Shown here one piece after another: positions 1 to 64,000 of a stretch of 64,000 bases of DNA. A program made the translations under genes and the position numbers. Numbering within the stretch: the stretch's first letter is position 1; every line of letters starts with the position of its first letter. The notes below the pieces were generated by a model. It ran no database searches and was not told the DNA's origin. It saw nothing but the letters and a program-made list of their open reading frames with translations. The DNA is from Spirochaetia bacterium (lineage in GTDB: Bacteria; Spirochaetota; Spirochaetia; UBA9216): positions 96,001-160,000 of the forward strand of contig OZ223264.1 of the NCBI GenBank assembly GCA_965140585.1. Direction: 5' to 3'.

Positions 1-1
1 C

Positions 2-2830
2 GGAGCATCCTGGATAAAATGGGCCAACTCAGGAGCCGACGATATAAATCTTATTGTTGATAAATCACTGTACAGTGTAGGCGAGACAGCGCGAATCCTT
101 GTACAGTCTCCACTCCCTGACGGAAAGTATCTGATGACTGTCGAGCGTGAGGGAATATTCGAAGAAAAAATTATAAGTTTTGAAGGTTCAACCGGTGTTA
201 TTGAGCTTCCGATAACTGAAGATCATGTGCCGGTAATCTATGTTGCCCTCTGCTCTCAGCAGGAAAGAACCTCAACTGCTGAATCCTACTTTGATCCGGA
301 TTTGGGAAAACCCAAGGGTTATTTCGGAATTACTGCAGTTAATGTTTCCACAGCTACCAGAGAACTTGATATTGAGGTTATTCCCGATAAAAAGATTCAC
401 CGGCCGGGTGAAAAGATGGATGTGGTTCTGAGGGTCACAAAGGACGGAGAGCCTGTCGCCGATTCGGAGATGATTTTTCTGGCCGTGGACCGGGGCGTTC
501 TTGATCTGATCAACTACCATGTGCCTAATCCTCTGACCCATTTTTATGATCCTGATAATTTCAGGTTTGCAGTAGCGGGCGATGATTCACGCAGACTGCT
601 GCTTGATCCTGTAACCTACGATGTTTCGGAACTGCAAGGCGGAGACGGGGATAAACTGAACCGTCGTGAGGATTTTGTCCCGCTTGCTGTCTTTGAACCC
701 TTTCTGAAGACCGACTCAAATGGTGAGGCCCGTGTCAGTTTTGAGCTTCCGGATACGCTTACGACCTACAGGGCAACTGCCATCGCCCTTGAAAATGCAG
801 ATATCGGCTTCTCGGAATCGGAATTTCTGGTACAGAATCCGATAAATGTCAGAACCGCCCTGCCGCGGAAACTCCGGTACCGGGATACTACGATAGGCGG
901 CCTGATTCTTCAGAATCTTGATTCCGAGGCTCATAAAATGACAGTTTCCATTAAGGCCGACGGAATTTCAGTTGGTGATGCTAAGGAAAAGAAAGTGACC
1001 GTTCCGGCAGAGTCCTCTTACGAACTGACCTGGCTTTTGATGGCTGAACAGACTGGAACTGCTGAACTTGTGTTTACTGTAAACTCCGAGGTCCTCAACG
1101 AAGAACTTGTGCAGAAGCTGGAGATAGAAACTCCTCTGGTGAAAGAGGCGTTTACAACAATCGGAAGCACCGACAGCTTCTTTGAGGAAGCTCTGGTTCT
1201 TCCTTCCGCAGTACAGCAGGATTTCGGGGGACTTTCCTTCCAGCTCGATTCAACCCGGATGCCGCTAATACGCGAACCTCTTGGTCTGCTTGCCGACTAC
1301 AGGCTGTCAGGAACCTCCTTCCTTCTTCCATATGGATACAGGGCTCTTCCCGGGCTGCTTTTCGGAAATGCTGTGACTAAACTGCTCCCTGAATCAGCAA
1401 TAGATCCTGAGGGGCGTTCAAAAGCGTATTTTACACGTGTTGCCAATTACCAGTGGTCGGACGGCGGAATACGGATGACCTCCGGCGGAATCTCAAGTTC
1501 TCCGAGAGCTTCTGTTCAGGCGGCAGGACTGCTTAACCTAGCAAAGACAAAGGGCTATACTTCTGTTATTCCTGAAAGTCTGGATCAGGGCAAATTATAT
1601 AAATACCTTTCCGAGCTGGCAAAAAATGAGAAGATACCGCTATATTTCAGAACACGGGCAGCTGCAGAGCTTGCTGAAGCCGGCCGTCCTGTTCCTGATT
1701 CTGTAAGGGCCCTTGAAGGCTACGGAGACAGCCTCGGTCTTTCAGGCTACAGCTACCTGGCAATTGCCGAACTTGCACAGGGCAGCAAGACAAAGGCTGA
1801 AGAACTCTGGGGAAGGATGAAGAACTTTCTTGCAATAAGCACCCAAAGCATTGATCTTGAAGAAACCTATGAGGCTGCCGGATATTTTGATTCGGAGATA
1901 GAACAGCTGTCTCTTATACTCAAGGTTGCGGTGCTGATGGAAGAGTCAGATGATATGATTAGCCGCCTTTCTGAAAGTATCGGAAGAAGGATTCAGGCAG
2001 CACGATGGTTAAGCTACCCTGACTGCGAAGCTGCAGCATCAACCTTCGGTACAGCCTATAAGGATGAGAGCGGTGAAGATACCGATTTTACCGCTTCAGT
2101 TAAAATCTCAGAAACAGCTGTTGCTTCTGAATCCTTCGAAGGAATTTCTGAAAATCCCTTTGTTAAAGAACTCTCCTTAAATGGTCCCGAACTTGGAGTT
2201 CTGGAAAAAAATAAACCCTATGTTATGCGATTTGAGAAGGAAGGAAGGGGTAAGCTTTATTACACTTCAACGATAGAGTATGCTCTGCCCTCAGAAATTG
2301 TACAGCCGCGGGATGAAGGTCTGTCCGTGTACACGGTTATTGAAACCCTGGATGGTGAAGAAGTCTCTGCAGACAGCATAGTGCTTGGTGAAACTTACCG
2401 GTGCAGAGCCTTCATCAGCTCTGATCGTGACCGCAGCTTTCTTACTCTGTCAGTTCCTGTTCCATCGGGAGCGGATATAATTGATTCAACCTTTGTGACA
2501 AGCTCAAGCTATACTGCTGAAGGCGGTGTTAATTCAGAAGAATGGACCAGGGAAACTGTATACGGTGATCAGCAGAGTTTTATCGCAGAAGGCACAATCA
2601 ACTTTGAATACGGCGGATGGTGGATGCACTATTACCGCCCTGAGATGCTTGTCTATGATAATGAAATGATTTATCAGTGGGAATATTTCTATAAAGGAGA
2701 ACGACGGGTTTCGTTTCTGTTCAAGGCCACTACACCGGGGCTTTACCCTGTACCTCCTGCTCAGGCTTCTCTGATGCTTGAGCAGGAGGTTTTCGGACGA
2801 ACCGGCGGCGGTCTGTTTATTATACAGTAA
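2..2830 (+). CDS. Bacterial alpha-2-macroglobulin family protein (5'-partial)
   Basis: The frame is open from nt 2 (GASWIKW...VDKSLYSVGETARILVQSP), so the gene begins before the window. A2M motifs present: LAVDRGVL, RREDF...FEP.LKTD..GEA.VSF.LPDTLTTYRATA, and C-terminal ATTPGLYPVPPAQASLM. Lies directly upstream of PBP1C. Confidence 0.92.
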   Translation, partial: GASWIKWANSGADDINLIVDKSLYSVGETARILVQSPLPDGKYLMTVEREGIFEEKIISFEGSTGVIELPITEDHVPVIYVALCSQQERTSTAESYFDPDLGKPKGYFGITAVNVSTATRELDIEVIPDKKIHRPGEKMDVVLRVTKDGEPVADSEMIFLAVDRGVLDLINYHVPNPLTHFYDPDNFRFAVAGDDSRRLLLDPVTYDVSELQGGDGDKLNRREDFVPLAVFEPFLKTDSNGEARVSFELPDTLTTYRATAIALENADIGFSESEFLVQNPINVRTALPRKLRYRDTTIGGLILQNLDSEAHKMTVSIKADGISVGDAKEKKVTVPAESSYELTWLLMAEQTGTAELVFTVNSEVLNEELVQKLEIETPLVKEAFTTIGSTDSFFEEALVLPSAVQQDFGGLSFQLDSTRMPLIREPLGLLADYRLSGTSFLLPYGYRALPGLLFGNAVTKLLPESAIDPEGRSKAYFTRVANYQWSDGGIRMTSGGISSSPRASVQAAGLLNLAKTKGYTSVIPESLDQGKLYKYLSELAKNEKIPLYFRTRAAAELAEAGRPVPDSVRALEGYGDSLGLSGYSYLAIAELAQGSKTKAEELWGRMKNFLAISTQSIDLEETYEAAGYFDSEIEQLSLILKVAVLMEESDDMISRLSESIGRRIQAARWLSYPDCEAAASTFGTAYKDESGEDTDFTASVKISETAVASESFEGISENPFVKELSLNGPELGVLEKNKPYVMRFEKEGRGKLYYTSTIEYALPSEIVQPRDEGLSVYTVIETLDGEEVSADSIVLGETYRCRAFISSDRDRSFLTLSVPVPSGADIIDSTFVTSSSYTAEGGVNSEEWTRETVYGDQQSFIAEGTINFEYGGWWMHYYRPEMLVYDNEMIYQWEYFYKGERRVSFLFKATTPGLYPVPPAQASLMLEQEVFGRTGGGLFIIQ

Positions 2831-2836
2831 GTCTCT

Positions 2837-5089
2837 ATGGTAAAAAAACGCATCATTGTTTTTCCTGCAGCAGCCCTCCTCCTGTTTCTAACCGGATGGC
2901 TGCTGCTCAAGTTTACTCCATATCCGCAGTGGGATTCGTTTTCACAAAGACCCTACAGTCCGGTGCTGACTGATGTTCAGGGTGCTGAGCTGCGGGTGAT
3001 TCCGCTTGATAATGGTCTTCGACGAATCTACAAACCGCTTGAAGATTATCCTGACTACCTTGTCGATATCTTTATTGCTGCTGAAGATCACCGCTTTTTT
3101 TATCATCCCGGAGTAGATGTTATGGCGATACTGCGTGCAGCAAAACAGAATGCTGATGCCGGACGTATTGTCTCGGGAGCCTCAACAATTCCGATGCAGC
3201 TTGCCGGAATGGCGGAGGCCGAAGCCGGGGATGTAAATCTTCACAGTAAACTTACAGAAGCCTACGGTGCACTGAGGCTGGAGGCGCGATATTCAAAGCA
3301 GGAACTTCTTGAAATATGGCTGGCATCGCTTCCATTCGGACATAATGTCGAAGGAGCAGCTGCTGCGGCAAGACATTACTTTGGTACGGAAGTTAAAAAT
3401 CTTTCACCAGAGCAGGCGCTTCTGCTTGCTGTAATTCCCCGCCGTCCGGAGCTCTACAGCCCCTCCGCCCATCCGGATGAAGCTGTTAAGGCTGCATTGG
3501 CACTTAGTCTGCAGCTGCCATACGAAATATCTGAAGACCGGCTTCGGTCGGCTGCTGTAGGTGCTGCTGATTCCGAAGCCTGCTGGCCGAATGAGGCTCC
3601 CCATTTTGTTAACTGGGTGCAGTCTCAATTAACTCCGGATTTTTATATGCCCGGGCTTCCGGTACGGACTACGCTGAACCTTGAAACCCAGCATATTCTC
3701 CAGTCGGCGCTTAACGCCAGGGTGGAAACTGCCGGGCATTTCCGTATAAGTAACGGTGCCGGCCTGATAGTTGATGCCCATAGCGGAGGCGTTCTTGCCT
3801 GGGTTGGATCTACTGATTTTTACAACGACAGTCTATCCGGCCAGATTGACGGAGTCCGGATTCAAAGGCAGCCGGGCTCAACACTGAAACCCTTTCTATA
3901 TTCGCTGGCTCTCGAATCAGGTTTCACGGCGGCTTCTGTACTGCCTGATATCCCTATGACCTTCGGTAGTGAAGAGGTCTACATACCCCAGAACTACAAC
4001 CAGAGGTTCAACGGTCCTGTGAGACTGCGGACAGCGCTTTCATCATCTCTGAATATACCGGCGGTATATATTGCCGAAAAACTGGGTGTCAGTGTATTTG
4101 CAGATCTTCTGATTAGGCTGGGCTTTGAATCACTGAAGTCTCAGCGGAACAGTCTGGGTGTGGGGATAGCCCTGGGGAATGCAGAGGTTTCTCTTTTTGA
4201 ACTTGTGCAGGCATACTCCGTTTTTCCCGGAAACGGAATTCCGGCAGCAGTTCACTGGCAGTCAGATTATCTGGTTTCAGGCTCCGGTTCGGTTCAGACT
4301 GAGGTTGTAGGCGGGGACAGGATTTTCAGCGCTGATACCATGTTTTTGATTCGTGATATTCTCTCGGACAATGTTTCCCGCATTCTAGCCTTCGGCCGCC
4401 GCGGTATGGGAACCGAGGGCTTTGACGCAATGCTTAAAACCGGAACCTCCAACCAGTTCAATAATATCTGGGCCGTGGGTGCAACACCTTCGGTTGTCTG
4501 CGGGATATGGATGGGTAATTTCTCCGGCGAGACAGTTATCGGCAGTCCGGGCAGCGGCCTTCCGGCAGAGGCTGTTACCGAGGTACTGGGCAGGCTTCAG
4601 AGGGGTGAAAAATTTCCGCAGCCTGCCGGTCTTCACATGGTTGAAGTTTGTCCTATTTCAGGCGGAGCAGTAACTGAAGCCTGCCCGTCTTCGATGTCTG
4701 AGTGGTTCCGTATTGGTGAAGAGCCAGAACCCTGCAGTTTCCACCGGAATGAGGGTGGTATGAGCAGTATAGTTTATCCGCCGGAATACAGCAGCTGGGC
4801 ACAGATGTACGGGATTGATTTTAAGACAGACGCCAGTGGCACAGGGCTTTCCATTACAGCTCCGGCGGATGGTTCGGTCTTCTTTTACGACAGCACCCTT
4901 CCGGCCGGCGGGCAGGCCGTGCCGGTGGAAGTTCAGGGCAGGGGTGCAGCTGTTCTTTCTGTAAATGGAAAACAGGTAACAGAGGGACAGCTTCCCCTCC
5001 GCTGGTTTCTCCCTGTGAAACCTGGAACCTACATTCTGGAGGCAGAGACCGCTGACGGGAAGGATTCTGTTGCAGTCAAAATACGCTAA
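2837..5089 (+). CDS. pbpC: Penicillin-binding protein 1C (transglycosylase/transpeptidase)
   Basis: EDHRFFYHPGVD and GASTIPMQLA glycosyltransferase motifs; QPGSTLKPF (SxxK), SLN and KTGT transpeptidase motifs; the classical partner of A2M. Confidence 0.92.
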   Translation: MVKKRIIVFPAAALLLFLTGWLLLKFTPYPQWDSFSQRPYSPVLTDVQGAELRVIPLDNGLRRIYKPLEDYPDYLVDIFIAAEDHRFFYHPGVDVMAILRAAKQNADAGRIVSGASTIPMQLAGMAEAEAGDVNLHSKLTEAYGALRLEARYSKQELLEIWLASLPFGHNVEGAAAAARHYFGTEVKNLSPEQALLLAVIPRRPELYSPSAHPDEAVKAALALSLQLPYEISEDRLRSAAVGAADSEACWPNEAPHFVNWVQSQLTPDFYMPGLPVRTTLNLETQHILQSALNARVETAGHFRISNGAGLIVDAHSGGVLAWVGSTDFYNDSLSGQIDGVRIQRQPGSTLKPFLYSLALESGFTAASVLPDIPMTFGSEEVYIPQNYNQRFNGPVRLRTALSSSLNIPAVYIAEKLGVSVFADLLIRLGFESLKSQRNSLGVGIALGNAEVSLFELVQAYSVFPGNGIPAAVHWQSDYLVSGSGSVQTEVVGGDRIFSADTMFLIRDILSDNVSRILAFGRRGMGTEGFDAMLKTGTSNQFNNIWAVGATPSVVCGIWMGNFSGETVIGSPGSGLPAEAVTEVLGRLQRGEKFPQPAGLHMVEVCPISGGAVTEACPSSMSEWFRIGEEPEPCSFHRNEGGMSSIVYPPEYSSWAQMYGIDFKTDASGTGLSITAPADGSVFFYDSTLPAGGQAVPVEVQGRGAAVLSVNGKQVTEGQLPLRWFLPVKPGTYILEAETADGKDSVAVKIR

Positions 5090-5165
5090 AAGAATTCTTT
5101 AGAGGGACGCGATAGATTGATACCAAAGTTATATAAGCCGATACCGGGACTTGCATTATCAGCTT

Positions 5166-6572
5166 TCAATACTCCTGCATAGGCTTGTCGGCTTTTGTTG
5201 CAAGCAGTCTTGCCGATATTTTTTTTGCTTCAGTAAGAAGCCCTCTGTAATCAGCGGTCAGAAGTTTTCCGTCCTCGACTACCATTCTGCCGTTAACTAT
5301 TACGCTGTGAATATTTCTACCGTCCATGCTGTAGAGTATGTCTGCAAAGAGGTTGTTTCCCGGAAACATCGAGGGAGTTTCTGTATCAATCAGGACAAGG
5401 TCGGCAGGGGCGCCAGGAACTATCTTTCCATAGTTCGGCAGTCCCAGAGCTCTTCCTCCGCTGAACAGCAGCGGCAGAACTTCACCTAAGCCTGCCTTCT
5501 CTGCATTGCCCGCCGAGCTTTTACCCATAAGAGCTGCAAGCCTTGCCGCTTCATAGAGGTTCATTGTTGAGTTGCTCGCAGCCCCGTCGGTTCCCAGTGC
5601 AACTGCTGCTCCCGCCTCAAGAGTCCTGGGCAGGAAGTTGTGAGAATCTCCGAAACGCAGGTAGGTCTTGGGGCAGTGGGCTGATATGCAGCTGCTTTCC
5701 GCCAGTATTTTCAAATCGCTGTCGGTTGCGTAATAGGCATGGGCAAGTATGGTCGGCAGATCGTCAATGGATGCACTGCCGGCAGCCTTCCCCAATTCTG
5801 AGCTTGCAGCAGAACTGGCAGTTCTACACGGCCGAAGTATTCCCGTATCACGAAGAACCTCTATCGGCGTTTTGCCATGTGCATTAATTGAAGCCGTTAC
5901 CTGAGCCTCTTCCTCTGATACATGGATATGCAGCTTCATTTTTTCATCAGCTGCAATCCCGGCAATACGTTTCAGAAAATCATCAGGACAGAGATAGGGT
6001 GAGTGCGGTCCCATTGATATATTAATCAGCGGTGACTTGCCGCGGTAGGCGGAATTGAAAGCAATGGCTTTTTCGAGCTTGGCTTCAACCTGATCTCCCA
6101 GGCCGAAAACAGCCCAGCACAGATCGGCCCGCATTCCAAGCTTATCATATGCCTGCCAGGCCCTGTCCATTGCGAAGTAATGATCGGCAACGGTAGTAAT
6201 TCCGTTCAAGAGCATTTCGGCCCCGCCTAAAAGCGTTCCGGTGTATACGTCATCGGGAGTAAGACTCTGCTCATAGATCCAGATATGCTTGTTAAACCAG
6301 TCCGCGCTGCTGCAGTCTTCAGCGGTTCCCCTGAGCAGGGTCATAGCTGTATGAGCATGCATGTTGACCATTCCGGGGATTAGCACCATGCCGCGGCCGT
6401 CGATTATACTGTCTCCGGTATCTATTTTCGTATTGGAACCTGCTGAAAACGGATCAACCGATATGATGTTGCCATTGTCGATTTTGACGGTCATCCTTTT
6501 TGAAATGCTAAGATCAAAAAAATCCGGAATTCTTACATTCCGGATTTCAGTTACTGTATTTGAAATTTTCAT
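5166..6572 (-). CDS. Amidohydrolase, MTA/SAH (nucleoside) deaminase family
   Basis: PGMVNMHAH, GPHSPY, HIHVSE and LGTDG metal-dependent hydrolase motifs; sits at the end of a nucleoside operon. Confidence 0.85.
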   Translation of the reverse strand: MKISNTVTEIRNVRIPDFFDLSISKRMTVKIDNGNIISVDPFSAGSNTKIDTGDSIIDGRGMVLIPGMVNMHAHTAMTLLRGTAEDCSSADWFNKHIWIYEQSLTPDDVYTGTLLGGAEMLLNGITTVADHYFAMDRAWQAYDKLGMRADLCWAVFGLGDQVEAKLEKAIAFNSAYRGKSPLINISMGPHSPYLCPDDFLKRIAGIAADEKMKLHIHVSEEEAQVTASINAHGKTPIEVLRDTGILRPCRTASSAASSELGKAAGSASIDDLPTILAHAYYATDSDLKILAESSCISAHCPKTYLRFGDSHNFLPRTLEAGAAVALGTDGAASNSTMNLYEAARLAALMGKSSAGNAEKAGLGEVLPLLFSGGRALGLPNYGKIVPGAPADLVLIDTETPSMFPGNNLFADILYSMDGRNIHSVIVNGRMVVEDGKLLTADYRGLLTEAKKISARLLATKADKPMQEY

Positions 6573-6574
6573 AT

Positions 6575-7522
6575 TCAGCCTGCGAGTTTTTTATCGAGTT
6601 TCCTGACCGCATCCATCATGATGGACATGAACAGATCGTTATCTACCTTCATGGCTACCTTGCAGTTGGGGGTCTTTCCGGTTACTCCGTAGACATCGGC
6701 AACAGTCTGGCCCCTTGTCAGTTCTCCCTGTGTTTCAATATCAACAAACATGGTTTCAAATTCAACAACCTTAGGATTGATGATTGTAGCTACGGTAAGA
6801 GCATCATGAATGGGCGCGCCTTCAATTCCGAAGTAGTTCAGGTTTGCCTGGGCAAAAAACTTCATAAGCGGGCCGACTACTGATGAAATCTTTCCGCCCC
6901 AGCTGCTTATCTCTTCTGTCTGGGCAAAACTCATCAGTGACTTGTTTGTTACATCAAGTCCGACCATGGTGACCGGCAGGCCGGAAAGGAATACTTCGCG
7001 GGCGGCTTCAGGATCAACAAAGATGTTGAACTCGGCACCGGGCGTCATGTTGCTGTCGTATACTGCGCCGCCCATAAGGACAACTTCCTTTACGTTCTTT
7101 TTAATTTCCGGAGCCTTGATGAAGGCCAGTCCTATGTTAGTAAGCGGCCCGGTCGGAACCAGCGTGACCTTCTCTGCCGATGCCTTTACGGTGTCGACTA
7201 TGAAATCAACAGCATGGCAGTCAAGAAAGGGCGCATCGGGGTTTGGAAGTTCAGCACCGTCAAGTCCGGATGTTCCGTGAATCTGCGGCGCCGTGATAAG
7301 TTCTCTGATTATCGGCCGGTCTGCTCCGCGTGCAAGAGGGATGTCATGCCGATCTATCAGAGTAAGAACCCTTCTGGCATTTTCAAAAGTTTTTTCTCCT
7401 GTCTGGTTTCCAGCTACTGTGGTTATTCCCAGGATTTCAAGTTCCGGGCTGGCTGCGGCAAGCATTATTGCCATCATGTCATCATGCCCGGGATCACAGT
7501 CAAGTATGATTTTTGTGCTCAT
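6575..7522 (-). CDS. Nucleoside hydrolase (IU-NH/Rih family)
   Basis: DCDPGHDD, TGPLTNI, AEFNIFVDPEAA and HDA motifs. Confidence 0.95.
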   Translation of the reverse strand: MSTKIILDCDPGHDDMMAIMLAAASPELEILGITTVAGNQTGEKTFENARRVLTLIDRHDIPLARGADRPIIRELITAPQIHGTSGLDGAELPNPDAPFLDCHAVDFIVDTVKASAEKVTLVPTGPLTNIGLAFIKAPEIKKNVKEVVLMGGAVYDSNMTPGAEFNIFVDPEAAREVFLSGLPVTMVGLDVTNKSLMSFAQTEEISSWGGKISSVVGPLMKFFAQANLNYFGIEGAPIHDALTVATIINPKVVEFETMFVDIETQGELTRGQTVADVYGVTGKTPNCKVAMKVDNDLFMSIMMDAVRKLDKKLAG

Positions 7523-8502
7523 CAGTTTGCTCCTTCAGGCGTTTGTCCGGTGTTCGTGCCGGGCTTTTCTTTTACTTCTTCGGCTGCCGCTTCTTTTTTC
7601 TTTTTTATTGCACGTCCAGAGAAAACGGCGAGAGCTACAACTGTTATCAGGTATGGAATCAGCTGTATTAGTTCTGAGGGGATGTTCAGCGATGCAATGT
7701 AGATTGCAACAGCAGATACAAGGGCAAAAAACAGTGAGGAAATCATTGTTCCGACAGGCATCATTCCTCCGAGTGTTGCCGCTGCAATTGCTATAAATCC
7801 GCGTCCTGCTGTCATGTCGCGACTGAACCATGAGACATAACCCATTGAAAGATAGAGTCCTCCGAAGGCGGCGAACATTCCCGAAAGCATTAAAGCGTAG
7901 GTTTTTGTTCTGTTGACGTTAATTCCTACCGATTCGGCGGCATTCGGATTCTGGCCTACAGCCCGTATCCGCAGTCCCAGAGGAGTTTTGAACATAAGAA
8001 TGTAGAACAGAAAGACCGAAATAAGCGCCAGGTAGGTGAGTATATTGTGTCCGCTGATTATTTCTCCCAGAACAGGAATTTTGTTTATCAGCGGAATTTC
8101 TACATTCGGAAAAACAAGGCTTTTTAGGGATGAAGTTGAACCTTTATCACCTGTGAACATATAAAGTAGGAAGATTGTAATTCCAGATGCGAACATATTG
8201 AGTGCTACTGCGGAAAGAAAAATATCAGCCTTTAGCTTCAGGTGAAAATATGCAAGAATCAGGCACAGAAGTACACCTGCGGCAATTCCTGCCAAAAGGG
8301 CAAGCCAGAGGCTTCCTGTGAATGCACCTACTATTACCCCGAAGAAGGCCGCTATTAGCATGGCTCCTTCCATGGCGATGTTTTGTGAACCGGCCATTGT
8401 GCTGACAGCAATTCCCAAAGCCGGAAAAAGAAGCGGGGTCATGACCCGCAGGATTGCAAAGCCGAAGTTTACCGAGAAAAAGCTTTTCAGAAGTTCATTC
8501 AT
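7522..8502 (-). CDS. Nucleoside ABC transporter permease
   Basis: Multi-TM; GLRIRAVGQNPNAAESVGINV and MTAGRGFIAIAA motifs. Confidence 0.9.
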   Translation of the reverse strand: MNELLKSFFSVNFGFAILRVMTPLLFPALGIAVSTMAGSQNIAMEGAMLIAAFFGVIVGAFTGSLWLALLAGIAAGVLLCLILAYFHLKLKADIFLSAVALNMFASGITIFLLYMFTGDKGSTSSLKSLVFPNVEIPLINKIPVLGEIISGHNILTYLALISVFLFYILMFKTPLGLRIRAVGQNPNAAESVGINVNRTKTYALMLSGMFAAFGGLYLSMGYVSWFSRDMTAGRGFIAIAAATLGGMMPVGTMISSLFFALVSAVAIYIASLNIPSELIQLIPYLITVVALAVFSGRAIKKKKEAAAEEVKEKPGTNTGQTPEGAN

Positions 8503-9563
8503 TTTGCAGCCTCCTCGCGTTCAGCCTGACGTCTTGTAATTCGGTACTTCCACTGTCCAAGGAAGGCTTCTGCTGTGATCAGAAGTATTATCAGAGACTG
8601 GATTACGTTCACAAGCTCTGCCGGTACATCGCCCATCAGGTTCAGCACCTGTCCTCCGACGCGGAGATAGGCCAGAAGCAGTGATGAAAAAATAATCAGG
8701 ATTGGATGGCTTCGGCCGATGATGGCAACGATAATTCCGTCCCATCCGTAGCCGGGCTGGTTCTGCCACAGAAAGCGTCCGTGTATACCCATTACCTCGC
8801 TCATTCCCCCGATTCCCGAAATGAAACCGAGCAGGACCTGTGAGAGGATAATTACCTTTACAATGTTGATACCGCCGAAGCGGGCGAAGTTTTTATTGTA
8901 GCCTGTCTGCCTGAACTCGTAACCGCTTGTTGTATGATAGAGAAAGTAATAGGCGACCAGGGCGATAATCAGTGCCAGAATAATGCCGAAGTGCATTCTT
9001 GTTCCCGGCAGAAACTGTGCAAAAAGTGCTGTTTCCGGAAGCCTCAGTGATACCAGGAACCCTGCATCCTTGTCCCGGAAGTGAGAGTTGATCAGATATA
9101 GACTGAAGTAAAATGCGACGTAGTTCATCATAAGCGATGATACAAGTTCGCTGGCGTTCCATTTGGCCTTCAGGATACCCGGAATCAGGCTCCATACAGC
9201 ACCCGTTACACCGGCTACTATTAGAACCAGAGGTATGTGAAGAACTGCGGGCATGCTGGTTGAAACAGCAAAGGCTGTTCCGACTGCCGCTGCAATTATA
9301 AATGAACCTTCGGCGCCCAAGTTGAACTGGTCGGCCTGAAATGATACTGCAATGGCAACACCGCAGAATATCATCGGTGCGGCCATTTCAAATATATTGA
9401 AAAGTCTTCCCTTGGAAGCTATCGGTCCGGTAAAGAAGTACTTCAGCGACTCTCCGGGATATTCACTTATCAGGTAGATCATCAGTATTGTTACAACCAC
9501 ACCGATGATAAGGGCGATCATTACGCGGATAAGCGTAAAATATTTAAGAATCCATTTTTCCAC
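8499..9563 (-). CDS. Nucleoside ABC transporter permease
   Basis: Multi-TM; FNLGAEG and GYGWDGIIVA motifs. Confidence 0.9.
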   Translation of the reverse strand: MEKWILKYFTLIRVMIALIIGVVVTILMIYLISEYPGESLKYFFTGPIASKGRLFNIFEMAAPMIFCGVAIAVSFQADQFNLGAEGSFIIAAAVGTAFAVSTSMPAVLHIPLVLIVAGVTGAVWSLIPGILKAKWNASELVSSLMMNYVAFYFSLYLINSHFRDKDAGFLVSLRLPETALFAQFLPGTRMHFGIILALIIALVAYYFLYHTTSGYEFRQTGYNKNFARFGGINIVKVIILSQVLLGFISGIGGMSEVMGIHGRFLWQNQPGYGWDGIIVAIIGRSHPILIIFSSLLLAYLRVGGQVLNLMGDVPAELVNVIQSLIILLITAEAFLGQWKYRITRRQAEREEAAK

Positions 9564-11094
9564 TTGCCGCCTCCTCTTTTTTTACTCCAAGCATATAGGG
9601 GCCAAGGTCTACATCGTTGATTTTTGAAGCATCCTTGAAATGTCCGGTGATCTGTCCGTTGTATATTGCAATTACCCTGTTTGAAAGTTTAAGAACTTCA
9701 TCAAGGTCTGCAGATATCAGGAAGATGGCTTTGCCTTCATCCCTGGCTTTTTTCAGCAGGTTGTGAATAAGTTCTTCCGAGCCTATATCAACACCCCTGG
9801 TAGGCTGTGATGCGATTATCACCTCCGGGTTTGAAGTAAGTTCTCTTGCAACTACAACTTTCTGAATGTTACCGCCTGAAAGCGAGCCGACACTTGTTTT
9901 TGAGTTCTTTGTAAGAATGTTGAACTGCTTTATCAGGTCCTTGCTCTGCTGGGCTATATATTTCCAGTTCAGTTTACCCTTTGAACTGTATTTTTCCATG
10001 TAGTATCTGTCAACTATAAGGTTTTCTTCAACAGATGTTACTTCGGCAACCCCGTTTTCCATTCGGTCTTCGGGTATATGGGCGATACCCTGTTCGCGTA
10101 CCTGTCTCGGTGTTTTCTTTAGGAGTGAAACCCCGTCAAGTGTTACCGAGCCGGAATCCGGTTCAAGAAGGCCGGCTATGATTTCGGCAAGTTCTGACTG
10201 TCCGTTTCCTTCAACTCCGGCAAGGCCAAGAATTTCTCCTGCCCGGATATCAAAATCTATACCTTTCAGGATTTCCACATTGTCTTCGTCTGTATATTTC
10301 AGGCCTCTGACTGCAAGCTTTGTTTTACCGATCTTGTCGGGAGCCGGAATTCTCTCGGTATTTATTTCACGGCCGACCATCAATGAGGCTATTTTTTCCT
10401 CATCAAGGCCTTCCATATCCCTTGTAACAATAGCCTTTGCATCACGCATGACAGTTATACGGTCGGCCACACGGGTTACCTCGGAAAGCTTGTGAGTGAT
10501 AAAGATTATGGTTTTTCCAGCAGCCTTGAGCCCGTCAAGGGTTTTAAAAAGAACGTCAGTTTCCTGGGGAGTCAGGACTGCTGTCGGCTCATCAAGAATC
10601 AGTATCTCTGCATTCCTTGCAAGGGCTTTAAGAATTTCCACCCTCTGTCTAACGCCGATGGCCAGGTCCTTTATCTTCTTTTCTGCGGGAACGGCAAGGC
10701 CGTATTTCTCTGCTGCCTCTTTGCAGACTTTGACTGCTGACTGGGAATCAAGAAAGAGTTTTCCCTTTTTCGGCTCCATGCCGAGAACCAGATTTTCCGC
10801 GACCGTTAGATCGGGAGCAAGCATCAGGTGCTGGTGCACCATTCCTATTCCGGCGGCTATAGCGTCACGCGGATTGGAGAAGCTTACCTTTTTCCCCTTG
10901 TATGTGATACTTCCGTCCTGATACGGAGTAATACCGAAAAGGACTTTCATAAGGGTGCTTTTACCGGCACCGTTTTCACCTACGAGGGCATGGATGCTGT
11001 TTTCCTGCACATCCATAGATACATTCCGGTTTGCTATAACCCCGTCGGGATAAACCTTGAAAATATCTTTTATCTCCAGGATGTTGTTTTTCAT
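9544..11094 (-). CDS. Nucleoside/sugar ABC transporter ATP-binding protein (tandem NBD)
   Basis: GENGAGKST, ILDEPT, ITHK and LSGGNIQK motifs. Confidence 0.95.
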   Translation of the reverse strand: MKNNILEIKDIFKVYPDGVIANRNVSMDVQENSIHALVGENGAGKSTLMKVLFGITPYQDGSITYKGKKVSFSNPRDAIAAGIGMVHQHLMLAPDLTVAENLVLGMEPKKGKLFLDSQSAVKVCKEAAEKYGLAVPAEKKIKDLAIGVRQRVEILKALARNAEILILDEPTAVLTPQETDVLFKTLDGLKAAGKTIIFITHKLSEVTRVADRITVMRDAKAIVTRDMEGLDEEKIASLMVGREINTERIPAPDKIGKTKLAVRGLKYTDEDNVEILKGIDFDIRAGEILGLAGVEGNGQSELAEIIAGLLEPDSGSVTLDGVSLLKKTPRQVREQGIAHIPEDRMENGVAEVTSVEENLIVDRYYMEKYSSKGKLNWKYIAQQSKDLIKQFNILTKNSKTSVGSLSGGNIQKVVVARELTSNPEVIIASQPTRGVDIGSEELIHNLLKKARDEGKAIFLISADLDEVLKLSNRVIAIYNGQITGHFKDASKINDVDLGPYMLGVKKEEAASGKMDS

Positions 11095-11151
11095 ATTTCC
11101 TCTTTTATTAGGAAGTAAGACCCCTTAAATGATAGTGGGGTACGCTGATGT

Positions 11152-11185
11152 AAAAGAAACCCGGAACAGGCTGCGCTGTTCCGGG
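11152..11185 (-). terminator. Hairpin with U-tract downstream of the BMP gene (terminator or mRNA-stabilising stem)
   Basis: CCCGGAACAG...CTGTTCCGGG 10-bp stem followed by TTTCTTTT on the minus strand. Confidence 0.7.
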
Positions 11186-11202
11186 CATATGTATTAGTTA
11201 AA

Positions 11203-12279
11203 TTAGAAAGCGGATGAAACCTTGATTTCTCCGGCAAGAATTTTCTGTTCAATTTCATCAATCTTTGCCTGGAATTCTTTGGGTACTACCTTGAGGTAGT
11301 TTTCATTTTTGGCAATACCTACACCGCCTTCGGCAATACCGAGGTATTCAGCTTCGCCGTAAACAAGTGTTCCTTCCTGATGCATCTTGATTCCTCTGTA
11401 AAGAGAGTTACCAACATTTTTAAGCATTGAAGTGATGATATTTGCAGCCTTTTCAGGATCGCTTTCTGCAAAAAGTGCATACTGGTCAGAATCTACACCG
11501 AAGGTGTATTTGCTTCTTTCTTTTGCAGCATCGAGTCCGCCAAGTCCGGTTTCTCCTGCTACGTTAAAAGAAATATCTGCGCCCTGGTCAAAGAATGCGA
11601 GGGTAAGCTCTTTACCCTTTGCAGGGTCATTCCATGCTCCTGCATATGCAACTTTAACGTCGATTGCAGGGTCAATGTAGGCAGCGCCTTCCATGTATCC
11701 GATTTTGAAGTCGTTGATAACGTCAATATCCATACCGCCGAGGAAGCCGATTGTCTTGTCTTTATTTGCTTTAGGCATCGCTGATTCAGTAATCATTGCT
11801 CCAAGAGCTCCTACGAGGAAAGATGCCTCATTCTGCATATACATGATTGAGTATACGTTGCCGAGGTTTCCGTTGCTATAGGTTACTGTTGTGTCGTATG
11901 TAAAAAACTTTTTGTCCGGATGCTGGGGAGCCAGCTTTTCAAGAATTTCCTGAGTCTGCCAGGTTCCTGCAATGATTATGTCCCAGTCACCTTCACAAAG
12001 CTGAGTAATATCCGGTTCCCATCTTGAAGCGTCGTAACCGCCCTCAATTACCTTAGCTCTGATTCCGAGATCCTTTTCAGCTCTTTTTACACCGTCTGAT
12101 GCAGAGTCAAAAAAGGATTTGTCGCCGAGTGTTCCGTTTAGATACAGAACAACCTTAAGCTGTTCAGCTTTTGCTGAGCTGTCTGTTGAAGCGCCTTCCT
12201 GACTTCCGCCTGCGAATACGGTTGTGCCTGCGAATACCATCAGGATGCAGATGAGTACTGAAATGATAGTTTTTTTCAT
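11203..12279 (-). CDS. BMP/PnrA family nucleoside-binding protein
   Basis: LGDKSFFDS, IGFLGGMD, WNDPAKGKE, GVDSDQ and TSMLKNV motifs. Start moved to the MKKTII ATG (12279), downstream of GGAGG. Confidence 0.92.
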   Translation of the reverse strand: MKKTIISVLICILMVFAGTTVFAGGSQEGASTDSSAKAEQLKVVLYLNGTLGDKSFFDSASDGVKRAEKDLGIRAKVIEGGYDASRWEPDITQLCEGDWDIIIAGTWQTQEILEKLAPQHPDKKFFTYDTTVTYSNGNLGNVYSIMYMQNEASFLVGALGAMITESAMPKANKDKTIGFLGGMDIDVINDFKIGYMEGAAYIDPAIDVKVAYAGAWNDPAKGKELTLAFFDQGADISFNVAGETGLGGLDAAKERSKYTFGVDSDQYALFAESDPEKAANIITSMLKNVGNSLYRGIKMHQEGTLVYGEAEYLGIAEGGVGIAKNENYLKVVPKEFQAKIDEIEQKILAGEIKVSSAF

Positions 12280-12426
12280 TCCATAATCCTCCAATTTAAG
12301 TATTACTTCAATTGTAGTTTGCTTCATACTTTATGTAAACCAAAAAGTTGTTTATAAATTTTGTGCTCATGTTTGAATCGCGGGAGATCGATTTTATTTA
12401 TATAAAAGTAAATTTGAGGAGAAAAA

Positions 12427-13152
12427 ATGAAATTAAAAATCAAAATTGCAGCAGTCATTGCTCTGATTGCTGCAGTCAGCGGTTGTGAATGGTTTGGTGC
12501 AACAGATGCTGCGCTGGAAGAGGCTGTGCAGGGAACCTGGCTGGTTTCTGTTCCGAGTGCATTGAGTGCCTTTTCCGGTACAAAACGGATTTTTAACGGT
12601 AATAATTACGAAATCTATTACTATGATACAGACAGTTCCCGTTATGTTCTTGTGGAGTCCGGAACCTTCAAATTCAGCGGCGGGGTGATGATTGAAACAG
12701 CTGAGAAATTATACAGTAACGGAGCACTAATAGACGCAGGTGAAGGGTACCTTGTTAAATGGGAATATCCTTCTTTTTATGTGAACGGGGATATTCTTGC
12801 GGAGGCTTCATATACGGGAAATTCCGATGAACTGATAGGAGTTTGGACAAAAGACCTCGAAGGTCCATTCTATGCGATGGGAAGTGCCGGTTTATACAGA
12901 TATTCAGAATATCGAGATTATGTTCTGGAGTTTGACTCCTATTCAGGCCGCCTGGATTACTCAGGATCCATTTATTACCCCACAGGCGAACTATATGAGA
13001 GTAACTCTTATTATGCAAATTATGATGACTTTTCTTATGCAGGGACCGAATGGACCTACACGTACAATTCAGAGACCTACTATGTAAAAAGTAAAATCAT
13101 AGCTGAAGGAAATCAAAACAGGCTATTATTTTCATATTATGAAAAACAATAA
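12427..13152 (+). CDS. Hypothetical lipoprotein (Tyr-rich, beta-rich)
   Basis: GAGGA RBS; signal peptide with lipobox VSGC; two 'G.W' repeats reminiscent of lipocalin-like domains. Confidence 0.75.
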   Translation: MKLKIKIAAVIALIAAVSGCEWFGATDAALEEAVQGTWLVSVPSALSAFSGTKRIFNGNNYEIYYYDTDSSRYVLVESGTFKFSGGVMIETAEKLYSNGALIDAGEGYLVKWEYPSFYVNGDILAEASYTGNSDELIGVWTKDLEGPFYAMGSAGLYRYSEYRDYVLEFDSYSGRLDYSGSIYYPTGELYESNSYYANYDDFSYAGTEWTYTYNSETYYVKSKIIAEGNQNRLLFSYYEKQ

Positions 13153-13171
13153 ATTTCCCTACGCGGCGGTC

Positions 13172-13396
13172 TTAATGTCCGCCGCACATTCCTGAACCGC
13201 AGCAGCCCCGCTGATAACCTCCGCCACAGCCTGATGCACAGTCCGGTTTTGCCGAGCCGGTTGAGAATCCGAATGTGCTGAATTTCTTAGTCAGTTCAGT
13301 ACTCCCGCAATTTTCGCATTTTATTTCTGTATCAGAGTTCACTAAAAGTTCAATGTCACTGCCGCATTTAATGCATTTATATTCATAGATTGGCAT
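13172..13396 (-). CDS. FmdB-family zinc-ribbon protein with Cys/Gly-rich tail
   Basis: MPIYEYKCIKCG...CENCGS...KKFS; AGGAG RBS before ATG 13396; tail CASGCGGGYQRGCCGSGMC. Confidence 0.88.
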   Translation of the reverse strand: MPIYEYKCIKCGSDIELLVNSDTEIKCENCGSTELTKKFSTFGFSTGSAKPDCASGCGGGYQRGCCGSGMCGGH

Positions 13397-13404
13397 GGTG
13401 TCTC

Positions 13405-13722
13405 CTACAGGCCCAGCTGTTTGCGCCGGTTCGATAGTACTGTGCCTTCTGCGCATGCAGCCAGATCAAGTACGCAGGGTGCTGTGATCCTGTATTCAAC
13501 CCTTGTTCCTGATTTCTCATCATCAACAAGCCCTGCATCCTTAAGCTGTGAAAGATGCTTTGATGCCGCAGATTTGGGTATTCCTGCCTCTTCTGCCAGT
13601 TCGCATACACACCACGGCTTCTCCTTGAGTTTCTGCAGGAAGTATATTCTCATCGGATGTGATAATGCTTTAAACATATGTGCCCGCCATTCGGCATGCT
13701 CCATTTCTTCTTTACTGATCAT
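13405..13722 (-). CDS. ArsR/SmtB family transcriptional regulator
   Basis: FKALSHPMR, CVCEL and SKHLSQLKDAGLV motifs; C-terminal PCV...AC. Confidence 0.92.
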   Translation of the reverse strand: MISKEEMEHAEWRAHMFKALSHPMRIYFLQKLKEKPWCVCELAEEAGIPKSAASKHLSQLKDAGLVDDEKSGTRVEYRITAPCVLDLAACAEGTVLSNRRKQLGL

Positions 13723-13731
13723 ACCTATAAG

Positions 13732-13749
13732 GTTTCAAATTCTAGAAAC
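13732..13749. promoter_or_regulatory. Putative ArsR operator 1 (GTTTC-N8-GAAAC)
   Basis: Inverted repeat between a minus-strand TTGACA (13751-13756) and the arsR start; the same motif recurs at 13795. Confidence 0.6.
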
Positions 13750-13794
13750 TTTGTCAATATGAAGCCTATGGGCTATTGACTTTTTTGCTGCAAA

Positions 13795-13812
13795 GTTTCT
13801 TAATAAGGAAAC
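13795..13812. promoter_or_regulatory. Putative ArsR operator 2 (GTTTC-N8-GAAAC)
   Basis: Same inverted repeat, downstream of TTGACT (13776-13781) and before the thioredoxin gene. Confidence 0.6.
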
Positions 13813-13841
13813 AATGAAACTATTAATTTTCAGGAGATAAT

Positions 13842-14081
13842 ATGAAATTACAGGTACTTGGAAGCGGCTGTGCAAAATGCAAAATGCTTGAGGCTTCTGT
13901 GATAGAAGCGGTTAAAGCAATGGGATCAGATGCTGAGGTTGTAAAGGTAACAGACATTGATGAAATTCTCGATATGGGTGTAATGATTACTCCGGCGCTT
14001 GCGATTGACGGAGATGTTAAATCATCCGGAAAGGTTCTTACCCTGGCTGAAGTTCAGGATTTTATAAAAGCGGCTCTTTAG
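13842..14081 (+). CDS. Small redox-active disulfide protein (MTH895/thioredoxin_3 family)
   Basis: LGSGCAKC and GVMITPALAIDG.VKSSGKV motifs. Confidence 0.92.
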   Translation: MKLQVLGSGCAKCKMLEASVIEAVKAMGSDAEVVKVTDIDEILDMGVMITPALAIDGDVKSSGKVLTLAEVQDFIKAAL

Positions 14082-14098
14082 GAACAGGAAAAAACAGT

Positions 14099-15289
14099 AT
14101 GGCAAAAAAGGAACTTGGTCCGAATAAACTGCTTATCATAACCGCTGCGGTTTTTCTCGCAGTGTATTTTATACCCTTTGACACTGCCCGTGTATCCGGT
14201 GCAATTCAGGAAGCCTTTCTGATGCTCAGTGACTACGCAAGGGAACATGTGCTGCTCTGTCTTGTTCCAGCGATGTTTATTGCAGGCGCAATCACTGTAT
14301 TTCTGAATCAGCAGTCGGTTATCAGATTTCTCGGGCCGAAAGCTCCAAAGGCTGTTGCCTACAGTGTGGCTTCGGTCTCAGGTGCGATCCTCGCTGTCTG
14401 CTCCTGTACAGTACTGCCCCTGTTTAAAGGAATATATAAAAAGGGTGCAGGACTTGGTCCGGCCGTCAGCTTTCTGTATTCGGGACCTGCAATAAATATT
14501 CTGGCAATAGTAATGTCCTATAAGGTTTTCGGATGGCAGATTGGACTTGCAAGAATGGCAGGGGCCGTTCTTTTTGCTGTTATTATAGGGCTTGTAATGC
14601 AGTTTCTCTTCAGAAAGGATGAAGAGAAAAGAATGGGTGATGAACGGATGTTCCAATATCAGGATTCCGGTGAAGAAAGAACTCTTCCCCAGATGATGCT
14701 TTATATGTTTTCAATGATCGGTATTCTTGTATTTGTTAACTGGGCGAACTCAAAGGGCGGAAGCAGAATCTGGGATATGATTTACAGCTATAAATATTTT
14801 ATCACTGCAGCCTTTGCTCTTATTCTTGTTTTTTCGCTTGTCCGATGGTTTTCAAAGATGGAACTGAAAATATGGCTGACTGCTACAAGAGACTTTGCCC
14901 TGCAGATTCTTCCCTATCTCTTCTTCGGTGTTCTGGTAGCCGGTTTTCTTTTAGGCAGGCCGGGTCATGATGCCCTTATTCCGACCGACTGGGTTGCATC
15001 GCTGGTCGGAGGCAATTCTGTTTTTGCAAATCTAATCGCATCGGTGGCGGGAGCTTTTATGTATTTTGCGACCCTGACCGAAGTTCCTATTCTTCAGGGC
15101 CTGATTGGTGCGGGAATGGGGCAGGGCCCGGCACTCGCACTGCTGCTTGCCGGACCGTCTTTATCGCTCCCTTCAATGCTGGTTATCGGCGGTGAGCTCG
15201 GGTTCAAAAAGACTGCCGTTTATGTTCTGCTTGTTGTTATACTTTCAACTGCTGCCGGTTTAATTTTCGGCTCGATAACAGGCATATGA
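14099..15289 (+). CDS. DUF318/ArsP-family permease
   Basis: AVCSCTVLPLF, FLYSGPAIN, FMYFATLTEVPI and LLAGPSLSLPSM motifs; multi-TM. Confidence 0.9.
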   Translation: MAKKELGPNKLLIITAAVFLAVYFIPFDTARVSGAIQEAFLMLSDYAREHVLLCLVPAMFIAGAITVFLNQQSVIRFLGPKAPKAVAYSVASVSGAILAVCSCTVLPLFKGIYKKGAGLGPAVSFLYSGPAINILAIVMSYKVFGWQIGLARMAGAVLFAVIIGLVMQFLFRKDEEKRMGDERMFQYQDSGEERTLPQMMLYMFSMIGILVFVNWANSKGGSRIWDMIYSYKYFITAAFALILVFSLVRWFSKMELKIWLTATRDFALQILPYLFFGVLVAGFLLGRPGHDALIPTDWVASLVGGNSVFANLIASVAGAFMYFATLTEVPILQGLIGAGMGQGPALALLLAGPSLSLPSMLVIGGELGFKKTAVYVLLVVILSTAAGLIFGSITGI

Positions 15290-15295
15290 TTCGTT

Positions 15296-15321
15296 TGAAT
15301 AAGAGGTTTACCTCTTATTCA
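15296..15321. terminator. Hairpin between the convergent permease and CMD genes
   Basis: TGAATAAGAGG-TTTA-CCTCTTATTCA perfect stem. Confidence 0.65.
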
Positions 15322-15346
15322 GACATAAAAAACTTGTTTTTTATGT

Positions 15347-15667
15347 CTACTCGCAGCCGCAGCTTACATTTCCTTTCAGTATTTCCTTCCAGTCGCCTAA
15401 TACATCATGGGTCCAGCAGTCGTCAGCGCCGGCTGCTTCTCTCATGACGAGTGCAAGGATATAAGAAAGCTCTTTAACTGTAGCTCCTGCATCCATAGCA
15501 CCCTTGAAGTGCTTAAGAACACATGGTTTTGATCTTGCCTTGATTGAAAGGGCAAAACATATGAACTGGTATGTCTTCTCATCTATGGTTCGTTTCTCCC
15601 GGTAAAGGGCATCCATCTCATCAAGCTGTCCGGCAAATTCCGGAAAAAATTCTTCAAGCATCCGCAT
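15347..15667 (-). CDS. Carboxymuconolactone decarboxylase/AhpD-like protein
   Basis: IDEKTYQFICFALS...PCVLKHFKGAMDAGAT..E pattern; AAGGAG RBS; C-terminal SCGC. Confidence 0.8.
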   Translation of the reverse strand: MRMLEEFFPEFAGQLDEMDALYREKRTIDEKTYQFICFALSIKARSKPCVLKHFKGAMDAGATVKELSYILALVMREAAGADDCWTHDVLGDWKEILKGNVSCGCE

Positions 15668-15786
15668 TTTGTTACTCCTTGACTGATTTTATAATGTATA
15701 TATCCGTTTGGATACCGGAATTAATTAAGTTTGAATTCAGCAGCAGGATATTATAAAATTCCTGTAGTTGGATTTATACGGGTTTT

Positions 15787-17103
15787 TTGCAGATGAGAAA
15801 AATCTCTTTCAGAGATAATATAATATTTCAGTATACCGCTGTTTCGTTTTTTACCACCTTGATAATTGCAGTTCTTCTGGTTTTGCTGATGATGGGACGA
15901 GTACAGAGTCAGCTGATACGATCACATGGGCAGTTCTACCGAGAGTTTATAAATGCAATCTCTGAAAATTACCGGGAAATACTTCCTGTTTTCAATGGAC
16001 TTAACCCTGTGGGAACAGATGAGCATACAGAAGCAGAACATGAGCATGAGGCTGCAGATGTCTGGGAACACTTCAGGCAGGATTTACAACAGTATCCTTA
16101 TATCGAAAAACTGCTCCTTATCAATACATTTAACGAAACAGTCTGGATTTATCCGGAAACTTCCGATTTCAAAAATATTAATCCCACAGTCAGAATCGGT
16201 GATACAAATCCTGGCGGTATTAATTATAAAATAAATGACGAATCTTCCGACCTGGTTGTTTCTTATTTTCTTCCGGTAAGGGACGGGACAGAGCTTGTTG
16301 GAATGGCCGAAATTATCATCAGAAACAACAATCTCAGAGAGGCCATAAATGAAAGCCGTCTAACTTTTGCAGGCTATATTTTTGCCGGCGGATCTGTTTT
16401 TTACTTAAGTGTATTTTTGCTTTTCCTCAGGCTTTATCTGAAGCAGAAATCTGCACTGGACAGGCTTGAAAAAAGTCAGAAACTCACTATTCAGACCATG
16501 TCTCTTCTTGCTGAACTAAAAGACAATGACACAAGTGAGCATGTTCAGCGTACCAGTAAATACTGCCGGGTTCTGGCAGAGGAGCTGGCGAAGGACAGCA
16601 GATACCGGGGTTATATAGATGAACATTATATAAAAGATCTGGAACGTTCAGCACCGCTCCATGATATAGGCAAAGTCGGTATACCGGAAAATATTCTGCT
16701 GAAACCGGGGCGACTGACAGAAGACGAGTTTTCAGTAATAAAAAAACACCCGTTGCTTGGGGCGAATGTTTTAAAACAGGTAATGAATTCGGTTGAGTTT
16801 CGTTCATATTTTGAGATTGCCTATCAGATTGTTCTGTCACACCATGAAAACTGGGACGGTTCCGGTTATCCGCAAGCGTTGAGTGGTGAAGATATTCCCC
16901 TGTCTGCAAGAATAATGTCCATAGCTGATGTCTATGATGCCCTTACTACCGAGCGACCGTATAAGGAAGCTTTTTCACATGAAAAGGCGGTTGAAATAAT
17001 TCTGGAGGGCAGGGGCAGCAAATTTGATCCGGCTCTTGTGGATCATTTTCTAAATATAGAAAAAGAATTTAAAATGATCTCAGATGTTAAATTTGCCCCG
17101 TAG
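15787..17103 (+). CDS. Membrane-bound HD-GYP c-di-GMP phosphodiesterase
   Basis: Two TMs flank an extracytoplasmic domain; LHDIGK, HHENWDGSGYP and ADVYDALT motifs. The start may be ATG 15793. Confidence 0.92.
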   Translation: MQMRKISFRDNIIFQYTAVSFFTTLIIAVLLVLLMMGRVQSQLIRSHGQFYREFINAISENYREILPVFNGLNPVGTDEHTEAEHEHEAADVWEHFRQDLQQYPYIEKLLLINTFNETVWIYPETSDFKNINPTVRIGDTNPGGINYKINDESSDLVVSYFLPVRDGTELVGMAEIIIRNNNLREAINESRLTFAGYIFAGGSVFYLSVFLLFLRLYLKQKSALDRLEKSQKLTIQTMSLLAELKDNDTSEHVQRTSKYCRVLAEELAKDSRYRGYIDEHYIKDLERSAPLHDIGKVGIPENILLKPGRLTEDEFSVIKKHPLLGANVLKQVMNSVEFRSYFEIAYQIVLSHHENWDGSGYPQALSGEDIPLSARIMSIADVYDALTTERPYKEAFSHEKAVEIILEGRGSKFDPALVDHFLNIEKEFKMISDVKFAP

Positions 17104-17175
17104 CCATGATACTATAATCCAAAAGCAGTTGTTAATATATTTTGATAGACTCTTATAATCACTCTGGAGGTAGGT

Positions 17176-18801
17176 GTGCTGAAACTATTAATTGCTGATG
17201 ATGAGCACCGTGTTTGCCAGCTTATAGAAAAGATAATTCCCTGGGAGGAGTATGACGTTAAGCTTACGGGTGTAGCCTATAATGGAATAGATGCATTTGA
17301 GCTGATTAAAGAGCTTCAGCCCGACATTGTGATTACTGATATCCGTATGCCGGGGTATGACGGCATCAGCTTAATTGAAAAAACAAGAAAACTTGATTCA
17401 GATATCAGTTTTATAATTGTCAGCGGATACCGTGATTTTGAATATGCACAGAAAGCTTTGAAATTCGGTGCTGAAGATTATCTTCTAAAGCCGATTTCCG
17501 GAGATGAATTAAAAAGGATAGTTCAGAAGGTTATTGGAAAGAAGTTAAAAAATGCTGAGAAAGAGGATTATGAAAGCCGGCTGAAATTCGAACTGAGCCG
17601 AAACAGGGAAACGCTTCGTAGGGCTCTTGCAAAAGAATTTTTAGACAGAGATTTTAACCTCGGGATGAATGATTTTTTAAATCTTCAGGAGTATTACAAT
17701 ATCAGTTTTAAAAGTTTATATTTTCAAACTGTAATTATCCAGCTGGATAATCAGGATGAAAATATTCAATTCGATAATTCTGAAGCTGAAAATACAATGC
17801 TTGAAAAAACAGAGAGCATGATATCCTCGATAATTGAAGGGGCAGTCTGTGAATATTTTTCAGTGATCCAGCGCAGAAGTATTATTTATATTTTGAACAC
17901 TTTTGATACGGAAGGCCTTAATCATAGCGATTTGGAACTTCTGCTGGAGAATTCCTCCCAGAAAATTGCAGAATATGGAAAGTGGACAGCAACAATATGT
18001 GTCGGCCGGACAGTTGAAAAAATTGAGAATCTGAACTTTAGCTTTAGAGAAGCTCTTTTTGCGCGGAAAGATCGAATAATACAGGGCACTGGAAAAATCA
18101 TCAGGTTCAGGGCGCCTATTCATGCAGATGATGACTCCCGTCGCTTCAATTATCCGGTTTTATATGAAAAAATGAAGAGAATATTTGAATCTAATGAAAC
18201 TGAGCAGGTCAAAGCACTGTTTTCGGAACTTCTTGTTTTTCCGCATATCTCCGGTAGAATAAAAAACCCTGAAATTATCAATAATTTCTTCGTCAAACTT
18301 TCTGAAATGTTTGGAGAGCTTTTAATTACCTTTGGTTCAGAAGGTGAAGAAGCCGCTGAACTAAAGAGAAAGACAGAGTTTATAATAGAGATATCGGAAT
18401 CAGTGCCGGTTATCCAGTCAAGGCTATCCGTCCTGTTCTCATCATATCTATCAAGGGCTGCTGCATCGAAAAAGCTGCAAAACTATAAGCCGGTACGGAT
18501 TGCCAAGGAATATATTGAAAAAAACTTTGCTGAAAATATAGAACTCAGTACGGTAGCCGGAAAATCCGGCTTGAACCCTGTATACTTCAGTACTCTTTTT
18601 AAAAAAGAAACAGGTACAAATTTCAAGGAATATCTCCAGCATGTTAGAATTGAGAGGGCAAAGCAGATGCTGGTTTCAGGCAATGACACTATAGTTGCGA
18701 TAAGTGAGAGTGTAGGTTACAAGGATGTCCGTTATTTCAGCAGAATCTTCACACGGACTGTAGGAATAAAACCGAATATGTACAGAAAGATTTATGGATA
18801 A
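17176..18801 (+). CDS. YesN-type response regulator (REC + AraC HTH)
   Basis: IADDE, TDIRMPG and YLLKP receiver motifs; C-terminal YFSTLFKKETG...GYKDVRYFSRIF; GGAGG RBS with GTG start. Confidence 0.93.
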   Translation: MLKLLIADDEHRVCQLIEKIIPWEEYDVKLTGVAYNGIDAFELIKELQPDIVITDIRMPGYDGISLIEKTRKLDSDISFIIVSGYRDFEYAQKALKFGAEDYLLKPISGDELKRIVQKVIGKKLKNAEKEDYESRLKFELSRNRETLRRALAKEFLDRDFNLGMNDFLNLQEYYNISFKSLYFQTVIIQLDNQDENIQFDNSEAENTMLEKTESMISSIIEGAVCEYFSVIQRRSIIYILNTFDTEGLNHSDLELLLENSSQKIAEYGKWTATICVGRTVEKIENLNFSFREALFARKDRIIQGTGKIIRFRAPIHADDDSRRFNYPVLYEKMKRIFESNETEQVKALFSELLVFPHISGRIKNPEIINNFFVKLSEMFGELLITFGSEGEEAAELKRKTEFIIEISESVPVIQSRLSVLFSSYLSRAAASKKLQNYKPVRIAKEYIEKNFAENIELSTVAGKSGLNPVYFSTLFKKETGTNFKEYLQHVRIERAKQMLVSGNDTIVAISESVGYKDVRYFSRIFTRTVGIKPNMYRKIYG

Positions 18802-19822
18802 CAGGAAAACTCCAATCAGCAAGTCTTTAGCGGTTCTACTTAAACTGCATATAATTTTATTATCGCTAATTGCCCTTGCTTCCTTCTCTCTTCAGTTTGT
18901 GGAAATCCGGCTGGTTCCGGAAGGGCTGATTTCTGTTTTATTCCTGGTCTTCTTTTTTGCAGCGGTATTGTTTTCACTATATAAAAAAGTATACAGACCG
19001 ATTCACCGCATGGAAGATGCGATGGATCTTCTGTCTCAGGGAGATAATGATATTTTTGAAAGTGTAAAACTTGAGCCGGATAACGCGGTACTTTCCATGC
19101 ATTTTTCAGAGCTTATCCAGCTGCTTAAGGATTCAATAGACCGTGAGTATACATCCGACTATCTGAAAAAGGAGGCGGAGCTTAATGCCCTTCAGAGTCA
19201 AATAAATCCACATTTTCTTTATAATGTACTGGACGCAATTCGCGGACATGCTTTGAATGAGAGTGTTCCTGAGATTGCCGAGATGACTGAAGCCTTATCT
19301 AAACTGTTCCGGTACAGTGTCAGTCACTGGGAAAGTGAGGTTACTCTTGAAAGAGAGCTGATAAATGTCCGCAGCTATTTCAAAATTCAGCAATACCGTT
19401 TTAACAACAGGTTTGATTTAAGAGTTTTATTTGATGCCGATGAAAGCACTGCTTTATCCTGTAGAATGCCTAAATTGACGCTTCAGCCTGTAATAGAAAA
19501 TGCAATTTACCATGGTCTTGAAATGAAAATGGATAGGGGCATGGTTACAATCAGGATAAAAGTTTCGGGAAAGCTTCTGCTAATCGAAGTTTCTGATGAT
19601 GGTGTCGGAGTTGAGCAGGATGTGCTTGATTCAATCAATAGTTCTTTTGTCGACTGGAGGGCTGTAAAAGTTTATGAGAGAGAAAGTTCCGGCACCGGAA
19701 TTGCCCTTACAAATGTAAACAGCAGAATTAAGATGATGTACGGAGAAGATTACGGGCTGTACATGTATAGTACAAAGGGGTACGGCACTACAATAGAAAT
19801 ACTTCTTCCATTTATAGAATAG
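18794..19822 (+). CDS. YesM/LytS-type histidine kinase with minimal extracellular loop
   Basis: ALQSQINPHFLYN, LQPVIENAIYHG, DDGVG and GIALTNV motifs; two TMs separated by about 10 aa. Confidence 0.92.
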   Translation: MDNRKTPISKSLAVLLKLHIILLSLIALASFSLQFVEIRLVPEGLISVLFLVFFFAAVLFSLYKKVYRPIHRMEDAMDLLSQGDNDIFESVKLEPDNAVLSMHFSELIQLLKDSIDREYTSDYLKKEAELNALQSQINPHFLYNVLDAIRGHALNESVPEIAEMTEALSKLFRYSVSHWESEVTLERELINVRSYFKIQQYRFNNRFDLRVLFDADESTALSCRMPKLTLQPVIENAIYHGLEMKMDRGMVTIRIKVSGKLLLIEVSDDGVGVEQDVLDSINSSFVDWRAVKVYERESSGTGIALTNVNSRIKMMYGEDYGLYMYSTKGYGTTIEILLPFIE

Positions 19823-19844
19823 ACCTGACGGGGGAAATGAAACT

Positions 19845-21296
19845 ATGGGTGAATTACTCAGGATTAGATCACTTACAACTTCAAACAACACCGAATCGGG
19901 TTTAAACGGCTTTCGGCTGCAGATATTTGATCATGAAATTGCAGGTTTGATAGGATTGAACGGTTCAGGTAAAAGTCTGCTCGTTGATGTTCTTTCCGGT
20001 GAGAGGCAGGTTAGGAAAGGTGTTCTAAAAATAGGTGATAAAAGATGGAGGCTGGATACTCAGCGCCTGTCAAGGACGCTTCTTGAAGAAAACGGTGTAT
20101 ATATTGTGAAGAATGAAACCCGTCTGATAAAAAATCTCAATCTATCCGAGAATATGTCCATCTCGACTATTAAGAAGCTCAGAAGCATGTTGAAAAATCC
20201 GCTTAAGCAGGAGCCTTTGCTGCGTGCGCTGCTGGAAGAGTTTGCTTCTGATCTTGATATAAGTACAAAGGGTGATAATCTTCCGTTGTCTGCACACTGG
20301 CGAATCGGAATTATAAAAGCATACATGGAGGGGGCTAAATTAATAATACTCGATCGTATTCTGGAGTATTGCTCCGCTCCAGAAAATGAACAGATAATGA
20401 ATCTTGTACGGACCTTCCGTAGCAAGGGGACGGCTTTTCTGGTTACATATAATAAAACCGCCCGTTTTTTAAAAGATTTTGACAGGCTTGCAATTGTCAG
20501 AAATGGAAGGCTGGCAGCCGTTGTGCACAGGGAGGACTATGATCCGGAATCTCTTGCCGGACTAATGACAGGTCAAGCTTATTCTGAAACAACTGCAGTT
20601 AGAGCCGGTTCTGAGATACCCGGAAAAAAGAAACTTTTAGAGATAAAAGATCTCAATACAGAAAATTGTATGGCTGAATTAAGTCTGAATCTCTTCACCG
20701 ATGAAATCCTGGGTGTTTACGATCCCGTGCAGGAAAACTCAGAAACTCTTTTAAAGGTCTTAACGGGAAAATGTGAAATTAAAAGTGGGCAGATTCTCAT
20801 AGACGGAAAATCTGTAAGATTTGAAAGTGCACATCATGCTCTGAAATACGGAGTAGGAATAGTGTCTGAAATACTTTTTGACAGGCTTTTTTTTGAAGAC
20901 CTTTCAGCAGGGGATAATATTATGTTTTCTGCTGCGCGTCGGGCTTCAAGGTTTTTAGGGTTTATCTCATCACAGGTAGAACAGTATTTCTGCAAAAAGC
21001 TTCCTCCTGAAATTGGAATTTCTGCAGAATGTAATGACAAGCCTGTCAGATATGTAGACAGGCATATGCAGTTTGTCCTTGCCCTTCATATGAAGATACT
21101 AAGCGGTGCGCAGATTCTAATCCTGGAAAATCCGCTTCGAAGTGCCGATCTCATTACCAGGGAACTTGTTTATCACAATATTGCAGCCCAGACCAAGAAA
21201 GGTCTTGGAATAATTTTTATCTCCTCTGATTATTCAGAGCTCGACGGCTTTTGTGACAGAATTATACAGTTTGAACAAAAAGGAGTTTTTCAGTGA
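19845..21296 (+). CDS. Degenerate tandem-NBD sugar ABC ATPase-like protein
   Basis: RbsA-like layout with Walker A GLNGSGKS. Walker B reads IILDRILE and LILENPL, the H-switch reads VTYNK, and no LSGGQ signature is present. Confidence 0.85.
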   Translation: MGELLRIRSLTTSNNTESGLNGFRLQIFDHEIAGLIGLNGSGKSLLVDVLSGERQVRKGVLKIGDKRWRLDTQRLSRTLLEENGVYIVKNETRLIKNLNLSENMSISTIKKLRSMLKNPLKQEPLLRALLEEFASDLDISTKGDNLPLSAHWRIGIIKAYMEGAKLIILDRILEYCSAPENEQIMNLVRTFRSKGTAFLVTYNKTARFLKDFDRLAIVRNGRLAAVVHREDYDPESLAGLMTGQAYSETTAVRAGSEIPGKKKLLEIKDLNTENCMAELSLNLFTDEILGVYDPVQENSETLLKVLTGKCEIKSGQILIDGKSVRFESAHHALKYGVGIVSEILFDRLFFEDLSAGDNIMFSAARRASRFLGFISSQVEQYFCKKLPPEIGISAECNDKPVRYVDRHMQFVLALHMKILSGAQILILENPLRSADLITRELVYHNIAAQTKKGLGIIFISSDYSELDGFCDRIIQFEQKGVFQ

Positions 21297-22258
21297 AAAA
21301 CACTGCTCTGAAGCATCTATTGAGAGATCATCTTAATCTGTGGTTTATACTCGGTATAATTACAATCGAGTTGATTTTTTTAAAAATTGCAATTCCGAGT
21401 TTCATCTCTTTGAACAGCATTATCGGTTTTGGCCGTCAGTCTGCTATAATTTCAGTTCTGGCTATAGGTATGTGTATAATTCTAATAAGCGGAGGGTTCG
21501 ATCTTTCTGTGGGCGCAATCGTCTCACTGCTTGGAATGGTTGCAGCACTTTTATTTATCCGGTTCAATATTCCTCTGCTTCCGGTCTGTATTATTATTAT
21601 CGTTCTTGGCGGAAGCCTTGGTTTTCTTAACGGTTCGGTTTGTGCAAAAGTCCGGATTCATCCTTTCATACTTACTACAGCCCTGTCTGTTGTTTACAGG
21701 GGAACTGCGAACATTGTTAATAACGGAATGCCCATGTACGGACTTCCTGCAAGTCTCCTTAAACTGGATCGATATGCATTGCTTGGAGTTCCGCTCTCAC
21801 TGATAATACTGATTCTTTGTTTTGTTTTCGGTGCTTATATACTGAGGAAAACATATCTTGGAAAGTATATTTATGCGATCGGGCTGGACGAAAAAACAGC
21901 TGAATACGCAGGTATTGATTCAAAACTCATAAAAAAGATTGTATACAGCATTTCAGGAATGTTCTATGGAATAGCTTCAATTCTGCTTCTTACAAAGATA
22001 GGCTCAGCTCAGCCCAATGCTATGACCGGTATAGAACTCGATTTGCTTGTTGCCGCAGCTATAGGCGGGATAAGTTTCAAAGGCGGCAGGGGCCGGCTCC
22101 TGAATATAATACTTGGAGTGCTGCTAATGGAGATCTTCGCAGATACGTTGATTATCTTTAATGTTGGTGAATATTACAGAAGTATTTTCAAGGGGCTGGT
22201 TTTGCTGGCGGCCCTGTTTATGGATGGTGTAATTCGAACCGGAAAAGAAAAATCATAA
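21293..22258 (+). CDS. Sugar ABC permease (RbsC-like)
   Basis: SGGFDLSVG, GKYIYAIG and IGGISFKGGRG motifs. Confidence 0.9.
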   Translation: MKNTALKHLLRDHLNLWFILGIITIELIFLKIAIPSFISLNSIIGFGRQSAIISVLAIGMCIILISGGFDLSVGAIVSLLGMVAALLFIRFNIPLLPVCIIIIVLGGSLGFLNGSVCAKVRIHPFILTTALSVVYRGTANIVNNGMPMYGLPASLLKLDRYALLGVPLSLIILILCFVFGAYILRKTYLGKYIYAIGLDEKTAEYAGIDSKLIKKIVYSISGMFYGIASILLLTKIGSAQPNAMTGIELDLLVAAAIGGISFKGGRGRLLNIILGVLLMEIFADTLIIFNVGEYYRSIFKGLVLLAALFMDGVIRTGKEKS

Positions 22259-22329
22259 TTTTGTCTGAATTTTATCAACATAAATCTTAAATTTGTCTCA
22301 TTGCGTGCTGAATTCGGCAGTGTTATCCT
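22257..22329 (+). promoter_or_regulatory. Promoter TTGCGT-N17-TATCCT (extended -10) with upstream direct repeats
   Basis: -35 at 22301-22306; TGnTATCCT at 22321-22329; AAwTTTGTCT repeats at 22257 and 22289. Confidence 0.5.
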
Positions 22330-22366
22330 TAATTATCAGTAATAAACCACAAAGGGGTATCAAACA

Positions 22367-23893
22367 GTGCCGTCTCCGGTTCTAGAAATGAATAATATTA
22401 CTAAAAGTTTCTCGGGAGTAAAGGTCCTTGAAGATGTTCAGCTCACGATAAATCCAGGCGAAGTACATGCACTTATGGGTGAAAACGGTGCCGGAAAATC
22501 TACACTGATGAACATTCTTATGGGAATACATTCTGCAGACAGCGGACAGATTCTTCTCAACGGTAAAGTTGTTGTTAACAGAAGTCCCAAAGAAGCCATG
22601 GATAACGGAATATCCATGATTCATCAGGAACTTCACCCAATTCAGGATATGGACGTATCTGAGAATGTTTTTCTTGGAAGAGAGATCAGAAATGGAACGG
22701 AAGGTTTTTTCAGTCTTGTAAACAGAAATAAAATGAGACATGAGACCGCGAAACTTTTTGAGAATGCAGGTATCGATATTAATCCATCATCATTGATGCG
22801 GGATCTTAGTGTTGCTCAATGTCAGCTTGTTGAAATAATCAAGTCTGTAGCACTGTCATCCAAGATAATAATTATGGATGAACCTACATCCGCAATCACT
22901 GAAAAAGAAGTCGATTTGCTGTTCAACCAGATTAGAATGCTGAAGGAAAGCGGTACCGCAGTTATATATATTTCACATAAGATGGATGAAATATTCAGGG
23001 TTGCTGACCGGATTTCTGTTCTTAGAGACGGGAAATATATCGGCAGCGATAAAACAGAAAATCTTGATGAGCAGAAACTGATAAAGATGATGGTCGGCAG
23101 AGAGCTTACAGAGGTTTTTCCAAAAACAGAGGCCGAAATTGGCGAGATTATTCTTGAAGCAAAAAACTACAGATGGGGCAGAAAAGTCAGAGATGTAAGT
23201 TTTAATCTCCGGCGCGGAGAAATACTGGGTATTGCCGGTCTGGTCGGAGCAGGAAGAAGTGAGCTGGTTGAAACCATCTTCGGGGTGCATCCGGACGGAA
23301 GCGGTGATTTATATTTACACGGTGAAAAGATGTTCATTCGCAGGACAAGTGATGCCATCCGGCACCGGATTGCTCTGGTGACAGAAGACCGTAAAAAGAC
23401 GGGTCTTAATCTTATTGCATCCATTAAAGATAATATTACTCTGGTTTCGCTGGACCAGCTTTTTACAAAGGGTGTTATCAACAGGAAAAAAGAATCCAAA
23501 ATCGCAGATGAAAGCATTAAAAAGCTAAAGGTAAAAGCCCATTCAAAGTTTGATGCAACCAGCTCTTTGAGCGGCGGAAATCAGCAGAAAGTTGTTATAG
23601 CAAAATGGCTTTTATCAGAGCCTGATATTATTATCATGGACGAGCCGACCAGGGGTATCGATGTAGGCGCCAAAAGAGAGATTTATCTGCTTCTTGGTGA
23701 GCTTGTAAAAGCCGGGAAGGCGGTATTGATGATTTCATCCGAGATTCCTGAAATCATGGGAGTTGCAGACAGAATCCTTGTTATGGCTGAAGGCCGTATT
23801 ACCGGGGAGTTGCAAAGAGGAGAATTCTCCCAGGAAAAGATTATGCACTATGCTTCACAATTCAGAAAAGGAAATAATGATGAAGAAAATTAA
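22367..23893 (+). CDS. Sugar ABC ATP-binding protein (RbsA/MglA family), intact
   Basis: GENGAGKST, IMDEPTS, ISHK, LSGGNQQK and MDEPTRGID motifs. Confidence 0.95.
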   Translation: MPSPVLEMNNITKSFSGVKVLEDVQLTINPGEVHALMGENGAGKSTLMNILMGIHSADSGQILLNGKVVVNRSPKEAMDNGISMIHQELHPIQDMDVSENVFLGREIRNGTEGFFSLVNRNKMRHETAKLFENAGIDINPSSLMRDLSVAQCQLVEIIKSVALSSKIIIMDEPTSAITEKEVDLLFNQIRMLKESGTAVIYISHKMDEIFRVADRISVLRDGKYIGSDKTENLDEQKLIKMMVGRELTEVFPKTEAEIGEIILEAKNYRWGRKVRDVSFNLRRGEILGIAGLVGAGRSELVETIFGVHPDGSGDLYLHGEKMFIRRTSDAIRHRIALVTEDRKKTGLNLIASIKDNITLVSLDQLFTKGVINRKKESKIADESIKKLKVKAHSKFDATSSLSGGNQQKVVIAKWLLSEPDIIIMDEPTRGIDVGAKREIYLLLGELVKAGKAVLMISSEIPEIMGVADRILVMAEGRITGELQRGEFSQEKIMHYASQFRKGNNDEEN

Positions 23894-24842
23894 GGATATT
23901 ATGACACTTCGCTCAATGCGGGAACTTGGGATAGTATTTGTATTTGCTGCCATCCTGATTGTTCTGATGATTTTATCACCAAATGCATTCGCAAGACCTG
24001 CCAATCTTATAAATATAATCAAGCAGGCTTCCATTAATGGAATCCTCGCAATGGGTATGATGTTTGTAATTATAGGCGGTGACATTGATCTTTCAGTAGG
24101 ATCCATTGTTGCGCTAACCGGAGTTGTTTCAGCCAGTTTTGCACACCCCGGAGAGTATCCTCTGATCGTTCCGTTTATACTGGCCATTGTGATAGGTATG
24201 TTTGTAGGCTGGTTAAACGGTGTAGGGGTTTCTCATGGAAAAATACCTTCATTCATTGTAACTCTGGGTATGATGACAATAGTCCGTGGCGTTGCCCTTA
24301 TCATTGCAAAGGGAGCCCCTGTATTCGGAGTAACTGATGAATATGAGTTTATTGCCGGGGGCTTTCTTTTTGACCGGGTGCCTCTGCTTGTTGTTTACTT
24401 TGCTGTAATTACAGCAATAAGTGCCTATATTTTGAATAAAACCGTATTCGGGCGAAGGGTTTACGCGATAGGTGGTAATGATATTTCTGCGGCTTTTTCC
24501 GGAATAAATGTAAATAAAATTCGTATTACCATATTCATGATCTCAGGAATGCTTGCAGGGTTTGCCGGTCTGCTTCTGGCTTCAAGAACAGTATCTGGTA
24601 ATCCGACTGCAGGTCAGTCATATGAGCTTGACGCGATTGCAGCCGTAATTATCGGTGGAGTGAGCATGTCCGGAGGATCCGGAAAGTGGTACGGAACTGT
24701 AATAGGCGCACTGTTAATCGCTGTTATCGGTAATGGACTGGATATTCTGAATGTCTCGTCGCATTATCAGCTTGTCATCAAGGGGGCAATCATAATCTTT
24801 GCTGTACTTCTTGATGTTAAAGGTAAGGGAAAAACGGCTTAA
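23877..24842 (+). CDS. Sugar ABC permease (RbsC-like)
   Basis: GDIDLSVG, FGRRVYAIGGN and YELDAIAAVIIGG motifs. Start reassigned to the MMKK ATG at 23877. Confidence 0.92.
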   Translation: MMKKIKDIMTLRSMRELGIVFVFAAILIVLMILSPNAFARPANLINIIKQASINGILAMGMMFVIIGGDIDLSVGSIVALTGVVSASFAHPGEYPLIVPFILAIVIGMFVGWLNGVGVSHGKIPSFIVTLGMMTIVRGVALIIAKGAPVFGVTDEYEFIAGGFLFDRVPLLVVYFAVITAISAYILNKTVFGRRVYAIGGNDISAAFSGINVNKIRITIFMISGMLAGFAGLLLASRTVSGNPTAGQSYELDAIAAVIIGGVSMSGGSGKWYGTVIGALLIAVIGNGLDILNVSSHYQLVIKGAIIIFAVLLDVKGKGKTA

Positions 24843-24886
24843 GCCGGTTTAATAAAAATGGAATCTCATAATTTAGGAGGATTTTT

Positions 24887-25819
24887 ATGAGAAAACTGTT
24901 AACAATGGTTTTTACTCTCATGCTGGTCATGTCACTTTCTGTCTTTGCTTCAGGAAATTCAGAATCTGATGCAGCCAAACCTGCAAAATATGCACTTATG
25001 ATGAGTCATATGACAAACGCCTTTACAATGGAGCTGTCAAACGCTGTTAAAGAAAAAGCAGCTGAACTCGGTGTTGAACTTACCGTTTTTGATGGTGGGC
25101 AGGATGTTTCAAAGCAGATCAGCCAGGTTGAATCTGCTGTAAATCAGGGCTATGCAGGTATTCTTATTGAACCTGTATCAGTTGATGGAATTAAGCCTGC
25201 AGCAGAAACTGCCAAAAAGGCAGGTATTCCGCTGGTTACGGTTAACCAGAAAATTACACATCAGGAACTCACCAGTGCCTTTGTTGGTGCCAACCCTGTT
25301 GAAGGCGGAGAGCTTGAAATGAGAACCGCTGCAAATGATATCGGCGGATCAGGCAAGGTTGCCTTTCTGCTGGGGCCCCTGGGTTCTGATGCCCAGATTG
25401 GTAGAACCGAAGGATATTATAACGTACTCAAAGAGTTCCCTGGAATTGAAGTAGTATATGAACAGACTGCAAACTGGAGAACAGATGAAGCTCTGAAGCT
25501 TGTTGAAAACTGGCTTCAGACCGGAGTTGAACTTAAAGCTATTGTAGCAAACAATGACGGTATGGCTCTTGGTGCTCTGAAGGCTGTTGAAGATGCAAAG
25601 ATGCTTGATAAGATCAAGATTTACGGTCTTGATGCTACCCCTGATGCTCTTGCTGCTGTAAGAGAAGGCCGACTTTCTGCAACAATTTCTCAGAGCACTT
25701 CTGATCAGGGAATGGTTGCCATGGAAACAATTGTAAAGATTGTTAACGGAGAATCCGTACCTGCAGAAATAATTGTAGGACATACACTTATCAACAGTTC
25801 AAATATTGCTGATTTTTAA
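24887..25819 (+). CDS. Sugar ABC substrate-binding protein (RbsB-like)
   Basis: AGGAGG RBS; signal peptide; ANNDGMALGA and GLDATPDAL motifs. Confidence 0.92.
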   Translation: MRKLLTMVFTLMLVMSLSVFASGNSESDAAKPAKYALMMSHMTNAFTMELSNAVKEKAAELGVELTVFDGGQDVSKQISQVESAVNQGYAGILIEPVSVDGIKPAAETAKKAGIPLVTVNQKITHQELTSAFVGANPVEGGELEMRTAANDIGGSGKVAFLLGPLGSDAQIGRTEGYYNVLKEFPGIEVVYEQTANWRTDEALKLVENWLQTGVELKAIVANNDGMALGALKAVEDAKMLDKIKIYGLDATPDALAAVREGRLSATISQSTSDQGMVAMETIVKIVNGESVPAEIIVGHTLINSSNIADF

Positions 25820-25846
25820 TCTGATAAAATATTTAAATATCAGGAG

Positions 25847-25873
25847 GGACCGCAGAATGCGGTCCTTTTTTTT
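25847..25873 (+). terminator. Rho-independent terminator
   Basis: GGACCGCA-GAA-TGCGGTCC followed by T8. Confidence 0.85.
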
Positions 25874-26988
25874 CAGTAAGTTTTCTTCAGCCAGGAGAGG
25901 TATCCATCGCTGAGTTCTTCGGAAGTTCTTCCTGTGACCTGTTCGAATGCTGAATGAAGTACCGGCTGCAGAATTGATTCCGAATCTTCAGATTTAGCCC
26001 GATCGAAAAAATCTTTACCTGCACAGGCTTCAAGTATTTTACGGTGTACATCATCCCCCCAGGTTTCCGCCATATATTTCACTATCAGCGCTGAAATACC
26101 GTAAAAACATGATATTTCCTTTTCGTCTGTCATGGACGCCATATCAATACTCTCAAGCTTTGCGATATTCCAGGCTGCATCAGAAGGTGAAAGCCTGCCG
26201 CTTTTTATAAAATCACCTCCGAACACAGCGCCGTTGCCGTAGTGTACGGCGAGGCCTTCCGCATACCAGCCTGCCAGATAGTTTCTGCTTATTTTCAGTG
26301 TAATGTGATGAACAAGTTCATGCCTTATTGTTCCCTCATAGGGAGGAATGGTCGGATGGCCGGTCCAGATTTTCAGTGATTCATTTGCCTCTCCCCATGC
26401 CGTGAACTGCCTTTCGATTATAGGGTATGTTCTCTGCCTCAGCAGTTCTCTGTCGGTATACAGCTTGACCGGAAAGTTCTCATCAACACCTGTACCGAAC
26501 AGGTCCGACAATGCCTCATTTGAATTTATAAGGTATCTTTCAAATGACTGAAGATTCCTTTCATTTTCCCGGTAGAAGATTCTGAATCCGTCAACATCAT
26601 GCCGCAGGAAATCCAGATCGCAGTCCAGCCACTTGCCGTCCTGATAGCTGTACACAATGTTATAATTAAAGTCAAAGTTTTCACCGGCATATATGTGCTT
26701 CTGATTGATGTGAACAAGTACAGTTCTTTGGTCAATCTGATCGATTCCGGTAATATTAAAAGAAAGGTTTTGAAAATCATTATTTGCCATATACCAGAAC
26801 CAGGCATAGCTTTCATTACGGTAGTAGCTGTCTTCGGTGCTTAGCGTGGACATGTATAAATCTGAATCGGAGGTATTGATTGCGGTAATTTTATTATTCC
26901 ATGATTCAGAAAGCTTTTCTTCCACCGAAACACAGGAAAAAAATATTGCCGTCATAAAAACGATGAGTGTAAAAATTTTCTTTTTCAT
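25873..26988 (-). CDS. Lipoprotein with gluzincin/peptidase MA-like domain
   Basis: Lipobox FFSC; HELVH (HExxH) and WYAEGLA motifs. Confidence 0.8.
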   Translation of the reverse strand: MKKKIFTLIVFMTAIFFSCVSVEEKLSESWNNKITAINTSDSDLYMSTLSTEDSYYRNESYAWFWYMANNDFQNLSFNITGIDQIDQRTVLVHINQKHIYAGENFDFNYNIVYSYQDGKWLDCDLDFLRHDVDGFRIFYRENERNLQSFERYLINSNEALSDLFGTGVDENFPVKLYTDRELLRQRTYPIIERQFTAWGEANESLKIWTGHPTIPPYEGTIRHELVHHITLKISRNYLAGWYAEGLAVHYGNGAVFGGDFIKSGRLSPSDAAWNIAKLESIDMASMTDEKEISCFYGISALIVKYMAETWGDDVHRKILEACAGKDFFDRAKSEDSESILQPVLHSAFEQVTGRTSEELSDGYLSWLKKTY

Positions 26989-27038
26989 AATGGAATAATT
27001 ATAACATGATATAATTATTTGAAAGGAGAGTAGTTGTT

Positions 27039-27314
27039 TTGATTGAGATTAATGAGCTGCTTAGTATTATCATTGACATCGTAAGTTTTTCGTTTCTGCT
27101 TATTGCCGGTTCCAAGGTGAATTTTCAGCGTTTTAAGCTCATTATTCTTGCAGTTATTTTTGTTGTCCTCAGCCATACAGCAACCGTTGTGGAGGGCTTT
27201 TTACTACCAAATTTTTTTAATGTCCTTGAACACTTGTTTTTATTATCCGCGATGATAACTCTGCTTTTTGCTGTCTCAAGAATTGCCTTTAAAAGTGAAT
27301 GTTCCGGTGCCTGA
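27039..27314 (+). CDS. Small 3-TM membrane protein
   Basis: AAGGAG RBS with TTG start; three hydrophobic segments; overlaps the downstream kinase start. Confidence 0.7.
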   Translation: MIEINELLSIIIDIVSFSFLLIAGSKVNFQRFKLIILAVIFVVLSHTATVVEGFLLPNFFNVLEHLFLLSAMITLLFAVSRIAFKSECSGA

Positions 27315-28257
27315 TATTATCATAATAATTAATACAGCAGGTATTCTTGCCGGTTTTGCAGGTATATTTCTGATTATAAAAGCGATTATCAGGAAGCGAC
27401 TGGTCTGGCAGAGCGGTATTTTTCTTCTCATTCCCGTCCTGGTTCTCATCTTTGTATTTACGGCAAATGTTTTCGAATATGAGCACCTCTATATCAATAT
27501 GGATCAGTATGAAGAGTATCTTGAACTGCTGATAATTCCTGCTCTTCTTATTTTTCTGTATTCACTTGTGACAGAAGAGGTGCTGAAAGAAAAAGTGAAA
27601 CGTGAGCAGGAACTTGAGAGAATGGTCAAGGAGCGAAACCTGTTCATTCAGGAACTGCAGCACCGTATCAAAAATAATCTACAGCTGATAAGCAGTTTTA
27701 TTAATCTTCAGATTGGTAATTCTGACAAGCGTGAAATTATGGATGCACTGGGAGCTGCAGTAAATAGGATTGATTCACTTGGTGTAGTGCAGAATGTACT
27801 TTACGACATAGATGATTTCTCAAATATCAGGATAGAATCATGTTTCGGTGAGGTTATAAGAAATCTTGTCGGATATTTTGAAATTGATACCAGAGAGACG
27901 CTTGTTGAGCTTTCTGATAGGGGTATTACAGCCGGGATGGATACAGTTGTGTCATGCTGCGTAATAATTAATGAGCTGGTTAGCAATATATTCAGGCATG
28001 TTAAAAGCCATGTTGAGAGATGTGTAATTAAAATTGATGTAGATCAGAGTTCTGACGGTATGCTGATTATCGGCCTGTCAGATAACGGCCCCGGCTTAAG
28101 TGAGAATATCAGCTTTGAGAAGACTCCGGGTCTTGGACTTTTAATAGTAGATGTTGTGACTCAGCAGATAGGCGGAACTGTAGAGATACTCAGGGGCAGC
28201 GGGACTGAATTCCGTTTTAAAATCCCTGCAGAAACAAAAAAAGTAATTGAAAAATAA
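27307..28257 (+). CDS. Membrane sensor histidine kinase (HisKA_2 type)
   Basis: ELQHRIKNNLQ, INELVSN, DNGPG and GLGL motifs. The probable start is GTG 27307, in frame with the ORF from 27268. Confidence 0.88.
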   Translation: MPDIIIIINTAGILAGFAGIFLIIKAIIRKRLVWQSGIFLLIPVLVLIFVFTANVFEYEHLYINMDQYEEYLELLIIPALLIFLYSLVTEEVLKEKVKREQELERMVKERNLFIQELQHRIKNNLQLISSFINLQIGNSDKREIMDALGAAVNRIDSLGVVQNVLYDIDDFSNIRIESCFGEVIRNLVGYFEIDTRETLVELSDRGITAGMDTVVSCCVIINELVSNIFRHVKSHVERCVIKIDVDQSSDGMLIIGLSDNGPGLSENISFEKTPGLGLLIVDVVTQQIGGTVEILRGSGTEFRFKIPAETKKVIEK

Positions 28258-28313
28258 TAAAAAGATAAATACTTTATATATAATAAATAATATATTAAAT
28301 ATGAGGTGTTTAA

Positions 28314-28982
28314 ATGAAAAAATATATTCCTGTGATTTTCCTTTTTCTTTTTATCTTCTCATGTGCCGCTGATGAATCGGCTTCTACAGCTGAGGCTGAC
28401 GGTTATATTAAAAACGGTCTGAGGTATGTTGAGATTCCTGAAAAAAGCAGTCAGATTCAGCTGAAAGTATACAGAGGCGATTATGTTGTTTTTCAGCCCT
28501 CTGAAAGCGATTCCGCTTTACTGAGTATTCCGGGCCTGGATATAAATGAGACTGTTTATAAATCATCAGCTGATGCAGGTTATATAAAAATGAAAAGTGC
28601 CGGTGAGTTCGAGTTCACCATTGGTGGTAAAAAAGGCACTGTCACGGTAACAGAATTTGAGGCGGAAAGCTACAAGGCTGTTTCAGCGGAAGATGCTTAT
28701 AACCTTATTAAGACTGTGGATCCTGTTATTCTTGATGTAAGAACCCAGGCAGAATACGACAGCGGGCATCTGGAAGGCGCGATCCTGATTCCGGTTCAGG
28801 TGCTTGAACAGAATATGGGTGTACTGGAACAGTTTAAAGATGAGAACATCCTTGTTTACTGTGCGTCCGGAAACCGCAGTACTGTGGCTTCGAAGCTGCT
28901 TCTTGAGGCAGACTTCTCCCGTCTGTACAACATGCGCTACGGTATAAGAGAGTGGCTGCAGAAGGGTTATCCGGTAGAATGA
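28314..28982 (+). CDS. Rhodanese-domain lipoprotein
   Basis: Lipobox IFSC; LDVRT.AEYDSGHLEGA motif; active-site loop YCASGNRS. Confidence 0.88.
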   Translation: MKKYIPVIFLFLFIFSCAADESASTAEADGYIKNGLRYVEIPEKSSQIQLKVYRGDYVVFQPSESDSALLSIPGLDINETVYKSSADAGYIKMKSAGEFEFTIGGKKGTVTVTEFEAESYKAVSAEDAYNLIKTVDPVILDVRTQAEYDSGHLEGAILIPVQVLEQNMGVLEQFKDENILVYCASGNRSTVASKLLLEADFSRLYNMRYGIREWLQKGYPVE

Positions 28983-28993
28983 CCCTTCTGCAT

Positions 28994-30286
28994 TTATTTG
29001 CAGGTCATTATATCTAGAATGAGTTTATCGGTTTCGGCCATTCCCTGTGATGCGATAACCGCCAGGTTTTTAATGGTTTTTTCGATATCCTTCTCGATTA
29101 TGCCTTCATACTCGGTTACATAAAGATTGTGCACTGCCAGGATTGCCGACTGCATTGCAGCGCTTACAGATGTTGAAACCTTAAGCGCGCAGCCGGCTTT
29201 TGCTCCGTCGCAAATCATTCCAGCAATATTGCCGATCATGTTCTTGATGGTGTGTTTGACGCAGTTGGCATCTCCGCCCATCAGAAAAACTACGCCGGCA
29301 CTCGCTCCTGTTGCCGCTGAAACAGCCCCGCAAAATGCCGAAAGCCGGTCCATAAAGGTTTTCAGGTGTATTGCTACCAGATTTCCCATCAGAAGAGCTC
29401 TTTCAGTTTTTTCTGTGGAAGCTCCCAGCTTTCCTGCCACCGCAGTAATGGGAACAGAAACTGTTATTCCCTGATTACCACTCCCCGAATTGCTCATGAC
29501 CGGCATCATGCTTCCGGCCATTCTTGCGTCAGAAGCCGCTGCGGCGCGTGACATTGCATAGGTGGTGATGTCCTGCTTGATTATGTCTTTGTCGATACAG
29601 TGGACAACTGTCTTCCCTACCTGCAGCCCGTAGCGGCCTTTCAATCCCTCGTCGGCAATTGCATCGTTAAGTGCTGCTCCGTCAAAAATGAACTGAACAG
29701 CCGGACGGATTTTTTCCAGATCACAGCCAGATGCGAACTCGAAAATTTCTTCCACCGTTGTAAGTACTTCATCATGGGCTTCGGTGAATTTCTGAAGTTC
29801 GGCTGTGTTGTCGAGGATGATGTTTTTATCAGCTGCCATGTAGATAAAATTTGTGTGGTGTCCGGCAATGATGACAGACGCCTTATGTTCTCCGGCAATT
29901 GCCACTGCCTCTATATACAGCTTTTCGGGAGTGTCCTTTTTATGAATTGTAACAAAGTCTTTGAATACAAGCTGTTTTGCCTGCTCAACTATAGGTGCTG
30001 AAATACTTTTCAGCACTTCAAGCTCTGCATTGGCATCACCGCCTATTGCTCCAAGGGCTGCTGCAATATGAAGTCCGACAGTGTCTGTGCCGGGGATCCC
30101 GACACCCATTCCGTTTTTGATGATATTACCGCTTGCAAAAATGTCTATTTTTTCGGGCTTTTTTTTCAGCAGTTCGGCGGCTTTTGCCGAAGCAAGAGCG
30201 ACTGCAATTGGTTCGGTGCAGCCGAGTGCCGGTTTTACTTCTTTCTGAAGAAGTCCTATAAGTATGTCGGTTTTATTGCTGTTCAT
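28994..30286 (-). CDS. L-cysteine desulfidase (CyuA/YhaM, UPF0597 family)
   Basis: PALGCTEP, SNSGSGNQG, LSAFCG and ICDGAKAGCALK motifs. Confidence 0.88.
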   Translation of the reverse strand: MNSNKTDILIGLLQKEVKPALGCTEPIAVALASAKAAELLKKKPEKIDIFASGNIIKNGMGVGIPGTDTVGLHIAAALGAIGGDANAELEVLKSISAPIVEQAKQLVFKDFVTIHKKDTPEKLYIEAVAIAGEHKASVIIAGHHTNFIYMAADKNIILDNTAELQKFTEAHDEVLTTVEEIFEFASGCDLEKIRPAVQFIFDGAALNDAIADEGLKGRYGLQVGKTVVHCIDKDIIKQDITTYAMSRAAAASDARMAGSMMPVMSNSGSGNQGITVSVPITAVAGKLGASTEKTERALLMGNLVAIHLKTFMDRLSAFCGAVSAATGASAGVVFLMGGDANCVKHTIKNMIGNIAGMICDGAKAGCALKVSTSVSAAMQSAILAVHNLYVTEYEGIIEKDIEKTIKNLAVIASQGMAETDKLILDIMTCK

Positions 30287-31545
30287 TGTTCAGCCTTTGT
30301 AAGAGGGATTAGAATATTAACTTTAACATAGGGGTCTGATTTTTCAAGGGTGTGCATTACAACATTCTGGGCATGAATTTCGGAATTCATCTTTTTAAGC
30401 ATCTCTCTGGCAACATATAAGCCTATTCCCTGACTCCATTCCTCTTCGGGTATTCTTGTCGGGAATTTATCTATTGTATAAAAAAGGTCAAAGACATTCT
30501 CTGAATATTCATATGGAATTCCTGTTACCTTTTTTCCTTTTGCATCGGCACTTGAAGCCTCAACCGGGTTGTTCCAGAACGAAATATCGAGAAAATATTT
30601 ATCCTTGATTGAATTCACATCAAAGAAGATTATAATCTTGGAATTTTCCGGTGAATATTTTATGGAATTAAAAAGCAGCTCTCTGCATATCCGAAACAGA
30701 TTATCCTTATTGATGCTGAGAATGTAATCTTTTTTAGAACTGTTGGTGTTCAGGGAAATTCGTTTTTTGTATTTTGCCGCGACAGGAATGCCCTGAAGTT
30801 CATACTCGGTTTTGAAATTATCAAGAAATGTATTCAGGCTGATGTTTTCAATCGGGAATTCCGCGCTCATCAGTGTGTTGATATATGTCAGATCGTAGAT
30901 GATTTTTTGAATGTATTCTGCCGATTCCGTAATAAGGTTAAGCAGTGATTTACTCATCATCATTGAATCCTGTTCTGAATCGGAATCAGAGAGTTCCTGC
31001 TTAAGCAGATCCAGCCATACAAAACCTCCGGCATGTTCAATATTTCTTGAAAGAAAATTTAAAAGGCGGTTTGCCTGTGTAGATTCCTTTCCGCTGTAAA
31101 GTTCTTTCCATGAGACAATGCTTTCTTTTTGTTTCTTTTCAATAATCTCATCTTCACGGATTTTCTGCAGCAGAAGCTCCCGTTTTTTTTCACTGATAAG
31201 CCTCTCAATCTTGGGGAAGAGAGTTCCGACTTTGATTGGTTTTTTCAGATAGTCATCAGCCCCGAGCTTCATAAGTTCAATTACTGTATCAAGATCATCG
31301 TTGGCTGTAAGGAAGATAAAGGGGATGTCCGGTTTCATTTTTTTTACTTTTGAGTAAAAAACCTGTCCGTTCATAACCGGCATCATCAGATCTGATATTA
31401 TCAGATCGTAGTGTTCATTCTCTATTGAGTTTACTGCATCAATTCCGCTGCTGAAACAATTGAGGTCATATCTATCTTCCGGAAGAAGTGTTTTAAGGAG
31501 TGTGAGAATAATCTCATCATCGTCGAGGGCTAGTATCTTGTTCAT
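30283..31545 (-). CDS. Receiver domain fused to a divergent histidine-kinase-like domain
   Basis: LDDDE, SDLMMP and YLKKP receiver motifs; ELLFNSIKYS and GIGLYVA HATPase boxes; no canonical H-box. Confidence 0.8.
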   Translation of the reverse strand: MNKILALDDDEIILTLLKTLLPEDRYDLNCFSSGIDAVNSIENEHYDLIISDLMMPVMNGQVFYSKVKKMKPDIPFIFLTANDDLDTVIELMKLGADDYLKKPIKVGTLFPKIERLISEKKRELLLQKIREDEIIEKKQKESIVSWKELYSGKESTQANRLLNFLSRNIEHAGGFVWLDLLKQELSDSDSEQDSMMMSKSLLNLITESAEYIQKIIYDLTYINTLMSAEFPIENISLNTFLDNFKTEYELQGIPVAAKYKKRISLNTNSSKKDYILSINKDNLFRICRELLFNSIKYSPENSKIIIFFDVNSIKDKYFLDISFWNNPVEASSADAKGKKVTGIPYEYSENVFDLFYTIDKFPTRIPEEEWSQGIGLYVAREMLKKMNSEIHAQNVVMHTLEKSDPYVKVNILIPLTKAEQ

Positions 31546-31606
31546 AAAGGCTTATTTTATATTCAGATTCAGATATTTACAATCCAAGATTACAATCAGT
31601 GACTAT

Positions 31607-31640
31607 AAAAAGGAACATCCGGGCCTCTGCCGGATGTTCC
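31607..31640 (-). terminator. Rho-independent terminator of the NitT/TauT ABC operon
   Basis: GGAACATCCGG...CCGGATGTTCC 11-bp stem followed by TTTTT on the minus strand. Confidence 0.8.
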
Positions 31641-31738
31641 AGGTTGATCCATGTGTTATGCAAAACAGTTTTTTAAATGTAAATGGAATAGCCGTCGTGG
31701 ACGGCTGCGCCAAATGAAGCGTTAAGGAGTTTTCTTAA

Positions 31739-32839
31739 CTAGTCGAGTTTATATACAAGAACCAGCCCTGATCTCTGGAAGACCTGTGCTACTTCAATGA
31801 GATCCATACCGCCGGCATTTGCCGCAATAAGGTTTGAAACCCATGTTACACCGAAGTCAACCTGACCGGTATAAACAGCAGTTGTTTCGCCAATGTCGCC
31901 GCCTCCGGGGATTACAGTTACATCAAGACCGACTTCACTGTAGTAGCCCTTGTCGAGTGCAACGTAGTAACCCATGAACTGAGCCTGGGGAAGCCATTTA
32001 AGCTGAATACTTACTTCTGTTTTTTCCGGGCTGAATGTTCCGTCGGAAGCTATTGCTGCTTCCCAGTATGAGCTGTCAGCAAGATCCTCTGCAGAAAGAC
32101 CTGCAAGTGCCTCAGCAGCTACAGAGTCATCGAGTTTAATATATGTTTTTGCAAGTTCAAGGGTCTGTGCAAGAGCAGAGTCAACAATCTTACCGTACTC
32201 GGTTACAGTTGCGCCTGCAGTGTCGGTTTCAACCAGTTTCTTAACTTCTGATGCCATGTAGGCCTGGTGTTCGGCTGAAACTGAAGAACCGTAGTTGAAT
32301 ACGATCTCTGCTGCTTCTTCAACATTATTTACCGCATATTCCCAGCCCTTCATTGAAGCGTAGATAAATGCTTTTACTGTCTCAGGATTTGCTGCTGCGA
32401 ATTCGGCGGTTGTGAAGATATTGTCTTCAAGCATTGCAACGCCTTCGTCATTCATGTCGATGTATGAAACAGTGTCTCCGTATCCGTAACCGCCTGCATA
32501 GCTGTTTTTAACAAGACCAAGCTCATTGTAGGTCATTGCTGATGCAAGCAGGATTGAATCGTCATCAAATCCGTCCATATCAAAAGCCTGGCTGAGATAT
32601 GTAGTAGGCTGACCGTACTTTGAAAGCAGTGCCTGGATTTCGTATTCGTTACCAAGACCCCAGTTACCAACCTGGCCCTTGCCGGCTGCGTCTACAACGA
32701 TGCTTTCAACTGATGCATCTGCTGAATAATAGGAGCTTCCCTCTTCAGATTCCTGGCTTCCTGAAGCGAAGAGCGGTGATGCGGCCATTACGCTGATTAA
32801 GAGTAAAGACCCGATTGTAAGTAAATTAAACCTTTTCAT
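31739..32839 (-). CDS. NMT1/Thi5-like ABC substrate-binding protein (apparently circularly permuted)
   Basis: The block QLKWLPQAQFMGYYVALDKGYY..VGLDV is at the C-terminus, while VGNWGLGNEYE is near the N-terminus; GGAGG RBS. Confidence 0.85.
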   Translation of the reverse strand: MKRFNLLTIGSLLLISVMAASPLFASGSQESEEGSSYYSADASVESIVVDAAGKGQVGNWGLGNEYEIQALLSKYGQPTTYLSQAFDMDGFDDDSILLASAMTYNELGLVKNSYAGGYGYGDTVSYIDMNDEGVAMLEDNIFTTAEFAAANPETVKAFIYASMKGWEYAVNNVEEAAEIVFNYGSSVSAEHQAYMASEVKKLVETDTAGATVTEYGKIVDSALAQTLELAKTYIKLDDSVAAEALAGLSAEDLADSSYWEAAIASDGTFSPEKTEVSIQLKWLPQAQFMGYYVALDKGYYSEVGLDVTVIPGGGDIGETTAVYTGQVDFGVTWVSNLIAANAGGMDLIEVAQVFQRSGLVLVYKLD

Positions 32840-32893
32840 GTAAATCCTCCGTCATGAATAATTGGGTTTATTATTTCAGTTGAAAAACTCCAG

Positions 32894-33703
32894 TTACCGG
32901 CGTCCTTTCAACAAAATATTCTCAAGAAGAAGCAGCAGAATATACATGGTTACACCAATGCCGAATGCTGCCGTTATATACGCCCAGGCTGTTGAGTACT
33001 GGGCAAGAACTATGTTTTCACGAATTTGCCGTCCTACACCGATGATGTATTCGGCAAAGTATTCGCTGACCATTGCACTGATAATACTTCCGGGAACGCT
33101 TACCCGGAGTGCTGTAAAAATATACGGAACACTGTTGGGAACCCTCAGTTTAAGAAATATAGTCATCCTGTTTGCTGCAATTGAATGCATCAGGTCCTCT
33201 GAAAAAGGCTTGAGTTCAGAGAATCCCCTGAATGCATTGATGCTCATCGCCACTGTACAGGTAATCATTACGACAAGCATCTTGGCCAGCATACTGCGGA
33301 TATTGGGGTCGCGGCTGAAATCCTTTGTCAGGTTTGTCATAATCGGTGCTATTGCGATAATGGGGATGGCATTGAAAGCTGATACTATTGTGAGTCCGCC
33401 GGCGCCCCACTTGGGAAATGCTGTAGCAATGATTGCAAGCAGGTATCCGAGAACCGAGCCCATCAGCAGTCCGCCAAGGGCGACAGTAACTGTAGCCTTA
33501 ACATTTTTAAGGATAGAACCGGCGTTGTCTGCGATGATATTTGCAATTCGCCCGGGAAGGGGGAGTGTGAAAGTATCTGCCCCTAGGATCTTGTGCAGGG
33601 CTTCGGTCTGCCAGAGCATTATCACGAATAGTCCAAACACTACGGGAAAGAAAATGGTTGTAAATTTGTCCTTGTTGAATTTCAGTGTATTATTTCTGCT
33701 CAT
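32894..33703 (-). CDS. NitT/TauT family ABC permease
   Basis: AIPIIAIAP and LRVPNSVPYIFTALRV (EAA region) motifs. Confidence 0.88.
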   Translation of the reverse strand: MSRNNTLKFNKDKFTTIFFPVVFGLFVIMLWQTEALHKILGADTFTLPLPGRIANIIADNAGSILKNVKATVTVALGGLLMGSVLGYLLAIIATAFPKWGAGGLTIVSAFNAIPIIAIAPIMTNLTKDFSRDPNIRSMLAKMLVVMITCTVAMSINAFRGFSELKPFSEDLMHSIAANRMTIFLKLRVPNSVPYIFTALRVSVPGSIISAMVSEYFAEYIIGVGRQIRENIVLAQYSTAWAYITAAFGIGVTMYILLLLLENILLKGRR

Positions 33704-33715
33704 ATTTCTTTCCTG

Positions 33716-34528
33716 TTAACCTGCTGCCCGTTTGCCCGGTGATACTATTTTTTCAAGCAGCGACATAAGCTGATAACTGAGTATTCCGATTATTGCGCTG
33801 ACAAATACTATCTGCCAGAAAACATAGATGCTCATGGCATGTTTTAGCGACTGTGACAGCATTGTTCCCAGTCCGCCGCCGCCCTGAAGTGTATCTACAA
33901 GTATTGATGCGGTAATGGCAAATGGTGCAGCAATCTTTAGTCCTGTGAAAAAGTAGGGAAGGCAGGACGGCAGCAGCAGCTTGGTGTAGATGTGAATCTG
34001 CGACGCGGCTATCGAGTGCATGAGTTCGTGCTTTTCCTTTTCGACAGCTTTCAACCCGGCGAGGGTATTTGTTGCAACAGGATAGAATGTAAGTATTGCT
34101 GCAATAACTATCCGGCTTTTATCAATATCCTTTGTAATGGCAAGTACAATCGGAGCCATTCCCAGAATCGGAATCATCTGGATCATCATCAGATACGGGA
34201 AGGCTGTCTTTTCAATTGGAACAAACATTCTCATTAAAAGCGCCAGGGCAAAACCCACAGCGATTCCGATCAGAAAGCCTATTCCGGCACGGTATAGGGT
34301 GATTCCTGCATTGCTCATTACCAGCTGCAGGGCTGTCTGCTTGTTTGCAACCAACGCTGAACTGAAAACCGATTCAATAATCTGATAAAGATGGGGCAGT
34401 ACATTCTCGGGGGTTCTTTTTGAGCCCGCAATGAATGTTGCTCCGATTTCCCAGAGACCTACAAGCCCGAGGCCCCATACAAGCGTTACCAGCTTACTCT
34501 GGTGTTTTGATTGTTTTACTCCGGCCAC
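33716..34528 (-). CDS. NitT/TauT family ABC permease
   Basis: QMIPILGMAP and LPSCLPYFFTGLKI motifs. Confidence 0.88.
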   Translation of the reverse strand: MAGVKQSKHQSKLVTLVWGLGLVGLWEIGATFIAGSKRTPENVLPHLYQIIESVFSSALVANKQTALQLVMSNAGITLYRAGIGFLIGIAVGFALALLMRMFVPIEKTAFPYLMMIQMIPILGMAPIVLAITKDIDKSRIVIAAILTFYPVATNTLAGLKAVEKEKHELMHSIAASQIHIYTKLLLPSCLPYFFTGLKIAAPFAITASILVDTLQGGGGLGTMLSQSLKHAMSIYVFWQIVFVSAIIGILSYQLMSLLEKIVSPGKRAAG

Positions 34529-34530
34529 TG

Positions 34531-35310
34531 CTAGACTCCCTCAAAACTGTGGCGGACTTTGGTAACAAGCTTTGCAAACTCAGGATTATCTTTGGAGTCA
34601 AGGTTTCTCGGCCTGGGGATATCAATACCGACCACAGCCGAAACTCTGCCTGGGTGGGGTGAAAGAACTACAACCCTGTCCGAAAGAAATACTGATTCCT
34701 GAATATTGTGAGTAACGAAAAGTATAGTCTTATTGGTTTTCTGCCATATTCTCAGAAGATCCATGTGCAGCTTTTCTTTTGTGAATTCATCAAGTGCAGA
34801 GAACGGTTCATCCATAAGAAGTATTTCCGGATCAATAGCAAGCGCACGTGCAATTCCTACTCTCTGCTGCATTCCACCGCTGAGCTGGTGGGGATATTTG
34901 TCGCCGAATTCGGTTAATCCTACAAGTTCCAGAGTTTCTTCGATCCTTCGATGGCGCTCTGCTTTAGGTATGCCTATAACCTCCATAGGCATGGAAATAT
35001 TTTTTCTGACAGTCCTCCATTCAAAGAGAACCGGGCTCTGGAAGACAAAACCGTACTTCTGGCGCTGTCTAACTTCACTTGGAGTCATCCCTTTCACTGA
35101 GATGATTCCTGAACTTGGTGGCTGAAGATCTGCTATTGAGCGAAGCAGGGTTGTTTTACCGCAGCCTGATGGGCCTACGAGTGAGACAAACTGTCCTTCT
35201 TTGATGTCAAGATTAATGTCGGTAAGCGCATGTACCTCACCGGTTCCGTCCTGATCTGGAAAAGTAACACATAAGCCCAATATTTTAATTTCTGTATCAT
35301 TAGTCTGCAT
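34531..35310 (-). CDS. NitT/TauT family ABC ATP-binding protein
   Basis: GPSGCGKTT, LSGGMQQR, LMDEPFSALD and VTHN motifs. Confidence 0.95.
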   Translation of the reverse strand: MQTNDTEIKILGLCVTFPDQDGTGEVHALTDINLDIKEGQFVSLVGPSGCGKTTLLRSIADLQPPSSGIISVKGMTPSEVRQRQKYGFVFQSPVLFEWRTVRKNISMPMEVIGIPKAERHRRIEETLELVGLTEFGDKYPHQLSGGMQQRVGIARALAIDPEILLMDEPFSALDEFTKEKLHMDLLRIWQKTNKTILFVTHNIQESVFLSDRVVVLSPHPGRVSAVVGIDIPRPRNLDSKDNPEFAKLVTKVRHSFEGV

Positions 35311-35322
35311 ATGGGGATATAA

Positions 35323-35339
35323 TGCAAATTACATGCCAA
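35323..35339 (-). promoter_or_regulatory. Sigma54 (-24/-12) promoter
   Basis: The minus strand reads TTGGCATGTAATTTGCA, i.e. GG-N10-GC, matching TGGCAC-N5-TTGCW. Confidence 0.75.
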
Positions 35340-35465
35340 AAATTCCTGACTTCTATAGTAAGGATGAAATTCGCTGTGTTTAATGAAAAATATAGTGCTA
35401 ATCGTGACGATTAAGTGTGATTTCGAAGGGAAAAATGACTTTTAACAAAAATGTAAAAAACAAAA

Positions 35466-35505
35466 TTGAATGATAAAGCTACATTAATGTAACTTTATCA
35501 TTCAA
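35466..35505. repeat. 40-bp near-perfect AT-rich palindrome (purU terminator and/or activator site)
   Basis: TTGAATGATAAAGCTACATT/AATGTAACTTTATCATTCAA with one mismatch; followed by a T-rich tract on the minus strand. Confidence 0.7.
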
Positions 35506-35572
35506 ATAAAACAAAATTGTAGGTTGATCGAGAAAGTATCAAAACCAGCCGGCTTTGATACACGTTCAGGTT

Positions 35573-36409
35573 TTATTTAAAAATTATTGTGTGATTATTT
35601 GAAACAAAAACCCTGTCATCAAAAACCATTTCCATTGCCTTTGCAAGAACAGCTTTTTCTACATCGCGGCCGGCCCGTGCCAGAGCTTCAGCATTCTGCT
35701 TATGTGTAATGTTAATAACGTTCTGCTCAATTATCGGCCCGTCATCAAGATCCTGGTTTACAAAGTGGGCTGTTGCTCCGATGATCTTTACTCCGCGTTC
35801 ATATGCCTGCCGATAGGGGTTTGCTCCGATGAATGCCGGAAGGAATGAATGGTGAATATTGATAATTTGATCAAGGTAATGATCAGTGAATGATGAGGAA
35901 AGGATTCTCATATATTTTGCCAGTACAATATATTCGGGACTGTACTGATCAATAATGTTTATTATCTTCCTCTCGTGTTCTTCCCTGCTGATGTTTTCAT
36001 GGCTGATATAATGATAGGGAACACCCATTTTTTCAGTAAATTCTCTTAGTGAATCATAATTGCTGATTACAGCCAGAATATTTGCGTTTATATTGTTGAA
36101 AAAATGTCTTACAAGAATATCACCAAGGCAGTGGTGTTCCTTAGTTGCCATGACAATTATATTCTTTTTTCTTTTTCCGTGAAGTTTAATGTCCGCTTCT
36201 TCACCGAGTGCTGCTTTAAGATCGTCGTACATGACTCCGGAATCAAAGGTTCCGTTAAACTCTGTTCTCATAAAAAAACGTGAAGCATCGCTGTCGGTAT
36301 ACTGATCGCTTTCAACAACATTAACGTTATGATTCAGCAGAATATGAGTAATATCATGTACCAGGCCCTTTCTGTCTGGACAGTCAATTTTAAGTGTATG
36401 CTTGTTCAT
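35573..36409 (-). CDS. purU: Formyltetrahydrofolate deformylase
   Basis: N-terminal ACT domain; LAKYMRIL, INIHHSFLPAFIGANPY and GATAHFV..LDDGPII motifs. Confidence 0.95.
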   Translation of the reverse strand: MNKHTLKIDCPDRKGLVHDITHILLNHNVNVVESDQYTDSDASRFFMRTEFNGTFDSGVMYDDLKAALGEEADIKLHGKRKKNIIVMATKEHHCLGDILVRHFFNNINANILAVISNYDSLREFTEKMGVPYHYISHENISREEHERKIINIIDQYSPEYIVLAKYMRILSSSFTDHYLDQIINIHHSFLPAFIGANPYRQAYERGVKIIGATAHFVNQDLDDGPIIEQNVINITHKQNAEALARAGRDVEKAVLAKAMEMVFDDRVFVSNNHTIIFK

Positions 36410-36681
36410 ATCTTTCTTTCCTTAAACTAATGAGTAATTCATTGGGTATTTCTTTTGAATAAAAATGGAAATATCCGAAGTAGCTGATCTGCTTAAACTT
36501 AACATAGAAAGATTTTTTTTAAAATACCGCTTAACCCAAATCGTCAATATTTACTTTTCAGAAAGTTTTAAATATAATTTCGTCAACATTGTCCCTATTC
36601 TTCTATACTTAGCTTTTAAATAAATCTCTATAATCAAAGTAAATAGAAGTAACCGGAAAACATTTTTTAGAGAGGCTTTTA

Positions 36682-38541
36682 ATGAAAAGCTACGGCAAAT
36701 CATATTTAATAAATACCCTGTTTTTCGGGATCTTGGGTTTTATTGCAGATGGGGTAAATTGCGGAATTTTCAATTCGAACGAAGTGCCCTTTTTTACATC
36801 TTTTCTCAGGACAATGCTGATTGGTTTTCCTTTTTTTATTCCGGCAATCGGAATCCTTGTTGGTCTTAAAAGAAGCTACAAACATGATTTTTCAAATCAA
36901 GATGAAAAAGAAACACTTAATGCACTTTTCAAAACGGGTAAACTGCCGCTTATTTCAATGGTTGTATTTACTTTCTTTTTAATCTTGTACGTAATTTTAA
37001 TTTATAAAATGAGGACCTGGCTCGGCCTTTACGAGGGACTTGAGCTTACTGTAGCTGTTCTTTGTTTTTCATGGGGAATGCTGGCTGCCGCAGGCGTATA
37101 CATAGGAACGGATAGAATCAATGTGAATTATCTTACCAGTCTTGATTTGTACCGCTATCCAAGTATGCTTCGCGAAGATCGACAGTCGCTGAAGATGATA
37201 ATTATACCGCTTATAACAGCCTTGCTTGGTTTAACCTATACATTTGGTCTGGGTGGCAGTCTTCTTGTTAAATACAGAACATTCGCCGAGATTCCCCATA
37301 ACTCATTTATTTTTGCAGGGGTATGTCTTGTTATCTATTTCTTTTTGATAATTTTATTAGCCAAAATCTGCAGTGACAACCATAAACTTGTTTTTAAAAC
37401 TGTGATTGAACAGCTCGATCAGCTTTCTTCAGGGGACAAAGATCTTGCGAAGAGGATCAGCATTGGTTCGATTGATGAAGTAGCGTCTATCTCCGGACTG
37501 ATAAATATTTTTGTAGAAAAACTTGCAGAAAGTATAGATACAATCAAGAAGGCTCAGATTGAATTGAGAACCCTGGGTGAGCAGCTTGGTAAGAATGCAA
37601 ATGAGGCTGAATTGGATGTCTCAGATATTTCCAGTCATATCGATACGATGAAGACTCAGACTGAAGCTCAGTCGGCGAGCATCCTTGAAACTTCAGGCGC
37701 GGTAGAGGAAATCGGTATGATCATTAATAACATGAACAAACTGATAACCGAACAAAGTTCAAGTATAAGCGAATCTTCCTCAGCTATAGAGCAAATGGCA
37801 GGCAACATTGTTTCGATTAATAATTCCATGTCAGTTATGGCTGATGAGTTCCGGGATCTTTCAGAGACCTCGGTTAAAGGTCTATCTATTCAGGATGAAA
37901 CCTACAAACGGACATCGGATATCTCCAAAAAATCACAGGACCTTCAGGTAGCCAATCAGGTAATCGCAGATATTGCGGCGCAGACAAACCTTCTTGCCAT
38001 GAACGCGGCAATAGAGGCTGCGCATGCCGGCGAATCAGGCCGCGGATTTGCTGTAGTTGCAGCTGAAATCAGAAAGCTGGCGGAGCATTCGGCGCAGAAC
38101 TCTAAATCAATAAGTGCAATTCTTGGAGAGGTTCAGGCCGGTATTCAGAAGGTTGTTGATTCATCAATGTCCTCAAAGCAGATCTTCAGCACTGTTGCAG
38201 AGAAAATCGGTTCAACCGACAGTCTGGTAAATGAAATTAATCAGACTATGAAGGAACAGAAGGAAGGAACCCGGCAGATTCTCAGCTCTCTCGATAAAAT
38301 GAATGATATTACTTCACAGGTTCAGAGCGGGGCTTCTGAGATGCGGAGCGGCAGTGAGACTATTGTGAAGGAGATGTCCAGTCTGAATGAGCATACTGAG
38401 GAAATGCGCTCAAATATGGAAGCAATAGTCAGGGGTATCAAAAATGTTAATCAGAGTGTTGATGCTGTATCCAATATCGCTGTCGTAACTGCCAGATCTA
38501 TTGAACATATATCCGATGCTGTAGGAGTCTTTAAGACTTAA
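36682..38541 (+). CDS. Methyl-accepting chemotaxis protein with multi-TM N-terminus
   Basis: [35 protein letters not shown] signalling tip; HAMP region; about 6 TMs. Confidence 0.95.
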
Positions 38542-39070
38542 GCTCTATTTCCAGAGAGCAGTTATATTCATAGAATCTGTCAATAAGGCGGCGCTGTTCC
38601 GAGGTGATGTTAACCATCATTTCTGATTTTATATGTTTTACCGCTTCATCCGCTGTGACTCTGTCTATTGCTATTATTATGCATGCAACGGCGAGCGATG
38701 TTCTTCCGACACCCGCATGACAATGAACAATAATCCGTTCTCTTTTTTGCAGCCTTTGCTTTGCCTCAAGAACCAGACTTTTGACCACATCAAGTGACGG
38801 TGCCTGAAAGTCGGGTATTATATACCTCGAATAAGTGATTCCGAGTTTAGTATATTCCTTAAAAAGATCCTTTCTTGCCTTGTTCTGAATTTCACTGTCG
38901 GTTACAAGACTGAAAACGTGATCAACATGGTGATGTTTGTAAAGCTTTAAGAGTGAGCCCGGATCATATGCTCCTGACGGCATGGGGCTTACAAACAGCC
39001 TACCTGCAGTATTCAGGGGAATCTGTCGAAAGATTCCCGAATCTCTGTTTTTGTTTATGAAATTCAGCAT
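38531..39070 (-). CDS. Dual-specificity/tyrosine protein phosphatase
   Basis: IPDFQAP loop and HCHAGVGRT (CX5R) motif. Confidence 0.88.
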
Positions 39071-40356
39071 TCAGAACCGGCCTTTGGGAATGTGTGAGCC
39101 GCATCAGGAATAAGCCAGTATGAAACTTCTGCGGTGTCAGTCCTCCCCGAAACAAGATCCACTGCATCCTGCAGTGATTTAAAATTTTCTATACCTGCGT
39201 TTTTCAGCGAAGGTTCATTCATTTCGGAAACAAGTATTGTTTTAAATTTTGATGCAAGTTCACATCCGTAATAAGCTATGAACCTTCCAATTGTATAATT
39301 TTCTCTTAAGAAATTTTCACGCTCTGCCATCGTTGTAAAATCGGCCAGCATTTCTTCCATCAGGGGATTGCCGAGGCCCTCCTGGCTTCTGGTGGCCAGT
39401 ATCAGGGTTCCGCCGTCTTCAAGCGCCTGACATGCATTGATCATCGATTTTACCGACTGATAAAAGTTGATATCCCCGGGGAATCCGCCCGCTGAGGCTA
39501 TTACCACCGGCCTTTTTTTATCAATATTAATGAGAAAGAACTCCCGCAGCATCCGACAGCCTTTTTCATGAGCTTTAAGGTAGTGTCCGGCTACAGCTCC
39601 ACCAGGCGCACCCTTTCCCGGAAGAATGTTCACAAGGAAATCGGGTTTTATGAATTCCTGGGCTTCCATTAAATCCTCATGAAGCGGATTATCTATTATT
39701 TTGTCACATCCGATGAGGGGGTGGGAACCTTTTCCTTTTTCAGGGGCAAGGCTTAAGGAATGGTTCATCATTATGGTCTTTCTGCTGCTTATTCCGGGAA
39801 CCAGTGATTTCCGCCCCGCGCTGTATCCAGCCATAAGATGAAAAACAATACCGCCGGTAAGAATAAGCCTGTCAGCTTCGGCTGCGGCTCTGTTGATCTC
39901 CACAACCGTGCCCCTGCTCGTTGTCCCGACTTCGACAAGATTATCGGTATCATCACAGTCATGATCGATTATGCGGTACTTACCGTACAGTGAGCCTGTG
40001 AGCTGCTTTTTCTCATCTTCAGAGTGCTTTCGGTGTGTTCCGAGCGCTGACAGGAGGGTAATGTCTTCCGGCCTGATGCCGGTGTTTTCAAGTTCTTCTA
40101 CAATTAAAGGAAGGTAGATATCAGTACGCTGCCATGAGCGGGTTATGTCGGAAAAGACTACACAGACGGTCTCGCCGGGTTTCACAATTCTGCCAAGGGG
40201 GACAGAAGCCTCCGGTGATGACATTGCGGTTTTCACCATTTCGGCAAGAGATTCTTTGCTTTGTGCAAATGCAGAATCTATTAAATCGCCTTTCCAGTTT
40301 TCAGGTAGTTCGGCATCTATTTTCTGTTTTCCATATTCAAGACTGATACTGCTCAT
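39064..40356 (-). CDS. Nickel-pincer-dependent lactate racemase family protein (LarA homologue)
   Basis: SDITRS, ALGTHR, HLMAGYSAGRKS.VPG and SAGGFPGDINFYQSVK motifs. Confidence 0.88.
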   Translation of the reverse strand: MSSISLEYGKQKIDAELPENWKGDLIDSAFAQSKESLAEMVKTAMSSPEASVPLGRIVKPGETVCVVFSDITRSWQRTDIYLPLIVEELENTGIRPEDITLLSALGTHRKHSEDEKKQLTGSLYGKYRIIDHDCDDTDNLVEVGTTSRGTVVEINRAAAEADRLILTGGIVFHLMAGYSAGRKSLVPGISSRKTIMMNHSLSLAPEKGKGSHPLIGCDKIIDNPLHEDLMEAQEFIKPDFLVNILPGKGAPGGAVAGHYLKAHEKGCRMLREFFLINIDKKRPVVIASAGGFPGDINFYQSVKSMINACQALEDGGTLILATRSQEGLGNPLMEEMLADFTTMAERENFLRENYTIGRFIAYYGCELASKFKTILVSEMNEPSLKNAGIENFKSLQDAVDLVSGRTDTAEVSYWLIPDAAHTFPKAGSEC

Positions 40357-40535
40357 GAATCGAGCTTACTCCTTTGATTAGTTTTTTACAACATAGGCTT
40401 ATGGGTAACGATGCATCTTGCAAATTATTTATGTCAAATTTGAAAAGTGTGGCTGTTGCTATTGACAGAAACGCCAAATAGATTTAAATATATGAATACG
40501 ATTCTTTACATAGAAACAACAAAAGAGAGAAACTA

Positions 40536-41537
40536 ATGAAAAGAAAACTATTAACTATTCTTACAGCTGTCTTAATATTTACAACCGTAACAATGAATGC
40601 AGCAGCTTCAGGATCTTCAGAGGAAGCATCAGCGGCTGACGGAAGCCTTCGTATAGGTGTTTCACAGTTTGTGCAGCATCCTGCGCTTGATGCCGTTTAT
40701 CAGGGAATTGTCGATGAAATGGAAGCTCTCGGTTATGCCGATGTTGAATACGATTACCAGAACTCCAATGCTGATGTAAATACCTGCAGGCAGATTGCAT
40801 CGCTTTTTCAGTCAAAGAAAATGGATATGGTGGTAGGTATTGCTACCCCGAATGCGCAGGCATTAAAGAGCGGTGTAACAAACGCACCTCTTATCTATGC
40901 GGCAATTACAGACCCGGTATCCGCCGGCCTCGTTGAAACACTTGAACACGGTGATGCGAATATGACAGGTACCTCATATAAGAATCCATTCAAAGAGCAG
41001 ATTGAATTTCTGATGTCATTTCATGAAGTAAAGGTTTTTGGACAGGTTTATACCGGAAGCGAAGATAATGCCATGTTTCAGGCTAAGCAGGTTGAGAAAG
41101 CCTGTGCAGAGCTGGGTATAGAATATCTGGGTACTTCAATTGCTTCATCCGCAGAGGTTAAGTCTGCAACTGAATCAATCGTGAAAAGAGTGGATGCCAT
41201 CTATGTTACAAATGACAACACTGTTGTTTCTGCTCTGGGCGGACTTGTGCAGACGGCAACAGCAAACAAGGTTCCTGTACTTTCAGCTGATACAGCTTCT
41301 GCAAAAGATAATCCGGTATTTATCGCCTGGGGTTTTGACTGGCACTACATCGGTGTTGAAACTGCAAGGCTGATGGATAAAATCCTCAAAGGTGAGAAGT
41401 CTGAAGACATGCCGACAACAGTTGTAAGTGATCCGAAATATATGGAGATGTATCTTAACACCGGTGTCGCTGAAAAAATCGGAATTGAATTTCCGCAGTC
41501 CGTCCTTGACCAGGCGGCAGTAATTCTTGAAGAGTAA
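40536..41537 (+). CDS. ABC substrate-binding protein (aromatic amino acid/DUF534-like), orphan
   Basis: QFVQHPALDA, IATPNAQA, AITDPV.AGLV and DNTVVSA motifs. Confidence 0.88.
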   Translation: MKRKLLTILTAVLIFTTVTMNAAASGSSEEASAADGSLRIGVSQFVQHPALDAVYQGIVDEMEALGYADVEYDYQNSNADVNTCRQIASLFQSKKMDMVVGIATPNAQALKSGVTNAPLIYAAITDPVSAGLVETLEHGDANMTGTSYKNPFKEQIEFLMSFHEVKVFGQVYTGSEDNAMFQAKQVEKACAELGIEYLGTSIASSAEVKSATESIVKRVDAIYVTNDNTVVSALGGLVQTATANKVPVLSADTASAKDNPVFIAWGFDWHYIGVETARLMDKILKGEKSEDMPTTVVSDPKYMEMYLNTGVAEKIGIEFPQSVLDQAAVILEE

Positions 41538-41567
41538 AAATATAAGATAGTTTTTCAGGTATAAAAT

Positions 41568-41609
41568 AAAGCCCGGAAGGTTTTACGGAACTTTCCGGGC
41601 TTTTTATTT
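41568..41609 (+). terminator. Rho-independent terminator
   Basis: AAAGCCCGGAAG...CTTTCCGGGCTTTTTATTT. Confidence 0.8.
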
Positions 41610-41643
41610 GTTATGAAGCAGTTCATTAACTATAATTTTAATA

Positions 41644-43362
41644 ATGAAAAATTATCTCCTGATTCTTTTGTTTCTATTGGTATACTCTGCCGGTTTGTCT
41701 GCTCAACAGGATAATATTTTAATATTTCATACTTACAGCCCTGAGGTGCCCTGGGTTAATTCCTTTAATGAGGGTGTCTCAAATTCTGAATACTACAATC
41801 CCATTACTATGAATCTCTTTTTTGAGTTTATGGGAAATAATTATCCCGAAGCCTCCCTGACCGAGGATGACTGGCATTTCTATCTTCACTTGAAATATCC
41901 TCCGGATATGTTCAGTTTTATTCTTGTTGATGCTCCTGAAGCAGTATCTCTTTTTATTAATCACCCGGATCTTTTTCCGGAGACACCGAAGATTTACCGT
42001 TCAATTCAAATTTCTGATAAAAAGACGGATGCAGAACTTTATTTATCCTCAGATATTACAGCTGCAGTCAGAAAAACAATTGAGCATGTGCATCAGCAGA
42101 ATCCTGATGCCGGGAATGCAGTCATAATTGATGCTGATGATTTAACGAGTCAGGTAATTATTAAGACGGCCTCGCCTCTGTTAAAAACAATTTATGGAAC
42201 AGAGCCGCGGCTTATGAAGGTTTCCACACTGGATAATCTGATTTCTGAAATATCAAAGATAAGCCCGGATTCAGTTGTATACTACATTCTTGTTTCTGAA
42301 GATGACAATGGTTCAGGTTACATTCCCAGGGACGTTCTGAAAATGATCTGTGATGTTTCGCCTGTGCCTGTATATACATTCTGGAGTACCCTGATGGGAG
42401 CCGGCACCGTCGGCGGATATATGATTGATGCTGAAACTTCTGCTGCGGAGATGTTCAGGGCGGGAGTCGATTATTTAAAGACTGGTTGTTTTGGAGAAGG
42501 ATATAATTCATATAGACTCTTTTTGGATAGTTCAGTTCTGGAACGTTATGGAATGGATGATAAACATGGTGAATATAACGATGCTGTATTTCTGAATCAT
42601 CCGGTTCCGTTTCTTGTGGCTAACCTGGAAACTATAAAAATTGTAGTGCTGGTTTCATTCATAATCCTGTTTTTGATCATACTGATGGTTCTAAACATAT
42701 TGTGGCAGCTTAACCGGAAACTTAAAAATGAGCATGAAGGATTAATCAGCCTGGTTCATGAGAAGTCCGTTTTAATAAGGGAAATAGACCATCGTGTAAA
42801 AAATAATCTCAATATTCTTGAATCGCTTATTAGTATGCAGATTGCAGAAGCTGAGGATCCCGGTCTGAAAAATAATCTTCAGGATGTGGTTAGTAGAATC
42901 AGTGTAATGACAATGGTGCATGAAAAACTGTATCAGTCTGAAATTGATAACCGGCTTGATTCAAGAAATTATATTTCAGATCTTATAGATAAACTGTCTG
43001 CCATGCTAATCCCGGAATCCGGAAAAATTACTATTACTAAGGATATAATTTCTAAGACTCTTGATGTTCAGATAATGATTTCTCTGGGGCTGATAATCAA
43101 TGAAATGATTACAAATGCGGTTAAATATGCCTTTGACCCTGACCGATCCGGGGCGATAAATATCATCCTTTCCCGATATACCGAAATAGAATACATATTG
43201 ATTGTTAATGATAACGGCAGAGGTCTTCCTGCCGGGTTTTCAATTGAAAACAGCGGCGGCCTCGGAGTAAAGGTAATAAAAGTTCTTGCCCAGCAGCTGA
43301 AAGGCCGTCTTGAGTTTGAAAATAAAAACGGCGCATCTTTTTCAGTAATTTTCCCTGCATAG
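41644..43362 (+). CDS. Sensor histidine kinase (HisKA_2 type) with large extracytoplasmic domain
   Basis: Signal peptide and one TM; EIDHRVKNNL, NEMITNAVKY, DNGRG and GLG motifs. Confidence 0.9.
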   Translation: MKNYLLILLFLLVYSAGLSAQQDNILIFHTYSPEVPWVNSFNEGVSNSEYYNPITMNLFFEFMGNNYPEASLTEDDWHFYLHLKYPPDMFSFILVDAPEAVSLFINHPDLFPETPKIYRSIQISDKKTDAELYLSSDITAAVRKTIEHVHQQNPDAGNAVIIDADDLTSQVIIKTASPLLKTIYGTEPRLMKVSTLDNLISEISKISPDSVVYYILVSEDDNGSGYIPRDVLKMICDVSPVPVYTFWSTLMGAGTVGGYMIDAETSAAEMFRAGVDYLKTGCFGEGYNSYRLFLDSSVLERYGMDDKHGEYNDAVFLNHPVPFLVANLETIKIVVLVSFIILFLIILMVLNILWQLNRKLKNEHEGLISLVHEKSVLIREIDHRVKNNLNILESLISMQIAEAEDPGLKNNLQDVVSRISVMTMVHEKLYQSEIDNRLDSRNYISDLIDKLSAMLIPESGKITITKDIISKTLDVQIMISLGLIINEMITNAVKYAFDPDRSGAINIILSRYTEIEYILIVNDNGRGLPAGFSIENSGGLGVKVIKVLAQQLKGRLEFENKNGASFSVIFPA

Positions 43363-43435
43363 AAATATCCGAATCAAAATAAAAAAGGGATACCCGCTGC
43401 TTCGAATATCCCTCTATTAATTCGCTTGCTTAGTT

Positions 43436-44923
43436 TTAAGGTGAAGGAGGCGTTCCTCCGTTTCCGTACGCACCAGCCGGGTTAACCTGGCTGAGCGAAC
43501 CTACCAGTTCGGTGATGGATGTCTGAACAGAAGTGGGATATGTCGTAGTCTGTTTCATGGTGAAATCATTAAGTGTCCAGTTCGTAAATATTGTATCTGC
43601 GTTTGAATATACAGATATACCTATGTTTGTGTTTGTATAATCTGTATTGTCAACATTTGTGCCAAAATCTCCCTCAGCTGTATTATTATCATAGATATTG
43701 TAATTAGCCGTTAGGTAAGTAGCCGGCAGGGAATAGATTATATCTGAAAAAGCAGTACCGGGTCCGCTGAATATATTATATTCAAAATTATATGATGATG
43801 CCTCATCATCGGTAATATTTGTTGCCATGGTACCGTCGGCTTTGTAGATAATAGTATTGTATGAAAAATTTACACTTATCGGTCCTTCAAAATAGGGCGT
43901 TGTATAAAAAGCTTCCTGTGGAGAGTCACCTCCAAGGTTAACAAAAATATTATTGGAAAAATTGAATGCCGCCTCATTTACCGCATAATAGAGTTCAATT
44001 GCCTGCGTAGTTCCGGAATAGTGTATTCGGCTGTTTGTGAGTACAATGCCGGAACATACATTTGTGCCGTTATCTCCGGATCGTATTGCATAAGCACCGC
44101 CTGAATCTGCCAGGTTTTTAATAAACACATGGTCTATCGATGCTTCATTATTTACCAGAATACCGCCCCAGCCCCCGGTTGTTGGTCCGGATAGAATTAC
44201 CGGTTTGTACGCTGTCCCTTCAACATTCAGGGTGCCGTCTACTATAATCTGGTATCCGCCGGCTGTATTTAACTCAACATCACGGTAAATAGTTAACGTA
44301 GCACCGCTGGAAATGGTTATATCGTTTCCTACGTATATTTCGCCTTCACCTGCAATAACATAACTATCGGACAGAATAGTCTCACCGTCAGCAAGATCCG
44401 CTTTGTACAGCCTTGTCCCCTGGTAGTTAAATCCCTCTCCTGAAAGAGAGATAGATATCTGCCCCTCATCCTCATCACTGCTGTAGATTGTCAGTGTACC
44501 GCTTAGTACAGCTGCCGTTCCCGGGGAAAAACTCAGGGTGTACGGCTTGGTTTCACCTGCCGGAATTTCGATGGTATCAGTAGTTGATTCAGGCATTGAA
44601 AATGCAGAGTCTCCAACCAGCCATGTCAGATAGGTCATATCCAGTGTAAGTGTGTCTGTTGCACTATTGTTGCCAATGGTAACTGTTGCGGTTTCAGTTT
44701 CACCGACTAGGGTTTTTGTAAATGTGTAAGAACTTCCGTCGGAATAGGTTGTGCCGCCGATTCTAACTTCTATATCCCCTGCCGGAGCCAGATCCAGCCC
44801 AACGTAATCCGGGTCGTTCGGGTTTTCTCGCTCATGCTGTGTTGCGTCAAGAAAAAATCCGTCACATGAGACTATGGAGGTGAGGGTAAGAATTATCAGA
44901 AAAAGTTTAGTTATCTTTATCAT
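43436..44923 (-). CDS. Surface lipoprotein with Ig-like (ASH-type) and beta-helix-like domains
   Basis: Lipobox IVSC; TLTIYSSDEDEG.ISISLSGEG; IIVDGTLNVEGT..KPVI...WGGI; repeated N-I-F/S-Y-N strands. Confidence 0.75.
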   Translation of the reverse strand: MIKITKLFLIILTLTSIVSCDGFFLDATQHERENPNDPDYVGLDLAPAGDIEVRIGGTTYSDGSSYTFTKTLVGETETATVTIGNNSATDTLTLDMTYLTWLVGDSAFSMPESTTDTIEIPAGETKPYTLSFSPGTAAVLSGTLTIYSSDEDEGQISISLSGEGFNYQGTRLYKADLADGETILSDSYVIAGEGEIYVGNDITISSGATLTIYRDVELNTAGGYQIIVDGTLNVEGTAYKPVILSGPTTGGWGGILVNNEASIDHVFIKNLADSGGAYAIRSGDNGTNVCSGIVLTNSRIHYSGTTQAIELYYAVNEAAFNFSNNIFVNLGGDSPQEAFYTTPYFEGPISVNFSYNTIIYKADGTMATNITDDEASSYNFEYNIFSGPGTAFSDIIYSLPATYLTANYNIYDNNTAEGDFGTNVDNTDYTNTNIGISVYSNADTIFTNWTLNDFTMKQTTTYPTSVQTSITELVGSLSQVNPAGAYGNGGTPPSP

Positions 44924-44932
44924 TGTATGCTC

Positions 44933-45886
44933 CTAGTAGGAAAATCCGAAAGACAGCACTGTAGCCTTCGATCCCGGTAGAATGGAAACCGCCATATCGG
45001 CAGCCGGTTCTGAATCTCCGCCGAAAAAGAAAAGAGAGCTCAGTGCAGCCAGAACCCCGCCGCCTGCAAGCCCGGCACCTACCCAGAACATCGTATTGCT
45101 GTTTTCGGCTGCAGTGAAAGCCGTCGTATAGGTGCTGTAAAGTGAGTCATAATCGACGTCACCGGCAGTTGCTGAATCGTATGCGCTCCAGGCGTCGTTT
45201 GCGGCATTAATTTTCATTATTGAATCAATCAGAAAGTATGTGCCGACACCTGCTATTACAGTTCCGCCGCCCAGCAGGCTCCATCCGACTATGCTGTTTC
45301 CTGTCCCGGTAGGCTTTGAAGCAGTGTCGGTTTCTGCAGGTACAGGCTTTGCAGCTTCAGCGGCCTCTGTTTTCCTTGCCGTTTCTAAACTGCCCGATTC
45401 TGCGGCCGCTGTTCGGGTATCGGCAGCTTCAAGCCCGGAAAGACGGGCGGCAAAGTTGGGCATGTCGTCTATGAGTTCACCAAGATCGGTATATATATTT
45501 TTAGCCGTATGAATTGTGGCTGATGTTTCTGTTTCAATCATCTTGGCAGAGAAAATATATCTGCCGCCCAGAAGCGCTATGTCGCCTGTCACAATAAACT
45601 GAGCTGAAAGCAGCTTTCCAATTTCGAGCATGCAGCTTTCATCGGTACAACCTGAATTGGAAAACGCCAGTTCATCCAGGATTGTATCACGCTGGGCTGT
45701 ATCAATTACTGTGTATTCGCCTGCGTCATGCAGTGATGCGGATAGAAAAGAAGTTATCGACTTCATATCGCTTTCCGAGATCGAATTGATTCGAAAGTCG
45801 AGAACTGTCAGTACAGGTTTGTCGTTTGAAAATACACTTGCTGAAATAAGCAGCAGAGGCACAAACAGTAATATTAGCTTTTTCAT
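44933..45886 (-). CDS. CsgG/TolB-N-like domain protein with C-terminal hydrophobic hairpin
   Basis: LTVLDF...ILDELAFSNSGCTDESC.LEIGKLLSAQFIVTG.I...SAKMIETET; two Gly-rich hydrophobic helices; ends VLSFGFSY. Confidence 0.75.
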   Translation of the reverse strand: MKKLILLFVPLLLISASVFSNDKPVLTVLDFRINSISESDMKSITSFLSASLHDAGEYTVIDTAQRDTILDELAFSNSGCTDESCMLEIGKLLSAQFIVTGDIALLGGRYIFSAKMIETETSATIHTAKNIYTDLGELIDDMPNFAARLSGLEAADTRTAAAESGSLETARKTEAAEAAKPVPAETDTASKPTGTGNSIVGWSLLGGGTVIAGVGTYFLIDSIMKINAANDAWSAYDSATAGDVDYDSLYSTYTTAFTAAENSNTMFWVGAGLAGGGVLAALSSLFFFGGDSEPAADMAVSILPGSKATVLSFGFSY

Positions 45887-45950
45887 CAGTTTTCCTCCAG
45901 TTTTATTTTAGCCTGATGTCATAAAATCCTGCAAGTAATCAAACTTAATG

Positions 45951-45998
45951 TTGACGTTTTTTAATGCTGGGTGTATATTGTGTATATACGATATACAC
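45951..45998 (+). promoter_or_regulatory. Promoter TTGACG-N17-TATATT overlapped by a 28-bp palindromic YtrA-type operator
   Basis: GTGTATATTGTGTA/TATACGATATACAC (45971-45998, two mismatches) lies upstream of the ABC-GntR operon. Confidence 0.75.
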
Positions 45999-46019
45999 AG
46001 TTGGCAAGGAGTTTTGGTT

Positions 46020-46874
46020 ATGTGTATGATGAAGGTAGAAAAACTAAGAAAACACTATGAAAAGTTTCTGCTTGATGATGTCAGTTTCAGGCTTGAAGAA
46101 GGTTATATAATGGGTTTCATCGGCAGCAACGGCGCCGGGAAGACTACAACACTGAAAAGTATTATGGGCATGGTTCACCCTGATTCCGGAACTGTCGAAG
46201 TTTTCAGACAGGATTTCCGCTCTAATGAGCTTGAACTGAAGCAGAAGATTGCCTTTATGCTTGGTCCCGGAGATTATTATCCAACTAAAAAGGTCAGTGC
46301 CATAACTGATACTTACCGGCGCTTTTACACAGACTGGGATGAAGCTCTTTATCAGTCTCTGCTGAAGCGTTTTGATATTGATCCGCAGAAAAAAATAAAG
46401 GATCTCTCGCAGGGAATGAAGATCAAGTATTCGCTTTCGCTTGCTCTTTCCCACAGGGCAAAGCTGATAATTCTTGATGAACCCACATCCGGTCTTGATC
46501 CGGTTGCAAGGGATGATCTTCTAGAGCTGTTTCAGGAATTTGTAGAGCAGGGTGATAAGAGTATTCTCTTCTCCACCCATATAACCTCGGACCTTGAAAA
46601 GTGTGCCGATTACATCACCTACATTGAAAAGGGAAGGATAGTCGAAAGCCTTACCAAGGATGAGCTGATGGATAAATACAGGATAATAAGCGGAACAGAG
46701 GCACAGCTTGACGGGCTGAAAGATCAGCTGGTGTCATGGAAAAAGAATTCATTCGGTTTTCAGGGACTTATTGAAACAGAAAAACTGGGTGAGGTTGAAC
46801 GCGAGTCCGCGTCGGTTCCCGGTCTCGACGATATAATGATTTACCACTCAAAAAGGGGGCAGGCAAATGAATAA
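46020..46874 (+). CDS. ABC-2 type exporter ATP-binding protein (YtrB-like)
   Basis: GSNGAGKTT, LSQGMK, LDEPTSGLD and STH motifs. Start reassigned to ATG 46020 after AAGGAG. Confidence 0.92.
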   Translation: MCMMKVEKLRKHYEKFLLDDVSFRLEEGYIMGFIGSNGAGKTTTLKSIMGMVHPDSGTVEVFRQDFRSNELELKQKIAFMLGPGDYYPTKKVSAITDTYRRFYTDWDEALYQSLLKRFDIDPQKKIKDLSQGMKIKYSLSLALSHRAKLIILDEPTSGLDPVARDDLLELFQEFVEQGDKSILFSTHITSDLEKCADYITYIEKGRIVESLTKDELMDKYRIISGTEAQLDGLKDQLVSWKKNSFGFQGLIETEKLGEVERESASVPGLDDIMIYHSKRGQANE

Positions 46875-47511
46875 TCTTCTTCACAAGGAATTTAATCTAT
46901 CTATTAACAGGTTTTTTGTTATTCTCATGCCGTTGTTCACAGGGGCTCTGTTTCTGATCCCTCAGTGGCCGTACTTTATTGCCATGATGTATTTCTTCTT
47001 TATATCCGTACCAACTCTTTCAAGTTCCTACAATTCACAGAAAGACAACGAGTTTTCCATGATTATGCCGGTAAGAAAGACCGATGTTGTGAAAGCCAGG
47101 ATTGCAGCATTCTGCATCATTGAGCTGATTCATATTGCCTTCGGGGTTATTTTTGCGGTTATTCATCACATTCTGTATAAGTTTGATAATTTTATGCTCA
47201 ATCTAAACCCTGCATTCTTCGGTGTGGCGTTTACGATGTTCGGTATTTTCAATATTATATTTTTTAGTATGTACTATAAATCTGCTTACTTCTTTGGTAT
47301 TCCGACAATTGTAGCAACCGTTGTGACTGTTCTGTATATCACAGGAATAGAACTGTCAGCAATTTTTATGGATTCAGTTCGTAATTTCTTTGCTAATCCG
47401 GCCATTGGCATTCAGCTTGCGGTCCTCATTGGAGGAATTGCCGTGTTTGTTATTTTTAATCTTCTGACCGTAAAAATTGCATCTGCAAGGTTTGAAAAAG
47501 TGGATATATGA
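46867..47511 (+). CDS. ABC-2 permease
   Basis: Six TMs; MPVRKTDVVKAR motif; overlaps the ATPase stop. Confidence 0.85.
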   Translation: MNNLLHKEFNLSINRFFVILMPLFTGALFLIPQWPYFIAMMYFFFISVPTLSSSYNSQKDNEFSMIMPVRKTDVVKARIAAFCIIELIHIAFGVIFAVIHHILYKFDNFMLNLNPAFFGVAFTMFGIFNIIFFSMYYKSAYFFGIPTIVATVVTVLYITGIELSAIFMDSVRNFFANPAIGIQLAVLIGGIAVFVIFNLLTVKIASARFEKVDI

Positions 47512-47876
47512 TAGGTGTAAAAATTTCCAATCAGTCTGATAAACCGATTTATCAGCAGCTTTTCGAACAGATTAGTGCCATGATTCTTAACCGGGCGCTT
47601 GAAAGCGATTTCAGTCTGCCGTCCATTAGGACGGCGGCTAAAGAGCTGCGTGTGAGTGTAATAACCGTGAAGGCAGCATGGGAAGAGCTTGAGCGCTCAG
47701 GATTGATTTATACTGTAGCGGGAAAGGGTTGTTTTATTTCCGAGTTTTCCGATAATGAGCTTAATTTAAAAAGAGATGAAATTATAAATAAACAGCTTGA
47801 TAAGGACCTTGTATTTTACAGGAATATGGGTGCTGATAAAAACGAGCTTATCAGTTTAATTGAGAAGAAATTATAA
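47508..47876 (+). CDS. GntR family regulator (YtrA subfamily)
   Basis: PIYQQL...LPSIR..AKELRVSVITVK.AW.ELE..GLI...GKGCF; short C-terminus. Confidence 0.93.
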   Translation: MIGVKISNQSDKPIYQQLFEQISAMILNRALESDFSLPSIRTAAKELRVSVITVKAAWEELERSGLIYTVAGKGCFISEFSDNELNLKRDEIINKQLDKDLVFYRNMGADKNELISLIEKKL

Positions 47877-47925
47877 AATGAATGAGCTTTTTGTAAAACT
47901 CGGTTAGTTTTGAAATTGCCTCGAA

Positions 47926-48261
47926 TTATACGGCTTTATTGTGTTTGAAAAATTCTTCAAGTTCTTTCTTGTCTTCAACAGCAACATCCCAGAAAATAAG
48001 TCCTATTTCATAAAAGTGATCTGAAACCTGATCTGTACGTACTACCTTTGCAAAAACATTTATCTGTCTGGGGTTGCCGGGTAGAAAAAATTTTAAATGT
48101 ACAAACTGGTTTGGATCAAGAGGCTCTTCCGAAATAAGAGCGATACCGGTTTCACTGATGTTTTTACTGTATACAAATCTGGTGTTGTTACAGTTTACTT
48201 CAACATCAAGAGGTATGCGGGGAGCTCTTTCTACATGTTTTCTTTCATTCAAGCTGTCCAA
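47926..48261 (-). CDS. Stand-alone PilZ domain protein
   Basis: RAPR (RxxxR-like) and NISETG (D/NxSxxG) motifs. Confidence 0.85.
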   Translation of the reverse strand: MDSLNERKHVERAPRIPLDVEVNCNNTRFVYSKNISETGIALISEEPLDPNQFVHLKFFLPGNPRQINVFAKVVRTDQVSDHFYEIGLIFWDVAVEDKKELEEFFKHNKAV

Positions 48262-48329
48262 TACCCTTTAATTATAGGATATTGGACATAGCGGTGCAAA
48301 TAATTAAATTTCAATTATGTTTGATTTAG

Positions 48330-49035
48330 CGATTTTTATTTTGCCAATGACTGTGTAGAGAAAGTTGCCGACACTTCCAAGTATATAGTGATTAAAGGAT
48401 GAAGGCAGCTAACTTCCATCGGGTCTTACAGCCTCCCAGTTTTCCAGATAGTTGTAGCCCCTTGTTTCACCATATATAGCCAGGACGGACTTTCCGTCTG
48501 GAAAAGCAGCCTGTAGGCAGTTTCATTATGTACTTTTTAGTACAGTATATTCAGCATGGGCGGTGTCAATACAAAACCGGTATCCAGATGTCCGCCATTT
48601 TCTTCTATTCGATAAACACGCCGCTCTGTCATCAGTTTCTGAAGCTCCGCATTCAGGCTGCCGTCTTTATGCCCGGATGATATCAACGTCTGAAGAATGA
48701 CAGTCCAGGCCTCAAAGGCTATTGCATGGTAGCAGCTTGTAACAACATCTTTAGTTGCTTCGCTTGCTGCGAAGACTCCGCCTTCTTTCTGAATAAAGCT
48801 CGGGATAAACCAGTCTCAGAAATGAAAGCCTGTGTTAAATAGATACTCATTCCATTTCTTTTCATAGGGGGTGCAGTCTGAAAGGTTTTCCGGTTTTTCC
48901 ATACACTTTTGAATTACTCCGTTTATCCAGAGTCTCATTATTTCAAGATTATCTGCAAGTATACTGATGTTTCCGAAGCTACGGTAAAGTTCAAGCGGAA
49001 CGAGTATGCAGGCACCGCTCCATGCAGATGAAGGA
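48330..49035 (-). pseudogene. Alpha-L-rhamnosidase (GH78) remnant
   Basis: Fragments SAWSGACILVPLELYRSFGN, GFHF*DW, GGHLDTGF, PSWLYMVKQGATTIWE and SFNHYILGSVGNFLY, broken by stops and frameshifts. Confidence 0.8.
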
Positions 49036-49039
49036 CGGC

Positions 49040-49639
49040 CACCCCCCCAATGAAAGAAGATCTGGAGAGTTCTGTCTGTGGAACAATGTAGCCATATTGT
49101 GACATATATACTGCACATGCAAGCAGACCGCCTGCCATGATATAAGAGATCACTGCATTTTAATTCTCTGTATTTGTGATGACTCTGTTCTTGACGGTAA
49201 CTCTATGTGCTGTTCCGTCAGCGTCTCTCTGCTGAGTACTGTTTCCATCAAGCTCTTTGATAATCATAGGTATGAACATAATGAAAGTTCCTGAACTTTC
49301 TGTACAGATACCAACGTAGACCCCGGCGTGGAAGAGTCCCACTATATCTTCTGAAGCTTTTCCAAGTTCATGCATGCCGCAGTGTGAAAAGCCGCCTATT
49401 CCGACAATTTCGCTCCTGTGAAGTTCCATTGAAAAGTTCATCTGCAGGACTGATACCGATGTTACGTTATCGGCCGCAAGAATCACGTCATCCGAGCGTC
49501 TGCTCTTAAAATCTTCACGGTAATACTTGTTACCCATCTCTCTGCAGTGATGAGAAAGGGCTGCTTTAGGTCCGAGAACCTTACAAAGGCCAATGGCTTC
49601 GACGATAGGATTTGCTCTGCTGATGTCTGAACTTCCCAT
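49040..49639 (-). pseudogene. Collapsed sugar-ABC ATPase and permease remnants
   Basis: PIVEAIGLCKVLGP (NBD1 start) is joined directly to REMGNKYYRED...ELHRSEIVGIGGFSHCGMHELGKA (NBD2 start); a hydrophobic permease-like piece ISYIMAGGLLACA follows. Confidence 0.65.
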
Positions 49640-49802
49640 ATCATCTCCATGCAGTCATTTAAATGGAAATAAGAATGTGTTTTTTTCTGAATCTGAGTTA
49701 AGTATAGACCATCACGAGCTTTAGTCAAATGTTTCATCTTTACAAGATTCAGACTTTTTTTGTTGTCTGTTTGAAGAGCTTGTAATAAAATTAATCAGAG
49801 CT

Positions 49803-50942
49803 ATGAGTACTCAAGTTAAATCAACCAGATATGCAACTCCGGGAGTGGTTCAGGAGGCTGCCGAAAAACTCTTTCTGAATACCGGTGTACGGGTTACCTT
49901 TCCAAAGGCGCTTGAATATCTGCGGCGAACAGATAAGCTTCCTAATGTTTCTCCGAAGATGCCTGATTCTCCTGACAGCCCGAGCTGGAGAGAGTTTGAT
50001 GATCTGATTCTGAATCTGCCTTTTAATGCAGATCAGATAATGGAGACAGACCGAAAACTCCACGGGGATGGGACGCTGCAGGAAGCCGGGATTTTCCCTT
50101 CAGAGAAGGATGTCTTCTGTTTTAAACATCTGCCCTACATGAATCATACCCAGCACTGCCACGATTATTTTGAAATTACATACCTGTATCACGGTTCGTG
50201 TAGAATGCTTTTTGAGAATCAGAAGTTTCAGCTGAATGAGGGAGAGCTCTGTATAATTCCGCCTATGTCGCCGCATAATCATCTGATTGAAAAAGACTCG
50301 ATAGCGCTCGGTATTGTCGTGAGGAAAACTACCTTCAATTCAATCTTCGGAGAACTTCTGACTCACAAGGATCTGCTGTCGACTTTTTTCAAAAACTCGT
50401 TATATGAACCAAACCAGACAAATTTTCTGATTCTGAAAACTGAACCGGTGGCCCAGCTTCGTGATATTATCCATCAGCTTGCCTATGAGTGCAGTGTGCA
50501 CGGCCCCTATGCAAATGCTATAAGCATCAGTCTGTTTAATCTCTTTCTATCTCACACCCTAAGAAGATATCGTGATAATATTACCATCTACCGGATGGAG
50601 GATTTAGCCCGGAGATCTCAGGACTTTCCGATGATCCTCCAGTATATTCAGCAGAATTACAAAACGGTGACATTGTCTTCACTGGCTGAGGTTTTTCATT
50701 ACTCAGAATCGCATATCTGCCGGTTAATACAGAAAAACCTGAATTAGAATTTTACAGCGGTTGTCAGAAAGCTGAAGATGGCCCGGGCAAAGGATTATAT
50801 GGAAAATACATCATTGAAGGTTTCCGAAGTTACCGTCCTGGTCGGATATGAGTCGGTCGATCACTTCTCAAGGACCTTCAAGAAAACTTACGGAGCCGCG
50901 CCTTTCGAATACAGAAAAAAACACAGGATGGAAAATGCATAA
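49803..50942 (+). pseudogene. AraC family regulator (cupin + HTH) interrupted by an in-frame TAG
   Basis: HCHDYFEITY cupin motif. After TAG 50745-50747 the frame continues NFTAVVRKLKMARAK...VGYESVDHFSRTFKKTYG to TAA 50942. Confidence 0.85.
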
Positions 50943-52204
50943 TGGGAAAATCATCAGATATCACTAAAGATCTTCAGTACTGGAAGTTCTCTTTTTACGG
51001 CTTTCTAAAAAACCTTCAGTTTTTTGATCCATTTTTAATTCTGTTTTTCAGGGAAATGGGCATCAGTTTTCTGGAGATTGGAATCTTATACTCGGTTCGT
51101 GAAATTGTAACAAACATTACCGAAATTCCCACCGGTGTAATAGCCGATACCCTCGGCAGGCGGTCAGCCATGATTCTGGCCTTTGTTTCCTACATAGGCA
51201 GTTTTCTGATATTTTACTTTTTCCCGTCCTACTATCTGTATATTGTGGCTATGATTCTGTTTGCTCTGGGCGAGAGTTTCCGTTCAGGTACCCACAAAGC
51301 CATGATTATGGAATACCTTAAACTCAATGACATGACTAAGCAGAAGGTTGCCTATTACGGACATACACGGGGCTGGGCTCAGCTCGGCTCGGCTGTATCC
51401 GCTATTATTTCTGCGGTGCTTGTCTTTTTTACCGGCAGTTTCAGGGCTGTTTTTCTGTGGAGTATTATTCCCTATATCCTGGGTGCTCTGCTTATTTTTT
51501 CATATCCCAGGAATCTGGATTTTTCCTGCGATGAAGATGAGGGATGCCGGGATGATGCAAAACCCGGATGGAAGGATGTGGTTAAAACACTTAAAGATTT
51601 TATCGGGCTTTTTACCGACGCATCGATAAGACGGGCTCTGCTCAATTCGAGCCTTTTTGACGCTGTATTCAAATCTGTTAAGGATTACGTTCAACCGGTA
51701 CTTAAGACCCTGGCCCTTTCGCTGCCGCTTCTTGCTGCACTTGAAGGAACCCAGCGCGTAGCGGTTGTTTCGGGCATTGTGTATTTTCTGCTATATCTGC
51801 TGACCAGCTACGCTAGCAGTCATGCCTCGGCCTTTCATTCTATGTTCAAGTCGGAAACAACCGGTCTCAATCTTACTTTTATTTTCAGCATTATCCTGAT
51901 TGCCGGTATTTCTGGTTTTCTTTGGGCCGGGCTGAATGTGCCTGCGGTTATTTTGTTTATAGTTTTCTACCTGCTTGAAAATTTAAGAAGACCTGCAACC
52001 TTGGGCTATATAAGCGATCACATTAAGGGGTCGGTAATGGCGACCGGTCTCTCCGGGGAAAGTCAGCTTAAGACCCTCTTTGTCGCGATAATAGCACCCC
52101 TCTTCGGCTTTGCGATTGACCGCCTTGGACTGGGCGGAGCTATGATCTTTCTGGCCCTTCTTCCTGCGCTTGCATACGGTTTTGTGCGCTTCAGGAAAAA
52201 ATAA
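50942..52204 (+). CDS. MFS transporter
   Basis: EIPTGVIADTLGRR (motif A) and GESFRSGT; about 12 TMs; TAATG overlap with the AraC end. Confidence 0.9.
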   Translation: MGKSSDITKDLQYWKFSFYGFLKNLQFFDPFLILFFREMGISFLEIGILYSVREIVTNITEIPTGVIADTLGRRSAMILAFVSYIGSFLIFYFFPSYYLYIVAMILFALGESFRSGTHKAMIMEYLKLNDMTKQKVAYYGHTRGWAQLGSAVSAIISAVLVFFTGSFRAVFLWSIIPYILGALLIFSYPRNLDFSCDEDEGCRDDAKPGWKDVVKTLKDFIGLFTDASIRRALLNSSLFDAVFKSVKDYVQPVLKTLALSLPLLAALEGTQRVAVVSGIVYFLLYLLTSYASSHASAFHSMFKSETTGLNLTFIFSIILIAGISGFLWAGLNVPAVILFIVFYLLENLRRPATLGYISDHIKGSVMATGLSGESQLKTLFVAIIAPLFGFAIDRLGLGGAMIFLALLPALAYGFVRFRKK

Positions 52205-52322
52205 TTGCGCTACACGGTTTTTTTTGCCATTTTCTCTTCCATAAATAGAGATAAAAATACCTATAATCAATAATTCTGATGGTACTACCAGAAATTTGAA
52301 TTAGATAAATGTTTATCTATAG

Positions 52323-52351
52323 TTGACGGCTGAAATTCTATCTCCTATACT
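52323..52351 (+). promoter_or_regulatory. Sigma70-type promoter of the tat operon
   Basis: TTGACG-N17-TATACT. Confidence 0.7.
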
Positions 52352-52386
52352 TTCACAGATTCAGATCACTTCAAAAATCTTCAAGG

Positions 52387-52493
52387 ATGTCAGGTCTGGA
52401 AAACGAAAAAACGCAGCAGAAGATAATAAATAGAAGAAGAGCTTCTCAAGAAGAGACTTCCTCAAGGGTGCTGCTGCACCTCGGAAATATTAA
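52387..52493 (+). pseudogene. Decayed twin-arginine signal-peptide coding remnant
   Basis: One frame reads K*KKSFSRRDFLKGAAAPRKY*, resembling the signal of the gene at 54124 (KKSGISRRDFMKGAAG). Confidence 0.6.
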
Positions 52494-52505
52494 TCCGGAG
52501 AGGGT

Positions 52506-53258
52506 ATGGGAAAAAAGCATGATCAGATGTCTCTTCTTGAACATATAGGAGAGCTTAGAACAAAACTAATAGTATCTGTTATAGCAATTATTGCCGCTTC
52601 AGTCGTCTGCTTTATGTTTTACGACAGGTTGTATCAGATCTTTTTCCGTCCCTTCGAAGGTCTGGAAAATGAAAACGGGCAGAAGCTTTTTATCAACTAC
52701 ATATATGAAGGCTTCATGCTCAAATTCAAATTATCAATAATAGCCGGAATAGTACTGTCTTTTCCGATTCATATGTACAACATCCTCAGTTTTATCTTTC
52801 CGGGACTGACAAAAAAGGAAAGCAGGATTATTGCTATCTGTCTTATTGCTGCACTCGCGCTTGCTGTCCTTGGATTCTATTACGGCTATTTTTATATTGT
52901 TCCGATTTCCATCAGGTTTTTATCCGGTTCCGGATTTATACCTGAAGGGGTTGGAATGCTTCTTAATTTTGACAGGAACATTTTCTACATCCTTCAGTTC
53001 ATGCTCGTTTCAGTTCTTGTTTTTCAGCTGCCGGTAATTCTGGAAGTACTGCTTATACTTAATATCATCGACAGGAAGGCCCTCCTTAAGGCAAGCCGTT
53101 ATATCATCGTTGGGATTTTCATACTTTCAGCTTTATTTACGCCTCCTGACTTCATCTCCCAGATTGCCGTAGCTGTACCTCTGATAGCGCTTTTCTTTAT
53201 CACTATTCTCATAGCCTACATTTTCAGATTCGGAAACGGAGGTTTTGAGGATGCTTAA
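52506..53258 (+). CDS. tatC: Twin-arginine translocase subunit TatC
   Basis: MSLLEHIGELR, FIFPGL...E, FQLPV and FTPPD..SQ motifs. Confidence 0.95.
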   Translation: MGKKHDQMSLLEHIGELRTKLIVSVIAIIAASVVCFMFYDRLYQIFFRPFEGLENENGQKLFINYIYEGFMLKFKLSIIAGIVLSFPIHMYNILSFIFPGLTKKESRIIAICLIAALALAVLGFYYGYFYIVPISIRFLSGSGFIPEGVGMLLNFDRNIFYILQFMLVSVLVFQLPVILEVLLILNIIDRKALLKASRYIIVGIFILSALFTPPDFISQIAVAVPLIALFFITILIAYIFRFGNGGFEDA

Positions 53259-53454
53259 CATCGGTTTATCAGAGGTATTTATTTTGGCAGTTATTATCCT
53301 TCTGTTTTTAAGGCCGAAGGATGTTCCGGTAATCACCAGAAAGATCGGGAAAATTATGGGTACTTTCAGGAATTACAGAGAGACAATAGATAGAGAAATC
53401 AAAGATCTGGGAAAGATTGATGATTTGGAAAATGATAAGGAGAAAAAATCATGA
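53251..53454 (+). CDS. tatB: TatB-like subunit
   Basis: NIGLSE...LLFLRPKDVP...RKIGK; GGAGG RBS before ATG 53251. Confidence 0.75.
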   Translation: MLNIGLSEVFILAVIILLFLRPKDVPVITRKIGKIMGTFRNYRETIDREIKDLGKIDDLENDKEKKS

Positions 53455-53654
53455 TTGGAACTACAGAAATTGTTGTTGTAGCTGCTACCGGGCTTATTCT
53501 TTTCGGTTCAGCTGCTCTTCCGAAGTTTGCAAGATCAATTGGACAGGCAAAGAAAGAGCTGGAAAAGGGTATTAAGGAAGGTTATGTCGAAGAAGCTGCA
53601 GGAAAAGCCGCAGATGAGGCTCCGGCTGCAGGAAAAAGAAAGGCTAAAAAATAG
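53451..53654 (+). CDS. tatA: TatA subunit
   Basis: IGTTEI...LFGS..LPKFARSIGQAKKE. Confidence 0.88.
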   Translation: MIGTTEIVVVAATGLILFGSAALPKFARSIGQAKKELEKGIKEGYVEEAAGKAADEAPAAGKRKAKK

Positions 53655-53683
53655 GTTTAATAAAAACCATTATAGGAGAAAAT

Positions 53684-54055
53684 ATGAGATCAGCTAAAAG
53701 AATGCCGGTAATTATTACGGCCGTATTGTCAGTTCTCGTTTTGGCGGTAATTTCGGGATGTGCTTCAGTGAAGGCTCCTGTATATGCAGACGGTGAATAC
53801 ACAGGAAGCAGTACTGCAGGAATGGGCGGAAAGCTCAATGTTGCGGTTGTAATTACAGAAGGGATGATTTCAGATGTTACGGTTACAGCCCATAACGAAA
53901 CACCCGGAATCGGAACAAATGCTATTGATGCGCTTCCTACAAAAATAGTTGAAGCCCAGTCAACAGAGGTTGACTCAGTAGCAGGAGCCTCAATGACTTC
54001 TACTGCAATTAAAGAAGCTGTAGGCGCAGCGCTCGCAGAAGCAGAAGGCAAATAA
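53684..54055 (+). CDS. FMN-binding domain lipoprotein (flavinylation substrate)
   Basis: Lipobox ISGC; YADGEYTGS..GMGG...HNETPGIG...VDSVAGASMTS. Confidence 0.9.
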   Translation: MRSAKRMPVIITAVLSVLVLAVISGCASVKAPVYADGEYTGSSTAGMGGKLNVAVVITEGMISDVTVTAHNETPGIGTNAIDALPTKIVEAQSTEVDSVAGASMTSTAIKEAVGAALAEAEGK

Positions 54056-54060
54056 ACATC

Positions 54061-54094
54061 AAAGCGGCTCTGAATTTCAGAAGCCGCTTTTTTT
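54061..54094 (+). terminator. Rho-independent terminator-like hairpin
   Basis: AAAGCGGCT...AGCCGCTTTTTTT. Confidence 0.7.
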
Positions 54095-54123
54095 AGAAGA
54101 AGTAACAACAAAGGAGAAGCCTT

Positions 54124-55890
54124 GTGGAAAAGAAAAATCCTGAAGCCAACGAAAAAAAGAGCGGAATTTCCAGAAGAGATTTCATGAAAGGCGCTGCCGG
54201 AGGGGCTGCAGCTCTTGCCGCAGCAAGTGTCCTCAGCGGATGTACAACTACAGATGCAGCCGGCGGAAGCACCGGTTCAGTTTCGGCAAATGGTCTTATG
54301 ACTGCTGAAAAAGCCGCAAACATGAAGTGGAATTTTGAAATTGCCCCGAAACCGGTTTCAGAATCAAAGATCTCAAAAACATATACACATGATGTAGTAG
54401 TTATCGGTGCAGGACTCTCAGGTCTCTGTACAATGTGCTCAGCTCTTGAAAGCGGTGCAGATGCAGTCATGTTTTCTGCCAGTTCAAAGCCAATTGGCCG
54501 CGGTGGATCGAACCATGCAATCGGTTCGAAATACCAGAAAGAGATGGGTATTGAATATACACCTGAAATTGCCCGTGAAATCGTTAAAACCGAGCAGACT
54601 TCCGGAACCTATTTCATGGATAAGCAGAAATGGGCAAAGTGGATCAACAACAGTGCAGAAGCAGTAGACTGGATGATTGACAAGATGGAAGCCAAAGGAC
54701 TTAAGACTTCCCTAGAAGCCGGTTACTATGATCCGGACGGAGTTCTAACCGTTCCTCATGCTTCACATAACTTCTTTACAGATGAACAGCCTCTTGGTGT
54801 TTTCTTCGGTGCACCGCTTCAGGCCAAAGCCTATGCAGAGCATATTAAGGACATGGGCGGCGAGATCCATTTCAAGACCATTGCCCAGTATCTTATCAGG
54901 GAAAATGATAATACCGGAAGGGTTTCGGCTGTTGTAGCCAAAACAGAAGACGGAAGCTATGTTAAGTACGTTGCTAGAAAGGCAGTCGTTCTTGCTACCG
55001 GAGACTTTTCAAGGGATAAGGACATGCTTGCAAAATACAGTCCCTGGGCCTACGGTCTTTTCAAGGATAAGCTTGCAGCTGAACCCAACTATGATGCTGA
55101 AATGACATTTGACGGACTTATGCCCGGCGACGGTCAGAAGATGGGTCTCTGGGTAGGTGCCGGATGGCAGAGAACCTTCCCCAATGCCCCGGTTATCAAC
55201 GGCGGTGCTGCAGGCCCAAGCCATGCAATCATTTCTAATTTCTGGGGATGTAACCTGGATATCAACGGAAAGCGATACCAGAACGAATGTACAAACTTTG
55301 CATACGGAGCCATGTCGGTTCTTCAGCTTCCCAAGCAGACAGCATTCGGAATCTGGGATGCCGGATACGCCTACACTCAGGAAGAATGGGAACCTCTTGG
55401 ATATACAATCGGCCAGGTGAACGGAATCAAGCCTCTCTCTCCGGAAGAATATCTTGATTCATGGAAGAATAACCCTTCATTCATCAAGGCTGATACAATT
55501 GAAGAACTCGTTGCACAGCTTGATATGGATGATGAAGGAAAGAAGAATGCTCTTGAATCCATAAAGAATTACACCAAATATGCAGAACAGGGATATGATG
55601 AAGAGTTTCAGGTTAACCCTAAAATTCTTTTCCCCATCAAACAGGGACCCTTCTTTGCATCAAAAACAGTCGGAGCAACCTTCCTTGCTGTAACAGGTGG
55701 ACTTAGAACCAATACAGATCTCCAGGTATGTGATGCTGACGATAATCCAATCGAAGGTCTCTACAACACCGGAACAATGGTCGGCGACTTTTACGCCAAC
55801 TCATATAACTTTGTTATGCCGGGACAGAACCTCGGAGCTCTCTGCTGTACACTTTCCTATATGCTTGGACGTGATCTGGCAGCCTTATAA
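54124..55890 (+). CDS. Tat-exported FAD-binding lipoprotein, flavocytochrome c/fumarate-reductase flavoprotein superfamily
   Basis: SRRDFMK plus LSGC lipobox; DVVVIGAGLSG, VVLATGDF, GDGQKMGLWVGA and GGLRTN...IEGLY motifs. Confidence 0.9.
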   Translation: MEKKNPEANEKKSGISRRDFMKGAAGGAAALAAASVLSGCTTTDAAGGSTGSVSANGLMTAEKAANMKWNFEIAPKPVSESKISKTYTHDVVVIGAGLSGLCTMCSALESGADAVMFSASSKPIGRGGSNHAIGSKYQKEMGIEYTPEIAREIVKTEQTSGTYFMDKQKWAKWINNSAEAVDWMIDKMEAKGLKTSLEAGYYDPDGVLTVPHASHNFFTDEQPLGVFFGAPLQAKAYAEHIKDMGGEIHFKTIAQYLIRENDNTGRVSAVVAKTEDGSYVKYVARKAVVLATGDFSRDKDMLAKYSPWAYGLFKDKLAAEPNYDAEMTFDGLMPGDGQKMGLWVGAGWQRTFPNAPVINGGAAGPSHAIISNFWGCNLDINGKRYQNECTNFAYGAMSVLQLPKQTAFGIWDAGYAYTQEEWEPLGYTIGQVNGIKPLSPEEYLDSWKNNPSFIKADTIEELVAQLDMDDEGKKNALESIKNYTKYAEQGYDEEFQVNPKILFPIKQGPFFASKTVGATFLAVTGGLRTNTDLQVCDADDNPIEGLYNTGTMVGDFYANSYNFVMPGQNLGALCCTLSYMLGRDLAAL

Positions 55891-55904
55891 TTTTCAAATA
55901 ACTC

Positions 55905-55935
55905 AGCGGGGTGGACAAGAGTCCGCTTCGCTTTT
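55905..55935 (+). terminator. Rho-independent terminator
   Basis: AGCGGGGTGGAC-AAGA-GTCCGCTTCGCT stem (with GU pairs) followed by T's. Confidence 0.65.
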
Positions 55936-56027
55936 CATCAATTCTGTACGTATTTCTTACTTTTTCCTTCTTGCAATAAATCTTCGTTTCCTTTAAACAT
56001 AAAACAACACCAATTTGGAGGAATAAG

Positions 56028-56303
56028 ATGACAATCAAACATAATGTATATTTTGATGGTTCAGTTCAGAGTCTCGGCTTTGTCGATGCAGAAGGGAAGA
56101 CTTCAATGAGTGCCGGAACCGTACTTCCCGGAGACTATGATTTCGGAACAGCCGGACCGAAGGAAACAATGACTGTAACAAGCGGAGCCCTCACAATAAA
56201 CGGTAAAACATATAATGTTGGGGACACCTGTGTTGTTGAAACCGGGGAGAAAATCAATATCGCCGCTGCAGAAGAATCAAGCTACACTTGTTACTACGGC
56301 TGA
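56028..56303 (+). CDS. ppnP: Pyrimidine/purine nucleoside phosphorylase (DUF1255)
   Basis: HNVYFDGSVQSLGF, PGDYDFGT...ETMTVTSGAL and SYTCYY motifs. Confidence 0.88.
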   Translation: MTIKHNVYFDGSVQSLGFVDAEGKTSMSAGTVLPGDYDFGTAGPKETMTVTSGALTINGKTYNVGDTCVVETGEKINIAAAEESSYTCYYG

Positions 56304-56322
56304 GTCTTCGGTCCGGATAAAT

Positions 56323-56357
56323 AAAAAGGCTGAACTTTTCAAAAGTTCAGCCTTTTT
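56323..56357. terminator. Bidirectional terminator
   Basis: AAAAAGGCTGAACTTTT-C-AAAAGTTCAGCCTTTTT between convergent genes. Confidence 0.85.
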
Positions 56358-56376
56358 CATAGAATGCGAGCTGTGT

Positions 56377-56883
56377 CTATTCAAACCAGCTTATTAAACT
56401 CTCATCTTCTTCTAATTCTGTAAGCAGTTTTCTTTTCTCGTCATACGTGATTTTTTCAATATCTATACTCGAGGAGAATTCATTCGATTTGATTTTTTTG
56501 TATGTCTGAACAACTACAAAAGGTGCAATCACAATTGAATTATATTCATATGGTAAGTCAATATTAACATCCTGATTAGAGTCCTCTCCACGGGCCTTGT
56601 CTGATTTTATTGAACTCGTAATTGATGTAACCTTGTAGCCGGGGTTTCGAATTTTAAAATATACAAAGCCTTCGCTTGTTCTGGGTATTATCACGGGGGC
56701 TTCGAGTCCTTCAATGGTAAGCTGATATTCTCTTGCTGCAGGAACTTTATCGGGATTTGCAAGTACCGTTTTTATGACTACCAGGCAGTCATCAGAGGTG
56801 AGCCGCTCGTTTTCATTAACGGTTGTTGCGCAGGATATTATAAGTGAAACCAGTATCAGGATAATTGTTATATATTTTTTCAT
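56377..56883 (-). CDS. Hypothetical lipoprotein
   Basis: Lipobox IISC; coupled to the upstream protease by a TAATG overlap. Confidence 0.75.
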   Translation of the reverse strand: MKKYITIILILVSLIISCATTVNENERLTSDDCLVVIKTVLANPDKVPAAREYQLTIEGLEAPVIIPRTSEGFVYFKIRNPGYKVTSITSSIKSDKARGEDSNQDVNIDLPYEYNSIVIAPFVVVQTYKKIKSNEFSSSIDIEKITYDEKRKLLTELEEDESLISWFE

Positions 56884-59030
56884 TATTTACTTTCCTTAAT
56901 CTCTGAATAATAGGAGATATCATTTTCATACGATTCTTTTTCTTTTGAATAGTTTACAAACTCAAAAATTGAAGCACTTAACATGATAGGACCACCAATG
57001 AGGGACCAGAAGCCAACGTTTCGGAGAAATGAATATGATTCATAAGAATTGGAAAGGCTTGTTGCAATACTGTTGAAACCAAGCGCTGCGCCGGCGCTTA
57101 GGAGTACAGAGCCTATTCCCAGATCTACCCAACCGGCTGTTAGATGTTTTTTTGCAGCTACATCATGCCCTGTTATATCCTGCCATGTTATGAAGGATTT
57201 ATTTCCTTCTCTAACATTAATATCAATTTTAAGAGGGGCTTTTCCTTCTTCCCAGATGTATATGTCATGAAGCCCAAGCGGCAGCGCTGTCAGGCCTGAA
57301 GCATTGAACTCAGTTTTGACCTCGTCAACCCAGACTGTAGAAGCTGCGGAATAGTTTCTAATTGTAAGTTCAGCAGTCCGCTGATGTTTACTTAGATCAA
57401 TAGCTGTAGATGAGTTATCGATACTAAAGTCAATTTCTACTCCGGAATATGTTTTATTACCTGCTAATTCAAGTTTCCAATTTCCTGTTGGAAGATATAT
57501 TTTCTCCTGTGGTGAATATATCAGTTCTTCATCCATATTAGAAAATTTCAGTTTTAATTCAAAATCTCTGAATGATCTTTTTTTGCCGGTAATGAAGTCA
57601 GTGTGTGAATATTCCTGCTGTTTTGGCATATTTTCAATATTTACCCGAAAAGCCGGAGACTCCTCTGTTTCAATAGTTCGGCTGCCCGGGTCTGCTGTGA
57701 TTTCAACCGGAGGGATAAAATATCCGTCTTTTTTAAAGGTAATTAGGTAGGTGTCAGGGATAAGCGAAATGTTCATCGGTATGCTGCCGATCATTCTTCC
57801 ATCTGCAAACACTTCAGCTCCTTCCGCCCCGATAATGTTTAAAATAGCCTCCTGCTTACCCAGGCCGGGGTTTAAAGTTGTGGTTCCTGAAATAGATTCA
57901 AGAGCCCTAAGTTTTCCGGTAAATTCCCCGGAAGCGCCTTTTATGGTTATTTCATTAAAAGACTCTTCCAGGCGGATATATGCAGGAGATTTTCCCGCCG
58001 ATACTCCGTTGATGGTGATGTCTGCCCCTTTTTCAGTATCAATGATCAAATCGAAAGATGTTTCAATTTCTCCAAGGGCATTGGTTTTGATTTCAGGTTC
58101 AGAGGGTGTATCGGCGGAGGTTATTCTTCTGTTCCATTTCAGTAGATTTCCAAAGCCGTATAAGGTTAAAAACTCTTCAATTTTATCGGAACCTTCCGCG
58201 TAGAATAGACTGTTGGCATTTTTACTGTCCATTATCGCTGTGTTTACACCGATTACAGCACCTTCTGCCGAAACCAGGGGGCCGCCTGAATTACCCGGGC
58301 TGATAGCTGCCGAATGCTGAATATTTAAATTCCCGTTTCTTAATGCGGAAACTGTTCCCTTGTTCATGGTGACTACCTGGTCGCTGAACAGGCGATCCAT
58401 TACAGAGCCGAGCGGAAAGCCGAAACTGTATACGTCGGTTCCGACTATTTCCTCTGTTATTCTGTCGGAGGAGGTAAGCCTTAGAGGTTTGAATTTTTTT
58501 GGATGGTTTATTCTCAATAATGCAAGGTCCGGGTTGTCGTCCTTTGCGATATTTAATATCGTTAGATCGGTGTAAAGCTGGCCGTCTACTGATATGCTTA
58601 GTCGATAAGCTCCGTTAAAAATCATTTCATGCAGATCCGCCAGAAGTTCTGTAATTTCTTTATCCGTTTTTATATTTTTGTATGTTTCCTGTGCTACATC
58701 TTCAATTTCTGTTGCTATTTCACTTCGTATCGCACGAAGATCTCCAAGCATTACTACGTGCCTGTTTGATATCATGGTACCGTCTTTATCGATTATAAAA
58801 GCTGAACCTGAAGAAAGTACTAAATATTCATTTAAAATATCATATCCGGAATCTTCCTCAAAATCTTTTACAAGATCAGGATTACTGCAAAGCTCCGAAT
58901 CCATATAAATCTCATGTTTCAAATACCCGATAGAAGGTTTGAGCTGATTATAGATATTCTGATTAGTCTGGGAATAAACCGATGCTGCGCAAAGCAGTAT
59001 AGCCAGAACGGCGGCGCATTTCTTCTTCAT
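56883..59030 (-). CDS. Trypsin-like serine protease with PEGA domains and C-terminal hydrophobic hairpin
   Basis: Triad motifs SNRHVV, DLALL and ISPGNSGGP; PEGA-like GAEVFADGRMIGSIP; signal peptide. Confidence 0.85.
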   Translation of the reverse strand: MKKKCAAVLAILLCAASVYSQTNQNIYNQLKPSIGYLKHEIYMDSELCSNPDLVKDFEEDSGYDILNEYLVLSSGSAFIIDKDGTMISNRHVVMLGDLRAIRSEIATEIEDVAQETYKNIKTDKEITELLADLHEMIFNGAYRLSISVDGQLYTDLTILNIAKDDNPDLALLRINHPKKFKPLRLTSSDRITEEIVGTDVYSFGFPLGSVMDRLFSDQVVTMNKGTVSALRNGNLNIQHSAAISPGNSGGPLVSAEGAVIGVNTAIMDSKNANSLFYAEGSDKIEEFLTLYGFGNLLKWNRRITSADTPSEPEIKTNALGEIETSFDLIIDTEKGADITINGVSAGKSPAYIRLEESFNEITIKGASGEFTGKLRALESISGTTTLNPGLGKQEAILNIIGAEGAEVFADGRMIGSIPMNISLIPDTYLITFKKDGYFIPPVEITADPGSRTIETEESPAFRVNIENMPKQQEYSHTDFITGKKRSFRDFELKLKFSNMDEELIYSPQEKIYLPTGNWKLELAGNKTYSGVEIDFSIDNSSTAIDLSKHQRTAELTIRNYSAASTVWVDEVKTEFNASGLTALPLGLHDIYIWEEGKAPLKIDINVREGNKSFITWQDITGHDVAAKKHLTAGWVDLGIGSVLLSAGAALGFNSIATSLSNSYESYSFLRNVGFWSLIGGPIMLSASIFEFVNYSKEKESYENDISYYSEIKESK

Positions 59031-59171
59031 TGAACTAACTCCATTTTAAATAAACTTTTAAAAAATGATTCCATTTATCCCTGTAATTGTCAACTAAAAA
59101 ATTACTTGCAAAAAGAATTGTTTAAGATTACTCTTTTTTAAAATGTATTATAAAAAAAGAGGTATTAAAAA

Positions 59172-60269
59172 GTGAGTGATTTTAAAAAAGACTGGAAGAG
59201 GTTCATACTTCTATCCTTACTGCTAATTAATGTATTTATATTTTTCTCATGTGAAGACCGTTTAGGTATATTTCAGTATTACAATTTAAAACAGAACGGA
59301 ACAATCAGCAGTATCGCTGCAGGCGAATATATTTCAGCTATAGTTATTGACGGAACTCTATATGCTGTCGGGACTATTCTTGATGAGGCAAAGACCTTTA
59401 CGATTGCTGAAAACGTGAGCAAGGTTGAAGTATATGAAACGTACCTGAGTTATTTGGATAATACCGGAACTCTTTGGACTGCAGGGACTGATGAAAATAG
59501 TGATATCGTCAGCATTGAGCTGATGTCTAATGTTAAAGACTTTTCTGTTGGAGACGGATTCTATCTGATTATAGATAATAATGATGTGGTCTGGGGCCTT
59601 GGAGATAATTATTCCGATCAGCTGGGGCTTGGAGGCAGTGCTGATTACTATTATTATGAGCCTGTTCAGATTCTCTCCGATGTTAAAGCCGTTTCCGCAG
59701 GCGGTGAATATTCACTGTTTTTGAAAAATGACGGATCTGTCTTTTCCTGCGGCAGTAATTCTTACGGTAGGCTCGGGACTGGAAATTCTGGTAGTGAAGA
59801 TGAGCCGGTAGAAATTATGAATGATGTTAATTCAATATACGCAGGCTATAAGCATTCGCTTTTTATTAAAACAGATAATACGCTATGGGCTTGCGGATAC
59901 AACGACTATAATAACTATGCTGATGATTCTTTTGGTTATTCTAATTATACTCCGATTCTAATAGCCTCAGGTGTGGCCTCTGCCTTTGTTGGAGACGGAT
60001 ACAGCTTTTATATTACAGCCGCCGGAGAGCTGTACGCTATAGGAAATAATTCTTATAACAGGCTGGGGGCAGGGGATGGTTATAGCTCTTACCTTACAAA
60101 CTATCAATTGATTACTGATGAGGCGGACGCGGTGTTTGGGAGTGTGAGGAATTATTCATTACTCCTTAAGCAGGACGGTACATTGTGGGGAGCGGGCACA
60201 AATTATTACGGGCAGCTTGGCAGTGCAGATGAAGAGCTGGAATATACTGAGTTTACCCTGCTGTTCTGA
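59172..60269 (+). CDS. RCC1-repeat lipoprotein
   Basis: Lipobox FFSC; repeated VSAGGEYSLFLK.DGSVFSCGSNSYGRLG units. Confidence 0.88.
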   Translation: MSDFKKDWKRFILLSLLLINVFIFFSCEDRLGIFQYYNLKQNGTISSIAAGEYISAIVIDGTLYAVGTILDEAKTFTIAENVSKVEVYETYLSYLDNTGTLWTAGTDENSDIVSIELMSNVKDFSVGDGFYLIIDNNDVVWGLGDNYSDQLGLGGSADYYYYEPVQILSDVKAVSAGGEYSLFLKNDGSVFSCGSNSYGRLGTGNSGSEDEPVEIMNDVNSIYAGYKHSLFIKTDNTLWACGYNDYNNYADDSFGYSNYTPILIASGVASAFVGDGYSFYITAAGELYAIGNNSYNRLGAGDGYSSYLTNYQLITDEADAVFGSVRNYSLLLKQDGTLWGAGTNYYGQLGSADEELEYTEFTLLF

Positions 60270-60343
60270 TATAGTATCTGTTTTTCCCACTTTAAAAATT
60301 CCTCCGCTCTTAGTATTATTAATGTACAAATACGGAGGACTTC

Positions 60344-61987
60344 ATGGATTTGAATTTCGGCTACGCGGATATAGCCTTTAAAAATGGTAAAGTAATAACT
60401 GTAAATGAAAAAGATGAGATAGCTCAGGCCCTCGCAGTTAAGGGAAACAAAATAGTCTTTGTCGGCAGCAATTCTGATGTCGATTCCATCATAAATGAAG
60501 ACACAAAAGTGATCGATCTAAAAGGCCGGAGCCTGATGCCAGGCATCATCGATTCTCACTTTCATCCAATTCTTGCCGGGTTTATCGGTCTTGAGATGGA
60601 TGCAGCAATGATTGATACAACATTCAAAAACTGCAAGAGTCTTGCTCAAATGCTTGATCTGCTTAAGCAGGCTGTTTCAATCAAAAAGCCTGGTCAGTGG
60701 GTCTCCATGATGGGCTATGAACCGCTGCTTCTTCCAGAACAGCGGCATCCTACCATAGAAGAACTTGATGTAATAGCTCCGAATAACCCAGTTCACTGTA
60801 TGCACGGCGGCGGACATATCTGCATGTACAACTCAAAGGCTCTTGAATACCTTGATGTCTACAAGCCTGAAGATGCTGATAAGTATCCACATAATGAGGT
60901 CGAGGTTATCGATGGAAAGCTGACCGGAATGGTTTACGGACACACTCACTTCAAACTTTGGGGGATGGTCGATTATACCGAAGAACAGCAGGCAAAGGCT
61001 GCGATGAAATCGCATGATATTGCGCTTAAGGCAGGAATTACCTCTGTGCATGATGCCGGAGAGTGCGATAAACCTTCATACCATATCATGCAGAAGCTCT
61101 GCAGGGATCGAACCTTTAAAATAAGAAGTTATATGCTGCTGCATAGTATTTTCGGCAAGCCCTTCTCCCTTGAAGATAACGATCATTTTATGTCTCTCGG
61201 TTTTCAGACAGGCCTGGGAGATGAACATTTCAGAATAGGCTCATGCAAGTTTATGATTGACGGCGGCTCCGGCGGGCCCTCATGTGCGACCCGTGAACCC
61301 TACAGCCATGACCCCTCACTTCCCAGAGAACGCGGCTGGGAACGTGAAGAAGTAGCGGAATACATCAAACTCATCAATGATGCTGAGTGTCAGGGTACCG
61401 CCCATGCAATCGGAGACCTTGCTGTTGAGTTTATGGTTGAAGGTTATGAAAAAGCATTCAAGAATAACCCCAGGCCGGATCTCCGCCACAGAATAGAGCA
61501 CTGCACAATATCGGACCAGGACCTCATTGACCGTATGGCAAAGATGAATATCTGTCCGACTGTTAATCCGGGTATGCTCACAACAATAGGGGCAAACTAT
61601 TCAAAGTTCTACGGCGAACGTATGAAGTATCTGATCGCGCTTAGAAGCATGCTCGATGCGGGTATCAGGGTTTCGCTGGCCAGTGACTATCCATCCGGCC
61701 CGATTGGAATCAATGTAATGGATGGTGCTGTTAACCGCTATAACAGGGCAAACAGCATACAGCTTGATCAGACTCAATGCATCAGTGTTCTTGAAGCTGT
61801 AAGATGTACAACCCTTAACGGTGCATATGCTTCTTTTGAAGATGATATCAAGGGCAGTCTTGAAGAAGGAAAGCTTGCCGACATGATAATACTTTCCGAG
61901 GATATAACTTCAATTGATCCGATGAAGCTTAATGAGGTTGAAGTTGAACTGACTATGATTGACGGTGAAATACTTTACTCTAAGTAG
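60344..61987 (+). CDS. Amidohydrolase (YtcJ/amidohydro_3 family)
   Basis: PGIIDSHFH, KFMIDG, HAIGD, RHRIEH, ASDYP and GSLEEGKLADM motifs. Confidence 0.9.
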   Translation: MDLNFGYADIAFKNGKVITVNEKDEIAQALAVKGNKIVFVGSNSDVDSIINEDTKVIDLKGRSLMPGIIDSHFHPILAGFIGLEMDAAMIDTTFKNCKSLAQMLDLLKQAVSIKKPGQWVSMMGYEPLLLPEQRHPTIEELDVIAPNNPVHCMHGGGHICMYNSKALEYLDVYKPEDADKYPHNEVEVIDGKLTGMVYGHTHFKLWGMVDYTEEQQAKAAMKSHDIALKAGITSVHDAGECDKPSYHIMQKLCRDRTFKIRSYMLLHSIFGKPFSLEDNDHFMSLGFQTGLGDEHFRIGSCKFMIDGGSGGPSCATREPYSHDPSLPRERGWEREEVAEYIKLINDAECQGTAHAIGDLAVEFMVEGYEKAFKNNPRPDLRHRIEHCTISDQDLIDRMAKMNICPTVNPGMLTTIGANYSKFYGERMKYLIALRSMLDAGIRVSLASDYPSGPIGINVMDGAVNRYNRANSIQLDQTQCISVLEAVRCTTLNGAYASFEDDIKGSLEEGKLADMIILSEDITSIDPMKLNEVEVELTMIDGEILYSK

Positions 61988-62004
61988 ATTTTACAGAAAG
62001 TTAG

Positions 62005-62043
62005 AGCAGGATTGGAGCTTTAAGGCTTCTCTCCTGCTTTTTT
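62005..62043 (+). terminator. Terminator-like hairpin
   Basis: AGCAGGA...TCCTGCT followed by a T-run. Confidence 0.55.
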
Positions 62044-62426
62044 TACAGTTTGCATTTATAAGTGATTTTCGTTGAGCCCAGAATTATTACATCCTGATTT
62101 TTAAGTTCGATCATCTCATCAATATTTACTTTCTTTTTGTTTATGTATGTGCCGTTTTTGCTTCCGATATCCTTAAGGTAGGCCTTCCCAAGTTTAAAAG
62201 TAACAGTAGCATGGAATTTTGATACCTTCGGATCAGAGACAATCACTGCATTACTGCGGTCCCGGCCTATACCGAAACTTTTATTTGAGAGCGGAACACT
62301 TCGGCTGTGGGCCTGAATCATCGGAACCTTGTTTATATAGGAAATTACAGCTTCTTTCTCAATAGTTATTCCCCTGGACAGATCTGTGAAAATGGTTTCA
62401 GCACTAAAAAGATTTTTTTCCGGCAT
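62043..62426 (-). CDS. FHA domain protein
   Basis: IGRD...VSKFHA...DIGSKNGTYIN motifs. Confidence 0.9.
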   Translation of the reverse strand: MPEKNLFSAETIFTDLSRGITIEKEAVISYINKVPMIQAHSRSVPLSNKSFGIGRDRSNAVIVSDPKVSKFHATVTFKLGKAYLKDIGSKNGTYINKKKVNIDEMIELKNQDVIILGSTKITYKCKL

Positions 62427-62547
62427 AGCCTCTCTCTTATATATTTATGTTATATATTTAATGATATAGCAAAAACCTGAAAAATCATACCGATTTTATG
62501 AATAGAAAAGGCTTAACAGTAAAAGACGCAAGTTATATATTCTCTGT

Positions 62548-63516
62548 ATGGATTTAAGTGGAATATCAGAACAAATTCTTAAAAATATCAAAGATATCCC
62601 TGTGGATAAAACCCCGGAAGGGCTTCCTCTTGAACCCTGCCGTATTTTCAAAAGCAGAAAGTCAGGGGTTGAAGACTGTCCAGATATAAATATTGATTAT
62701 TTTCCGCCTCTGGCACATATCGTCATTTACAGCACCATTTCAGATGAAGATACGAATGATTTGGTGGGAATGCTCCGCACTGTACTGGCCGGAGCAAAGA
62801 TAACTGTCCAGGATCGTTCGATTCGTCCCTTTGAGCTGAAGTATTCTGATTTAACAGAGTCTGATGAGTTTATTGTCACTGAGAACAGACTGCAGTATTA
62901 CGTGCAGCCGCTCAGAGGCCAGAACTTCGGCTTTTTTGCCGATATGCGTGAGGGTCGGCGTCTGGTCGGTGAGATCACAGTGTCTTTGTTTGCCGAAAAG
63001 AAGTTCGTAAATGTGCTCAATCTCTTTGCCTACACCTGCTCACTGTCGGTAGCCGCGGTTTATGCCGGAGCCTCTAAATGTGTCAACATCGATAAAAATA
63101 AACGCTCACTTGATATAGGCAGGCGTAACCACAGCCTGAACGCAGATCAGCTTCCGGATGATTATTCAAAGAAAGTGAAATACCTGCCTCATGATATTTT
63201 CAAGTCATTCGGTAAACTTAAAAAGGAAGGCCCGTACAATCTTATTATCGCCGATCCTCCGCCAAGCCAGCCTGGAAGTTTTATACTTGAAAAGGATTAT
63301 CCAAGGCTGATAAGGCGGCTGCCCGAAATGCTTGAGACCGGCGGAGTTTTGCTGCTCAGTCTTAATTCACCCGCTTTCAGCTGGGAAGATTTTGAGACGC
63401 TTGCCGCTGGAGCCCTGCCCGAAACGGCTGTTATGAAAAGGATAGAGCCGCCTGCCGACTTTGCTCCCGCCGAAGCCGGCCGCGGACTGAAACTGCTTAT
63501 AGTTAAATTTGATTAG
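62548..63516 (+). CDS. Class I SAM-dependent methyltransferase (RlmI/RlmK-like)
   Basis: GQNFGFFADMR, VLNLFAYTCSLS and IIADPP motifs. Confidence 0.88.
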   Translation: MDLSGISEQILKNIKDIPVDKTPEGLPLEPCRIFKSRKSGVEDCPDINIDYFPPLAHIVIYSTISDEDTNDLVGMLRTVLAGAKITVQDRSIRPFELKYSDLTESDEFIVTENRLQYYVQPLRGQNFGFFADMREGRRLVGEITVSLFAEKKFVNVLNLFAYTCSLSVAAVYAGASKCVNIDKNKRSLDIGRRNHSLNADQLPDDYSKKVKYLPHDIFKSFGKLKKEGPYNLIIADPPPSQPGSFILEKDYPRLIRRLPEMLETGGVLLLSLNSPAFSWEDFETLAAGALPETAVMKRIEPPADFAPAEAGRGLKLLIVKFD

Positions 63517-63555
63517 AGATTTTGAAACTGACTTCAGATGAATTATCCTTCAATT

Positions 63556-64000
63556 ATGGATAATTTGCATGTGGATGAAAAACTTCAGGAATATGCTGAG
63601 GGTCTGTCCTAAGGTGAGACAACAAGAAAATTCTATGACTCTTACAGCCTGTATCTTGAGAACTGTACACCCGCTGAACTTAATTAAGCTATCCACCAGT
63701 TTATGCAGAAGCAGTCTGATTATAAAAGTATAGAAAAAGTGGTCGGGCAGCTTATTCGAGCCTGCTCGAAGGGTATTGAGAAGAGCTTCACAGAAAATAC
63801 AGAGGAACCTCCATTTATAAGACTTCTTAAAATCGAGAACAGAAAACTTGAGGCGGTAAGAAAAGAGTCCTCAGTAATTTTCAGGTCATACATCAAGTGC
63901 GGAAAAGAAGACTGCCGTGAGCAGAGGCGGAGGGCGGATGAGCTGATTAAAATTCTGGAAATCAAAAAAGGGGGCCTTCCGCACTATCAGAAAATTCAAA
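63556..64000 (+). pseudogene. DUF438/hemerythrin-like gene with two in-frame TAA codons (3'-partial)
   Basis: The frame from ATG 63556 has TAA at 63610 and 63685, then runs open to the window end: ...PPFIRLLKIENRKL...PHYQKIQ. Confidence 0.55.

Follow-up and report, generated by a model that had tools for sequence, protein, structure and literature searches.

The window analysed here, a 64,000-nt stretch of a Spirochaetia bacterium contig, contains two adjacent gene sets on the + strand whose order and coordinates were as originally predicted: a coupled unit of response regulator, histidine kinase, ATPase homologue and permease, and then an intact ATPase–permease–substrate-binding protein (SBP) operon. 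The regulator (RR; 17176-18801, +; 541 aa, YesN-like) consists of a REC domain, a long middle region and an AraC-type HTH (Pfam Response_reg at residues 5-116, HTH_18 at 461-538 and HTH_AraC), and its translation has the acidic-pocket pair DD at residues 8-9, ITDIRMPG with the acceptor Asp, and LLKP. It overlaps by 8 nt the kinase gene (HK; 18794-19822, +; 342 aa; Pfam His_kinase PF06580 at 128-207 and HATPase_c at 230-340). After a spacing of 22 nt comes a full-length tandem-NBD homologue of CUT2-type ABC ATPases (19845-21296, +; 483 aa), called the degenerate ATPase below. It is adjoined by its BPD_transp_2 partner, the upstream permease (21293-22258, +; 321 aa; Pfam BPD_transp_2 at 45-308), a CUT2 (RbsC/AraH-like) membrane component that overlaps the stop codon of the degenerate ATPase by 4 nt and is translationally coupled to it. 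We slightly favor the view that these four genes form one signalling operon. A candidate sigma-70-like promoter, TTAATA-16-TATAAT, lies ahead of RR at 17132-17159 (+; 10/12 matches in a consensus scan), but it is a consensus match only, and such sites are no commoner in the whole region than in shuffled sequence.

The downstream ATPase-permease-SBP operon is complete on its own. All motifs of the intact CUT2 ATPase (22367-23893, +; 508 aa; Pfam ABC_tran twice, 180.4 bits) are canonical and the protein falls inside the canonical clade; its NCBIfam scores range from 514 to 580 bits for XylG, MglA, AraG and RbsA, the best being 579.8 bits for the xylose ATPase model (cut-off 699). The open reading frame of the intact permease (23763-24842, +; Pfam BPD_transp_2, 151.7 bits; NCBIfam RbsC 261 bits, GguB 266 bits) was listed from a TTG, and the start is probably the ATG at ~23877. 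The RbsB/AlsB-like SBP (24887-25819, +; Pfam Peripla_BP_4, 213 bits; NCBIfam RbsB 154.9 and AlsB 133.4, both under the cut-offs) carries a Sec-type signal peptide and no lipobox Cys. The two sets had been described as paralogous; close paralogues they are not, since the two ATPases share 23% identity over their full length (BLASTP) and the two permeases 34%.

The 108-nt gap between the upstream permease and the intact ATPase (22259-22366, +) is the candidate RR-dependent promoter region. A separate promoter had been placed at 22301, but a consensus scan of 22259-22366 gave neither a sigma-70-like promoter nor a terminator, and no Rfam family matched there. With neither element detected between the two sets, transcription from the upstream permease may read through into the intact operon, making one long operon. 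A direct repeat, A(A/T)TTTGTCT(C/G)A, occurs at 22258 and again 32 bp further on, at 22290. The window contains no other exact match, but the pattern was itself derived from these two sites.

The kinase had been predicted to have two transmembrane helices, a loop of about 10 aa and no ligand-binding domain, and this description held. HK has a single hydrophobic stretch (residues 8-66), modelled by AF2 (pLDDT 78.8) as helices 12-35 and 42-82 with a 6-residue turn between them, and the outside loop joining the two transmembrane helices is 6-11 aa long. No Pfam family matched residues 1-130, and no extracytoplasmic or HAMP domain was recognized in the protein. All 40 aligned relatives have one hydrophobic stretch of 50-65 aa with the H-box at residues 121-153, and H140, N236, D268, G270, G272 and G302 are invariant among them; the sequence of the hairpin is poorly conserved. 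The catalytic residues of both HK and RR are intact. As judged from its domain content, HK is an intramembrane-type YesM/LytS-family kinase without room for a sensor.

Every motif change that had been quoted for the degenerate ATPase was present. Walker A is kept in NBD1 (GLNGSGKS), whereas the first Walker B reads LDRILE against MDEPTS in the intact neighbor, with the Asp retained and the catalytic Glu replaced by Arg, and the H-switch reads VTYNK against YISHK, with Asn in place of His. The second signature and second Walker B read VDRHMQFV and LENPLRS against LSGGNQQK and MDEPTRG. Two further losses that the original prediction did not mention are those of the second Walker A (DPVQENSET against GLVGAGRSE) and of the Q-loop Gln, which is Asn. 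NBD1 thus lacks its catalytic Glu, its Q-loop Gln and its H-switch, and NBD2 its Walker A, signature and Walker B, and at neither site does the protein have the full set of a competent ATP site (Walker A, Walker B Asp-Glu, H-switch and the LSGGQ-type signature of the partner). It is a predicted pseudo-ATPase in which both ATP sites are degenerate. Pfam recognizes the first NBD alone, with 19.6 bits for the second half (cut-off 25), and the best NCBIfam score, 171.8 bits for AraG, lies below the curated family cut-off of 689. The alignment to the AraG profile nevertheless runs from residue 5 to residue 478 and covers profile positions 8-474 of 504, as for a tandem-NBD single chain. The AF2 model is that of a well-folded tandem NBD (pLDDT 92.1, pTM 0.88), and its nearest folds are DppD and OppD (TM 0.73-0.76), the fused tandem NBD subunits of the importers DppABCD and OppABCD.

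The degenerate ATPase and the upstream permease could be decaying duplicates of the neighboring transporter, that is, young pseudogenes that are still unbroken, and the degenerate ATPase does evolve faster than its neighbors, by ~1.6x relative to HK and 1.5x relative to the upstream permease. This explanation is contradicted by the relatives of the degenerate ATPase, by its position in the tree and by its confident fold, and we regard it as scarcely credible. The 13 close relatives (43-53% identity) are without exception open reading frames with the same substitutions: the H-switch Asn and the second Walker B LENP are found in 13/13, the first Walker B is LDR in 11 and LDG in 2, and a second Walker A or an LSGG occurs in none of the 13. 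Eleven of them are full length (474-499 aa), and the other two (435 and 423 aa) have a shorter N-terminal part. Two more distant relatives, at 38% and 32% identity, have the same degenerate motifs, so the check for orthologues with intact catalytic motifs turned up none. In the tree, the degenerate ATPase belongs to a clade of 14 (support 100/100) that a 100/99 branch separates from all 24 canonical sequences, the intact neighbor included, and 57 of the best 146 full-length cluster representatives are fully degenerate. The protein appears to sit in a large and old degenerate clade apart from canonical ATPases.

Linkage to the kinase and the upstream permease was also kept. All 13 close relatives of the degenerate ATPase are on a contig of the same size as one that holds a relative of the short kinase and/or of the upstream permease (both in 5/13). 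At least 7 of 20 distant degenerate clusters likewise have a contig of the same size as one carrying a short kinase among the 120 best kinase matches; such size matching is indirect, and by a rough estimate up to about one of the distant matches could be a chance coincidence. More directly, the GenBank accessions of the three relatives are consecutive in 3/3 genomes where all three were looked up, one of them the Firmicute Anaerotalea alkaliphila (Bacillota), and those of the HK and degenerate ATPase relatives are consecutive in Sediminispirochaeta smaragdinae. A contig of 3,660 nt carries relatives of all three, whose proteins need 3,447 nt, and the short contigs contain these three genes and nothing else. 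The Kimura distances of the degenerate ATPase follow those of HK (r 0.79) and of the upstream permease (r 0.88; 36 pairs, 9 loci). Of the conserved synteny proposed at the outset, the part from HK through the degenerate ATPase to the upstream permease is therefore supported: this gene order is kept in Spirochaetota and in one Bacillota member, a linkage across two phyla. Because the 13 close relatives share the substitutions and the linkage to kinase and permease relatives is kept, the degeneracy does not appear to be decay, and the retention that had been claimed for the ATPase is clear.

Adjacency might reflect co-regulation only, with HK sensing a membrane or cytoplasmic signal alone and the dead ABC pair having an unrelated role. 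The interaction is a predicted one and the kinase hairpin is poorly conserved, as this explanation would allow, but the same gene order with overlapping or nearly overlapping reading frames has been kept in Spirochaetota and Bacillota, and the contig-size matches extend to distant degenerate clusters; we consider it improbable. Conserved linkage and co-divergence argue for a partnership; what is sensed lies outside their reach.

The upstream permease is much less degenerate than its ATPase partner (172-181 bits to the RbsC and AraH models). Its relatives form a distinct clade at 49-66% identity, followed by a score gap, and the cytoplasmic YAIGLDEKTAEY(S/A)GI segment (the coupling segment) is conserved. 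It could for this reason still take part in transport, either by joining the downstream permease and the intact ATPase as a second membrane subunit or by forming a passive channel. HK would in that case be a flux sensor like the kinases of Bce modules, and the degenerate ATPase would be only a structural plug. Some CUT2 systems do use heterodimeric permease pairs, such as LsrCD and YtfT/YjfF. However, the downstream operon is complete by itself, the upstream permease is translationally coupled to the degenerate and not to the intact ATPase, and the short contigs carry no genes beyond the three. There is also no energy source within the sensor complex, because both ATP sites are dead. Continued transport is accordingly quite unlikely.

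Two groups of known systems resemble the locus. In Bce modules an intramembrane kinase receives its input from an ABC transporter, as set out in the parts of PMC8774646 and PMC7828314 devoted to them, and in BraDE/VraDE of S. aureus (with BraSR) and VirAB/AnrAB of Listeria (with VirRS) sensing is the task of one transporter, and a second one, which is induced, carries out the work (excerpts of PMC8774646, PMC7828314, PMC10314905). The locus is similar in that a two-helix kinase with hardly any outside loop has an ABC-type partner as its candidate input, going by the Bce sections of PMC7828314 and PMC8774646. The BceB-type permease has an extracellular loop of ~200-250 aa according to a section of PMC7828314, and the 321-aa upstream permease is without a large loop. 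Bce transporters are exporter-like, with a BceB/FtsX-type permease with a large outside domain and an active ATPase, and their signal is antimicrobial peptides, whereas here an importer-type CUT2 permease is paired with a tandem-NBD subunit in which both ATP sites are dead. Bce signalling needs ATP hydrolysis, and the catalytic motifs of a hydrolysing BceA-type ATPase are absent from the degenerate ATPase. The kinase (PF06580) and the AraC-type regulator are different too, as those of Bce modules belong to other families.

The second group is that of three-component sugar sensors, XylFII-LytS-YesN of C. beijerinckii and CuaD-CuaS-CuaR of R. cellulolyticum, which control the neighboring ABC sugar importer (relevant passages of PMC3656788, PMC8050422). 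As far as those passages go, they share with the locus an AraC-type RR, a PF06580 kinase and a transporter-derived component beside an ABC sugar importer. The intact operon begins only 108 nt downstream, a position that would fit control of the adjacent importer as in CuaDSR-type sensors. The third component of XylFII/CuaD type is a second binding protein that docks on the extracytoplasmic domain of the kinase (in the portion of PMC8050422 on this interaction); here the kinase has no such domain, the operon has no SBP, and a dead ATPase and a permease take the place of that component. A classical three-component example was seen at a plasmid locus (L057), with an RR, a 587-aa kinase, an SBP-like gene, two SBPs, an ATPase and MglC.

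Transporter homologues that do not transport serve as ligand receptors in UhpC-UhpB and in yeast Snf3/Rgt2 and Ssy1. UhpC, Snf3/Rgt2 and Ssy1 are single-chain secondary carriers, in contrast to the multi-subunit homologue of a binding-protein-dependent ABC importer, with its pseudo-ATPase, seen here. In CbrA and CrbS an SLC5-family transporter module feeds a histidine kinase (parts of PMC9100948 and PMC7096432). There, kinase and transporter domain are fused in one protein and CbrA still transports, whereas here separate ABC-class genes are found. Full-text searches found no description of a system like the present one.

That the pairing of kinase and transporter look-alike has been kept in distant bacteria suggests that the look-alike, with its dead ATP motor, is the sugar receptor of the sensor-less kinase. 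The upstream permease, presumably a dimer like other CUT2 permeases, would form an ABC-importer-shaped complex with the degenerate ATPase. Without ATP hydrolysis this complex could not pump, and it would be the input device of HK, whose two-helix hairpin would be unable to bind an outside ligand. A sugar-loaded periplasmic binding protein would dock on the upstream permease. The likeliest one is the RbsB-like SBP of the neighboring operon, a guess made because the sensor operon (17176-22258) contains no SBP gene. The conformational change would travel sideways in the membrane to the HK hairpin and switch autophosphorylation at H140 on, and the phosphorylated AraC-type RR would activate the intact ATPase-permease-SBP operon. 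We infer that the upstream permease or the degenerate ATPase touches the kinase and that the SBP takes part, and the nature of the sugar and the target of the RR are inferred likewise.

Another possible interpretation is that the dead ABC pair is a kinase accessory, which restrains or stabilizes HK in a LiaF-LiaS-like manner or reports a cytoplasmic cue, such as a nucleotide or sugar-phosphate at the surviving P-loop of the degenerate ATPase, with external sugar sensed elsewhere or not at all. Linkage and co-divergence would be the same in this case, the lack of an SBP gene in the sensor operon would be explained, and all 12 members of the family alignment have GLNGSGK. The Ser/Thr of Walker A, however, is replaced in 5 of the 11 relatives covering the site, by N in four and by R in one. 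Walker A had been described as kept, which is true of this protein but not of the family, so nucleotide binding is not assured and its role is doubtful. Moreover, the membrane component that has been kept is complete, importer-like and conserved in its coupling segment, which is beyond the needs of a mere inhibitor, and the sensor operon directly precedes a sugar importer with an SBP. We therefore regard an accessory role as unlikely, and on balance lean towards a receptor derived from an ABC importer that feeds an intramembrane kinase.

More tentatively, and with less than even confidence, we propose that degenerate CUT2 pseudo-importers may be an old and widespread class of ligand receptors dedicated to intramembrane kinases of the YesM type in Bacillota and Spirochaetota, of which the operon in the window would be one member. 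In this class the membrane and NBD subunits of an importer would be the input module, replacing the kinase ectodomain or second binding protein, and docking of the sugar-loaded binding protein would be registered by a conformational switch at equilibrium, with no turnover of ATP.

For many two-component systems it is an open question how a kinase that lacks a sensor domain receives its signal, and here a candidate input device is encoded next to the kinase and is easy to test. If the receptor reading is true, a binding-protein-dependent ABC importer became a receptor through the loss of its motor. The Bce/Bra logic would then have an importer counterpart, and the transporter-like sensors UhpC and Snf3/Rgt2 a bacterial analogue of the ABC class. 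Many non-ATPase proteins annotated as 'sugar ABC transporter ATP-binding protein' would gain a function as well, and degenerate CUT2 ATPases matter for the prediction of sugar uptake from gut and sediment genomes.

The locus consists of seven consecutive + strand genes in the window (annotation and Pfam), four sensor genes followed by an intact ATPase-permease-SBP operon, SBP being a periplasmic sugar-binding protein. The sensor genes encode a 541-aa regulator with REC and AraC-type HTH domains (RR, 17176-18801), a 342-aa kinase with His_kinase (PF06580) and HATPase_c domains (HK, 18794-19822), an ABC ATPase-like protein of 483 aa (19845-21296), hereafter the degenerate ATPase, and its partner permease, a BPD_transp_2 protein of 321 aa (21293-22258). 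These four are tightly coupled, with an 8-nt overlap between RR and HK, a 22-nt gap between HK and the degenerate ATPase and a 4-nt overlap between the latter and the partner permease; a consensus scan found a sigma-70-like site ahead of the RR gene (TTAATA-16-TATAAT, 17132-17159). The intact operon encodes a 508-aa ABC ATPase (22367-23893), a permease (23763-24842, likely start near 23877) and the SBP (24887-25819, Peripla_BP_4), which has a Sec signal peptide and no lipobox Cys and is closest to the RbsB and AlsB models of NCBIfam, yet under both cut-offs.

The partner permease and the intact operon are separated by a 108-nt spacer, in which the consensus scan detected no promoter-like or terminator-like site; the separate promoter of the original prediction is therefore only putative, and read-through into the intact operon is possible. 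The spacer also carries a direct repeat, TTTGTCT at 22260 and 22292, 32 bp apart (in a longer form A(A/T)TTTGTCT(C/G)A, 22258-22300). This repeat is a candidate regulator site; its two copies are the only exact matches in the window, but they were also the source of the search pattern and so carry no statistical weight. An Rfam search of 15000-27500 gave no match.

The locus is flanked on one side by a 438-aa HD_5 (HD-GYP-like) protein (15787-17103, +), encoded 72 nt upstream of the RR gene, whose N-terminal 236 aa are without a Pfam match, and on the other by a 371-aa ORF facing the SBP gene (25873-26988, -). The latter belongs to no Pfam family, and its sole match, to the NCBIfam flagellinolysin HExxH model, is weak (18.2 bits against a cut-off of 205). 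Elsewhere in the window, the - strand at 5166-12327 encodes a nucleoside-type ABC importer, made up of a tandem ATPase, two permeases and a Bmp/PnrA binding protein, as well as an inosine-uridine nucleoside hydrolase and an amidohydrolase. The + strand at 134-5089 shows a usual gene pairing, with a bacterial alpha-2-macroglobulin gene first and the gene of a PBP1C-type penicillin-binding protein (Transgly, Transpeptidase, BiPBP_C) after it.

The gene set and the motif differences between the two ATPases that the original prediction had described were borne out by the gene coordinates and by the motif columns of a 161-sequence alignment. The degenerate ATPase aligned with its intact neighbour over the full length at 23% identity, and in its alignments to the profiles of AraG, RbsA and XylG it scored far under their cut-offs (171.8 vs 689). 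In the first half of the protein, Walker A1 reads GLNGSGKSL (GENGAGKST in the intact ATPase), the Q-loop IVKNE (MIHQE), Walker B1 LIILDRILE (IIIMDEPTS) and the H-switch VTYNK (YISHK); in the second half, Walker A2 is DPVQENSET (GLVGAGRSE), the signature VDRHMQFV (LSGGNQQK) and Walker B2 ILILENPLRS (IIIMDEPTRG). The first P-loop is thus the sole survivor among these ATP-site motifs, and the losses leave both composite ATP sites without catalytic residues. Judged from its motifs, the protein is predicted to be a dead but retained ATPase. Its AF2 model was confident (pLDDT 92.1, pTM 0.88) and best matched structures of fused tandem-NBD subunits, those of the importers DppABCD and OppABCD of mycobacteria (TM 0.73-0.76). 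By sequence, a search of the PDB matched both the degenerate and the intact ATPase to ABCA-type chains only, and no solved CUT2 permease was matched. In the ESM Atlas, the nearest clusters to the degenerate ATPase were ABC_tran-only Bacillota clusters with 178, 663 and 96 members, which we regard only as a lead.

A degenerate gene next to an intact paralogue might simply be a recent duplicate in decay. Among 5.8 billion proteins, a word-indexed search listed 13 close relatives of the degenerate ATPase, from Spirochaetales including Sediminispirochaeta, at 43-53% identity and 360-546 bits, the next match being at 144 bits. The orthologue check proposed with the original prediction came out against simple decay, as the degenerate motifs are shared by all 13: Walker B1 reads LDR in 11 of them and LDG in the other two, Asn replaces the H-switch His and Walker B2 is LENP in every one, and none of the 13 has a second Walker A, an LSGG signature or a Gln at the Q-loop column. 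When the window's protein is counted too, Asn occupies that column in 11/14. The residue after the P-loop Lys is variable in the 11 relatives covering the site (Ser in six, Asn in four, Arg in one), which is a caveat for any ATP-binding role that might be proposed for the degenerate ATPase.

On a wider scale, 1.84 billion cluster representatives were searched exhaustively with HMMER, which gave 261 matches at E values up to 1e-30. We aligned 149 of the best 150 of these (representative P0024 was left out) and dropped three shorter than 400 aa; of the remaining 146, 57 were fully degenerate (no Walker B1 Asp-Glu, no Walker A2, no second signature and no Walker B2), 61 were canonical and 28 were mixed. 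Strict Walker A1 was retained in only 19 of the 57. A maximum-likelihood tree was built from 90 sequences, of which 14 were close, 52 degenerate and 24 canonical. All 24 canonical ones, among them the intact ATPase of the window, lay together on their own side of a branch (support 100/99), and the degenerate ATPase lay within a clade of 14 (100/100). In this tree the bootstrap had yet to settle completely and long-branch attraction may play a part; FastTree and a quick search had the same outcome. The separation from the canonical side indicates that the degenerate ATPase is not a recent copy of its neighbour. Because of this placement and of the same substitutions in all 13 close relatives, decay of a recent duplicate was rejected.

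Some motifs recur in subfamilies of the degenerate set (representatives P0247-P0375), for example D-x-E-N-K-x-N where Walker A2 would stand and V-L-x-C-x-N-P at the site of Walker B2, and these suggest several old, separately conserved pseudo-ATPase lineages. A pattern scan of genome contigs with generic P-loop words yielded only distant ABC ATPases among the 56 loci listed, as checked by tblastn. In the plasmid collection, only canonical ATPases were found with the degenerate ATPase (up to 28% identity) or with its distant degenerate relative P0248 (up to 33%) as the query.

The kinase encoded upstream has an N-terminus with a single hydrophobic stretch (residues 8-66), which the AF2 model (pLDDT 78.8) folds into two helices (12-35 and 42-82) with a six-residue turn between them; no Pfam family matched residues 1-130. 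The catalytic core is intact, with H140, N236, D268, G270, G272 and G302 invariant in an alignment of 40 relatives, and RR likewise retains the acidic pocket and the acceptor Asp. Judged from its sequence, HK is a kinase without a sensor, predicted to be unable to see the cell exterior. The short hairpin is common to all 40 aligned relatives, with the H-box at residues 121-153, and 107 of the best 120 of 4,771 kinase matches, the query counted, are no longer than 400 aa, so that the short kinase represents a class rather than an accident. The plasmid collection returned long YesM kinases only and no member of this class.

Two indirect lines of evidence, contigs of equal length and consecutive accession numbers, link the kinase to the degenerate ATPase and the partner permease. 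Each of the 13 close ATPase relatives is on a contig as long as one with a close relative of the short kinase, the partner permease or both (kinase 9/13, permease 9/13, both 5/13), and one contig of 3,660 nt carries all three genes, which together need 3,447 nt. Of the synteny that the original prediction had proposed to look for, the part from HK to the partner permease was found: in 3/3 genomes with all three looked up, the accessions run consecutively in the order HK, degenerate ATPase, partner permease (MBI9103985, MBI9103986 and MBI9103987; MDC7225943, MDC7225942 and MDC7225941; and, in Anaerotalea alkaliphila of the Bacillota, NDL68691, NDL68692 and NDL68693). HK and the degenerate ATPase also have consecutive accessions in Sediminispirochaeta smaragdinae (ADK81185, ADK81186). 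Among more distant degenerate clusters, at least 7 of 20 are on a contig as long as that of a short kinase within the best 120 of 4,771 kinase matches, although by a rough estimate up to about one of these seven could be a coincidence.

The permease relatives form a group of their own (49-66% identity), set off by a score gap from ordinary RbsC-like permeases, and retain a cytoplasmic YAIGLDEKTAEY(S/A)GI segment. Across nine loci, mean pairwise identity was 0.58 for HK, 0.45 for the degenerate ATPase and 0.57 for the permease; distances of the ATPase correlated with those of the kinase (r 0.79) and the permease (r 0.88) and were ~1.6 and ~1.5 times as large, respectively.

Searches of open-access full-text literature found no description of a short YesM kinase combined with a dead ATPase-permease pair of the CUT2 type; the matches were Bce/Bra/Vir modules, SBP-kinase systems and SLC5-fused kinases. 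In Bce, Bra and Vir modules the intramembrane kinase relies on an ABC transporter, and in BraDE/VraDE and VirAB/AnrAB the sensing transporter is separate from the working one (PMC8774646, PMC7828314, PMC10314905). The window's system similarly pairs an intramembrane kinase with an ABC transporter for which a sensing role is proposed, but it falls outside that family, as the permease family, ATPase state, kinase family and regulator family all differ. Its regulator family, kinase family and presumed type of target are those of the SBP-HK-RR three-component sugar sensors, but the two parts that define such sensors, an ectodomain on the kinase and an SBP gene within the operon, are absent (PMC3656788, PMC8050422). 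A contrast case, one of two plasmid regions examined, is L057 on the Clostridium estertheticum plasmid pCF009-b (4392-13716), a textbook layout of that kind in which RR, a kinase of 587 aa and an SBP-like gene precede two galactose SBP genes, an ATPase and MglC. Within the window itself, an ABC_sub_bind/Peripla_BP_4 binding-protein-like gene lies directly ahead of a 572-aa HisKA_2 histidine kinase (40536-43362, +), possibly another binding-protein-plus-kinase sensor.

Since the kinase appears blind to the outside and its constant neighbours are an importer-shaped permease and a dead motor, the dead importer is most simply read as the receptor of the kinase. The sugar-loaded periplasmic SBP would dock on the partner permease, the resulting change would pass within the membrane to the kinase hairpin, and the AraC-type regulator would then turn on the real importer downstream. 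The transporter-as-receptor interpretation originally put forward is partly supported by the shared degenerate motifs and by the linkage of the three genes, and the steps of the mechanism stay a proposal. The arrangement is best filed as a new form of transporter-dependent kinase sensing, and it appears to be widespread.
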